This document shows positions 1 to 64,000 of a DNA stretch of 64,000 nucleotides, in pieces; within the stretch, counting starts at the first letter, position 1, and each line of letters begins with the position of its first letter. The position numbers were made by a program, and so were the translations under genes. This stretch comes from Phoronis australis (taxonomy: Eukaryota > Animalia > Phoronida), in the NCBI GenBank assembly GCA_002633005.1, contig NMRA01000447.1, forward strand, positions 281,182 to 345,181, written 5' to 3'. The notes beneath the pieces were generated by a model that had not been told where the DNA came from, did not search any database, and saw nothing but the letters and a program-made list of their open reading frames with translations.

Positions 1-802
1 ATCTAGCGGTAGCAGTGAAAATCTCTCATTCCTTCTGACAATGGGCTTGTAGAAGGTCCAATCATTGCATTGACCTTTTTGTGGCAGTTTGTCACAAAAT
101 TCAATTTTGTACGTCTGTCACTACTAGCAACCATCTGAGGAGACAGTAGTTGAAAATTCACGCTTCATTTTTTTCTTTCGAATGATCAGTGATAGGATGA
201 AAGGTTTATCGTTGGTAGTCAGCGAAAACATCTGTGTGCTTAGTTTGCGCTAAAAAGAGGCTATTAACACTTTTTGAGTCGTTTTTGTAAAATACGACCA
301 TCGTGCTCAACATGACGGGATAGTTAAACTTGGTTTTCCTCGGTCAGACAAGTGTTTGCCTGTTATTTAATTAGCGAAACGCCGCAACCAGCCGCCCAGT
401 CTCTTGCCAGATAATAACCATATAACCAATGGCACAATTTGATTAGATGTTAGTTGTTTTATTATAATTTAAAGTACATATTAGATTTGTGCAGAAGGCT
501 GTACGTTCAGCACTTCACCTGAAAAAAATATCTTTTTGTGGGTCAAGTTTTTCGTTATGACTCGTTAAAACATTTTGTGTCGGTACAACTAAGGATAAAG
601 GCTGCAATATTCAAATCATCCAGGTCGAACAAAAACTCGAATTAAAAATAAAAAGACCAATTGAAACTGCAATGTCTTCATTAATTTGAGAATATACAAA
701 TGAAGAAAATGTACTCTTTTACAAACAATACCGGGTCTTAACGTGTAGCGGGAAATACCCGAGAACTAGCTGCAACTACAATCTCGCAAAAGACTATTTG
801 TG

Positions 803-1200
803 CATATGCCTACCCGGGGGCTCAACGGGCTCGAAGGAGTCCCCGATTTGGTGACGTGGGCAAAATGTCCAACTCACATTAACAAAAAGTAAGAAAAACG
901 TAGAAAATGACAATGGTCCACTATCAAGACAGGAACTACCAAAATTCGGTGAATAGACAATTCACAAGTTTGAACACAGTGGCGGATTAAGAGGTGGCCA
1001 TAAAGTTCTCTTAAATCCATTTGACAGTTCGGGGATGCAAACTTCTGACGAGCAAATTCCTGGCAAATAATCTAACCTGTCCCTCCCTAACTCGAAATCC
1101 TGGATCCACCCATGGAACGTGCCCCCTAAATCTTCCTAACTGTCCACTTTTTCAAAAATTCGAGCCCCCCTTTTGTTCGAGACCATCTTATGCAATAGTT
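803..1200 (-). mobile_element. Decayed MITE (same family as 37428-37677) with a nested MITE at 977-1114
   Basis: 803-870 matches the reverse complement of the ends at 15048 and 37677. The nested copy runs CAGTGGCGGAT...ATCCACCCATG with near-TSD gaaca/gaacg. Confidence 0.55.
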
Positions 1201-3248
1201 CATCGTTACCCTAATGAAAAAGGCACAGCGCTTATTTTTCGTTCATTTCACCACCAAATACCGAGTAGTTACCATTCGTAGTTACCATGACATTTATAAA
1301 TTCACACTTGGTTTTAGGTGCATTCCTTAAACCGCAATTTATTCACACGCTGTTTCTCTTCATGAATATACTTTTGGACACAGTTCTCCAGGAAAGTCAC
1401 AGGGTGGAGCTTGCTAAAAAATTAAATATTCATGTTAACTTTGGATCACGGGTGATTTTTACCTGTGTACATGTCTCAAATTTTAAACACTGCATATTTT
1501 CATAACACTGTCTGAAAAAGAACTTAGATTTCATAAAAATCAGTATTGATCAAGTACTGCACGTTAGTAAAAACTGCCGCTTGTTCATTTGAGTTTGTAA
1601 TGGCCACTTGATTGCAAATTCCCAAGGGTAGAGACAACCTTGGAACCCAAACCAGAAGCTAATTTTTCAACTTCGGAAATATGAGATATTTAACCTCGAT
1701 TTATGTTTTTCAAGTAGAGTACTTACATCGATCAGTTGGGAAGGTATTCATTTCCTTTTCTTGGTGTGGTTGTTTGTAAATTTTATCCCATATCGTGTTC
1801 TGTCAAATTATACCTTCTGGAGGCAGAACGTGTTTCTTCGTTAAGCGCTATTAAACAGAACTTACAACTTTTTGGTTTTCTACAAATAATACAGTGTACC
1901 AGACCCTGCATTCACTCAAGACGTTTCCTGGATCAGCTTGACATTTTTGTTGTTTGAATGGTCTTTGAATTTTTGTGGCACCAGAAAAGTTTATGTTAAC
2001 ATTCATTGTGTGATGGATTAGTTCTATTTTGTAACGTAAAATTTCGCAGCAACGAGTCTTTCCTTGTACACAAATTTGGTCCAAAATCAATAGCTTTAGC
2101 CCAAGTTCAGTCGGGAGTCTGGTCATGTCTGTAAATTCCAAAAGCTCAGAATTGTTGGCAGAATACTCGACGTGAATGTGACTTCGGGCAAGAATCTTGG
2201 CACTCTATGGCTGAGTCGATAATTCATAAACTCACACAACAATTAATCCTATCAGCAGTGTCACAGCTTGCAAAAAAATCCTATTTGATTTAAGAATCAC
2301 AAAATGATTGAGGAAGCACACATCGTTGAAAGGGCAAGGACATAATATATTCTGTCGTTTCATTGTTTACTCTGATCATACTATATTTGCACCTAGTGGC
2401 TAAGCAAAACATCTGAGGTTGTTTTCTTACCACTTTTGAACTAAGATTGTTAGCAAACGTGTGAGTGTATTCTTGGGAACTTTAATGGTGATGACTTGTG
2501 AGATTCTGGAGAAGGGTGTAATCCTAAGTTCTCTTTGCCACAGACATGAGAGATACTGCAGTACAGCTGAACTGACTGGACTATTGAGGGAGTGATCAAT
2601 TATTCTCGCGATAAGACATACGTTACTTAATTTTGTCACAAAACTCACTTTCAAATGTACAAAGCAGAAACAGATGTGGAGTGATTTTACTAATGACACT
2701 GTTGGTTTCACTTAGGTTGTGTTCACTGACTTGCCCTTTCCTACAAATATTTCCGATTTGTTAACAAATAATGATTCTCAGTTAAAGTAAAACAACACTA
2801 TCAAAGCACATTTCGGACAATCAGATCCTTGCATTCAGGTGCTTATGCGAACTTTGCTAAAGACGGTGTCAAAAGCATTGGGTCATTTTCGATTCACATG
2901 TACACAGACATTCACGTTTAATTGCATTGAACGTACTTAAAGAAAAAAGCTCGTATTGTAGTTGCCTTCTCAAAGATTAAAATGTGTCCACAAATATGCA
3001 CATTTGATGTAACTATACACTCATAAGCCGTAACATATATATTACTATATGGCGAATCTTTATCTCCGGCAATCTAGAACCCGATGGGATTTTGGAGAAT
3101 TTCAGCTTGCTGATGTACGTTACCGACATGTTACATTTTGTTATGTGGAATAAACAATTATTCTTTAACTGTACTGTTGTTATCTTGCATTAATATCTAT
3201 GTTTGTCGGTTAATCTTCATTTCAGGGTGTAGTCTGAAGATAATAGCA

Positions 3249-3295
3249 ATGTCGACTTTATCGTGTGACACCCGGTTCCGACACAAATCGGACAA
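3249..3295 (+). CDS. Possible first coding exon ([15 protein letters not shown])
   Basis: tttcag acceptor at 3225, ATG at 3249, AA|gtaagt donor; phase 2 fits the next exon. Could be 5' UTR. Confidence 0.3.
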
Positions 3296-6200
3296 GTAAG
3301 TTCACGACCCCAATCTAGGCAAGTTTAAAGTAATTGCTGACACCCCCTTACATGTAGCATGAATACAATCTGACTATTTTTTGTGTTGGAGCGTGTACTG
3401 CAGTTACTGGCACTTGCTAATTTCCCTGTGTGCCGGTAGATATCGTTTAATTTCATTTGGATTTTTTACATCGGCGCTTCTGATTGGCTGGCCGAATTCT
3501 CAGCAGGTAGCTTTTTACGCAAACAAACTGGCATGACTGATGGAGGAAGTGCAAATGTGGTCTGTTGTGCAGACAAATGGGTGCTTAAAATTTATGATTA
3601 AGGAAGTTGAATCTTTGAAAATTGTGAGTGCGTCTTTTCGGAGTGCATTTTTTACTCTCGCTGACTTCTGATTACCTTGATGTGGTATGTTCACACAGTG
3701 TGAATAAGAAACGAATTTAAATCCCGTAATTACCGATTTTGAAGTGGTATTACAATTTGGCAATCCATAATAACATGTTCAGTGGTTGATTTTTTTTCTG
3801 GCACTAATGTGTTTTCGTAGTAGCCTACTGTACAACTCTTTACATTTAATAAAATTTATGTTCATTATTTCGAATTAAACTTTTAAAATCTTGTGCACTT
3901 TTTGCAGTTTTGCATCTAGTGTCATTTTTAAGAAGGGATATTTTATTAATTTTTAGCACGGACTATATCTGTCCAAAAGAAAAGTGTCCCAGAAACAAGT
4001 ACGACGTGTTTGGAACGTACTATTACTCGAGCGTAAGTTCCAATGTTGTATTTTTTCTTAAAATACATAAAGCCCCGCAAGAGGGCGAAAACCTGCTGTT
4101 TCGTGGACAATGTTAACACTCTGGTCAAAACGGATTGAATTGGTAAATGGTGTAATCACATGTTTTAATGTTATTTTTATCTCTTTTCATTTTGACTAGA
4201 AGCGGTTTACACTTGGGATCGTTTTAATCACAAAATAGTATGAAAATCTGACGTTCACAGCTTATGTTGAAAAACAAGAGAATTACCATTTATATTCAGT
4301 TATTTATGTGGTGGAGAATTTGATTTTAAACTATGGTTTCATTTGTTTCAAGTTTAACTCATCTTCTGTTCAACAGGATTCGAGAGTGTGCCGGGCAGCA
4401 TGGCACGACGGACGTATCTTACCTTGGAGTGACAATGAGGCAGACAGAACAGTCCGCTGGACAACCTGCACACGACGTTCTATGTTTTTACTGTCATTTC
4501 GTTACGGGGCTGGGCAGACTTACGGGTAAGTTAGTCAAATGAACATTTTAAGGTCACACCGCACATCATATTCTAAAACTATTTAATTTTCCTGTTGTCC
4601 ATTTAGAGTTTTTGTTGTGACACGTTCAAAGAAGATTCCAAAGCTCCAATTTTGCCAAAATAATTTTAGAAGGTATATCATATGGACTAAAGGGTTGCTC
4701 TACAGCTTACTTTGCCATTTTATTTTTTGTGAATATAAGCACGGAAAATCCTTAGAAAAATGATTTAACCAATGTCTCGGATTTAGCTATAATGAACAGT
4801 TTACTGTAGTTTCCATACTTTGTGACGATGAATATTGCAGCACAGTTCTTCAGTATTAATCCTCAAAGCTTTTATAAAAAATGGTTGTATGTTTACCCCC
4901 CACAATAATCAGGTTATCGTATCATCACGAATGGTTGACGAACAAAATTAACATTTCCTGTTTAAAATGCTAATTTCCACAATCTGACTATTTACACCAA
5001 ATTCTAACCTCACAGGACGGTAATGACAAAGTCCAGTCTAATCAGTTTCACGAACAAACCAGTGTGTCACTCATTATATTCGTGATTCCCATACATGATG
5101 ACAAGGACATCTCTCAGGTCTCAGATCTATAAACAAATCCGTAAGGACATTAGTCGGTGTTAAATACCATATTTCAAGGATATTGAAGTACCCGAGGGAT
5201 CAGAAAGATTTCTCACTGGAATCAATGTGCCACAGACAGTAAACCTGTTTTCCACTAGCAGAGTAATTAATTAAATGATTTTGTTGTCTCTACTAGACGT
5301 ATTTTGAAAATTGTGAGACTTGAAATCTGCACTTGTCGCCACATGGTAAGTTTTCTTGTGACAAAGGTCTGCACATTAATATGAATAGACAATTCTGAAC
5401 ATAGCCTGTTACGTCGCCGGCGTCAGTGTGCATCAATTTTTGCCGGTACATTTATATGTGAATGAACTGTTGTGTTGGCCGGGTGCATTTAAATGTTCAA
5501 CCTTGGTGCGGCAGTGGAGAGCCAGTCGTGACCTGGTGCAGACGTGTCTAGAAGCTGTTTGGACACGGTGGGACGTTTGTGCCGACAATGAAGACTTGTT
5601 ACATTCAGCAGACAATGTGGGGACCGCAAACTGATGGTGTTCAAAGGAGGATGATAAAAGGAAGGCACTGGCCACAAGTGCAATGTGCATTACTTGTGTG
5701 GAATGATAAACTTGACTCTGGCTGAGTAATACTAGAGTGCTCGACCAAGTTCTGATGCTTATTTGTGTTTGTGGGTAAACGTTTTACCTTGGAAGCTTTC
5801 TTAAATACTGGTTCTTTCACCCTTGTGTTTTTCTGCTGAATTGTCTGATTAAAGTCACGTTGTGACAAACATGTCGCTTCACAAAAATGACATCATTTGT
5901 GTCGATTAGTACGAGCGCTACTTAAAGTTTTGCTTGTCGGCGCTAAATGGGGGTCTTAATGGGATCATAATTAGCATAATTTGTTAATTTCTGTAGTAAA
6001 CAAAGAGACGACACACTTGTGTTAACCAATAATACGTTTATTTAACACGTTCCAAAGTTTTTTACCACGTACCTTACACCCAATAAGTGTGAACGAACAC
6101 ATTGAAATATGGGGAGCAAATGTGTGCTCAACACTAACAACAGTGAGCAATTCCGAAATAACAAGAAAAAGAGGTTAACATATGAACCACTATCTCATTG

Positions 6201-9200
6201 TGCACCCGCCAAAATGTACGTGATAAAAACGGCATTGATAAATTTAAAGTTTGTTTTAAATGCGTTTGCTCTGTTTTCATATAACTGTTGAGTAGCGCCT
6301 AATAGGGAGATCAGGATCGCAAAATCTTTAAAAAAAAATACATAATTTTCAACAGATTTTGGCGAACCCACTTCTTGGAGATGCAAAACCTGAACGAACT
6401 TTACTTTGAATATGCTAAGCACTATATTCTAGAAATATTGCCATATTCACTATTCTTGAAAAACAGGTGAAATGCATAAAAGTATTTCATCAATTTTCAA
6501 ATTCTACGCTCTTAATAAGTTATATACGCGCATGCGCTCAAGGACTTGCCAGTAAACATTTTCCCAAGTTGTTTTGTTTTTATCAAAGGACATGTAAGCA
6601 AAATGTGTTATACCTACCTATTTCTGGCCACACGAAATAGGATGTGATTTGCCCTATGGAGAGGTGAGTATCGTCGACGATCCGTGGGTTGGAAATTTGA
6701 AACCGTATGAAAATGCTTTCAAATCAACATTGATTCAAAAACCTCATGAAAAGACTGTTAAAACTAATCAATGCGCAACTGCTCTACAGTGTGGTCTTGG
6801 CGGTGTGTGCATGCACACGTTTGAGTCTGGAGACACCTATTGCTGCAACATCAAATCAGTTTTAAACAAAAGAATATTTTAGACCTTGAAATTAGGAAGA
6901 AGTTGTTTTTATGGAAATAAAATTTTAGTAACTGGAATATTCCTCTGAAACATTTTCATCATTGTGTCGATTGGGCTGACCGTGATAATTAAGTCTGTAC
7001 TTTAGTACAAATTACAAAACATAAAATTGCTGTGACAATTTGGGCAAATACTGACAATTTAGGCCTGCTGCTTTAACCCAGGTTGTCACATTTTTGAAGT
7101 TGAAACAGTTTGTGACATTGTAGCAAATTGGACCTTGCGTATGATACTCCCATTCGTAGTTAGGTAACTAACTCAGCGGGTTTTAACTTTGTAGTTCCGT
7201 GTTTCATCTACCGAAATTTCCAGGTACTTTAAGCCTGTAGCCACCGAAAATGACGGCACATGTACATGTATATAGCGAATCAACACATATGAGTACATCC
7301 AGCTCCCCAACGGACAACATACAGAATGATTCATGATAAAGTGACTCTGCTGGAATAATTCTCCAGTACCGTGACTTCTAAAACTACTTCCGGCGAACGC
7401 GTCTCCTTGTCGAATTCATAAAGTCAGAGTTTTCCAATATTCCAGCGATACAACTTGCAAGAATATCACCCTGATAGGTGATCAACCTCGAACCAGCACG
7501 ACGGAAACAGAACCATTAAAATACCTCTTATTCACTTGGTGAAGAAAACTTTTGTGATGTGACAAGCCATAGCATTTTACGAACTTGTGTTTCCAAAGCA
7601 ACTAGTTAAGTGAAACCGTTTTCTTCATTTGTCCCGGTACTTTAATATTGGTTGAAAGCATATAAAAATTTAAATTGTGTTTTCAAAAACACAGAGAAAA
7701 TTTCACATGTGAAGAGAGTTAAGCGTTGGTTGTTTTTTGTTAAACTTGACCACTAAAACCTTAACCGCATGACCGACAATGTGCATCTCTGACAACAGTA
7801 CCAAGTGGCGAACCTTGTAGAGAGATTATCTTGTCGACAAGAGACAAACCGGAGGTCGAAAAGCTACCAGCTTAAGAGCAGAGAGACCAGTTATTGGGGT
7901 GTGGCTGGGTATTTCTGAGCACGGTGGATTTGCGATTGTCTCTGTTAAGGCTGATGCTTTGGAATCGGCGTAATGGCACTGCAAGTCGGAGAATTGATGA
8001 GCAGTGTGCGTCAAAACGTTTGGCAGGCTGCCGGAAAACGTTAAGTTCCCTTGCAGATTTATAAAATCATTTTTTCCGTAGTAAGATGAAATTATAAATG
8101 TTATTTAATAATTGGAAGAAACGTTGAATGATCATGGACTTTTTATTTGTGCGGCGATTGTCCATTCTTAAATCTTGACAGATTTATCAAACACTTTGAG
8201 AAAATACATCGGTTCGGAATAACACGTACAGCTGTATGTCGCAATGGTTGAGCTGGTTACATTAGTTAAAGATTCCTCATAATCCTGGAGACAAAAGAAA
8301 ACTACAGTCTTGTGTGTACAATTTCCGTTGTAACGGACTTCCAGTTTAATGAGATTTTGGGCAATACTGGTGATTTTATTCGTTAACTTGTGGTTATGTA
8401 ACAATGGGAAACAATCATTTTTGAACACGAAAAAGACTCATTTGCTGTGAGTTGCTATAAAAAAACTCATGCTGATGTAGAAGTGTTTTAGTAGCGCCAC
8501 TTCTGCCCTTTTGTTTGTAATTCGTTTGGATGCCGAAGGCAATCGTATACATCAACCTGCTAATCAGAGTTGTTGCTTTGTTACGTACGCACAGTTTTGG
8601 TAGCTCCTGGTTTGGACTGCCCAGCAGTTGCTGAATATCGCTGAGTGAAACTGGTTCAGAAAATCACTGACCAAAAATCCACTAAATAATGACAAATTCC
8701 GAACTGGGAACGCATCTCGCATCCCCGAGGTGTATCACGGCGTCACATACAGCCAGCTCTGTGGTACCCACTTGTTGGATTGTCAAATAGATGCAAAATA
8801 ACAGTAACCCGTTCAATGAAGACTTCTGCAAAGCATTATATTCTTCCATCACTCATGTACTTCCTCCTTGCAGGTATGCATACCCTTGGGACTGCAAGAA
8901 ATTTGTGTCGGAGCGAAAGTTTGGACAGTAACTTAACTTGGTTGTTTTATAATTATGTTTTTTAGATGAATGTTCTGTGTTCGTTATCGTTAGATTAAGA
9001 AATCATCCATGCAATCCGCAACTGAATCATGAATAACGAATATACTTTTAAATTTACCTTGATGCTGGCTTGTAACGTTCATTAATAGTTTGTACAATAT
9101 AGCCGGATGTCTCTTCAGTGTTTGCAATATATTTCAGAATCCCTCTACCGTCTCAGCACACTTTCTTCAGTGGGATCTGGGACTGTCCGCGTGTATGGCG

Positions 9201-12200
9201 GAAATAACGTTGACCTGGCCACTGACGTCATATCAGCCAGCGTGTATGACACTACAGACTCCACAGCTTCACCACCTACACAAGTACTCCCCGGCAATGC
9301 CCTAGAATATAAAGAGTATCGCATACACACTGGTGTTAATGTCTTCACGACTTCTGGGAACAAAACAAACTTGTATTCCAGAATCGTGAATATTAATTAC
9401 GGTACATTTAACTAATACTCTATCTTAACAAAACTGAAGTTTAAGCATCCTCAGGTTTACAATTATGTAGCGGGCCCGTAAGATAACTACATATGTACAC
9501 GTTTACTTTCTGCCATAAATATAAGGGTCTCTCACCGCTTGGTCAAATCAGAAACACAAGCTATAGCAGGGCTGTGCGCTGAAAATGTCCAAATGTCTTT
9601 AAGAACGAGTATTGTATCAAAAATGATCCACTGTAAATCGATAACTGTGTCTATTAAGTATCGTGACGTGGTGCTGATGAGGAACACTGCATGATGCGCG
9701 CTATGCGAATCCCTAAGGTACGTCATTACTGCAAGGGTCACCTATTTGCATTTTTTGTTTTCACATTTACAAGTTGTCAATGAATACACCCGTAATCGTT
9801 GACAGTGGATGATGGTCAAACAGCATTGTCGATCCTGCTCTACATTAACATAGATAGGAGAATGCTTATACATGTATATGTAAATGTTGGGTTGAAGTTA
9901 CATCCTGATCTGGTTGTTCCGCAATGTTGAAGAGGTTACACAAAAATTTGTTTTTTGTAACAAATTATGGAGGTTCATCACAAGTTTGACTCAAATTATC
10001 AATGACTTTCATCAAAGTTCTGACTTGTATTTGGTCGTTACCTACTGCAAATGTACAAAATTGTTAGTTGTCACCGACCTAGTTTTTTGCGTTACGGGCG
10101 CCTAAGTAATGGCCCCTTTGGTGGAAAATTGTAAAATTTTCATAGTTTTTTTAAGAAGATGCGTCTCATTAAATTCCGTAGTATTTCTTGGTTTATAGAT
10201 TTTTTTATGCTGGCGTAAGGGATTTTATTATTTTTTTTATTTTGAACACCTCTTGTTTTGGCTTATACACAAAAAGTTCCGCGGTTATTTCTGTGGTTTA
10301 TTTATTCATACTCATCGTGTTTTGTATTAAATACGAACACAGTTCAGGGTCGCTGACAGCAGTTCCTGAGATACATTTCACAGGAAACAACATCAGAAAA
10401 ATTAGCAATTTAACTCTCTTAAGAGCACGCCTAGTCAGTCCTTTGCAGCACTTTGATAGGTGGTGATTGCTTTATGTTGTTGGGATTCTAACTTGTTAAA
10501 TCCATAGGGCAATCTAGGACAATAACTTTCTTCTTTAAAAAATTCAACATTAGGGTTTGAATTAAGTCACACTTGGACCCGCGATATCACATTGAAACCA
10601 AATTGAAAATGTTCTTGACATTTCCCATTCTGTCTTAACATAAAACCGACATTGGCTTTTATTATTCTATGCTCAATTTCACCATGGCTTGTTGAATTTG
10701 GAGACTGTTCGTCGGCACGTCTGTTCATGTCCGCTGATACCTGTGATCAACGTTACTATTTCCGTTTAGGTAACATCGCACTCTCTGGAGCTGATCAGTC
10801 GTCGACACTGAAGCTTGTAAATTCTTCGTCGTTGACTTGGACTGCTGAAGCCGCGAAGGCCATTGACGGCAGCAGGTCTACAGACTTCATGAAGGGAACG
10901 TCATGTTCTCACACTTTAAAGAGAAACAACTTGCAAAATCCGTGGTTGAGGGTTGCGCTAAATAGAATGCACAGCGTACGCGGCATTGAAGTGACGAGCA
11001 GAAATGGTTCACGTGAGTTTCAATGACTGGAATTATATTGTTTTACTACACCAAAACTAGAAGCAATACCGATTGCATGAATACATGGTAATAAGTCGGG
11101 TGTACAAAAATGTTCTCAAACATCAGTTCTCTTAAGGAGAATTTAAACGAGTCTTTTAGCTTATCACTGGAAGTGTAATTACTTCGGTCCTGAAACTTAA
11201 ACTTCACTTTTGAAGTGACCGCAATGGTATAATAGAACGGTCCTGGATTACGCAGCGTTCTTGAATTCCTGGTACTTACGACATTGCAAAATCTGTCAAC
11301 TGACTTGTATTCGTGTCATTGGAGTTTCTCATGTTATTAGTTGGTGCCTTACTCGTCCATGTTAGCTGTGTTCCACCTTATAATGGTAGCCAACTTTTAC
11401 TTTTGTGCTGTGTGATGCAACTCTCGACGGCAGAAATTAGCATGCATTTGAAAAGTATAAGGGTACTCGATATTTTACAGCGTGGTTCCTGATATCAGGT
11501 GGAGATTTTTGTAAATGAGGCCAGTGTATCAACAGGTTTTAATATCAACTGGAAAAATAGTTCTCTGTATGACAGCCCTTTTAGATCCGCATCCACTAAT
11601 TGGGGTTTGCCGGTATTTTTTCTAATATCGTGAAAAACTTGGAATTTGTTCCGTAACGCTTTCCATCACGGTTAGAATGACAACTGAACTTGTGGTCATG
11701 TATCCAATTTTTAGATGATTGCAAGAACACGCAACTAGGTAAAGACTACATGGGGACAGTCAACCAAGACAACGCAGGCCACACATGTAGAAAGTGGAAC
11801 GATTCGAGACGGCCTCATCTACATGCACTAGAAAATTATTGTCGGAATCCCGATGCCAAGTCAGGTGGACCGTGGTGTTTTCACGCAGTTGGCGTCTGGG
11901 GCTATTGTGATGTTAGCCTGTGTTCAGGTATGGAATTGGCTTGCTGCTACTTATCAAGGTGTAATCACGGACTACCGCACGGACTCTGCTGTCTCTTCTA
12001 CTCTTGTCAAGTTTCTTATTTGCTGATTTAAACGTAGAAGTCTATCCTTGTAACGCCATCTCTCGCACATGATTAATGTGTTATATTGTTAGAACTTGCG
12101 ACCTCGAGATTAGCCGCAAGAGTTTGCACTGGAAATTTCCAGCTACCTGTTCTACTGAGTTATGGTCGAATATAGTAGTTGTCAAATCAAGTCTAATCTC

Positions 12201-15200
12201 ATTGCTTCATTTTCATTTAGTCATGTGGTGCTTGGGGTACAGTTCTAGACAACAAAATCAACATATGCTATTTTGCTAAAACGTTGCGTGTTTCAAATCC
12301 TTGTACCAGAGAATGGGATTATCACCCTAGTAAAAGTAAGGTCGCATGACAATAGTTGGCTGACAAAGTAATGTTTTGCTGCTCAAACCTGACAACTTCA
12401 AAGCCTTTGCAACAAATAAAATGATATTATCTTTGATCATCCATTTCCAGATAATCTCAAAGACAGAACGGTATGGAACACATTGACACGCAACTGTTAA
12501 TATCACCCATACTCGTAACTTGTCATGGATATGGTTTACATGTTTATTACACCCAAGAACTATTGTGCGTCCCAATTAGCTTAACGCATAATTACTTTAT
12601 TTTTGAGAATATTATTACGATTTCACATATAATACGAAATGTTATCAACAGAAACAATGAACGCAGTCTTATGTGCCTGCTTGTAGATCTCACAGAGTCG
12701 CTGAGAGATTTCCAAGTCCGGGTCTCCAATAGAAGTGACACACCACCAGAGATTTCTAAGGACGTTCTTTGTAAACATTACACCGGCACCATCAGTGACG
12801 CCACCACTGTGTACATAGCTTGTGATCGTCCAGTCACTGGAAGATACATCTATGTCATCAAGAACGGAAACAGCAAATCAGAAACATTGTCTTTGTGTGA
12901 AGTGAAGGTGTGGGGGAAACCAGCCAGTGCAGGTATTTGATTGGATAGAAATTTTATTTTTTTAATTAAACTAGATTTCAATCAACCTAGATCACAATTT
13001 GCCAAACTTAAACATCTTGACATGAGCAGTTGGCAGAGTATTCGGACTATTGTCGCAATAAAAATGTTGTTTTGGAAAACTTTCATTGCATTTTAATTTG
13101 TTTCAAAGCTGTTTTCATTTTGTAGCCTCCAGCACACTCACTACAAGAGCGAGCGTGGGTGATGGAGTAACAGTAACATTTGAGGGGATAGAGTCCTCTG
13201 GCATCAGATGGCAGAAAGACGGCATTGGGTTTTATTCCAGCGGCGACTTAGTTGGATGGAATGACAAGCTGACTAACACAATTAGCCAAGTTGAAGTGGC
13301 ACATGGCGGAGTGTACTCTATATATAGACCGATTGGAATTGTCCTTGGCATCACCCGCCTAGTTGTCAGAGGTTAGAGGTTTTCTCGTCATTGGGTCTGA
13401 TTTGATTAAATATGAAGTATGTGCCAGGCCTACGCTACCACGATGTAACAACATCATCTGACGGAGATAGGCTGCGTAAAAAAAACACATAATACACCAT
13501 CAAATGTTATTTGTCAGTTCACGACGTGGTACAGAGGCATTCTGACATCACTGTTGTTTTCTCGAATGATAACAAATTGTCATTTTATTCAATGCCCTGT
13601 ACTGTCTTCACACTTGAATATGGAACACACTGACCTCGTTCGGTTTTTAGCATTAGTCTTCGGTGTTCCCTAACTAAAAGTTCTTTATGCCACTAGGCTT
13701 CAGTGTTCTGAAATACAAATTAGTTTCTTTACCTGAAAAAGGGTTCGTAGGTGCTATCAGTATGTTATTTGGCAACTGAAAGAAACGAAAATCGACTAAG
13801 TACGCATTATGTGTGAACTATCGGTTACTGACCTTAGACAGCAAGGGAACATCACACGCTTTCACGATAGTCAATTTTCGCACATACAGTAACAGAGCTT
13901 ACCGATGGTATCCTGTTACTACACCCATCTACCCAATATACGGTGGTACCATAATGAAGAGAAAGGGGTGTCAAGCTTGTATATGTATTACGCAATGCAT
14001 TTCCACTACACGGAGTGCATCATTGCTCGTAATTGGTGCACAGCTGATGCTCGCACTCAGGGAAGGGGTGGCGGGGGGTGGCTGAAGCCTCAAATTTGTC
14101 GAAGTGGGGACAAAGGTCCCCTCGGAGAAGTAAAAAGTTCCAAAGAAGTAGAATATTAGATAAACATCCACTAAATAGGCAGTGGCGGATCTACGGGGTA
14201 AAAATGGCACCGCCAGCGTATGTAAACCTCATGTAAACCACCCCAGAAAAATTCAGGGGGGTTCATTTTGAAAATATAATTTTGCTGCGCTGTGATTTTC
14301 TGGTATGAAAAACAACCCATTTCGAGTTTTCGTGGCACATCGGCAAGACGCGCGAGTTCAATATTTGTGAGCGAGTTTTCGTCGACGCTTTTTAAGTTGC
14401 CAAGCACTTTAAATGGATCCAACGCTGAAAGAGCAGCTCGGTCTATATCCACATCGCCTCTTATACGGTCGACCTCACCTTGCCGAGAAATGTAGCATTA
14501 GCCTGTGAGGAAGGTGAGAAGTAACGCAGCGACGTCAGTGGTTCGTCTGCAGAGTGAATGCTGCTATATTGCGGTGCATAGGTTCCGGGTTGTCCGAACT
14601 ATTTAGCTGCGAAGAAAGCGGGTATATCGTTTTTTCCTCTTCTTCGAGAGCCCGAAATGCTTAGGAAGTGGCTCGTGGTAGTGAAGAATGAAAGGTATGC
14701 TATTAATAGCAAGTATGAGGCCGTGAAAAACCTCCATGTCTGTGGCCGGCTTTTCATCGACAGTGATTTCTCTGACGAATCCCGGCTTACCAAAGAACTA
14801 TCCATGAACGTACCCAGCCTTCGATATGGCGCGCTCGAATTCCCGACGATGTTGCTAACAAAAGAGCGGGCGGACTGAAAAAAAAAAAACAAAAAACGGG
14901 AGCACCTCTGTGAATTGCGACTTTGCGCTTATTTAGTGGACTTTTGTCCCATTTTCTCGGACTTTTTGTCTCTCTGACCAATTTGCCCACTTCGCCAATT
15001 GGGGGGAGGCTCCTTCGACCCCACCGAGCCCCCCTGGGGGCGTGCATGCTATCCCTACGTTCCGTTGCCTATGCATATTCACGGCATTTCTCTAGTATTT
15101 CTTGATCACTGTATTCAGGTTCGAACTGATAGCATGTGAAACTTAACGATCCGACCCGTGAAGTCAACGTCTGATGAGCTCTTGACTGGGATTGGCGCCG

Positions 15201-18200
15201 TGTGAGTTAACATGTAGACGTTTATTATTCCGCGTTCTGTTTCAAAATGAATTATTCTCATCTTGACCAATGCTTGTATAAAACTGAAACAAAGTCTGTG
15301 TCAGTAGATACAATTTGTAATGCCTTTGCAGTATTCGTGAGTGCAAATGTTGAGAAGCCAGCAATGAATAAACCACTGAGTTACCGACTTTTGATGCCGG
15401 CAATAAAGGTAATGGACCGGGCACCGAGGCCGTGTGAGCGCGTGCTAATTCAATAGTTCTTGACAGAAAGCTGTTGTGGAACAATTACTCGATTGTATAC
15501 ATGTATGCTATGGTCACGTGTTAGGGGAATCTTTATTTAGAAATACAAATACATTATTCAAATCATTGTTGCTGTGCAGCCTTTGCCCTGACGGTCTGCG
15601 GAAGTGGAACACGACTTAATTCGCGGCCCCCGATAATAAGTACATTTTCAGTTTTGTGGCTATTTCACATAAATAATTACCTGCACATTATTTCTTTGAC
15701 TCACTATTATAGTCTTTTAGGGACTGGAGGTTTAGTTTCCAACTCAAGCTGGTTTATGTTCAAATCCAGTCTCAGAGGCCGCGACGTGCCTGATCCACTG
15801 GCCGGGATAACAAGCGTTTTGTATGTTTAGAACTCAAAAAATCACAAGTATAAGCATCACAGAACTAGGTTATCAAGTCTGTATTTCGCGTAGGAATACT
15901 TCGAATTTATCTCCGAACAGAACCCAAACTCCAACTACGGACCTTGGTAAATTGGCTTCAGTGCCGAACTTTGTAGGCTACGGTGCGTCCAACTACCATT
16001 AAGATCGTAACAGCGGAATAAAAAACACGTTTTTATGTGAACTCGGCGTATGTTTAAGTTTTTTACATCGAAGGTTGTCGATTTATTGATGTTAAACGAT
16101 GAATTCAAGCGATAAGCTGACACCACTAACCCTTGTTGTGAACTGCTGAACAGACTGCGTGTGAAACCAAGTACGTCATTGGATAATTTCAACACCTCCT
16201 TCTGCCGCCAGGTGTAAGTTACGCAACCGAGCCTGTCGTTATCGAGTAAAACTACTCGATCTAAATTGATACTAAATAGGTAGTTTTTAGGTGGCGTTCT
16301 CATTTAACTTATTTAGTCTAAGATACCTTTCAATTTGTCAAAGGGGAAATACAGTGGTGCTGTGACCCCGGCTGATAGTTAAGCGAATTGGCGTCCAACG
16401 TTATTATCTCATCTGTCATGACGGGTCACGCTATTACACTCCACACTTTTGTAACTCGAATTTGGCTGTTTTATAATGAAGTTGTCTTGCGCAACATCAT
16501 ACAATGTACAGTCATGAAATATATTTTAAAAAACGGTCAACTCGTTTTCCGAAGAATTGCTTTTGTGGCGGGCACCGTGGCCTGGTCGCGAGTCCGTTTC
16601 AAGATGCACAAGTTATGTCTATACAAGGAATGACCCCGAGGGCACTCAAACTGACAAGATGACCGGATTCGCGAACAGTGCACAGTACCAGAACTTTCAC
16701 TGCAAAGATATGCGGGACACGCGCCATGTTCTATATGCCTACTGAGGAGCCCTGTTTCCGCTGTTTCCGACTTCAAACCTACCGTCTTCCTACCTGCAAT
16801 AAGCAACATTGCCGTCTTCTATACTGAGAATTTCCGCAGTAAGGCCCATCCGAAAAAAGCCCATTACCAACGGCGTTTATCTGGTGTTACAACCTTGGTT
16901 TTCAAGTGTTCAGACATTGGGACATTTATTCGGAAAGTTGCAGGTCCTGGGACACATCGTCAGTTTTGAAGTAGACCCTGATGAACAACTCAATTTTAGT
17001 TGCGCATGTAACTCTCCTGAATGGACTTGGCAACCTCAGTGGTTTAGTACCGAGCTGCGAAACGAGATGCTGACAGTGTAGAGGCTTACAAGCTCATTGA
17101 CACTGCAGTTGACGAAGTGGAAGCGTGGGGATTAACATCGAAGATTTCTGGGTAGAATGGTTCCAATACGAGTAATCCGTTGGATCCGATATACAGATTC
17201 CTCGCCGAGGAATCCAGAAGCATAGGACTGACGTTCCTGATCGGATGAAACACTCAGGTAATAAATTATTATTCTACATAGTTTTTCCATAATGTCAGAT
17301 TTATAAGGCTTGTGTACAATAAAAACGAAGTAGAAATTATTTTTGGACCTGCAAGATTTATTCAGTACAGCACAGGGTCTACGAGTACGAAGAAACTTAT
17401 TCTGGTTTGTATTTCTATTTGGCTCTTTAGCTGCTTCATAACCAAAATCTATTTCAAGTAATGTGTAGTTAAATTTGTACTCAATATTCGTTTTTTCCAG
17501 TGAGTTTTACAGAAGAAATGTGCGAATACCCTTCCTGGACAACCTCTCGCAGCAATTCACCGCCAGATGTGTAAAACATACGTACAGTATAAGCAACCAC
17601 TGGGGATTAAAACATGTCTAGAGAGAAGTTTTTGCATATTGCACTTTAGGTTCCGCGACGGACCAGGCACTGCTTAATTTGTGTGATTATTGACTTTCAT
17701 TGTACTTCTGGTCCCTCGGATAAATAGTCTTGTGATGTTTTTTTACCACAGTGTGCTTTGTAAAACTATTTTAAATTATCTCAGTAAGTATTGTTTGGTC
17801 CCGCGACAGATCGACTACTTTTTTAGCGATAATAAGCACAGGTGTTCTTTTGGTCTCGTGATGGACCAGGCCAGCCCATTTTCGTACTCTCAGTGTACAT
17901 CTGGTCCCTCTGCGAAGTGGTCCTGTATATCTTATCACCACGGTGTACAGAATGTTTTGGTTTCTTGAAAACGTTTCAGATGATTGGTTTCCTGATACAT
18001 TTGACGTTTTCAATTGTTGCGACATACACTAGACCAACAGTTAACGTGATTCAGTTTAATAAAGTGATAATCAAGTGTTTGTTTTCGCTTTTAATAATGG
18101 AGTAATAGCTAAGAGCACCATTGTTTGCCACCTTTTCCCGTATCGAGACAGAACATACTGTGTTTATTTCCGGACGTAACAGTACAAGTTTCGTTCTTAA

Positions 18201-21200
18201 ACAACTTAGTGCTGTTGTCACACGATTATCTTATATTGAAGTATTGGGTTTTTACGCCCCGTCGGTGCTCCTTACGCTCTTGAATATTTGGTAGTTGTCT
18301 AAGCCCTTGTACACACACCACACTCTTTTGGACACGACTTTTCGTATGCTTAAAAAGGTGTGTGTAAACAGATGTTCCCACAATTTTTTTGCACAAATAG
18401 ACCTGCATTGTTTCACGACACTTATCAGCCAAGTTCATATGGGGAAACCGAGGAGGGGTTTAAATTATGTTAAGAAAAACTCCAGAGACATGCTAATTGC
18501 CAGAAACTCACCATGAGGCATGGAAATTTCACAACTCGGTTACAAAAACAAAAGTATTGTCTTACACAGGATGGAAAACCCCCCTTCAGACCTCCCCCAC
18601 GCTGGGCCCAGCGCGCCTTGGATTCCACCTTTTGCGGGAATCCTTAACCCCCCTTTACTCAAAATGTAGATCCGCCATGGCGGAACCACCAACATTCGGT
18701 GAATGAACAATTCATAGCTCTGAACGTGCCCCTTGCAGAATCTTATTAAAGGGTCAATGTTCTCAAGAATTCGAGTCTCCCAACTTTATGGCTGGGAGCG
18801 CACATGGAGGTATAGCTGCATTGTGTCTGTTCTGACGCAGACTGTGTTGACAAATTACATCTACTTAAATCATTTTATTTGCAATAGAAATATGTTGATT
18901 GATTTTAATCTACCAGAAGCATTCCTTAAAAGTTGCACTTTTGAAACTTTTGAATACTAAACAAATGTTGTCTTCGGAACCTATGTATATCGGCGTTTAT
19001 CGCTGCTGCCAGGCAATCTTATTGCAGGAATTCAAGTACTGAAGGTTAGAAGCCGCTAAACAGTTGTACACAGAAATGATTGTTTGGTCATCGAACGGGT
19101 CAAATTTCACTGCATGATTGCTCCAAAGTTTAAATATGACAGTGATTGCAGGTTATCACTTAGCTCCAACTGAATATTGAAAGCGATATATCTGTGGTAA
19201 AAGCTTGTCTAGGTCAATTGTGTAAGCTGCAGGTTCACGGATACTAACCCCTATTTATAGAAATCAAAAGTGACTCCCCACGTAATTCCCAGAAACAGAA
19301 TAGTGTTCGGTAACCCATGACAACCCTCAGCATGTTGGAAGAAAATATGATAAACTCCTTTGAAGCCTGTTAGACCGGCACCCGCGAATTATAAGGCAAT
19401 TTTAGGAAAAGAAAACCCACCAAGAACCAAAATATCAACTCTGTGACATAGATAGTATCCTTTTTGGTGATTCCTGCTTTTACCGTCCAAGATCGGTGGT
19501 GCTTTCGTAGGTGACACACCAAGGGTTAGCTGAAATCAGCAAAGCAGGGCTTATTCTTCTTTTAATCGTATATTAAAACCTGTCTGGGGCTAAAGCATGA
19601 TAAATACAGCTTTTCCATCCAATGTACATGTATGAAGTAAAATAATGCTTTGTATCCCTCCCCCAAAAGTCCTCATACTTTGGAAGAACGTTTTGCGAAG
19701 TCTGGTAAGCTTGGCTTAGATTTTTAGTGAGTTGCAACTAGGCAACCGTGGGGAGAGATCACCCACCAAGAATAGTGATTATCAAGTTGTGAAAAAGAAA
19801 GTACGAGCGTTTAGTTGATTTCTGTTTTTATTTTTAACAAATGGCAGTTAACTGACGTTCTCCGTAGCACGGAACCTACCAACTTCTCCCCGAGTCAAAT
19901 CCAGGTTGACAAAATGCGCAGTATTATTTAGGTTATATTGGGGCTTGTTGACAAGTGTTTGTATTCTGCCACCTTTCTACGCCGGCTTAATCACGCTTTT
20001 TGCGTGCAAAATAGCAAAACAACAAAATGAAGGAAACTTTTTACGATATAAAAGTTCATAATGACATCTCAAAACTATTGATGCAGTTTCAGTTTTTATG
20101 AAAATCAGAACGTCCTGTCTTTTGTTATTGTTTACGTTGCCTTTTTTGCGGCATTGGTGATGAGGTGATATCGTAGCCGTTCCTGACCGAAGTATGGGGA
20201 GGTGCAAAGCTCGTTATCGGCGCAAGTCTTAGAAGTACCGAGTGTCATTAGCCGCTACAGTGCATACAGTACATGTAGGTGCTGATAACCGCTTGTTGCC
20301 TACAGTACCGTTGTATCACACTGGCACTTCGCACAAAATGAGACAAGATGAGGTCAGAATGACCGAAACTAGTAAACAGATCCAGTGCAGGTGGTCTGAT
20401 GTCATTTGCGGTGTATAATGGTTGGGCAAAGCACATGGGCTGAGAGCACGTGAGATCCGTCATGGTTCTTCTTGAAGGAATATTCCAAGTCTGCCTGTCT
20501 CCTTTAAGAAAACAGACAGACAGACGTCCCCATTTGTTCTCATGCACTATGTTGTCGGTATGTAGCAGTGCCATCTAGTGGGCTATTCCTTATACTAAAA
20601 AAGCTGGGCAAGACTCTAACAGATGTTTATATACCCATTGATGTGACTGTGTCGGGCTAGATTTCAGTGGCCTGTCAATATTTGAATGAGGTGCCTTCAA
20701 GCTTGGAAAATTCTCCTGCCGTATAAGTGGGGAAATTACTTGATGGTTACAATGTATTTAATTGTACATCTTAGTATGCATGTATCTTATCTACAAAATA
20801 TTGTCCTGTCACTGTAATCACACAAAATTTATTTACAGAATTTCAATTTTCAGGGACTATGTCAACGTAATTTCCAGGGGTAAAGTTTTCTTCTTCACAA
20901 TCCATCTCTTTATTCTAACAGCCACAGAAAATACCTCTGCTTTACATAAAGCCATATAGTGCGAAGTCTTGGGAGACAACCAACTTCTGGAGATAGAACA
21001 TACTTCATTTCACAGTTCAAAAGTTAAAAGGACTGTAAACCGTCTTACAAAAACAATTGACTAACATCACTAGCCGTTTCAATTTGGTCTCAACGTCCAA
21101 CGGAAGTTATGTTCGGGATTCGAAAATAACGGTATAGTTTGAGAGCAGGCCTCACAAGTAAGCTTGTCACGTCGTTTCATTTCATTTCATTTCAGTTGCG

Positions 21201-24200
21201 TGTGGTCTCACGGAAAAATGAGTTGGCAAATCTTTTCGAACCCAAAAATCACTTCTCAACTGAACATTAGAGATATTATGACCAATATTATAACAGTTGG
21301 CTGTTAAGTTCAATAATTAATTTCTTGGACAGAATTGATTGTTTATGGCCGCATTATAGAAACGGAATTTTGAGTTCCGTTTAAAAACATAACGTTGTGG
21401 ATATTTCGACCACCTCCTGAAAACTGGTGTTTTGTGGACAAAATATACTGGACGCATTTCTGTAAAAGAAGTCTAGCATTTTAAAGGGTATTTTAAAAGA
21501 AGAAATCTTTTAGAAAACGAGATTAAACACTTATGAAAAGTCAGTACAATAACTGAGCCGTTTGCAAGAAACGACTAGTATGTTCGGAGACTCTGACCGT
21601 TGTTCCGGGACCTAGCAATATATTTGTGTCGTTGCAGTATGCCCAAGGGATAAATACGGCGTTAATTGCACTGAGAATTGTCCACAATGTGAGAATGGAG
21701 GCATTTGTCATGACATCACTGGGGAGTGCATCTGTCCACCTGGATTCATGGGACACATTTGTTCTATAGGTGAGAACTTTAGTTGGCATGTTTAAAAAGT
21801 CACTGCATCAGTTTGTTAAAGAATGTCCCGTGCCTAATGACGATGTATGGAAGTTGCAAAGTACTGCTTAACTTGCGTGATCCAGGCGACGGGTGTATGG
21901 GACAATACCATTGTTTTCCATCACTGCTTCTTTGTTAATTGGACATAACAATACATATGGCATTGGTATTGTTCCTTGGGTGAACATCGGCCGGTTACCG
22001 ATAAATGCTTACCATTATCTGTATGATATGAAAGAAAAACTAAGTGAGGAATGGATACGACTATCGACTGAGAAGCTCACAACCTATTTTCTAGTAGGAA
22101 AGGAAGTTTTCCTGGATAATAATCGCATAATTACACTTCCTGCATGCAAAGAGATTGTTTTTACAACTGAAAAAGGCAAATTTTGATTTATTTTTGACTG
22201 GGGAGATTTCTTTAAAGATTACTTGTCTCGCCTGGAACAAATACCCGTGATGCTCCTACATGGAGACTGCGTGACTGTGAGAGCGAAGATCGAGGGCTCG
22301 AATCTGCGAAACTTACATGTACTTTTTTCGCCGGCAAGGGTATTTTATTTACACAGTTACGGCTCTGGGCAGAGGCTAATCGGAAAAAAATCTTGCCAGC
22401 AATGTCACGTACACGACTGGTATTTCCTGGCGCACTGTTTGGTGGAAAATCACTCAATTTGAAGTGATATAAACTGTTGCGGAACTGACATATTCCATAT
22501 GCATGTACTTCTTTAGTGCCAACTGGAGATTATAATTCATTCTATTGGTAAATCTTAGTGGGCAATTTAATGGGTATGAGTGTAAAAACGAGCTAAGTGC
22601 ACCAGATATAGGTTGATATTTGTAGCTAATTTCTGTCAGCCTGAGATGCAGTTCTACTCAGATTTAGCCAAACCAACATACCAATTTTTTAGGCCAACTC
22701 GATTGAACGACAACAGTTCCATGAATTTCGGTTTGTGCACAAACTTGGTTGTTTGGAACCTAAACTCTCAAATCAACACGTTGATTGTTGAACAACATCT
22801 CGGTTGAGAAAGACAAGGATCAAGTGACAAGTGACTTTGCAGTATTAAACTGTATATCATTTGCATACTTCAATTTTAATCATTGATGGTTAGCTGATTA
22901 CCAAATCACTAAAACAATTATTTTATGAATTGATAAGATATATAATTACACAACAAAGGTACAACTTGCCCTAAACGTTGCAGTCCTAATTGTTTCCAAT
23001 ATGTTTAGATGGCGATTGATATCAATTACTGCAATCAACAACAGGTAGTGTCATTAAAAAATAATGCAAATAGAAGTTGTTTTTAACAACAATCGCAGCA
23101 ATGTCCAGACATGAATGTTCGTTTAGATAGCCTATGCATGCGTAAACCCTCTCGAATTGTCTTCCCAAAGGTTGTGGGGGTAATCGGTTTGGGAGTGACT
23201 GCTTATCCAATTGTTCCGAGGTGGACAGTGAGGACGGATGTCGAGGGAAACATGTGTGCACGATAGATCCATATGGATGCTCCTGTGTTGCTGGATTTAA
23301 GGGGATGACTTGCAGTGAAGGTATTCGTTTCTAAATGCCATAATGTGATATATTTCTTTGCAATCCAAAACCCGTGTACTAAATTTGATAGGCATTGAAT
23401 GACTGCTTATTTCACATTCATATTTTTATGGTCACGGTAAAAATAGTTGTGTTTAATTGCTGGTTATTTCACGTTTGTTATGCACATGTAGGTGTTAGTT
23501 CGCGCACTTGAAGTTTCACGTGTTATTTTTGGTAAAGACTGCATTAAATGCAATCCACCTTCAAATGCAAGTAAAATTTTAGTGCTATGCAGGGGCTACT
23601 ACTCCGATGCCAAAAAGTTGCACTGAGAAACCTGGAAAGTATTCGTTGATACACATATAAACGTTTTGAGATATTATTCTGCTGAATAATGTCGAGTGTG
23701 ATAAGTTTTCATCTACACAAAGAGTTGCTCCCCGGAGAATTCATGTAGGTCATATTTCTACGCCAGTTGATGATGTACTTTCTGTTTATACCATGAGCTT
23801 CGAAATTTTAAATTTATTTTTTTTTCAAAAGACATTTCAATTCGTGTAAGAAGTGGGGGGCTGCGGGTGCATGTCCCCCAAATTGTTGGCGTCAAGGTGC
23901 CAAGCGGCAAGTCGTTGGGCCAGGGCTGTCGAGAAATGAAGAGCTGCAAACACGAGAAAATTTACAAGAGAACATGTGGCTACTCAGCATCAGTTCATGC
24001 TATACTCTTTCTTAGATCTGGCCCGGATATTGATGTTAGGGTCACCGTTTTTGGAGCATAGGTCCTTTAAGCGCACTTGAAAACGTGCACTTAATCTGTC
24101 ATACTTGTATCTCGAAAAAATCGATAACATTCGTAAAGAGAAACTTTTTAAAAGTGTATTCATTCACTGTCAAAATTTTAAATTCAGAAAGGCAAAAACG

Positions 24201-27200
24201 ATGAAAATAATTCCAGAGGCCCCTATCTGACAAGGGAAAATAGAGTTAACTGTCGCTCTAATTTTTGTTTTAATTCTAGAAATTATCACTTGATAAATTT
24301 GATGGTCTGATAGATGCCATCAAGCGCTGCGCGTTTCTGAAAATAAGTGTAGATAATTTAATATTTACGAACCCATAGAGGAGCCATTGATTAAGTTGGA
24401 ACCCTTTTCGTGTTTTTATTGACAAGACATCTTTTTCGTGTAATTTTAGCAAAAATAATGTTCAACGATTACCCCAGACACATTTTTCATTTAATTTTTG
24501 TAATTTAAAGAATTACTCGTCCTTTACCCCGCAATTGATGTTTTGGGAGGCAAGTATTTCGTGCCAAATTCTTTTCATATAGTCTGAAATTGAGAGGTGC
24601 CGCGTCAGTCATTGTTCTACCTCTGCTGTGATTAGTGCGGTCGTCGTTAGCTTTCGGTTACGAGTCAGTCAACATCTACCACTGTTGCTGCGTACCAAGA
24701 TGTGGTATCGGCTCTCGAACAATTGTCACACTTGCTTTAGTGTCCCGCGGCACACTCCCACTGGATAGTGACATGAACACAAAACTGCTTACATCCCGCC
24801 GCGTGACACCCTCGCCACACACCTGGTACCTTCGAAATAGCTCTAATACTTCAAAAAGTCCCTCAAAACTTGCTTCACGTATTTATTCATTGCACCACGA
24901 ACTGTCCTCTTAATTGGGAGTCGAAATGAACCTGTAATCACTCCCTCTACTCAACATCGCATCAGGGCTCTTTAGACTCTCTGGGTGATAATGAGAACAT
25001 CCCGGTACGCAGCAACGGTGTGGCATGTTGTCTGACTCGTAAACAAAACCAAACGACGACCGAACTTATCACAACCGAGGTAGAACAACGAGTGACTCGA
25101 CAGCTCTCACAGTCATACTATACGAAAAGAAATTATCGCGAAATTCTTGCCTCGCAAAACGTCACTTCCTTAAAAAGAAACGAATAATTAATTAAATTAC
25201 GAAAAGCTGTAACTAAGTAAAAGATATATCTAAGATAATCAAAGAACCTTATTTTCCCTTTAAGGTGCCCCTCAAGGAGAGAGGGGCCAAAGTTAGAATC
25301 GATTACCTGTATTGTCATTATTCATGATATTGTATAACCAGTTTTCATGTTAAGGAAGAACACTTCATGCAGGGTCACACGACGATAGAATGTACTGTCA
25401 CTCTTTTCAGAGTTTAATGATTTTTAGCCTTTCACCTTAATGTGTACCATTTCAGACGGGTGCCCCCTCGATGGGGTTTGGGGGAATTGTCCCTTTTCCC
25501 TCTACACGTGTGAATCTGGCCCTCTCAAGTATTTACGAGGGGAAAGCTGAGATTCCAAATTCATCGAAAAACACGAAACACGCACAGCACAACATTATCA
25601 GTGCAATCGAAACAAATTACCAATATGTGAAAAATGCAATAGGATTAAAATTTTGAAGAACTTGAAAACGTATTTCCGGGAATGCAGTGCGGAAAACAAT
25701 ACCATATGTTTCTTCCGCGCCTATAGAATAAAACGTTTAGGACATGATTCCTAAAATCAGCCAAAACCTTCTAAAGGTGTATGTATGTGGCTCTACTTCG
25801 GGTTAAAAGTTTTCCGATTTGCACAATTTAGAAAACACACTAAAATTTTCGCTATAAACTGTCTTTGTTTGGTTCGGTTTGTACGCTCTTAATAGAACTC
25901 TACAGTTAAAGGAACATTGGCGAAGTGATTGACCAAGAGACATGATTAAAAGCTACACGATATTTCGAAATATACTTGTTTCATTCTCAAGGGGAAATAA
26001 AATGACGCAATATCGCCACAACAGAGCATTAGCTTGGGACGTGGTACAGAACAGGTGTTAAATACTGCTAAGAATGGGGGGTTACAGGAAAGTCACGCAA
26101 ACAGGTGTAACGTGCGGCACGTCCCTGAATGAACAGCAAACAGGGTCGCGCCGCACTACTTTTCTGCAAATGGTTACAGTTTCTTTTGGAGAGCGGTATA
26201 CAATCCAGACATTTCTACAGTGAATGGTGACACAATGAGAGGTGGTGAAAATGATACGCACATCAAACATCATTTTCCACAAAATCCGTAATTTAATCAA
26301 AAATGAAGCAAAACTGGTCGCCTTCCACTACTTTATTGGCAGAGTGGAAGCAAGCTTGTGTATCATATTGTGTAAGGGCTTGTTATATGTAGATATCACG
26401 GAACACATGGATTTCATTGCTTTTGTCGAAGAGGTCATTGAGTTAAAAATTATTCACCTTTCTATGTTACTATCAATCACTGTCATCAATATTTCAGAAT
26501 GTCAAGAGGGGTATTACGGTGCAGATTGTCAGCAAGCCTGCGGCCATTGCATAAACAACACCATCTGCAATCCCTATACTGGTATCTGTCGGGATTCGTG
26601 TGCTCCCGGGTATATCACATTCCCGTACTGTCAGACAGGTTTGTAAACAGTTACTGCCTGGCTCAACACCGCAATTAATTGCTTATGATTGTGTAGGATC
26701 TTTGAAAAATGTCCAAATGTGGTTAAGTTTGGAACGTCGTTTATTTTAAACGTCTGAATGGATTCATTCATTATGTTTCTTTCACTACGTAACTTTCCAA
26801 ATAGTTAGGAATTGTTGTTACAAAGTTTCTGTGAACAAACTCAAAATTTGCATGAAGTGAAAACGAGGTGATAATTTGGGATACTTTTAATGCGTTTTTG
26901 CTATTTCAGCTTGATAAAATATGTCAAACGAAAGTAAGATTTTGAATTGACTCCCTCATTTTTCACGAATGTAGGTATCGTTTTTATTAAAGATACCAAT
27001 CGGTAATGACTGATTGCTATCAACTCAAAATCAAATTCTACTGGCGGTTACTTTAAGAAAACTTTGTGCTTTAACTCAGTTAAAATCTATAATTCTGTAA
27101 AATCACGTAGACATTTGGCTGAATTCATGTACCCTGACATGTCCATAAGGTCCCACGTAGCCTAAAATTGCAAGCTTATATTTGTACTGTAAATTAATTA

Positions 27201-30200
27201 TTTAACGATGAGCATGAGAAGATTTATTGTTACCTTCTGTGTTTGAAATTTAAGTTCAAGGAAATCTACGTCGGCCAAATACGTCTCAAAACTTACATCA
27301 GCATGTAAACGAAAGGATTGGATGAGTTGCATGCAAATTTTTTTAGTCAATTAACACTCAACTTGCCTGTTGCATCCCTTAAGTGACAAAAAATATGCTC
27401 AATTTCATTTTCTGGTGACTACTCGAAAGCAGCTGGTTTTGATATTTTTATTAACAGCATGTTTTTGATGTCAAACTATCATTGCAATAGCATCAGCATT
27501 TGTTTTCATGAACCCTATATGCAAAAATTCACTCAGAGGCTGGTCAATGCACCTTAGGCATGGAGATGTTAATAGAAAAAATTACCCATCTCTCATGGGA
27601 TTTTAGTTCAGAATTTTCGACATTGCAGTGTCACAACTTCTGTTTCCGGATGTTTGATACACAGAATATGTTTCGTTATTTTCCGACAAAAGTTATGATG
27701 TTTGCTTAGATTTAGTATTAAGATTTGAGACATTGGTGAAAATTATTAGAAACTCCAAGCACTCACTTCAACACAATACTCAGTTTCTTATTCACTCCGA
27801 CATGTACAGTCACTGGAAAGATCGGTTTCGGGGAAGTTGGAAGCATTTGATTGTTTCTCTGTAAACCAAGATTTGAACACCTGCGTCTTCCACACAGCAG
27901 TCCGAAGCTTAAACCACTCAGTTACAATGTCTCTGCTGTTATATTGTCTTCAGTGTCTTTAACAAAACATGTGTGTTACATTGTAATTATGCTAATCATT
28001 AAACAAATTAAGTGAATTTTACATAGCGAGATTTGCCTGTACCTTTGGCAACTCATAAATAATAGGGACAATTAATAGTTGCTTTCAGAACTACAGCTAT
28101 CTTTTTAAAACATAACGACAATTTTGGGGCGGTTTTTCAAAGTTTTCGAAAAAAAATCCTTCGACGCTCAGCCAGCGGGTGCTTCTAAAGACTCAGAAGT
28201 TTTCATTTGTTTGTTTCTGATGAAATGGTGTAGGAAGCAGGGACAGGGAGTGACGTTCACCCGAATTCTGTTTGGGCTTTCAGCGCACTTTCTCGACGTA
28301 AACGACCAAGAAAAATTCATACTTTTCACCACAGACAAGCGACTAGTGGCCAACATACCTTTAATTTGATTAAACTAACTAGCGCCGAAATTTTGTGACA
28401 AAGGGAAGTTTGCAAAATTGATGTCAAGAATTACAAGGCTGTTGGACACGGGAGTGTGGGCTCACATCCAGTTTCCTTGCCCACAACGGTCTATTCCGCC
28501 CCCAACAGTAGAAAGCCTGTTCACTTTACTTGTGACTGAGAGTCTTCCTCTCCCTGCCATACTTATATGTGCGCCACTATCAAACTACTTATATTTCTCA
28601 TCGTCGTAGAATGCCCTGCTGGATGGTATGGGTCGAACTGCCAGCATGCGTGTGGGCATTGCAGAAACGGTGCCGCCTGCAATCGATCTACAGGTGTGTG
28701 CGTCGGCGCGTGTGAGCCTGGATACATGGTTTTCCCATTGTGTAAGCATGGTGAGTGGACATTTGTCTTTGTTTTCTTCTCTTTATTTGTTGATCACATA
28801 ACATGCATGCACATGTACCTAAAAGAAAAAAAAACGATAAAAACTGACAATTTGTCATCACAACAAAAAATGGTTGAGGGTTACCTTGGTTTATAAAAAT
28901 GATTCAAGATATTTATAACTCAACATTTTTATCCAATACGTGATGAGTCTGTTGAGGGAAATACGGCCATGTGTAATTAAGTTTTCCGTATTAATCCCCC
29001 GCAGTACTCCAACAGTGACCTCTGACATGGAAAGTTCAAAAGGTAGGTCAATGTCGACTCGATGTCTTCAGCCGGTTCGATCATCAAAGTTTCCAAATGT
29101 AGTTTAAAGTAATGCCGTTGCAGCAGTGTAACTAACACTGGACATGCAACCAGGCCCTAAACGTAAAATCTGGAACTAATCTGTTAATTATATGGCACTG
29201 ATGACTAAATTTTCAATTGATGAATACTATTTCGTCTGCAACTCAGGAACCCATTCCTATGAAACTATAATATCAAATGTTGTTTAATTTTAACCATATC
29301 CAGGATATGTTACAATTCCACTGCACAGTTGCCGTTTTTTATCTTTGTTACATTATTTCAAGAAATAAATCGCTATTTTTAAAACTCTTTCTTTTACAAG
29401 AGAAAACTTACAACCTAAGGCGCAAGTACATACATACAGGATGTGATCCGCCATGTGAACTGTCTGGGTCAAGTATTAGCAGACCTTCTTTTATACATGT
29501 TTGGTTGAAAAGTAAGCTGTTCTTGGCTGTAATTAGTTTGTAGAACAAACTTTCGTATTGTCTACACTAATGTATATCATCGGATGGCAGTTGATATTAT
29601 AGGTCGCCCAGTGTAAGTGGCATCAAGAACACAAATATATTAGTGAATATATATTATTCATAATAAAACAGTAGCGGTACTTCGACAATACTTCAGTCAT
29701 CAAAGGCAAAAAAATTAAAAATCATAAACGCTATCGCGTAAGATACATGAAACAAGAACAATGACATTAAACACGAATATAAGGTTGCATTCATAAGAGC
29801 GCAATTACAGAAGGAATTCTCATGGAAACTAATACACTATGAAACGTTGGAAAACTTAATGAAATACATAGAGGTTACAACTTATGGACATTATTTAAAT
29901 AACGACAAGGTACGATGGAACCCAATATCTTGGGAATTTATGTCAGGAGTTTCATTTTTTATTATGAAAGCTTCGAGTATTTTCAAACGAAGGGCGTCAC
30001 GTTCGAAATACCTGACGATGGTATTCTCAACGATATCTGAACGAGAAATTCTGTGGAATGTTTGGAAGTGATCTTTAATTGATCCATTTTGTAAATGCAT
30101 AGATAACCGGCGAGACAAAGTGCAAGTTGTATAACCTACAAATCTTAAGCAATCAGTGTTTGAACGAATACATTCGTTGTGGGTGCAATTGAACTAGTAA

Positions 30201-33200
30201 ATCAAGTCAACTTTAGCTAACACTCGGACAGACTTTGAGCACATATTGTTTTTATCAACAACATTTTTAGTTTTGTGGTTTTGGTAATATATGATTAAAT
30301 TAAGCTATCTTCTGGCTTAATGGTCTGAACATTATTGTGGAGGATTCGTTTTAAAATCCGTTCATCTTCAATATAACATATATGGAATTGATTGGGGTAG
30401 AATAGTTCATTGCTACAACCACTTTTTTATTCTGTTTCTGTGTCTGCTTCTCTGGTGACGTCAGAGGGTAGGCACCGGGTTAGTCTCTGGCCCACCTCCT
30501 TCCAGTGTCGCATGCAATGTAAATTTGGAGATGCAATCAAGGTCATGCTGGTTACATACTCTTCGATCAATTCCCCTGATACGAGTTTTTGGTGCATTTC
30601 CGTATTGCCATCCTCGCTCTATGATGTGCTTTGTTGCCCATCTCTCCTGCTGTTGAACAATCTCGGCATCTGAAAGCGATTCACGCACTCTGGAGATTAC
30701 ATCTTCTGGTGTGAGGAGCAGGTCGGCAGTCGGTTTTGCGATGCTTGCAAGCTCATCCGCCTTGACGTTGAATGAGATGCCACAGTGTCCTGGTTGTTTT
30801 AAACACAGAAGCTTATGCAAGAGGCTTATGAAAAGCTTCACATTCTCATCAACAAACGTATTACTGTAACCGCTATTTATCATAATTTGCTTAATGCGAT
30901 TACATTAGGATTTGAAGGTTTTCCAATCTGAGCAAACGTAATATGCTCTTTTCAAAATGCTTGTCAAAACAGGGAGTTTATATCTCAGAGGACATTGGCT
31001 AGTTTCATGTAAACAAACACCACTATATGTAGGTTTCCTGTGTACTGAGGTCTAATGCCAGATTCATCATAATCAACAAGTACGTTTAAGAACTGTAGCT
31101 TCTTTTTAACTGGAAATTCATGCGCGAATTTTTATACAGAATTTTGCTCTAAGGCGAGTTTTATCTCCATCAGCTTATCATTGTTGACAATCATAAAGGT
31201 ATCATCACCATGCCTGCAGTACATGTTCGTCTGTTCTTGAAGACTATCAAAAACCTTTGTTTCAGTGTTGCACATTTAAAAATCAGCAAAAGTTGGTCCC
31301 ATGTGATCCCATGGGTACACCATTGGTTTGTAAATACAGTGTTCATCGATGTTCCTAAAAGGTTCTTTTGTAGTGCAAAGTAACGACAAATTTCGAATTA
31401 CCTCTTTAGGAATACTGGAATGAGGCATTGATGCATGGCTATACATAGAAGATATTATTATGTCTTCAGTCCCAACAACAGGGACATTAGTAAATAAACT
31501 TTCAACGTCAAGAGATTCAGGTTAGGATTTAGGTGTTGCGTCAATAGATCTTAATAAATCTAAAAATTCCTCACGAGATTTCACATTGTACTTATACGGT
31601 AAGTATTGTTTACTAAGTTCATCTAATGTTTTAGCAATTCCATAGGTACATGTAGGGGTTTACACTCGAGAAATGATGGGTCTTAATGAGTGTGTGTTTT
31701 AGGGTTACCGTACAAGTATCCTACGGAAAAATCACCCCCAACAATTTCAAAATACTGTTTGTGAACATTAATTGTTTAATAAAACTTTTTAGTTCTTTCT
31801 TAAGATTATTTACGGGGTTACGATTTATACACTCAAACCCTGACTTGTCATCGATGATATTATTCAGCTTCACTTGGTACGCAATCTTATTCTTTATGAC
31901 ATAAGCAGTGGTCTTATCAGACTTTCTAATATCAATGTCATTATTGTTCCTCAGTTGCTTTGCGGCAATACTAAGTTCTTTTGTTAATATTCTTGTGGAA
32001 TTTCTTGAATTGGATCTGTTCCTAGTTCCTACTGCTTTGAGCTGGTCTTTAATATTCGTATTAACATTGACAAAGCCATCTCTCTCAAGGTTTTTAACAT
32101 CTTAAAAAGTTTTTCAAGTTCAACACGTTTTTTGTTCCATTCAAATCGAGGTTTTAGAGGTACATTCATTCCCAATGACAAAAAATTATGATCATCTTCT
32201 GTAAGTTGATGATCAGACAAATTCATGTTTTTTTCCGCTTTTGCGGTGTAGCTATAGCACCTTTATATAAATTTTAAAGTTTTTTCATGATCGTGTTTGT
32301 AGACTTCATCTGCTTTTTAGTTTGCAACGTATCCACTCCTATGTTGATAATAACTCTTTTGTTGGCTCCGGTGAGACCATTCATTCTTGAATGGTATTTG
32401 GGTAAAAAACACGATAGCGTTTGTGATTTTTAAATTAATTTGCATTGGATGACTGAAGACTAGTACACATATTGTTTTATTATGCGCCCACATATTTATA
32501 TGTGGACGCATTATGCCGTCATCTCCGTCCGTCGGTCCGTCCGGCGTCCGTCCTTCCGGCGTCCGGCGTCCGTCGTCCGCTGCTCTTTGTCCAAAATGCC
32601 TCGACGCATGTTCATGAAATTTTGCACATGTGTTTCTTCCGTGATTCGGACGGCATGAACGATCTCTAGGACGGATCTGACTACCGGTGTGTCCCCTAGG
32701 GCCAACTTAGTATTTTTACGTTTACCTCTTTATCTTCAAAAGTCCTGAACCGATTTTCATGAAATGTGGTACATAGGCACCTTTTAAAGAGATGAAGCTA
32801 TCCTCTTGTTTTCAGATGGCTTTGACGTAGTTTACGCCACCTAGTGGCCATTTTTACTGTTTTTTTTGCGTCCACCCCTCTATCAACCAAACTGCTCAAA
32901 GCATGATCGTGAAAATTGGCATGTATGTTGTTACTATGAAGAGGACGGCTGACGATAATTTTCCGACAACTTCGACTATTGTGGCGCCTCCTATTGGCAG
33001 ATTTTTTTGCGCCTATGGTTGTTTCCCCTAAACCGTTCGCAGGATGTTTGCTAAGCTTAATAAGTGTATTTGTATGATGTTAACAACGAAGGACGACGAC
33101 TTTTAGACGTATCTGACTACTGGTGTATCACCTAGTGGCAATTTGATTTTTTTACGTTTTACCTCTGTTTGTTCAAACGTCCTCAACGGATTTTCATAAA

Positions 33201-36200
33201 ATTTGGCATACAGGCATCTATTAATGAGGTGATGCTATCTCTTCGTTTCAATATGGATTCGACCTTGTTTGCACCACCTAGTGGCCATTTTTACTGTTTT
33301 CGGGTCTGTTTTTGGCGTCCACTCTTCTATCAACCAAACTGCTTTCAGGATAACCGTGAAAATTTACATGTATGTTTTTAGTGTGATGTGGACGGCTGAC
33401 GACGAAGTTCCGACGGGTTCGACTACGGTGGCTCCTCCTAGAGGCAGTTATGTTTTGTTTTTTTCTGCGCTCATGGCTGTATCTATTAAACTGTTTGCAG
33501 GATCTTTTCTTAATTTAGCAAGTGTATTCATATGATGTTGACAATGGACGACGACGACTTTCGGACGGATCTGACTAATAGTGTGCCCCTAGTGGCAAGT
33601 TTAGTTTTTTACGTTTACCAGTCTGTATCTTCAAAGGTCCTCAACGGATTTTCCTGAAATTTGAATATATGCATCTATTGGTAAGATGACACTATCATTC
33701 CGTTTTTGGATGGAATCGAGGTATTTTGCACCACCTGGTGGCCATCTTTACTATTTTCAAATTTTGTTTTTGCGCTCACCTCTCGATCAACCAAATCATT
33801 CTAGGGATGGTTTTGAAAATTGGCGAATATGTTTTCAGTGTGAAGAGGACGTTTGATGATGACGAATGACTACTGTGGCGCCTCCTAGTGGTAGTTTTGA
33901 TTTGTTTTGCGCTAATAGCTGTATCTCCAAAACCCACTGCATGATCTTTCTTAAATTTTGTAAGTGAATTTATATGAAGATAATAGACGACGACATTCAG
34001 TAAGATGAAACGGACACTGTGCCCACAAGTGGCCTTTGTTTTTCTGAAGTTCCTTGACAGATTTTTATGAAATATGTCATGTTCCTGATTTTGGATGGAT
34101 TCTACGATTCTGTGCTATCTAGTGGCCATTTTTATGATACAAATTAATAACCCTAAAATCACACCACCTGCGATGCTTTTGTGGACGCATTTCAACGCTC
34201 CGCGTTGTTCTTGGTATGGAATGTTTTGTACAGTGTTTTATTATAAATTTACTGATATATTTGCATTCCTGATGCCACTTACCCTCGGTGATCTGGTATC
34301 TCAACTGCAATCTAAAGAAAGACATTGATGTAGACATACGTATATATCCTATACTACTTCAACATTGATCTCTGACATGGAAAGTTCAAAAGCTAGGTCA
34401 ATTTCGACTCGACGTCGTTAGCCGGTTCGATCACAAAGATTTCAGAAAATAGTTTGAAGATATACATGTACAAATATAACTATGTAAATAACATTCAACT
34501 TACAATCACATTTCAATAGTAACTCATGGAACATGACTATTAATTTTATGGCAGTAATCGGTCTTGGTTTTCATTTGCTAAGTATTTTATCGTCTGCCAC
34601 TCAGTATCAAATATTACTGTTCAATGGAAATTTAGCCTTTGTTGTCTCTTCTCAAGTAATAAATCGTCACTTATCTATGCTATAAGAAATTGAAAATGCA
34701 AACATTGCGTTGGCGTTCAAAAGCAATGATTCATGAATATGTGATGTTTCATAGCTGGCCAGATTTAAAACACGTTTGGTGGGTACCCAAAGCTGTACAA
34801 ACATCCTTCGTCCAGTAGTAACATTTCTGTATATTTAGCAATCGCGCTCATTGAGCTTAAGCAATCTCTTACTAACTTGCTTTAAAACTGTTATAAACAA
34901 GCCTTCCATCACGAACCAAGTTTGATTTAGCTTGCTCGCCGTTACGAAATTGGTCTTTAATTGGTTCTTTGTCATAGCTCGTGTCATTTCGGGGCTTGGA
35001 ATAACAGTTCGCCATAACTTGAGACTAAAGGCCGGGTCTTGTCTTTCTACTCGAAATCCAACTTGAGGCAATTTATGGCACTTTCTGGTATGCTTTTGTT
35101 GCAAACTTGAATGTAAGTGTCTAAAGCATATGGTTTATGCAAATGAGTTTTTTAAGCTAGATTTTATTCAAAATGACAGGTCCCTGCGCCACTCCTGGAA
35201 CTGAAGTGTGTTAAAGTGGGCAGCCTCAGTTTGCTATGGAAATCGACATTGTACAGTAAGCCTTGAAATTGCCAGGTCACTTACGTGCGTTGTTGGTGGT
35301 GCCTATAGAAGCGGCAACTAAATGACCGTCTAATAAAGTTTATAGTTTTTGAGGAAATTGCACCCAGTTACACAAAAACTTTCATGAGTAAAGAAAACCA
35401 TTTCAAATATTATATTACGGGTGTCGTTGTGCCTGTTGAATTTGCCGTCATGCTAAAAGTTCATGTAGTTGTACTGTGTACATGGATGCAAAGTGGATAT
35501 AAATGCAACCACAGTTACTATGCTGTGAATTTCCCCTTATTTCATTGAAATGTTACAGCTATGTGCGTACATGTTCCACGTTAGTGACAAATACAAATCT
35601 TGTTGCACGAAAACATTTTTAGTATATCATAATGTTAACTTACTGCATATCTTGGATCAAAAACGATTGTGCCAAATGCTAGCTTTTATTCTCGACTGCT
35701 CCACTATGGACAGGCCGCTATTCTCTACTAGCACTACAAAATCCCATGACCAAGATCGCATGGCGAGATCCGACGTCTCTGCACGGCACATTTTCAACTC
35801 GTGAAGTTGCCAATTGAAGTGTCCTTTCACGTATGTATTTTTGCCCCGATTGCGCCGGTTGTCTGAATCGGACACTTGGAATCGGGTCTGCGCTTTCCGC
35901 ACACACATTTCAGCTAAAACCCCAAACATTGTCAAAACTTGTTTCAGTATTGGAATGCCAATTACCGGGGTCGATTAATAAACTGAATATTTCCTCGCGG
36001 TATTGCAGTTTAATTTTTGCAGCTGCCAAAGGGCAGCCCTAAATCCGCCCATATGGTGAATATGTCGACGCATGTGAGCCCGTTTACATAACAATCCTAT
36101 CATATAAACATGTTACTGGTGTATTACTTTGATATTGCATTTGTTGTTCACATAGATGTAATACGCCTGTAGAATATATAGAATAAAAAGTGACAAGCAC

Positions 36201-39200
36201 AATCAGTGAAGATAATTAAAATATACTAAATAAACCAGGCAAAGTGTGTTGTAGCTAAGAATTTTTTTCCTTTGAAAAAAGAATACAAAGTACGTAGTTC
36301 CTTTGTTACATTTTGACAAGCTAACTACTCCAGATCTCAGTTCAGCACATCTACATGTAAAGATGCCAAAATGAAAAAAAATATTAAGAAAGAAATTCTG
36401 AGAATCATTCGATAATTCACGTTTCCAGTAATAGCCCCCTCTATCAGTACATCCAATTTTTATAGAAATTGCCAGACTTAAAGATCGACCAGCAGTCATG
36501 ACAAGAACAAGAACAACTGTATCCGTTCGTTGGACAGCCTGGCAGAGTGGAACAGATCATGGCGTGGGACCGGTTAAAAAATACATTATAGAGTACGAAC
36601 AAGATGGTGGTGGGGTTTGGACATCCACAGAAGTTGATAATGTGGCAAATCAAGCTACGTTCACTTACAATATCTCCAACACTGACATGAGCCATTTCTA
36701 CCTAGTGAGAATAAGGATAATGCTTGCAGGAGGTCTGCTTGGGAACGCCAGTCCGGAAGTGGAAGCGTGTGGAGGTACAATAATCCTCTCTGTTGTTAGA
36801 AATAGGGTAATTTTAGTAACATATTATAGTATTATTATAACTATCAAAATACTCTAAGTACGTGAAGTAACTAATTGTAATTAAGCCAGAATCTGCTTCC
36901 TAATGCTGGGTACTGGTGCATATAGCGTACTCAATACCTACGTTAACCATTACTATGTTTTGAATTTCAGAGCCACAAGCACCCGAACCAAGTCTATCAA
37001 ACACAGTTATTAACACAGTCAACATAAACTGGCCAGTAAGGTTTAACAGTTTCCAAAAATTAAATACAACGTTATACATACAATACTTCGCGAGATAATG
37101 CCACGAACTCATTACAATTAAAGCACGTGTTCATCTGAGTTCACAGGCTTGACGAGAAGCTTGCATCTGAGGAACTCATCCCTTTATGAAATTGAGTGGG
37201 AATTGTCTATTCTAGAAATGGCATATGTTTGGTAGTAGGTAAAATCATGAATACATGAGTCAGCTGCTAGCTACAGCAACATACTACATGTATATTAGGA
37301 GAAAAGATATTAATTCCACGATTGGCGCTGGTTGATTCAAAGGTTTTCCTTTATTATCTGATCACCTAAAATCTGGTAATTCCATTTGATTTGATAATTC
37401 CATGAGTTTACTAGTTATCTATTTCTGCATGCGTGCATCCAGCCTTCAATATGGGGGTGGCTCGAATCCTTGACGTTGTGGACCTTTTGATACCAAAAGA
37501 GCCGGCTCACTAAAAAACAAAAAACGGGAATAGCACTGTGAATTGCGCTTTTGCGCTTATTTGGTGAGCTTTAGTCCCAATTTCTTGGACTTTTTGTCTC
37601 TCGGGAGGACCTTTTTGCCCACTCCGACAAATGCGGGGCTACTTCGACCCCCCTTAACCCCCCTGGGTGCGCGCATGTTCTGCGTATATTAACCTCAAAA
37701 AATGTTTTTAGTTCCATTGTTCAACATGAGTAGTCTGGTGTGTATTGTAAGAGTTAGATTGGGTGTAGGAAGACTGATTAATTGTCGAGTTGTTTCAGTG
37801 TTTACAAATTAGCCTATGTTTTATTGACTTGTCCCGGTTTAATTGCTCAATTGTGCAACATTCAGGAAGCTGACTGGAGATGTGGTACACCGGGGTGGTA
37901 TGTAGTGGAGTACATCAACGGAACAGACACCACGTGGCAGAGAACCTCCAGAATTACATCGAGTAATACGTCATTGTACACGGCACTCTGCACCACCTGG
38001 CAAATAAGAGTCGGGGTCTTCAATAAGCACATGTCTAGCCTGTCCTGCGAAAAAAACATCACCAGCAAAAGTAAAGGTAACTATCCAGCGCAGGGCGTTA
38101 CTGATTTGAGAATCAAACGTGTCCTTGATGAGAACACGTGTATTGCTGATGGCATTTTGTTTGTACTAAAATGTTCATTTTGTAAAAAGACACTGCTGTC
38201 TCTTAGACGTGTGTTTAAGCTGTCATGAGAACCACTTGCATTATTTAAAAGACTGAAAACGGAAGTACGATTGATACATTTTTAATGAACCAATTCACAT
38301 CTTTTTTCGCTGCACTTTATATCTCTTGGCATGGTTGCCAGGCAATGCTGCATGCACTAATTACTCAATAACCGGCGTTACGCAGTGATTTCACAGTCGC
38401 ACTTCGGCATTGAAGGGATGACCTCTGGTGGAAGTAGAGTATCCATGATGTTGATACCATATGATTTTTGGGAAGTATTGCTGGGAGTTTCATACAGTAG
38501 GTAGTAGAGAGATTTGAACTCCAACGATTGTTGACTATTAAAAGGCCAAGTCTTCCCTGGAACTGTGCGAGTTTGATTATTGTCATTTTGCAGTTTCAGT
38601 TCTTCATCGCCAATGTTGCTGTACTCTAGCTCAGCAAAGAAAATGATCGTGGTTCTAACCAAAATGCAGCCATACGCTACATCTTTGTCTACCAAGGCGG
38701 GATAAAATTTCAAATTCTCCTTCCACCTTGCATTCCCTTGGTGAGACTACATGGCCAACTCACACTGACGCAGAAATGTCGACTTTCTCCGAAATCCTGT
38801 GTCACCCGTGAGCCATTCTTGGGCCATAGCCCACGCTTATGACAGAATTCATTATTCGCTTCGAATGAAAAACCATTCTTTTTTAGAAACGAAGAAACAC
38901 AGTGACAAATAACCCTCAGTGGTTACTCTTGCGGTCCATTCGTAATAGGGTTTTAGATACTAAAAATTCTCAGCGTCAGGAATACCTTTGACGCTTATCA
39001 GTACGTCGAATAACGACTTTCACGATAGATAGTACAAGGAATCCCTCATAAAAATCCATGGCTCTTTGCTGGTATCCTGCTAGCTTGGATTTGATTAACT
39101 GTAGGATGGGCGAAATCTGCCTCATTGGCCGATTTTAGATGTTGGGAGAATAGTCGATGATTGCGATAGTGAGTTGTCGTCTCAGCTTGTCGCAGCAGTG

Positions 39201-42200
39201 GCATTCAGACGCGGCATTGGCTGCCTCAAGGCTGTTTTTCGCACGGATGGCCCTCTACTCAGTAAAATTTTCAGTGCCCGTTTCCTGTAACCTAATTATT
39301 TGTGTCAAAGCGGCGACCTCGGCTTCAAGTTCTATCCTGAGAAAGAAATAACTAGTCGAACAATGATTACTTACACAGCATGGTTTAACGAGAATTTGAC
39401 GAGCGTCTGCTTCATATCTCGCTCTCTATTTCCAAGACGTGAAAATTCTGCTTACAAGAAAAAGATGGGTAGATTTTATTTCACTCTCCTTTCCTAATTG
39501 TCTTTCGGTCAGATCCTAAAACGAGATTGAATATTTATGATTGGTTTGAACTTCTGTCAATAATACAGTGTTTTCAGAATCACCATACGAAACAAAATCG
39601 TAGCAAATAGGAACAGCACATCTGAAATGTGCCTAATAGACTTACCAAATAAATTTCAATAAGTGTGAACAATTTACGTTTAACACATGGGCGGCGCACC
39701 ATAGGGGGCTGGGGGGGCTATAGCCCTCCAACTTTTTTTAGGGCTAGGTCGCACATTGTCCATAGGCAGTGCACCACAGAGGTGCTGAGGGGGTTTTGGC
39801 CCTCCACTTTTTTCAGTGCTGCGCTGCCCATATAACAATGCAAGAATTCGTAAACGTCACCTTTAAAACAGTACTTTTATGGAAGTAATAAATTATTGCT
39901 TTGTGGCCTTGCGTGCATTTGCAATCAGAAAATCTAAAAATCGAGTGAAATGTGATTGTGATATTCAGCATACGCTGAAAAGGCGAAGGAGATTCAGTTC
40001 ACTAATCGTCAAGAACACTAATGACGAAACCAGTATTATTCTGAGCTACCAACCGGAGACGATTTGTGCAGACCAGAACCGCATGCTTTACTTTGATTCT
40101 TGTGTCCTGACTATACTGAACAATATAGTGGGTGGCAAGGTTTGCAACAAGCGCTAGATTTGGTAAGAGTGTTTTCATTTTCATCAAGAAGGTTTGAGGT
40201 CCTTCTGGTAAGGTAATGTGGGCAGTGTCACAGTGATACAACATGCAACAGATTCGGAGCCTTCGTGGGTATTTCGGGGATTTACAGTCTTGTGGGTTTA
40301 TGTAATAGTCCCAGTCCCTGACCTCAAAATTACAAACTCAACAAAAATATCTTCGATATGCCATACTCTACTTCAAGACATCTTTAAAATCTCAACTGCA
40401 AAATTTAACTACAAATTCCTCAATAATCAGCTTCCTAAGTATTTTACACTAACAATTTCTTTAGTAAACCCATCCAATATAAACCAACCAGACACATTAA
40501 AACTCCTACATACATGTACCTGAATCAATACTCAGCTGCTATTCCGACAATACAACCCAAATTTTTAATTCCTCTGTCCAACAAAGTGTCATCAAGAGCC
40601 TGTATTAGATTTCAGATTCCTCGACTTATAAACAACTACAAAATACCAGTCCCTGCTCTAAATATAATAAAAACACATCCTTTGCAAGCATTCTCCAGGT
40701 TCTTAACCAATTTTATTATTAGCAACTACGATCCAGAGTGTCATTTTTCCAATTTCTTCATTTGTAACAGTATCTAATTGTATTCTCAAAATCTCCTGAG
40801 CTGTGTCAGTCTACTTCTTGGTTCCTTGTCGTTTTCAGCACTAATTCACTTTGTTTTCTTAAGTATTCCTACTGATTTTCGCATTTCCATTTATTTATAT
40901 AGGGGAGCTTCTTATTAGCGGTCAATAAACTTTAGAAGGCTTCCTAATTGAAATCAAATTTTAATCAATGTATGAGTATAATGTAATGCAAATAAAAGTG
41001 TTTTCTCTCTCTCTTTCTCTCTCTGAAACGGCATAATCAGACATTTCGTCTATAGCATCAATTCATTGCCAAAAAGAACTGAACTATCCATGACCTACCA
41101 AGGATGTTTCACTTTTGGTTTATGTCACTGCAAGATTGGCACTTCAGCAGACAGCTTCCTTATCAACTGGAAATATTACATCGTTGTCATAACTGTATGC
41201 CTTCATGCAGGGTACGAACCAATCTACATTAGAGATGAAGTTTGGTGCTGCAGGTGACTTGCTTACTGAGCAAATTGACAAGGACATGCACGTAAACTGA
41301 CACCCTCTACAAGACGATGGGTGTCAATTCCTAGGTTAGGAAGGGGAGCTTTGAGTGTTGTGGCAAGACAATTTAACGAAGCCTTCGGTTGACGCAACTG
41401 GCTGGATTTTCCATGAAAAATCAATCTTACCTGGTCTCTTTCTGAGGTTTTAAAATATTTGCTCTATGAGAAGAGTGTCTCACCTGCCGAGCAGACTTTT
41501 CTAGAAAACGACTATATCTGACTATGTGCCGCTTCATAGACAGGTATGGTGTTTCTTTGAAAGACTTTGATAATTACCCTCTCGAGATGTTTCATGTGCT
41601 CACTTGTTTCTGTTTTCAAATGATGCTTTGCTTAAGTTCCCGCTTACCGTTTGCTGTTTCTATAGTTGTAGTGCTGGTGCAGATAGCATAACTACATGTA
41701 GGAAAGTCAAACGTTTGATCTTACTCGTTTTTATATACCTCACTTAACACGATATGTTTGATAATATTTCCTTGTCTTCCTGCGGCACATTTTCGATTTT
41801 GTAGCACTGTCAGCACCTCCTCAAGACGCAAATGTGATTGTTACACGGAGTTCGTCACTGTACTTTTCGTGGAGTGGAGTGGAATGTGTTAAACAAAACG
41901 GACAAATAAGCAGCTACAGATATCAAGTACGTAACAGCAATGGTCCGTGCGTTGAAGCTAAAAATTGTGTCAATGAAACGGATATTCGAAACGTTACTTT
42001 GGTCAAGCTAACACCGTACAGTACATATGAGTTGAGAGTTCAGGCGATTGTAGGAAAGCAGGCTGGTCCTTGGACGGCGTGGACTATCGTGACAACTAAC
42101 CAAAGTGGTAAGTGGGAATGTCGTCAGTTGGCTGCATGATGCTATGCAAAATGTAATGCAAACAGAGCGCTATGGAATTTACCAACAGCAGTTCGTAATT

Positions 42201-45200
42201 CGAATGTTCCTTGATTTCCCTATAGTTCCTTTGATAAAAGAGTGTAAACATATACCTGTAATAATCCGTTTCTTGAGCAGGCATTTTTTGTTGTTGATTC
42301 TTCAAAAGCATTGCAAGATGCAAATGGCTTAACATTTAACACTCTTGAGCCTAAGTTGTTGAAATTACACTCAAATAATTCCTTGTCAGTGTTCTTTTTA
42401 TACGACCTTGGGACACCAAATTGAATGGGTGGCATTTACTGTATCAGGTTAGATCAGTCAGTGCGGTCAATGTGGTTGACTCGTTGGAGATTTTGGTTAC
42501 AGTACTAACGGAGGACCTAAACACACGATTGCAAGCTCATTGTTTGCGCTTACGCCGTGAAAAACGGGTGTACACTGTTTGTACGAATGTTAGCAGTCAA
42601 ACAGTCAAGAAATCAAAAATATTCAATCCTACCTGCTCTTTTTAAATTCTATTACTGAGTATATTTAATCCAAACTCACTATGATGATTCATCAAATCGT
42701 GTGGCATTTTCTTATTAAACCAATAATTCTTAGGTGGCCCTTTTCAAGCGTCATACTTCAAATGTCGTGGAATTGTCCTGTATATAAAACAAAATATCTT
42801 TATGGAATTTTACGTATGCACGTTAAAAACTGCTGGAATAGGAAGCTGTTGAATCTTGGGACGTGTTTTGGTGCAAATGGTACCTAATCATCTTGTGATA
42901 TCGGTGGCAGTGGAAGTATTTTTGAACAACAGCTTCCTTCGTTGTGTAGTGCACAAGCCTGTGATAGCTTTAAGTAGACATCTGTTGTAAGACAGGAAAG
43001 ACACGGTTTGGTCAATGTGCCAACATTTGAGTCTATTGAAACTTGTTAGTTTGAAGATAATTTATCGATTTCATATACAGTTAATATTCTTCGGATAATA
43101 ATTGTGTCGCAACACGTACATAGAAAATGTTAGCTGAACTTTACCCATCCTTCTTTCTCATACCGGTTAAGTAATCTGTAACTTGAAAGACTTCACCGAT
43201 AACCAGTCGCGTGTCATATCCAGTTGATCTGATTGGATCAGCCAGCTGCATAAAACTCAGCTAGTGAGCGTCCAGAACGTGTAAATCACTATCTATCTTT
43301 TGCATGCTAGCTTAAGTCGAGAGGCAACATGTTAGATATAGGGACATGATTGTTAACTGAAAATCGGTGTCGACACGACTGAGCAATGTTACCTTGGGCT
43401 GGATTTCATAGTAAAAGTTCTACTCTGATTTGCTGATACGATGAGCAATGGGGTCGAACCTCTGTTCATGAGCTCTGTATATTCCCTGTCCTCATGCCCC
43501 AGAGATTGCCAAGAACCTATATTCTTCTCTCGCAATTGCCCTTCGGCCCCAAGTTCCCCGCGTTTCGAGAGCAATATTTTGTGCGATGGGGGTGAACTGG
43601 AGGCACGTATTCCCTGGTCTGATTTTGACCGATGTCTGCCGTACGGTTACTACCCGTTGTAAGGTAAAGGGTTTTTGATCCGTGCTGAGTGCTGTAGTGG
43701 CAAATGCACTTTTTCCCCGAAATAAAGGGAAAAATTGCGAACCAAAGGTATTGTATCGAGAACAAAATATTATTGATTTAAAGATTGGAATTCACCAAAA
43801 CATTTCATGCTAATAATGCCTGAACAATTTTGTGACTTCTGGGTATTTCCAAGTTCTCAACAAACAAACTGAAATCTATTGCGCTGCAGGGGGCCAAGTC
43901 AAGTGTCAACTGGTTACCCACAGACCAAAAGTCAGTTTGTCTGGGAAGACAACATAAGTGGTACCTTTCTCGTTCTAGTTCCAACAGCCCCAAAAAGCGT
44001 TATGGTCATCGAGCGTTCACCAGGATCTGTAACTCTATCATGGTCTGCTCCGTGTCCCCCGAGAGGTTTGATTGTCGGGTATATGGTCCAGTACCAGTCC
44101 CTTAATCGATCGGAGCCTGCCTTGACATCTGTTTGTAACAACTGCACCCGGATGTCTCTTCAGAACCTTCACTCTAACGAACTATACGAGTTCAAGGTAA
44201 GCGATTTTCATTGTAATTCCTTACAAAAAGACAGAGGCGGATCACGGATTTTGTGTAGGAGGAAGGGCGTGGGGACGGCCAGGGTATTATCAAGAATTTT
44301 TATCGTCAGACTTTGGCGCCCACGAACTGCCAAATGAAATATTTGATAATTTTATTGTGGGGGCTTTGCCCTCTAAATCCACCACTGAAAGGTGCCCTAG
44401 TTTCGAGTGTTTGAGAGCGCTTTTTTGCCGGTTAAACAAATAAAAGTTCAACCCAACCGCAACCAATTTAAACTTTTAGCCATTCTTTCCATCACGTCTC
44501 AAATTCTTTGGTAAAGAGTTTCGGGTCGAAGCCTCCTAACGTTTTAATACTTCACATGTCATTTCACACATTGTTTATATTTTGTTGAGAAATTCGTTTG
44601 TCTTGCTTATTGTAAGAAAATCTGAATCTCTCTATCAACTCCGTCGAGCATGAATAGATTGTCATGTAAACTAGAATTACACAAATAATGTCTATATCTA
44701 ATATAACCAAATAATGTGATTTTTATAATATGTGTGACAACCCGGTAGGTCCAGTGGCTAGAGATGAGTCGCCGAAGTAGAATATTTAAGACGCATTGTG
44801 TTTGGTTAGTATCTGTAATGTTTCTTTCTGGATATTCTTTCTCAAATTTGATGACTGTCAATTGAACAGATTCGTTACAAGTTGACCTTGGATTTTATAT
44901 TTTGACAAAAAGTGCTTTGTAAAGTGAGAATTCAAGTGAGAGACGTTGGAATACATCTTAGACATGGTGGCGCAGCTCTGAAAAAAGTTGGGGGTAAAGC
45001 CCTCTTAGCCCTTCTGTGGTGCAACGCCTATAGCCCATGTGCAACATAGAACTGAAAATAGTGGGGGCTATAGCCCCAAAGCCCCCTATGGTACGCCGCC
45101 CATGTTAGAATTGGACATCATAAGTTTTAGAAACTAAACGTGCGAGCATCAAGAAAATAAAGCCAAACTCAGGTTGTAATTTACATGTACATGTGGCATA

Positions 45201-48200
45201 ATAATCTTCAAAGTGAAAACTCTGCCACCTGGCGCTTGCATATTCAACAATATAATAGGTAAATTGTATAAAGGCGGGAACAGAATTTTGTGTTTTAATG
45301 TCATGCTTAACTTTTTTAGAAATGGAGCCTTGAGTTACTCAAGTTTTGTGTATTAATATGCGTTTGTTTTCATTCTAGGTTAGAGCAAAAACAATTGACT
45401 GGGGGGAATGGAGATCTTCTATCTTTGAGAAAACAAATATGGGTGAGAACGTCTCTTAATTCCTTTGAAGCAGTGCTTCACATAATCGATGTAATATTTC
45501 TTTTTGCCTGACTGTACTTGCGTACTTTGTCTAACAGACTGAATGGCTGGTGTGTTTTTCGTATTCTAAACGTTCTTCCACCCAATCTCTTCAGCCCCAA
45601 TGCCACCCAAATCTTTGGGGTGTACGGGAGACTTGCAACAAGAATCTGAAGAACACATTGGAAATATGAATTGGTACTTATTTGAAGAACATTAAAATAC
45701 TCGGATTGATAGAGAATAGGAAACAGTGAAAATAAGACATTGTAGTTATTTCACTATATTGCATTGTTACATGCAATACAGCATGACATAAATGCACAAG
45801 ACGTACCTAGAGTGATGTCGACCTGGACCTTCGGTCTCGGTCGATACGCGGAATAATGTCTCGTGGGATATTACTTCATGTAAGCCAATTGAGGTACGTT
45901 TTGCATTTATCGCATACGCTTCGAACTCCCAAGTTTCTTTCATTTTGTCGGCAGATTTTCTAAATACTTCACTCAGACTGTTCACGCGGCGGATCACATT
46001 TTATACGTATGTACTTGCGCATTAGGCAGCAAGCTTTCTCTAATAAAATAAACATTTTTAAATGTGACGATTTATTACTTGAAAAGAGATGTTGAGTGTT
46101 TTTTACACTGGTATAATGGTATTTCTTTAAACCATTTTCCGAAAGTTTGGTTATCGAACTGGCTAACGACGTCGAGTAGATATTGACGTACCTTTTGAAC
46201 TTTCATGCCGTAGGCCACTGTTGAAGTAGTGCGTTAGGTGAATACGGAAAACCTTATTACATGGTAGTATTTCCCTCTACAGATTCAACGCATATAGGAT
46301 AAATAGAAATAAAAAATGATTGAGCAATAAAACGCAAATGCATCTTCCGCTGACAAACTCTAGAACGGAGACAGTTCAGTTTTGGGTAGCAAGGTGTTAA
46401 CAAAGAATGAAGTAAAACTGTAAGAAACATAAGGGCGGCAGAGCAAAAACGTGTTAACAACAACAGGCGCAAAGAGACGAATAAAGAGGTCACAAACAGA
46501 ATATAAGTATCGTCCATCTGGAATAAAGCAATTGCGATTTATTTTCCAGAACTGAAATTCTGATTCAAATTTAATCGATTTCAAAATCAGTATTACTCTT
46601 GTAAAACAGTCTGTGGTTGAACTAAAATTGTTGTGAACAACTTTCCAATATTTTCGTAGTCCTTTTGTGTGCGTGTTTTCGTCTGCGACAGCATATGACG
46701 ACCATATGAGTCATTCTAAGATGGCTGCCGAAAAGCAATGTACAGTTGGAACAACTCGACATAAATTAAAGAAATTTTTGAACCAACGAGTACTAAAAAT
46801 TTGTAAAAGTTAAGTCAAACCCTATTCGGAGCATAACTTTGAAGTGGAATAATTCGGTGAGTACAACGAGCCGGTATATTACTTAGGTGGACGACCATTG
46901 GTTTTCCGAGCGTAAATTTGACATTTCACCCTGGTCTGTACTCCTGTGCATTACCGTGAATATGTTTGTATATAGTGTACCGCACTGCTTACTTTCCTTC
47001 CCAACAGTAATAGACTACAACATCGTCGGTGCCGTTTGTGGATTCTTGGCTTTTATCGTTCTTGTCGCTATTATTGGGTTTCTGTTTCATAGGTGAGTAT
47101 TGGTACTCTCTATAGTTTCACCAAAGTTCTGTCACACTTACATGTATTCTGGAGAACACCAAAAATTGAAGCAGAAAGAAAAGAGCACACCTTGTGTAAA
47201 AACGAAGCGCAAATATATCAAGCGTTTGACATTTACTATACTGTGTAAGGGGAAGCACGATATACACCTATCCGTTTACCCCCTTCTTGAGGTTACATCG
47301 CTCTTCCAATGTATCAATATTATGTGCATGAGGTCGCGAGCTTGAAAGTGAAACTGTCACATTTCACCAACGCTATCTTGTTGACTTCTCTTTTGTCACC
47401 AGACTGAACGCTCTGCAATGTGTTTTAACCTTTTGCCTAATCAAAATACATGAGGATTTTCAATCGTGAATCTGTTTCAAAGCTGTGTGAATGTTAATGA
47501 TATCTAGATCTAGTTTCTTGACTGAAAAGGGTATCCTATAAATTCAGTAACGAAATGTCCCGTTTTACGTACATTTAAATATTTCTTTAAAATCCAGAAA
47601 AAGACGATGGTGCCACGAGACGCCAAAAAGTGAGACAAAAACAGAAGGACACTGTGATGAGCCAGGTACAGGTACATTTGAACGCTTCCGAAGGTGAATG
47701 CGGCACTTATTAGGTACGAAGGAATTGGTTAAGCTTCAGGTTTGGTGACCTGAAGTTTAAAAGCCAACTTCAAGCCATATGGCTACAGTGAGGGGAAAAG
47801 GCTCTTCAGGTAATCTTGATGGAGCCTTTTTGTGACGAGAATATCGAAGCATGGGAGTGAAATTCCGTGTTTCGAGAACAACGAGCATCAGGGAATGGGC
47901 AAAACGTATGGGAACCAGACATGTGGACCTCTTTTTACCGTGCATGGTATACGAAGAAATGATTTTACACCAGCTTCAAACCACATGATTACCCGGATGT
48001 TGTTGGTTCTTTTAACTGTTGCACATGAAGGTATTTCCACCATGTAAGTGTTTTGGCACATTAAAGTTTTACATGCCCGTTCACGTCACTGAACATTGTT
48101 GAATTGAAATGTTATTTCAACCAGCTAGGGGTTCTGGTTTTCACTCTATTTTTCAATGTAGTCTACATTAGGTTGGTGGCTTGGGTAGATGAGCTTGTAA

Positions 48201-51200
48201 ACTACAGTGCATGAACGCGTACACCATAGATACAGCTGTACTGCATCGATGGAGAGGAGAGCTCTCTTCATACGACGATGCAGCGTCACGTGTACACGTA
48301 CAGGTGCACATGGGTCTTGTCGGCCAGGTCACATACATGTATCCGTATCACGCTAGAAGCTCCGCGTGTTTAACTGTTACTCTAGTTCACTGCGTGGAGT
48401 ACTAAATACAAGAAAAGTATTAAAATAAAGTAAAACAAGTGATTTATTCTACGTTCAATCTGGTTTCCTAATTCTAACGCATATTTCTGTGCCATTGTTT
48501 ATCTTTCCCTGAAGTCCAGCACTTGTTTATGTAATCTCCATATGTATTTCCTGGTTTGATCGCTGATAAGAACTGCAAACTACACAAGCAAATCTCTGTT
48601 GAGGTGTGGTTGACTTTAATTTATCTCATAATTAAGAGATACATGTTAAGTCTGTGAACTGGTTGGATTGGTTTCATTTTTACCATGCTCGACAATACGT
48701 CAAAACCGTAAAATAATTGCGTTGTCAAAAATGTCTAAGGTCAATATTATTGGAACTTACATTTAATCGTTCCTTCATGTACATGTAGTCATCTAAACTC
48801 ATGTTAATTTTTACAACAGGTCGCTCAAGACGATTACATCAAAATCTTGTCCCTGCCACGGAGATGTCCACAATTGACAACAATAAGCCGGTAAGAAAAA
48901 TGGATATCATACTAAATAGATCGCTGCACAGGAACGCGTTTAACCATATGGAGTGCTTGGACCTGCATTGATTCATACTTGAATTTAATATTCAGAGTTG
49001 TGAGGTTCACATGTCCAGAGAAACCTGAGCATATGATTCTAAAACCTGACACCAAATCACGATACATACCCTGCAACTTAGAAATCAATCATGTAATCTT
49101 TAAATTGATAATTATGACATACAATGTCATGCAGTGGCCTCAAATGTGAAGTAGTAGGCATGTTTATGAACACTATGGCTTCTCCAACATCGCCGTGGTG
49201 ATTTGACTCGATATTATTGAGGTGGCGTGTTTGCTGAGAAATGCGTATATCCAATTAAATTCACCGACAAGTTCATTTATGTACAGCATTTCTTTTCGGT
49301 ATTTTTTTCAGAATGAAAATGACGCACCCAACACTTACGAAACTGTCACTGACGACAGACCGACTTCCAACGTATATGAGAAGATAGAGCCCGCATATTG
49401 GGCGATACCGTATAACTCTATCGTTTTTGATGAGGGTGTTGGTAAAGGGAGTTTTGGTGACGTTCTATCTGCTACCATTGCCAAGGATGGCGCTTCGGTC
49501 AAGGTGGCATTAAAACGATTAAACGGTAAATACATTCAATCACTGATCCAGAAGGTGTTTATTGTATGTGAATTCCCTCCTGTAAATGAGAGCATGTTTT
49601 CCATGGTCGTGAATCTGGGTATGTGAATATCTCTTTCTAATATTGCACAACGACATGCCTGAAAAAATAGCTGTTCAGTTTCTTTCTTTAGCGCAACGCT
49701 TGCATTTAACTTGAGCTGCAACAAAACAGCATATTAGTAAATGCATGAAATGGACACATAAAGCTCAGCTTAGTGCTTGACTTTGTATACTGATTTCCTA
49801 ATATATTAACGACTTGCTAAAGCAACAATCATAATGTTATCTAATCCACATTCTTTAACATTCAGCTCGCGCCACAGACAAAGACAAGACCGACTTTATC
49901 GGAGAGCTCAATATTTTTAGCCAAGTGGGAAGTCACGCAAACGTCATATCATTGATAGGAGCTTGTGAATATGAAGGTAACCTCAGGACCAGGCACAATA
50001 CCACTGGTTTAATTGTCGAATTAGATTAAATAACAATTAGTTAAGAGTAGCAAATTGTATTTTATGGTAACCCCCATGCAGTGTAACGATATTGTTCTCC
50101 GGTGGGTTTTTTAAAGGAAAGACGGAATTGAAAATTTGACTAAAATGCGGTACTACATAAACTATATTTACAGTACACAATAAAAGGGTTTCAAACACAA
50201 CTAAAGCAATCTAGGGAAATACTAAAAAGTTAAAAACAAAACAGGTACCTGTTTTTAACATCCCTGCAGGTTTAGTCTTGTTGACATCAGAATAAAAAAC
50301 TCCATTTTAACGTCCCAGCGTACAGAGTTGGATATTAGCCTAAACTGATACCAGTTTTATGGATCTAAAATTACTAGGTAAGATGTGAATTTGGTGTACT
50401 AATTACACTTTGAAACCAATGAGTTCCCCACACAATGGGGACATTTGCAGTGTTCATCATTAAACATTTGATAATCTCTAGACACTCAATTTGTGACAGC
50501 AAAAATGTATACATCTACATGTATAGACAACAGCAATACACATATATGCGGTTCACTAAGGCATACAATATCGTAATCATATTCTAAGTCTCTGAAATCT
50601 GGTCCTGGTACCATATTTTACTGGCTGAAGTATTTAAATCCCTGTTCCAAAATGCGCACCCAATAAAACTTAGACTGCAGTCTACTATTTCTGAACAACA
50701 CATGTTTGATATTATGTTTTATTGATTACGCCTGCAGATGTTTTATTTGTGGCTACTGAATATGCTTCGAAAGGGAACCTTCGAACGTTTCTAAGAGACA
50801 GTCGTATGGACTCTGATTACGCCAACGTTGGCTCTATGACAAGTCTTAGTGAGAAGCAGTTGCTGCAGATGGCGCTGGACGTCTCTCGGGGGATGAAGCA
50901 CCTTGCTGCTTTTAAGGTAGTGACTGAGGAATGTAGGCTGATTCTAGTCTGAACATAAAAACTTTGATATGTAGAAGACGAACAGTGTTAAAAGCACAAC
51001 TAAACTTTTTATTTGAAAGATTGATACTGAAAAAATGTATTTTCAACGAAGATTGTGCTAACGAATGACAGCTGCCAAACTATACCGATTTGTTGGAGGA
51101 TGTATATCAACAAAATGCTGATATGAAACTGGAGATTTGAGGCGTTTGAATGTGATGTCAAGAGTAAAGCCTGGTATACTTGACCGACGTAAACTCCGAA

Positions 51201-53174
51201 GAACGGCAACAGTTTTGGGGTATATTTTGAAGCTATGTGACCAGTAATTGATCACGGTTTACTAATGTACACAAAGCAACGCAATCCATTGTCAAATGTA
51301 AAAGAATTTAATGGCATAGGGTGTATTTCGTTGTACAACATTTTGTTTTAAATATTTTCAACTATATTTTTTGATTTTTTAATTTCTGATTATTGCAAAC
51401 ACGAACCACTTTTTATAAAATATTGCTTTTGCAGATAATTCACCGCGACCTTGCTGCAAGAAATGTCCTGGTTAGCGAAAACTTGACAGCCAAGATATCT
51501 GATTTCGGACTCAGCAGAAATGAAGACATCTACGTGAAGCAATCGCAGACGAGAGTCGCAATACGCTGGATGTCGCCAGAGTCACTCTTTGACCATTCAT
51601 GTACCACTAAAAGTGACGTGTACGCCAATTTTAATGTCTTGTTTCTGGAGAAATTATTGAAATTACTACAAATTTTTTTGAAAACTATTTTTTTTTAGCC
51701 TTTGGTGCTTTGCAAGAATATCACTGTGATTTAAAAGCAAATGAGAGAAACTCGGTGTGTTTTCATCTTACCAATATCAATATTTCAGTTGGTCCTTTGG
51801 AATTCTGTTGTGGGAAATCGTGACATTAGGTGAGTTTTCTGAATAAAAGATATTTGCGACTAGAAAAGACTTGCATCATAGTCATGTCATGGTGTCAATG
51901 CCACAGTAGCCTACAATTTGTTTCTGATATTTTTACTTAATCTGACTCAATTCTACTACCCGTACATGTAAATATTAACATAATTTGGACCACATAACGG
52001 GAATTTCAGTAGACAACACCGTAGGCGTGTAATCGGAAAACGAAATTTTTGAGGCATTTCATAGACTTCAAAAAACGCCGAGACATTTATTCGAAAAAAG
52101 GGACGTGTAAACGGAAAGGTATAGTTTTGCTTGACTTGAAACTCTTGTACTTAAAACTACGTTTTTAAATTTGTGTAAATAATTGCAAAGTTTGCCTGCG
52201 CCTTGTTCGTTTTTATAAGGATAAGTGCTTTACAAAACTGAATATATTACAAAACGTTGACGATGAGTGGGATTTCAAAAAGGAAAACTTCCAAGTAAAC
52301 GTCCCCCTGTCTGGACACTTTACACCACAAGCTGTAACTTCAAATATACGTCCATGGGCGTTTCGACGGCTGAGCTTATCTATGGAAAACTCCGGTAGCT
52401 GATATACTGGACACAAAGTTGCTTTCACTGTGTTTGGCTAGGTTGTGACTTGCTTCTTCAAGACGACTTTTTAACCCAGTCCCCTGCAGTTACACATAGC
52501 CCCGTGTAATTTATTATATACGTGTATCCTATACCACGTCTATTTCTTTCAAGGACCCCTCATTTAGTGACGTACAATTGGCTCAATCAAATTCTCCAGT
52601 TTCGTGTGTGTTTCAGGAGGAACGCCCTACAGCGGGATACCCAGCAGTGACCTCCTGGTTATGCTTAAGTCTGGCTACAGGATGCCTCAGCCCTGTAACT
52701 GCAGTGATGACGTGTAAGTACAGGTCCTGTGGTGCAGGAACTCAGGTCATGACAGGCGAGTGCGTGTGTGCAGTAAGGAATACAACTAGAAGCCACGTTT
52801 CCAATCCTCTAGTATCAGTCTGATATCAGACCGCAAGGTGGTAGTTACATGTTTCTGTCGTTTCACGCGATCCCTTCGACACCACATCCGGGGAATAAGA
52901 TTCATTATTGTCTGAGTTCTAATTAAAAATTTTAACTCAAAACCCAACAAAAACAAATCCATTTGACGTTTCTTACGTGAATTTATACTTTGCTCTCCTT
53001 AGATACGAGTTGATGACATCATGCTGTAGCGAAGCTCCTCGCCAGCGACCAACGTCCCATGTTCTTGTGGTCATGTTAGAAGACATGTTAGTCCAGAGGA
53101 AGACATTTATTTCCGTGAAGTGTGGAAACGATTTCTTGTACGAGATCATCGACACCGAGGAAGATGACCAATAG
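3249..53174 (+). CDS. Tie-like: Multi-exon Tie/TEK-like receptor tyrosine kinase (Ig-like, F-type lectin with inserted kringle, Ig, EGFx4, FN3x4, TM, Tyr kinase), ~1454 aa; 5' end uncertain
   Basis: 27 GT-AG exons join in frame (total 4365 nt including stop). EGF1 ([16 protein letters not shown]), EGF2 (DPYGCSC), kinase ([23 protein letters not shown]) and the C-terminal tail closely resemble vertebrate Tie1/Tie2. Confidence 0.9.
4377..4525 (+). CDS. Possible leader exon (...[30 protein letters not shown])
   Basis: caacag acceptor, G|gtaagt donor; phase 1 matches the exon at 9138. Only a weak signal-peptide-like stretch. Confidence 0.45.
9138..9401 (+). CDS. Exon: putative divergent N-terminal Ig-like domain
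   Basis: atttcag acceptor, G|gtacat donor, phase 1-1, open 88-codon frame ESLYRLST...SRIVNINY; position corresponds to Tie Ig1. Confidence 0.6.
10770..11012 (+). CDS. Exon: F-type lectin (FTP) domain, N-terminal half
   Basis: NIAL..ADQSST...AAKAIDG...CSHT...NPWLRVAL...VRGIEVTSR; tttag acceptor, C|gtgagt donor. Confidence 0.9.
11715..11927 (+). CDS. Exon: kringle domain
   Basis: DC...GKDYMG...GHTCRKW...ENYCRNPD...GPWCF...WGYCDVSLC with six Cys; 213 nt, phase 1-1. Confidence 0.92.
12687..12932 (+). CDS. Exon: F-type lectin (FTP) domain, C-terminal half
   Basis: [10 protein letters not shown]...LC...[14 protein letters not shown]...[10 protein letters not shown]; phase 1-1. Confidence 0.9.
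13126..13371 (+). CDS. Exon: Tie Ig2-like domain
   Basis: [12 protein letters not shown]...IRWQKDG...HGGVYS...TRLVVR, continuing into EGF1 as in Tie receptors; phase 1-1. Confidence 0.85.
14046..15048. mobile_element. Two opposed MITE terminal fragments (37428 family) enclosing a THAP relic
   Basis: 14046-14178 and 14880-15048 are mutually inverted and homologous to 37510-37677; no shared TSD found. Confidence 0.55.
14558..14878 (+). pseudogene. THAP zinc-finger relic from a DNA transposon
   Basis: Frameshifted C..VPGC...ISFFP...RKWLVVVKN...[11 protein letters not shown]...FPT. Confidence 0.75.
17050..17570 (+). pseudogene. hAT transposase fragment with an intron
   Basis: [13 protein letters not shown]...[14 protein letters not shown], intron 17258-17500, then [22 protein letters not shown], a typical ZMYM1/PRKRIR-like hAT motif. 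Confidence 0.7.
21638..21769 (+). CDS. Exon: EGF-like 1
   Basis: [42 protein letters not shown]; ttgcag acceptor, gtgaga donor. Confidence 0.95.
   Translation, partial: YAQGINTALIALRIVHNVRMEAFVMTSLGSASVHLDSWDTFVL
23171..23320 (+). CDS. Exon: EGF-like 2
   Basis: [14 protein letters not shown]...[28 protein letters not shown], carrying the Tie-type DPYGCSC. Confidence 0.95.
24420..25259. mobile_element. Kolobok-derived non-autonomous element built from two inverted left ends
   Basis: 24420-24715 (+) and 25000-25259 (-) both match 62110-62360 including the THAP start. The core 24720-24985 (-) matches 62810-63080. Right end is CCT|TTAA. Confidence 0.8.
26498..26638 (+). CDS. Exon: EGF-like 3
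   Basis: [47 protein letters not shown]; phase 1-1. Confidence 0.92.
27868..27932 (-). mobile_element. Possible tRNA-derived SINE head
   Basis: A box TAACTGAGTGG and B box GTTCAAATC on the minus strand at tRNA-like spacing; no intact cloverleaf. Confidence 0.35.
28610..28750 (+). CDS. Exon: EGF-like 4
   Basis: [47 protein letters not shown]; phase 1-1. Confidence 0.92.
29005..29248 (+). repeat. ~250-bp direct repeat, copy 1 (copy 2 at 34355-34605)
   Basis: Both copies share ctctgacatggaaagttcaaaag.taggtcaat.tcgactcga...agccggttcgatca and tcgtctgc.actcag. Confidence 0.8.
29610..32320 (-). mobile_element. Degenerate Penelope-like retroelement (RT + GIY-YIG endonuclease)
   Basis: [21 protein letters not shown]-terminal motif; RT motifs GVPMG and YCRHGDDTF; GIY-YIG end [15 protein letters not shown]...[19 protein letters not shown]; many stops and frameshifts. 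Confidence 0.88.
30435..30795 (-). mobile_element. RNase H fragment of a non-LTR retrotransposon inside the Penelope element
   Basis: [16 protein letters not shown], the C-terminal RNase HI motif of I/R1-type LINEs; GC-richer than the flanks. Confidence 0.7.
32480..34215 (+). mobile_element. Non-autonomous Helentron (DINE-1/HINE-like) with internal tandem repeat array
   Basis: 5' atgcgcccaca...tgtggacgcat inverted pair, (GTCC)n-like microsatellite, ~3.3 copies of a ~440-460 bp unit, 3' subTIR tgtggacgcat (34180) and hairpin caacgc-tcc-gcgttg; T-rich insertion site. Confidence 0.85.
34355..34605 (+). repeat. ~250-bp direct repeat, copy 2
   Basis: Homologous to 29005-29248. Confidence 0.8.
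36466..36774 (+). CDS. Exon: fibronectin type III repeat 1
   Basis: TTVSVRW...[10 protein letters not shown]...FYLVRI...GNASPEV; tatag acceptor, gtacaa donor. Confidence 0.88.
36971..37035 (+). CDS. Exon: FN3 repeat 2, first part
   Basis: [22 protein letters not shown]; tttcag acceptor, gtaagg donor; phase 1-0. Confidence 0.8.
37428..37677 (+). mobile_element. MITE with 5-bp TSD
   Basis: TIR CATGCGTGCATCCAG / CTGGGTGCGCGCATG; perfect TSD TTCTG. Confidence 0.85.
37866..38076 (+). CDS. Exon: FN3 repeat 2, second part
   Basis: EADWRCG...WYVVEY...[12 protein letters not shown]; phase 0-1. Confidence 0.85.
38300..39340 (-). pseudogene. Probable BEL/Pao gag relic
   Basis: Degenerate [12 protein letters not shown]...DFYEGF...[11 protein letters not shown]...TEGYL resembles the DUF1759 gag pattern. 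Confidence 0.4.
39686..39832 (+). mobile_element. MITE with 5-bp TSD
   Basis: CATGGGCGGCGCA...TGCGCTGCCCATA; TSD TAACA. Confidence 0.85.
40315..41024 (+). mobile_element. 5'-truncated L2/Crack-like LINE 3' end
   Basis: LLQDIFK...[12 protein letters not shown]...RFQIPRLIN...[10 protein letters not shown], then AATAAA and a (CT)n tail. Confidence 0.7.
41805..42107 (+). CDS. Exon: FN3 repeat 3
   Basis: SAPPQD...[21 protein letters not shown]...[13 protein letters not shown]...GPW. Confidence 0.92.
43979..44196 (+). CDS. Exon: FN3 repeat 4, first part
   Basis: VPTAPKSV...SVTLSWSAP...[10 protein letters not shown]...[10 protein letters not shown]|gtaagc. Confidence 0.9.
44232..44387 (+). mobile_element. 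MITE with near-perfect 5-bp TSD
   Basis: CAGAGGCGGATC...AATCCACCACTG; TSD aaaga/aaagg. Confidence 0.7.
44963..45104 (-). mobile_element. MITE with 5-bp TSD (family of 39686)
   Basis: CATGGTGGCGCA...TACGCCGCCCATG; TSD TTAGA; reverse complement of the 39686 copy. Confidence 0.85.
45379..45442 (+). CDS. Exon: FN3 repeat 4, end
   Basis: [21 protein letters not shown]; ttctag acceptor, gtgaga donor. Confidence 0.85.
45595..45621 (+). CDS. Possible 27-nt stalk micro-exon (APMPPKSLG)
   Basis: Pyrimidine-rich tcttcag acceptor, T|gtacgg donor, phase 1-1; not required to keep frame and not counted in the 27 exons. Confidence 0.3.
47008..47092 (+). CDS. Exon: transmembrane helix
   Basis: [24 protein letters not shown]; ccaacag acceptor, gtgagt donor. 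Confidence 0.93.
47598..47665 (+). CDS. Exon: juxtamembrane 1 (alternative donor at 47671)
   Basis: Basic stop-transfer RKRRW...EP; phase 2-1 links the TM exon to the next exon. Confidence 0.7.
48820..48890 (+). CDS. Exon: juxtamembrane 2
   Basis: [24 protein letters not shown]; acaacag acceptor, gtaaga donor; phase 1-0. Confidence 0.7.
49312..49525 (+). CDS. Exon: juxtamembrane Tyr motifs and kinase subdomains I-II
   Basis: NTYETV...NVYEKI...VGKGSFGDV...VALK. Confidence 0.93.
49866..49976 (+). CDS. Exon: kinase subdomains III-IV
   Basis: [31 protein letters not shown]. Confidence 0.93.
50738..50916 (+). CDS. Exon: kinase subdomains V-VIa
   Basis: [16 protein letters not shown]...[16 protein letters not shown]. 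Confidence 0.95.
51435..51619 (+). CDS. Exon: catalytic and activation loops
   Basis: [13 protein letters not shown]...[13 protein letters not shown]...IRWMSPES...TKSDV. Confidence 0.96.
51789..51829 (+). CDS. Exon: kinase subdomain IX
   Basis: [13 protein letters not shown]; phase 2-1. Confidence 0.95.
52617..52713 (+). CDS. Exon: kinase subdomain X
   Basis: [33 protein letters not shown]. Confidence 0.95.
53003..53174 (+). CDS. Terminal exon: kinase subdomain XI and tail
   Basis: YELMTSCC...RPT...RKTFIS...[13 protein letters not shown]. Confidence 0.92.
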
Positions 53175-53449
53175 TTTAAACACAGGGAGCAAGATCTTTG
53201 AAAGATTATTCTAGATGAGAATTTGTTAACAGTAGACACGTTGTTCTATGTAATTTTTCCGATGCGGTTATATTTTGCATTGGCTCATTGTAACTGTCCA
53301 GTGTTATCTCTTGGCAGTGACAATTCTTTTACTCCCAATACCGTTTTTTTGGCTTTTAAATAAGCTGTTCTTTTAGTAGTTTTATTATTACATATACTTA
53401 TTATGTAAACAGTTGCTCTTGTATCATATTCCAAGTTAAACGACCAAGT

Positions 53450-53450
<1 letters not shown>

Positions 53451-53490
<40 letters not shown>
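53451..53490. repeat. (TA)n microsatellite in the probable 3' UTR
   Basis: Direct dinucleotide run. Confidence 0.95.
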
Positions 53491-53492
<2 letters not shown>

Positions 53493-53556
53493 TCATTCTA
53501 GAACGCATCTTACTTTGGGAATGTGATAGTACGTATTACCTAATGTGTGTACATTC

Positions 53557-53626
53557 CATGGGCAGCGCAGCACTGATATGAGTTGGGGGCTACAGACCCC
53601 CAGCCCCCTATGGTGTGCCGCTCATG
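53557..53626 (-). mobile_element. 70-bp minimal MITE (family of 39686)
   Basis: CATGGGCAGCGCA...TGTGCCGCTCATG; TSD cattc/tattc. Confidence 0.75.
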
Positions 53627-55337
53627 TATTCACCCTTTGTACAGGGACGATCACCCTGAAAATGTTTGTAAACGGATAGGTGTTTGACAGTGCCTGATTT
53701 ACTGAGGTGGTGGTCGCTAAGGTTTTCGTGCTCCCAGCCTAAGTAATGGGGAGCCGAATTTTTGAGAATATGGACCTTTTGCTAATTTTCACGGGTTACG
53801 TTTAGAGCTTTGAATTTTGCATTCGCCGATTCTTGCTTGAAGCCTTTTTAGTGGACATTTGCCTAGTCTACTATTTTTTCGGATTTTTTTTGGCTTTTTG
53901 TCAACCTCGCAAAATGGGGGTTTGTTCGACCCCCTGCCTGCCACGCCAACTGAATGCGTTCCCTGGTGCTGTCTTGAATACAGTCGAAATTGCTTTCAAG
54001 AAAGTTGCAGCGCTGTTCATGATTCTAAAGTTGAAAGCCTATCAAGCTGTTTGTTTCATTATTTTTCATTTAAATTGCTTATATCTCAATTAGTATTCAT
54101 ACAAATGTTGTGATATAGCTGATTCTATTCTACTTCGAATATTTTGCTGGTTTGACAACCATATTGCTTCAACTACATGTGTAGCGCAATAGGGATAAAT
54201 AAATATTGAACAAAAACACCATGCACCATTATTTTCGGATTAGTACAACATCAGATTTAGTGTTTGGGTTAAATTATATTTTAGGATTTGTAATTAATGT
54301 AATTTTCCAACTAAGAAGGATTTAAGTGTTGGAACCAAATAGGCCTATGTAGCATCCACTTTGGATATTATCCTTGAGTGCGGTTCAGCGTTACCATTAC
54401 CGGTATTCAGGTGACAATCACATGCAAATTATTTGCATAAGCAATATGTCAGACATGGACAGTAGCAGACGTTTACTATGCTATAGGAAGCAATTCCTCT
54501 CTGACATCCATGAAATATGTGGTACTATAGCATAATATGTGGACAATTGTGTAGTTATTTGTGTCTAAAAATATCATTTTATCAACACAGCTGATTTCCT
54601 TTGTTAAATATCACGTTGATTAGTCTAAATTTTGACGCGCAATCTTGCAAGACTTGATACTTTAAGCATGTCTCCATTCAAATTATAATGGATTTTTCTA
54701 AAACGCTCTCGATACCTTCGACCTCTACACTCTACGACCCACATCCCCCACAACCCAGAACCTCTCACCGACGACGTGTGTCATCATAGATTTATTTGCG
54801 CGTTTTACACATTCATAAGCAAATTCGGTCACTGAATGACTCCCCTTTAAGACAAACCTACTCAAGAATCTGCCCTGCCTCAAGCCTAGTGGTTAAGAGA
54901 AAGTTGCGTAAGAACATGGACTGAAGTAGCGGATTGTGAGCTTGCTATCCTTGTCAGGGAAATAAATCAACGAGCGGCAACTAATGCTCCTGTTTTACTG
55001 AACTCATGGAGAGAGCAGGTTACCGTGAATGTACAAAATATCACATTTCATTATTTGCTTTCTGCTCTATACTCGCTTGTTGAAAACAGGTACTCCATGT
55101 AACGCTGAGACACAGCACTTTTTTGTTAACAATTTGTTTTTTTCAAACTATTTTGACTGAAGAAATTACGTATTCGTAAGTTCCTTGCTCTTTCCCCAAA
55201 ACCATGAATCTGCCATTCACAGACGAACAGAAGAAACCATTACAATTTTCAGGAAACTACAGTTGTAACCTTAGTAGATCTTTGATTTCATTTGGTCGTG
55301 CTGCTTTTCTTCCTTTTTACTTGCCGAGTGGAATATC

Positions 55338-55870
55338 TTAAATGAGTGCGCATTTCTGAAACGAAGTTGAGAGGCAACTACTAATTGTTCTGTAATTGTT
55401 TACATTGTCAGCAGCACAGCCTTTGCATAAAAGGTCTTCTATCCACAAAGGAGGAAACTTGGAAGTCTTTACGCTCAGGTTCAATAAATAGGTGAGAGAT
55501 GGTGTCAGCTTGTCACTAGGCAGTTTCAATAATTTGGAACTGACACCATCCACATCAATGACTTTATTCAAATCATGGCCATTTTAAAACTTATCAACAA
55601 GCTTCATAGTGGAAAGAACAATGTCATATACTATGTCGTTGCCTACCCTGCATCAAAGAAAGTCAAGTAGATCGTTATGAGTGGGGTTTGTATCTTCACG
55701 ATCACGGGTAAGTTTGCTTGTTTTGTAAGTAAAAACTTGCTAGCGATCTAGATTTGCCATACCTCCAATTCTCACCAATCCTCATCATTGCAGGTGATGA
55801 GGATTTTTCTCGAGAAACAACTTGTCTGATGATTTTCCACAACATTTTGGTATTCGTCAGGTTGCTACTT
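55338..55870 (-). pseudogene. CR1/L2-type LINE ORF2 fragment
   Basis: DGVSSKLLK...LTYLLNLSVKTSKFPPLW...KG...VNNYRTIS pre-RT motif. Confidence 0.75.
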
Positions 55871-56172
55871 ATCATTGAACAATAGCGGTCACTACTTGTC
55901 TTTGTAATTATTTATTTATTACCATTTCACTACAGTTTGTAGCCCTCGTAACTGCCGCGTTGCCGTAGACTGACATTGTACACAATTGACAACTGTATCC
56001 GATTGCTACAATTGAATGTTTACAGGCACCCGGCCATATCAAGTGTTAGGGATTTCGTTTGAACAAACATAAATCAAACAATGCACCAAAAAACTACATG
56101 TTCTACTGGACGTTTCCAAGTTGTAAAAATACATGCAGTTGGTGCCAAGTGAATCGGTGAGGTCATTGTTAA

Positions 56173-59100
56173 GAATGATTCCATATAAAAACCATATGAA
56201 AATGAAAAATCCCTATATACTCAAAAATTCATACAGAACTAATACTTTGTGCATGTGTTGGGATGCTGGCCCAAAGTGCACTGCTGCAATATTTGCACTC
56301 AATGACCTTTGGTTACCGAGATATGACCTATTTGGCTATAAAGTCATATTTTGCATTTTTTCATGTCAGTAAAACTGCAGTTTTTGAACGGCAAAAAATC
56401 AGATTTGGAAAACTGGTGACAAAGTTTGACATTGATGGTCATAAAGACTCATGTAATGTTAGTAAGAAATTGAAATTTGCAACTCATAGGTACAATTAAA
56501 CTTCCAGCAATGGAGAAAACTCCGAGACCACTTTTCAGGCCAGTCACAAGTGGCAAGATGTTGCTTAACCTGCCTGCTATATCGGAATACATTTGAAGTT
56601 GAAATTCTCTTTGTAGACACTTCTAAGATTGAACTTTAATAATTGCTTTTAAAAAAACTTGTCTCTTACATATTTAGTATTAAACGTGGCCCGCGAATTT
56701 GGGCATTTTTGTGATGTGGCCTTACTCTGACTGACAAGAGAGTTGAGGCTACTCTTTTAGTTTAGAGATATCACCTAAAATATATGATCTAATATCAACA
56801 ATGGAATATCACAAAAATTTAAATTTCACTTTTGAGACCCCAATTTTCTAAAACACTCCATTCTTCGTTTAACTTTACCAATAGCACTTTAGGGTTCGAG
56901 ATTACATGCACTTCCTGTCACTGCAAAGAATATGGAGGAATTTCCTTCTTGTACATTTGGTCAATTTTCGTTACATACGTGTGATCGCGGAGGAAATGTG
57001 GCCTTCATTAGGTGTGTTAAAGACGTCAGAAGTCATCTGAGGTCGTGCAAAGTGCCACAGAAGTTTGAAACTATATCGGAATTACAGCTGATTCTTGCCA
57101 GAGCTGGAGATAGGAGGTTGGACTGGCAAACCAATGGAAATGCGCCGTTATATATTTTACACATCGACATGAGTTTGGACTTGGTTTTAGACAAAAACTG
57201 ACGTGCTGTTATCACGAACACACAGAATATTGTCAGAGGGATAAACCAGGAACAAGCAAAACAGGATCTGATGTCATCTCTCACCCCACACCAAGTTTTG
57301 GTTGTAATGGATTTTGCAATGAAGTTCATACCCATCAGTTTCCGTGAAGCACAGTCCGACTGGTTTGGTAAAAAGGATGTCATGGCACGTGGCGGCTTGT
57401 ATCACAAAGAAAGGTGAAAGCCATCAGGTAAAAATAAATCCTCAATTAGTATTCAAGGTGTTACAAAGTAATTCTCAGATGTGCTCAATATTAAACAGAA
57501 AGCCAGTGATGAACAATGTTGTTGCCTTTACCTCTTTTTAGTATATTGATTTACTGTAACACTCACAAGATACAGGGAGTGTGCACTTAATATCTAGTCT
57601 TTTTCTTGCCATTTCCCAACAAAAGCTTGACAGTGATGCATTATTTTTCTCTTAGTAGATTTTGCACACAAGCCTTCATTTTAACTGAAGCCATTTTGTA
57701 CTTATGGATGATTTTCATATCTTTGTGAAGGGGAAATTTCCCCCCTCCCTAGAAATGTTTTGAAGGAGCTACTGATATAATAACCGTGTTGAGACGAACC
57801 ATGTTTGAAGTTGAGTGGCGTGATTGCGGTTTAGGTGGTAATAAGATATAATAAGGTAGTTCTTTAAACTAGCTGACCTATTTGACTTACATAATTATTG
57901 TATTTCAGGTACATACTTACATCCATACTCTAGATGCCTGCAAGCAAGACTTTTTCACTGTTTGCTGTTTAACGCTAGATGTGCTAAGGCAGGTGAAAGC
58001 TAGGGATCCACAAATAACGGAAGCTTTCCTACACTCCGACAATGCCAATTGTTACCATTCAGCCGCCCTTCTGATTCATTTGTTCTACATATCTGGTAAC
58101 ACCGGCATCTCCATTCTGCGTTACGACTTCAGTGAAAGTCAGAAGGGAAAAGACATCTGTGACAGGAAAATCGCACCCTTGAAGGCCCATGCCAAATACT
58201 TCGTCAATGAAGGCAACAACGTTCAAAATGCAGTCGACCTGAAACATGCGCTAGAGTCTAGAGGAGATGTCAAAGGCTGTTAGGTGTCGTCCTGTAGTGT
58301 GAATGCCCCAAAGGTCCTCCCCAAGCACAGTATCCCAGGGATAAGTTTGCTGACAAACTTTGAGTATTCCGCAGATGGCATTCGAGCATGGAAGGCCCAT
58401 AGAGTAGGGGAGGGAAAACTTGTCATCAACAAGTCATGTAAACTGTTGCCTCTGAAAAGTCTTGACCTTGCAACACTCGAGTGTTTTACAACTCCAAGGG
58501 TTGAGTCGGGGCTGGTATCCCGTGAACGTCATTCGAAGTTCACATGCACACACTATGGGTGCTCGAAATCTTTTCCTACAGATGCTGAGCTAAGTGAGCA
58601 CTTGGATGTTGGTGCTCATTCATCATCCCTCCAGAACGAGACTCAGTTCGACCACATTTCAAGACAATCCGAGATTTCATCCACTACCACAGCTGTATCA
58701 TCACCTGAGTTGTCCCCCGTTTACGTTATTGATCAAGTCGCCGCAGGATAGGGCCCTGAAAAGTACTAGAAAAGCGGTCCGCTTCTCTGAGAAGGTAAAG
58801 ATTTAACCCAGTGATATATTTTCTGAAGGTGAACAGTCAGGCAGAAAACAACAGCCAGCTGAGGCTGTGAAAAGATGATGCGAGAAGCCAGGAATAAGCA
58901 AAGAAAAGTTTTTTCCTCTGAAGAGTGGCTGTCGGAGTAGCAGATTGCTGGATTTTTTCCCGTATGGTTGTCGCGTTTCGAATCGGAAATATTCAGAATA
59001 TTGAAGATGCTGATGCTGCTGCTGCCCACGAGTTTGCCTCAATGAATGAGTTGGAGCTTGAAGTCATGAATGAGTTATCATCATAAACCGAGGAAATTAT

Positions 59101-60911
59101 GAACATGTTTTAGTTGTTGTCTATTCTTACGATATTGTTGTGGTCATCATGATCGTAGCTAGGGCACTGGGGCCCACCCTGGGCGAAATTGGAAAAAAAT
59201 GGAATATGACGCGAGTTAGGGGCTTCCATGGGGGAGAGATTTGAGTGGTGGCCGTTTGGGGAAAATAATCCAAGCCACTGATGGTCAACATTGAAATCTT
59301 CTGTCACTTTTTACTAGCGTTTTTTGTTTTATGTTCAGTTTGAGACTGGTAAAGCATACTTTTTACATGATTGATTCTCTTGAAACTACTGAGATTTTTA
59401 AAGGAGTGATTATCTAGTTTTGAGAAACGTCTATCTTAGACATGTGTACTGAGCAAAATAAAAAGACTTTGTGTTTCAGTAGCTCTTGTTTTCTTCAAAC
59501 AAAATACAGTTTTTTGAAGTGTTGTGTAGAAATGCATCATACACTAAACCTAGCATACCTACAAGAAACTGTGCTTTTGAGTCCGCCGCATGAACGGAAT
59601 TTACATATTGTGAAACTTTTAGCTGGTAAGTCGCAACAACACCCAATTGCTTAAATACTGGTTTGGAAAGCCGGTTTCTTGGATATCACTGAAACTATTA
59701 TGTTTTCAATCGTAAATATCCGTACCTGTTATTTTTCTGAAATTGCAAATTCCACTGGCGCACTGCCACCATGCTCGGTCGCTTTTGTGTAGTACAAGAA
59801 GCATTGCGTGACACTTTGTATGTCCAATAACACGACACTTCTGCTCGTATCCACCGTCCTCTTTTCAAGTGTGATATCGAAGATATTGATTAGTTTTAGT
59901 ATGAACTTTGCTAATAGTTTTAGAAGACTTTTTCATGCGCATATACAGGGATTTGACCAGGAGGTCTGAAAATGGACCAGCATGCACTGCAGGCAGTGCG
60001 TGGGATTCTTAGTCAGTTACGGTGTTTGAAAACTGGCCAAGCAATGGGTAATGGGCACCCTTAATAAGAATAAAACCTGCTTCTCTGAAGTATGAGATAG
60101 TGATGGGGTTGTATTATTAACTCATAAGTACATTAAAATTGACTTTTTTGATTTCTGTAATCCTATAACAATTTTTTATTTTTGCACCAGCAAAACTGAA
60201 AATCCGCGAAGAAAAAATCTCTCGTACAGCTTCCCATGATCTCCTTCGTCACTAATGTACCAAAACGAATGATATTTGTTCTATTTGGCATTTTGGTCGA
60301 TAGATAATTGCACAATCGAGTAGCGCCTCCTAGAGTCTTTTAATCAAGCTGACAGTCACAGATTGACAGAAAAGTGTGTAAGTGAGTTATGTAAAAAACT
60401 GACTGCACAAAAACTATGAAAGAGACAAGATTTTTTAATCTTGCGTTGGGCTGAACAAAGACAGCAGTAACAGATGGAAGTAAACTCATGTTCCAAAAAA
60501 ATCCGATATAGATTTCGGAGAGTGATAAAGATGCGTAAAAATGGCCTTAATAATAAGCAGTGAAAATGACATTTTTGTAGGCTAAAATGGGAGGACATAA
60601 AAAATCAAAAAATACATCCGAACTAGTTTTTCTTGTACGTTATTCTTTGTTCTTTCTGCTATATAGTTATTTTTTTATGGCGTGAAGGGATGATGTGTTG
60701 TTGCTGACAAAAAGTCCCCTACTTCCAAGTACTATTATTTGCTATTTTTCGGAAAAAGTACAAAGTGGTCGTAAAAAGGGTTAAAAAAACTCGGAAACTC
60801 TTAAAAATTCAGACTCAGGTTTCTTTTGACAAGGCCAGCTGATATGCTAAGTTTCAAAAAAATTGATTTTGCATATTTAGCCCACCATCTGGTTTTTATA
60901 TGGAATTGCTC
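56173..60911 (+). mobile_element. Sola3-type DNA transposon, decayed
   Basis: TTAA on both sides. Termini gaatgattccatataaaaaccatatg and catctggtttttatatggaattgctc form an imperfect ~26-bp TIR ending in CTC. Transposase relic inside. Confidence 0.8.
56932..59088 (+). pseudogene. Sola3 DDD transposase pseudogene with a GT-AG intron (57428-57908) and a C2H2 finger
   Basis: LILARAG; MDFAMKFIP..FREAQSDWFGKK..SWH; HSDNANCYHS; RYDFSESQKGKDICDR; CTHYGCSKSF...HLDVGAH; in-frame stops and deletions. Confidence 0.82.
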
Positions 60912-61226
60912 TTAATTTGTTAATATTTTCATCATATTGCGTTTGTTTAGAATGTAACGATTTGAACAGTTCCCACCATTCTTAGCTTTAGAGGTTTCAG
61001 CTAGCTATTATGAAATAAATACCATGAAATCCAACTTAATAGGCACACACCTGTTATGTCAATTAGTCGTAGTTTTTAAAATTTGAAAAAAGTAATCCCT
61101 GGTTTCTTCCGGAATTATGTAATACATGGAAGACGTTTGGTCACTTGACATTCAGTTGCATTGGCAGAACACAACAGATCAAAAGACGACTGCGATTTTG
61201 AACGAGAACTGGACAGTTATTGTGCA

Positions 61227-61252
61227 GAGAGAGAGAGAGAGAGAGGAGAGAG
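61227..61252. repeat. (GA)n microsatellite
   Basis: Direct dinucleotide run. Confidence 0.9.
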
Positions 61253-62334
61253 GATCCCGGCATCCCACTCAAGTACTGTACTCAGTTGAAGAATCAAACT
61301 ATAAATTCGATTTCACACTTAACGAAATTTTGTCCTCTTTCAGGTCGTTTGAACTCGCCCCACGTACACGTGCACGAGCAATGATGCTGACACGTGTGAG
61401 TCACAGCCAACTGAACCAAAGGCTGATCAATATTCCCAAAGTAGACATTTAATCATCACTGGCAAATGTCACAGTAAATCTGGGTCATTCGTATTCACTA
61501 TTGCAATGGTGGAAGGACCCCACAGTCTTAACACAGTGCATAAGATTAAGTGTCATAGCACTCAATCTGGGCCGGAGTCGAAGGCCTGGCATCACTCGCC
61601 CTAGTACGTAAGCAGCTTGTTCGATACTTGTACAATTTGCAAATACACTTACATGTACAAGTGTCGTGTTCTTCATCGAAGCAATGTCTTTGTCTTTGAC
61701 GTAAAGGACTCCTTGTAATGTGCCGAATAAAGAGTTGTCCCGACTGAATCGCATGCTATGCTCCTCAAAGTCCTTCTACACTTCCGTGCGGCTCACAAAC
61801 CGATGGTATTTCTTTGCAGCTTTCAAGTCTTTGAGAAATTTACACACAAATACTCAATGTGCTATTACTACAACCCCCACAATTGCACCTTTTCATGGCC
61901 CCACAGCTCCTCAGTATCGCACTTGGTAAAAACAACAACGGTGGAGACGGTCTTTCACCCATTACGTACAACCCCGATAACAGAAAATATATTTTTAATT
62001 TTTGCTGACTTATTTCTTAGCAACTGGAATTTTAAAAGCGATTAAATCTCTTTAAATATATTAATGAAGTTCGTTTTGACATACATGTACAAGGTTATGG
62101 TGACAACTCTAAGGTTGGTTGGTTATCCTAGAAATATTTTCCACTTAATTACAGTTTTTCGCAATTTTATTAATTACTCGTCCGCTACTACGGAAGTGAC
62201 GTTTTACGAGGCAAGCATTTCGCGCCAATTTCTTTTCATATAGTCTGACTGTGAGAGCTGCCGAGTCAGTCATTGTTATGCCTCGGTTGTGTTAAGTTCT
62301 GTCGCCGTTTGCTTTCATTTACTAGACAGTCAAC

Positions 62335-63125
62335 ATGCCACACTGTTGCTGCTTACTGGAATGTACTAATTTTCGGCTCACGCGCGCTTTGGGAGTACCT
62401 TTACATCGCTTTCCGATGGATGACACACTTCGCCGTACTTGGCTCGTTCGTGTTAAAAACGCAGCGTTACCCGTCAACGCAACGTACAAAGCTATGGAAA
62501 ATTACAGTGTGTTTGGTCAGCACTTTCTGCCCTCCGGTTACGAAAGGGATTTGTACGCTGAACTGATGAAGGTCCCTGTGAAACCACCCCTGAAGAACGA
62601 TGCCATTCCGTCTGTGTTAATTCCCGGCAAAGCCCCGTCGCCACCCCAGAGAAATGCGTTTTTGAAGCGAAAACCCTCGCGAGCTGTGGCCAGTACAGTG
62701 ACTGGAGCCAGTGGAGGCACTTCATCTACTGTCACCCGTGCCTCCGAACGTACCCCAGAGCGTGCAATTACTGTAACCAGTAGTGATTCGCCCTGTGCTG
62801 TTTTCTCCAGCCCAGAGCCTCTAAGCAGCCCTGCAGCGATATTGAGTAGTGGGAGTGATTACAGGCCCAGTTCGACACCCAGTGAAGAGGACAGTTTGTC
62901 GTTCAGTGAACTGATCGGTGAGCCAAAATTTGATTAGTTTATTGTGGACTTGTCTATTTAGAAGGGGGCCAGGTGTGTGGCGAGTGAGTCACACGACACG
63001 GTGTAAGCAGTTTGGGTGCTCAGGTCACCATCCAGTGGGAGTGTGTCGCGTGACACTCTGGCAAGTGGGACATTTGTTCCTCTGTCCGTGGTATGCCGGA
63101 TGTCCACTTAACCATGTCCAGTAGT
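62335..63125 (+). pseudogene. THAP domain, S/T/P linker and degenerate Zn region of a Kolobok transposase; DDE core deleted
   Basis: MPHCCCLLEC...LHRFP...RRTWL...VFGQHF...LKNDAIPSV, then frameshifted QVCG...GAQVTIQWECVA*HSGKW...RGMP. Confidence 0.8.
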
Positions 63126-63129
63126 GGCT

Positions 63130-63424
63130 TGGCCTCTGAACAGCACAAGCATTCCATTGAGGTAGGCATAACAACGCACACAGTGCATTTGCACCAAGAT
63201 GTGTCACCACGTCTGTCCTCAGTAGCCGCCTCGTTTCTCTCAACAGCTGCCTGTGCCTGTGCGTACTCTGCCTCGTTATGCTCGGGCTCAAACATGTACC
63301 TACCCACTGAATGTCCGTGAAAAAATTCCTCGTCACCGCTGCTGTGAACAAGGTCTCCGTCACTCACACTACTGTCACTGTGATACGGGTCACCGACTCC
63401 AGCCATTTTCAGCTTACAACACAC
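63130..63424 (-). pseudogene. KolX-like / P2X7 ballast-like Cys-rich protein, N-terminal part
   Basis: YMFEP...RRGDTSWCKCTVCVVMPTSMECLCCSE; truncated at the deletion junction. Confidence 0.75.
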
Positions 63425-63865
63425 TAAACAATCCCTAAATCCAAAGTAGTTGAGTTCTCTACTAACCTATCTTGCCGCAGAATACTCGCCGATGGAAAGT
63501 GGTGGCGACAATTGTTCAAAAAGCAGCACAAAACAAAAGTAGAATAGAATAGATTCGCACGGTAAAGTCAACGCAAAACCAAGTGGCGGGAAACGCTTGC
63601 CTCCTAAATCGTCACTTCCGGAGTAGCGGACGAGTAATTAATAAAATTACGAAAAGCTGTAATTAAGTGGAAAATATGTCTAGGATAACCAACCCACCTT
63701 ATTTTAGCTCAAAATGACATGGAAAAAGGTTGCCTTCGCCTTTAAGGATTCAGCTTTGTATAGATAGGACTTTCGGTTTATCGGACGTTTTTACTTTGTG
63801 AGTATGCGTACGTAAACTTCACGATACCCTCAACTTCCACTTTTTCATGATACATGGTCTACATG

Positions 63866-63942
63866 TATGAGTGGTGCACCACAGGGGGGTGGGTAAAAGT
63901 AGGCTATAGCCTCCACGTTTTTCAGTGCTGCCCCGACCAATG
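63866..63942 (+). mobile_element. Degenerate short MITE (family of 39686)
   Basis: atgagtggtgcaccacagggg...gctatagcctccac.ttttcagtgctgc matches the 39686 copy. Confidence 0.55.
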
Positions 63943-64000
63943 TTATTTCGAAATCTTGAATATACTTCTTCGAGTTTGCAGCTCATTTCTAGGTTTTATC

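Follow-up and report, generated by a model that had tools for sequence, protein, structure and literature searches.

What does this locus encode: can a complete protein module be housed inside the ligand-binding loop of another domain and, if so, what would such an arrangement contribute to the molecule that carries it? In the window (the whole stretch of 64,000 nucleotides of Phoronis australis DNA analysed here), a first-pass annotation had placed a kringle exon between the two halves of an F-type lectin (FTP) domain, and had proposed that skipping this exon could switch a receptor between two ligand surfaces. The coordinates, phases and translations of the three exons concerned were reproduced on rechecking the sequence (Table 1).

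Table 1. Features of the split lectin and of its host gene in the window.
Feature	Position (strand)	Length, boundaries, phase	Observations
Candidate signal-peptide exon	8816..8873 (+)	CAG/GTATGC phase-1 donor	Inferred from ATG, hydrophobic stretch and donor; one of four candidates
Exon upstream of the lectin	9171..9401 (+)	AG/GT bounded, phase 1-1	Stranded depth 1.4-1.9 (bin 9017-9533)
FTP N-terminal half	10770..11012 (+)	243 nt, AG/GT bounded, phase 1-1	Calcium motif AIDG; equivalents of Cys50, His52, Arg79; Pfam, profile, AAA alignment, stranded reads and joint to kringle
Intron in loop CDR4	11013..11714 (+)	702 nt, GT-AG, phase-1	Spliced out in 9+2 reads
Kringle exon	11715..11927 (+)	213 nt, AG/GT bounded, phase 1-1	Six cysteines; X1 and X2 covered by reads, X3 by none
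Intron, kringle to FTP C-terminal half	11928..12686 (+)	759 nt, GT-AG, phase-1	Bridged by 3 diverged reads
FTP C-terminal half	12687..12932 (+)	246 nt, AG/GT bounded, phase 1-1	Equivalents of Cys108, Cys124, Arg131, Cys146-Glu147; Ser at the Arg86 position; joint to Ig exon, 7 reads
Ig-like exon	13126..13371 (+)		Matches Ig2 in Tie-like receptors of sea stars (31-37% in tblastn, lowest E 7e-8); reads
Four EGF-like exons	21638-21769, 23171-23320, 26498-26638, 28610-28750 (+)		Stranded depth on first two
FN3 exons (starts 36448, 37813, 41805, 43979)	36448..44196 (+), ends approximate		PF00041 for three of four
Transmembrane exon	47008..47092 (+), start inferred		Hydrophobic run and strong donor
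Tyrosine kinase exons	49312..53119 (+)		Intact GxGxx and DFG motifs

The nested arrangement is real. The segments 10770-11012 and 12687-12932 match positions 1-41 and 46-90, respectively, of the Pfam family PF22633, and each falls on its own below the curated cut-off, so that lectins of this kind will escape domain annotation. A fully spanning sequence profile is one criterion of FTP membership, and the joined halves score 96 bits against a profile built from 62 intact FTP domains, of whose 139 columns they cover 8-139; within the window, the threshold of this profile is passed by only two ORFs, namely the two halves. Furthermore, the N-terminal half aligns with residues 29-80 of AAA (1k12) and ends one residue past Arg79-Gly80, which places the insertion in CDR4, a loop of the ligand face that holds fucose in related lectins, as had been annotated. 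The cation motif h2DGx with Ser49, Cys146 and Glu147 is found as well, since AIDGS, SC and LCE align with AAA. These complementary halves on either side of the kringle, together with the inclusion joints in RNA, establish a domain within a domain and no tandem fusion: splicing places the kringle between the two parts of the lectin.

The RNA evidence comes from four runs, about one fifth of each raw run having been read, at low depth and with a threshold of three reads for listing a splice joint; four joints were listed. The joint from the lectin N-terminal half to the kringle, 11013>11716 (the same as 11012>11715 when the G is counted as the exon's first base), is carried by nine stranded reads with seven starts and by two further reads with a synonymous change upstream of the joint, that from the kringle to the C-terminal half (11879>12685) by three reads with three starts, and the C-terminal half is joined to the Ig exon at 12932>13126 (GT..AG). 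The kringle exon is thus spliced in. The kringle exon ends in the same AG as stands at 12685-6, and the 3′ kringle part of the 11879>12685 reads is diverged or unaligned. A first read mapping over 15.5 kb was dominated by intronic repeats and gave no exon joints.

Most mapped reads are 88-95% alike to the window, so the joints may stem from alleles or paralogs rather than from the exact window copy. An assembly artefact was rejected, since reads not identical to the window carry the joints. The kringle is expressed in at least two haplotypes; of the three kringle differences listed (three sites only), two are silent. The depth of diverged reads reaches 56 over the lectin C-terminal and Ig exons and 9 over the kringle; given this disparity, some paralogs may lack the kringle or carry a very diverged one.

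By its sequence, the host gene is an intact Tie-like receptor tyrosine kinase, with Ig, Tie-type EGF repeats, FN3, a transmembrane helix and an intact tyrosine kinase, and it is probably one of several paralogs. Its kinase clusters with invertebrate Tie-like kinases (support 95/98), and its second EGF-like exon (23171-23320) has Tie2 as best PDB match (E 9e-6). The FN3 exon at 37813 was assigned by appearance only. At the 5′ end, stranded depth over the signal-peptide candidate is weak (0.19 in bin 8500-9016, one run), with no joint there; the following exon, 9171-9401, has no Pfam match and only Atlas matches under 0.9. Its assignment as the Tie Ig1 found no support, as it matches neither a six-sequence sea-star Ig1 profile nor P0173.

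The inserted module is a kringle (PF00051, 50.2 bits against a cut-off of 34.3), with cysteines at 2, 24, 42, 54, 64 and 69, an intact NYCRNPD/PWC/W-YC core and an inner loop about 11 residues shorter than that of plasminogen and HGF kringles. Its top Atlas matches are kringles (0.92-0.93), as are its PDB sequence matches. The AlphaFold2 model, built on four sequences, is of low confidence (pLDDT 57), and the matches listed by Foldseek for it are all kringle-containing entries, with a best E of only 0.012. Lysine-binding kringles present a D-x-D anionic centre and an Arg ahead of the final Trp. Aligned with plasminogen, the window kringle has Lys in place of the second Asp and Val in place of the Arg in the lysine site of kringle 4, so that the ligand is probably not a lysine terminus.

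How the kringle came to lie in CDR4 may be read from other FTP genes, through their single-exon protein ORFs rather than their DNA. Among the best 150 of 296 FTP relatives, the match of 22 of 28 short ORFs begins within profile columns 66-72, and in 17 of the 22 the residue pair is the one that a phase-1 acceptor would give (by chance roughly 0.2 for each, p ~1e-8), which implies that a phase-1 intron in CDR4 is conserved across FTP genes. Class 1-1 exons are described as entering, as a rule, pre-existing phase-1 introns (PMC3927616); the kringle was therefore most likely gained by shuffling into this old intron. CDR4 usually measures 9 residues (313 of 422 rows) and reaches 18-19, closed by cysteines, in sea-star Tie-like FTPs; such loops suggest that it tolerates inserts.

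The reading that we favour, and hold to be somewhat probable as a whole, is that of a kringle in CDR4 of the FTP domain of a Tie-like receptor, likely shuffled into an old intron and mostly included, whose lectin likely became a calcium-stabilised pedestal, given that key sugar-binding residues are missing. The pedestal would hold the kringle as a protein-binding knob on the former sugar-binding face, where AAA has the vicinal Cys82-Cys83 bond. The two halves would form a single jelly-roll, since the N-terminal half has one Cys only, whose partner would be that of the C-terminal LCEV (Cys50-Cys146 in AAA), and since both halves supply calcium ligands. In AAA, a disulfide crosses the halves and both provide calcium ligands (PMC5712786), and the corresponding residues are kept in the window lectin. 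Two of the AAA cross-half salt bridges are lost (Asp64 to Ala, Glu149 to Lys). In kringles, the first and last cysteines are bonded and hold the ends together, so that the module would fit in a loop. By analogy with other receptor tyrosine kinases, a ligand bound at the kringle would cluster the receptor and activate the kinase.

The fate of the sugar site bears on the alternatives. The FTP fucose motif is described as His...R-x-D-x4-(R/K); with or without the kringle, the window lectin keeps the His and the first Arg, and has Gly for the Asp and Ser for the last basic residue. An unlikely alternative to the pedestal is a composite site, in which the lectin would bind sugar through these two residues while the adjacent kringle grips the protein part of a glycoprotein. 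Sugar could still be bound inasmuch as the His52 and Arg79 equivalents remain, as in the sialidase and galactose-oxidase modules, related galactose-binding domains described in a review as retaining His and Arg alone, and the fibronectin-II insert beside the MMP-2 active site offers a precedent (PMC4466143); against it stand the loss of Arg86, Asp81 and the vicinal disulfide, and a 70-residue module, with a possible N-glycan, that would rise from the pocket rim. The proposal that skipping restores a sugar-binding lectin finds no support in the same residues: the contiguous loop has the His52 and Arg79 equivalents, with Gly for Asp81, no Cys82-Cys83, Ser for Arg86, and an N-G-S sequon directly after the Arg79 equivalent.

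As for the switch itself, by which some cells would skip the exon and so make an uninterrupted lectin that has a ligand surface of its own, the arithmetic of a skippable symmetric exon stands, since frame is kept and the halves, once joined, match the FTP profile as a single complete domain, and symmetric exons are described as being lost by skipping (PMC3927616). Nevertheless, among the four joints listed (threshold of three reads, low depth) there is no 11012>12687 joint, while 11 reads from that donor include the kringle; the splice sites of the kringle exon are consensus-like; and every ectodomain exon checked is phase 1-1, so that the symmetry of this one is nothing special. At 95% confidence, skipping could reach at most about 24% with no skip reads, and 41% if two lay below the threshold, which in such shallow sampling leaves room for a minor or tissue-specific isoform. 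The present evidence thus reveals no new regulatory switch, and we consider one distinctly improbable. A still fainter prospect is that the kringle is a passenger without binding role, tolerated in the permissive loop of a degenerate lectin within a fast-evolving paralog family. The short inner loop, the incomplete lysine site, the many diverged paralog-like reads and the half-domain FTP pieces in other proteins agree with this; the full set of cysteines and core motifs, and expression in more than one haplotype with mostly silent differences at those three sites, do not. Beyond this gene, and rather doubtfully, the CDR4 phase-1 intron could be an evolutionary socket by which an expanded Tie-like family uses the FTP barrel as an antibody-like display scaffold with varied cargo: mini-loops closed by cysteines in sea stars, an entire kringle in this receptor, and in paralogs perhaps other modules or no insert at all. 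If true, the family would hold a diversified repertoire for the recognition of non-self or of cells, coupled directly to a kinase.

Returning to the favoured pedestal, the locus offers a clean, RNA-supported case of exon shuffling in which a whole module entered the binding loop of another domain, with a visible cause (the old intron in the loop) and a visible correlate (the loss of the sugar-binding residues of the host). The case suggests that an insert of 70 residues in CDR4 is compatible with the F-type barrel, which is useful for lectin evolution and scaffold design. The statement that no description of the arrangement was known holds within limited literature searches, in which no title or abstract dealt with an FTP-kringle pairing. 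A nested kringle is absent from the best 150 of 296 FTP relatives, a shallow test; homologue searches, both weak tests, gave none among 100 candidates for the lectin N-terminal half and, for the kringle, six of ten candidates, none with the FTP family. The one locus from a metagenome scan (L001) was rejected as AT-rich and spurious, and an apparent FTP-in-FTP nesting in P0008 and P0010 was set aside, as it would seem to consist of half-domains left where exons were missed.

Compared with known FTP domains (AAA, 1k12; FBP32 of striped bass, 3cqo; families PF22633/PF00754), AAA and FBP32 are the best PDB matches of both halves, and the window lectin shares with them the calcium motif, the Cys50-Cys146 and Cys108-Cys124 equivalents, His52 and Arg79. 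Unlike them, it carries a 70-residue kringle in CDR4 and lacks Asp81, Cys82-Cys83 and Arg86; the longest CDR4 span among 421 complete FTP domains compared is 19 residues. Three Tie-1-like receptors of Patiria miniata (XP_038048240.1, XP_038048242.1, XP_038075767.1) also combine FTP, Ig, EGF, FN3 and a Tie-like kinase, and in two of them CDR4 is enlarged and closed by cysteines; they have no kringle, and their FTP precedes Ig1, whereas that of the window is spliced directly to an Ig2-like exon. Since, in a ranking of 422 FTPs by similarity to that of the window, theirs come only at places 380-410, sequence comparison suggests that the lectin-Tie fusion arose independently in the sea star and here. 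In five other chains (P0033, P0046, P0049, P0085, P0103) FTP and kringle lie side by side, not nested. Among the PDB matches, ROR1 and ROR2 also have a kringle in a receptor tyrosine kinase ectodomain, where it is a tandem module between other domains.

Domain-in-domain shuffling itself has a precedent in MMP-2 and MMP-9, whose fibronectin type II inserts, described as related to kringles, are class 1-1 modules gained internally (PMC3927616) and occupy a loop where the catalytic channel ends, serving there in ligand binding (PMC4466143). There the host is a protease that has kept its activity, whereas here it is a lectin with a degenerate-looking site.

The kringle exon lies inside a single F-type lectin (FTP) domain, and both this nesting and the inclusion of the kringle in the transcript are well supported and, in our judgment, very probable. 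The three exons predicted by the first-pass annotation are confirmed in the sequence, with the boundaries and phases listed in the table. In Pfam, those flanking the kringle correspond to complementary halves of PF22633 without overlap, positions 1-41 and 46-90, each of which, taken singly, scores below the curated cut-off; joined, they are recognized as one domain, with 96 bits over columns 8-139 of a profile made from 62 intact FTP domains, which bears out the proposal of a domain within a domain. Among solved structures, the N-half matches residues 29-80 of the eel fucolectin AAA (1k12), ending one residue past Arg79-Gly80. For the C-half, the match to AAA, over residues 112-157, is weak (E 0.22), and the striped bass lectin FBP32 matches at E 6e-5. 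Since a review on F-type lectins locates Arg79 and Asp81 in CDR4, on the fucose face (PMC5712786), the alignment places the insert in that loop, in agreement with the ligand-face position first suggested.

Features of the window and their positions
Feature	Positions	Strand	Remarks
Upstream exon	9171-9401	+	expressed; phase 1-1; 76 residues
Lectin-N exon	10770-11012	+	AG/GT bounded; phase 1-1
Kringle exon	11715-11927	+	AG/GT bounded; phase 1-1; Pfam kringle, 50 bits
Lectin-C exon	12687-12932	+	AG/GT bounded; phase 1-1
Ig exon	downstream of lectin-C	+	resembles Ig2 of sea-star Tie-like receptors
Four EGF exons	downstream	+	second closest to Tie2, E 9e-6
FN3 exons, transmembrane exon, intact tyrosine kinase	downstream of lectin-C
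THAP-domain ORFs	14582-14875, 62326-62934	+	PF05485
ORF pieces	31279-31521, 55341-55911	-	reverse-transcriptase remnant candidates
Several open stretches	56893-58600		decayed transposase candidate

The structural links that span the insert are kept. The sole cysteine of the N-half is the equivalent of Cys50, whose AAA partner, Cys146, falls in the C-half, and the calcium ligands are likewise divided (Asp38 and Ser49; Cys146 and Glu147), the disulfide and ligands being as described in PMC5712786. The window copy has Ala for Asp64 and Lys for Glu149 and so loses two salt bridges, although the majority of diverged reads have Glu at the second of these positions. As for the fucose motif, His...R-x-D-x4-(R/K) in section 8 of the same review, the His and first Arg are present, the latter directly followed by an N-G-S sequon; Asp81 is replaced by Gly, Arg86 by Ser, and the vicinal cysteines are missing, in the inclusion and the skip form alike. 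By the score of the joined halves, skipping would restore a contiguous FTP, as first proposed, but not its fucose site. The kringle has its six cysteines, an inner loop about 11 residues shorter than in plasminogen/HGF kringles and, by alignment, neither the second Asp nor the Arg of the plasminogen lysine site. Plasminogen kringles use these two residues for lysine. AlphaFold2 gave a poor model of it (pLDDT 57), and the Foldseek matches listed were all kringle-containing entries, none reaching E 0.001.

Four runs were matched by species label, three of them raw RNA reads (X1, X2 and X3), of which about one fifth each was sampled over 10650-13450. Exonic reads were confined to one strand, and four joints were listed. 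Both joints of the kringle were recovered: 9 reads (1 from X1, 8 from X2) connect it with lectin-N, as do 2 more with a silent change immediately upstream, and 3 reads of X1 connect it with lectin-C, the final 46 kringle bases being unaligned. Lectin-C to Ig was covered by 7 reads and 6 additional diverged ones. The skip joint, 11012>12687, was not listed at the threshold of 3 reads from 2 starts in this sample, and at 95% confidence skipping amounts to at most 24% with no skip reads and 41% with two; X3 held no kringle reads and nearly none of lectin-N. In the 9 junction reads the first kringle base (11715) is G and the codon Arg, not His; this residue varies among alleles or paralogs. Most aligned reads are 88-95% identical to the window, part of them intronic repeats, and diverged reads are far more numerous on the lectin-C and Ig exons than on the kringle, an excess that suggests paralogs, some of which may lack a kringle. 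In the Ig exon, diverged reads also show an insertion and a deletion of one base each, separated by five bases (13283-13288), with the frame preserved, and numerous repeat-like reads of both strands map to the intron at about 14.2-18.8 kb.

The host gene encodes a receptor whose kinase clusters with invertebrate Tie-like kinases (support 95/98), joining no subgroup within a tree of 25 rows, 24 of which were drawn from 27 chosen among 86 kinase matches. The upstream exon could be assigned to no family, whether with Pfam, Atlas or a Tie Ig1 profile. Elsewhere, the THAP-domain ORFs are likely transposon remnants, the minus-strand pieces resemble remnants of reverse transcriptases, and the open stretches, three pieces of which had no Pfam match, may be a decayed transposase.

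We consider it probable that the kringle would be a mostly constitutive knob, carried by a lectin pedestal that would have lost its own fucose site, with signal output through the Tie-like kinase. A composite site for sugar plus protein, on a fucose face with the substitutions described, seems unlikely. The splice switch advanced by the first-pass annotation, for which the symmetric exon had spoken, is more doubtful still and finds no support: phase 1-1 is shared by the Ig exon, by the EGF exons and by two or more of the FN3 exons, so that symmetry is the norm for this gene, and skipping stays within the bounds cited. That the kringle is a passenger appears the least probable reading.

Regarding the origin of the nesting, a C-half search against 1.84 billion representatives gave 296 matches, of which the best 150 were examined. 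Among these are 28 short ORFs (200 residues or fewer); in 22 the match starts at profile columns 66-72, 17 of the 22 carrying the residue pair expected from a read-through phase-1 acceptor, and the remaining 6 start later or fell outside that test. Cys occupies the first of those columns in 289 of 421 intact FTP domains. Two related proteins, P0131 and P0143, have a C-half in common, and their sequences part at exactly this point. From the short-ORF starts, the acceptor pairs and this divergence we infer a phase-1 intron conserved in CDR4 of many FTP genes. Class 1-1 modules, kringle named among them, as a rule enter pre-existing phase-1 introns, according to PMC3927616, and PMC2926785 puts such insertions at less than 10% of domain gains. 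Insertion of the kringle exon into the CDR4 intron is the simplest history, and the mechanism is of an already known kind. Five relatives (P0012, P0035, P0008, P0010 and P0088) show serial FTP half-domains split at CDR4, either exons missed by gene models or genuine half-domain repeats.

Nested kringles were absent from the best 150 of the 296 matches (8 proteins by eye, the others by profile and motif), a search biased to multi-repeat proteins and returning no close relative, so that this absence is no evidence of rarity; five of the 150 combine kringle and FTP, all in tandem. The kringle motif occurs in none of the 86 kinase matches, among which four sea-star Tie-like proteins carry FTP domains before Ig1. 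In a census of 421 complete FTP domains from 118 proteins, split domains being excluded by construction, the CDR4 span is 9 residues in 313 of 422 rows (the skip form of the window counted in) and at most 19, the 18- and 19-residue Cys-closed loops belonging to sea-star Tie-like receptors. In two of these from Patiria miniata (P0176 and P0182), CDR4 is enlarged between two cysteines (residues ~95-113 and 143-160; 18-19 residues). Sea-star Tie-like FTPs rank only 380-410 of 422 by similarity to that of the window, which makes the two lectin-Tie fusions look independent. Another relative, P0137, has in its FTP-like residues 428-617 a Cys-containing insert of ~70 residues, not a kringle, in a loop beyond CDR4. 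Among the titles and abstract openings listed, largely outside subscription journals, no kringle nested in an F-type lectin was found; one mussel transcriptome paper mentions fucolectin and kringle once each, and the word kringle is absent from PMC5712786. The closest precedent is the fibronectin-II insert of MMP-2/9, in a loop beside the catalytic channel (PMC4466143).
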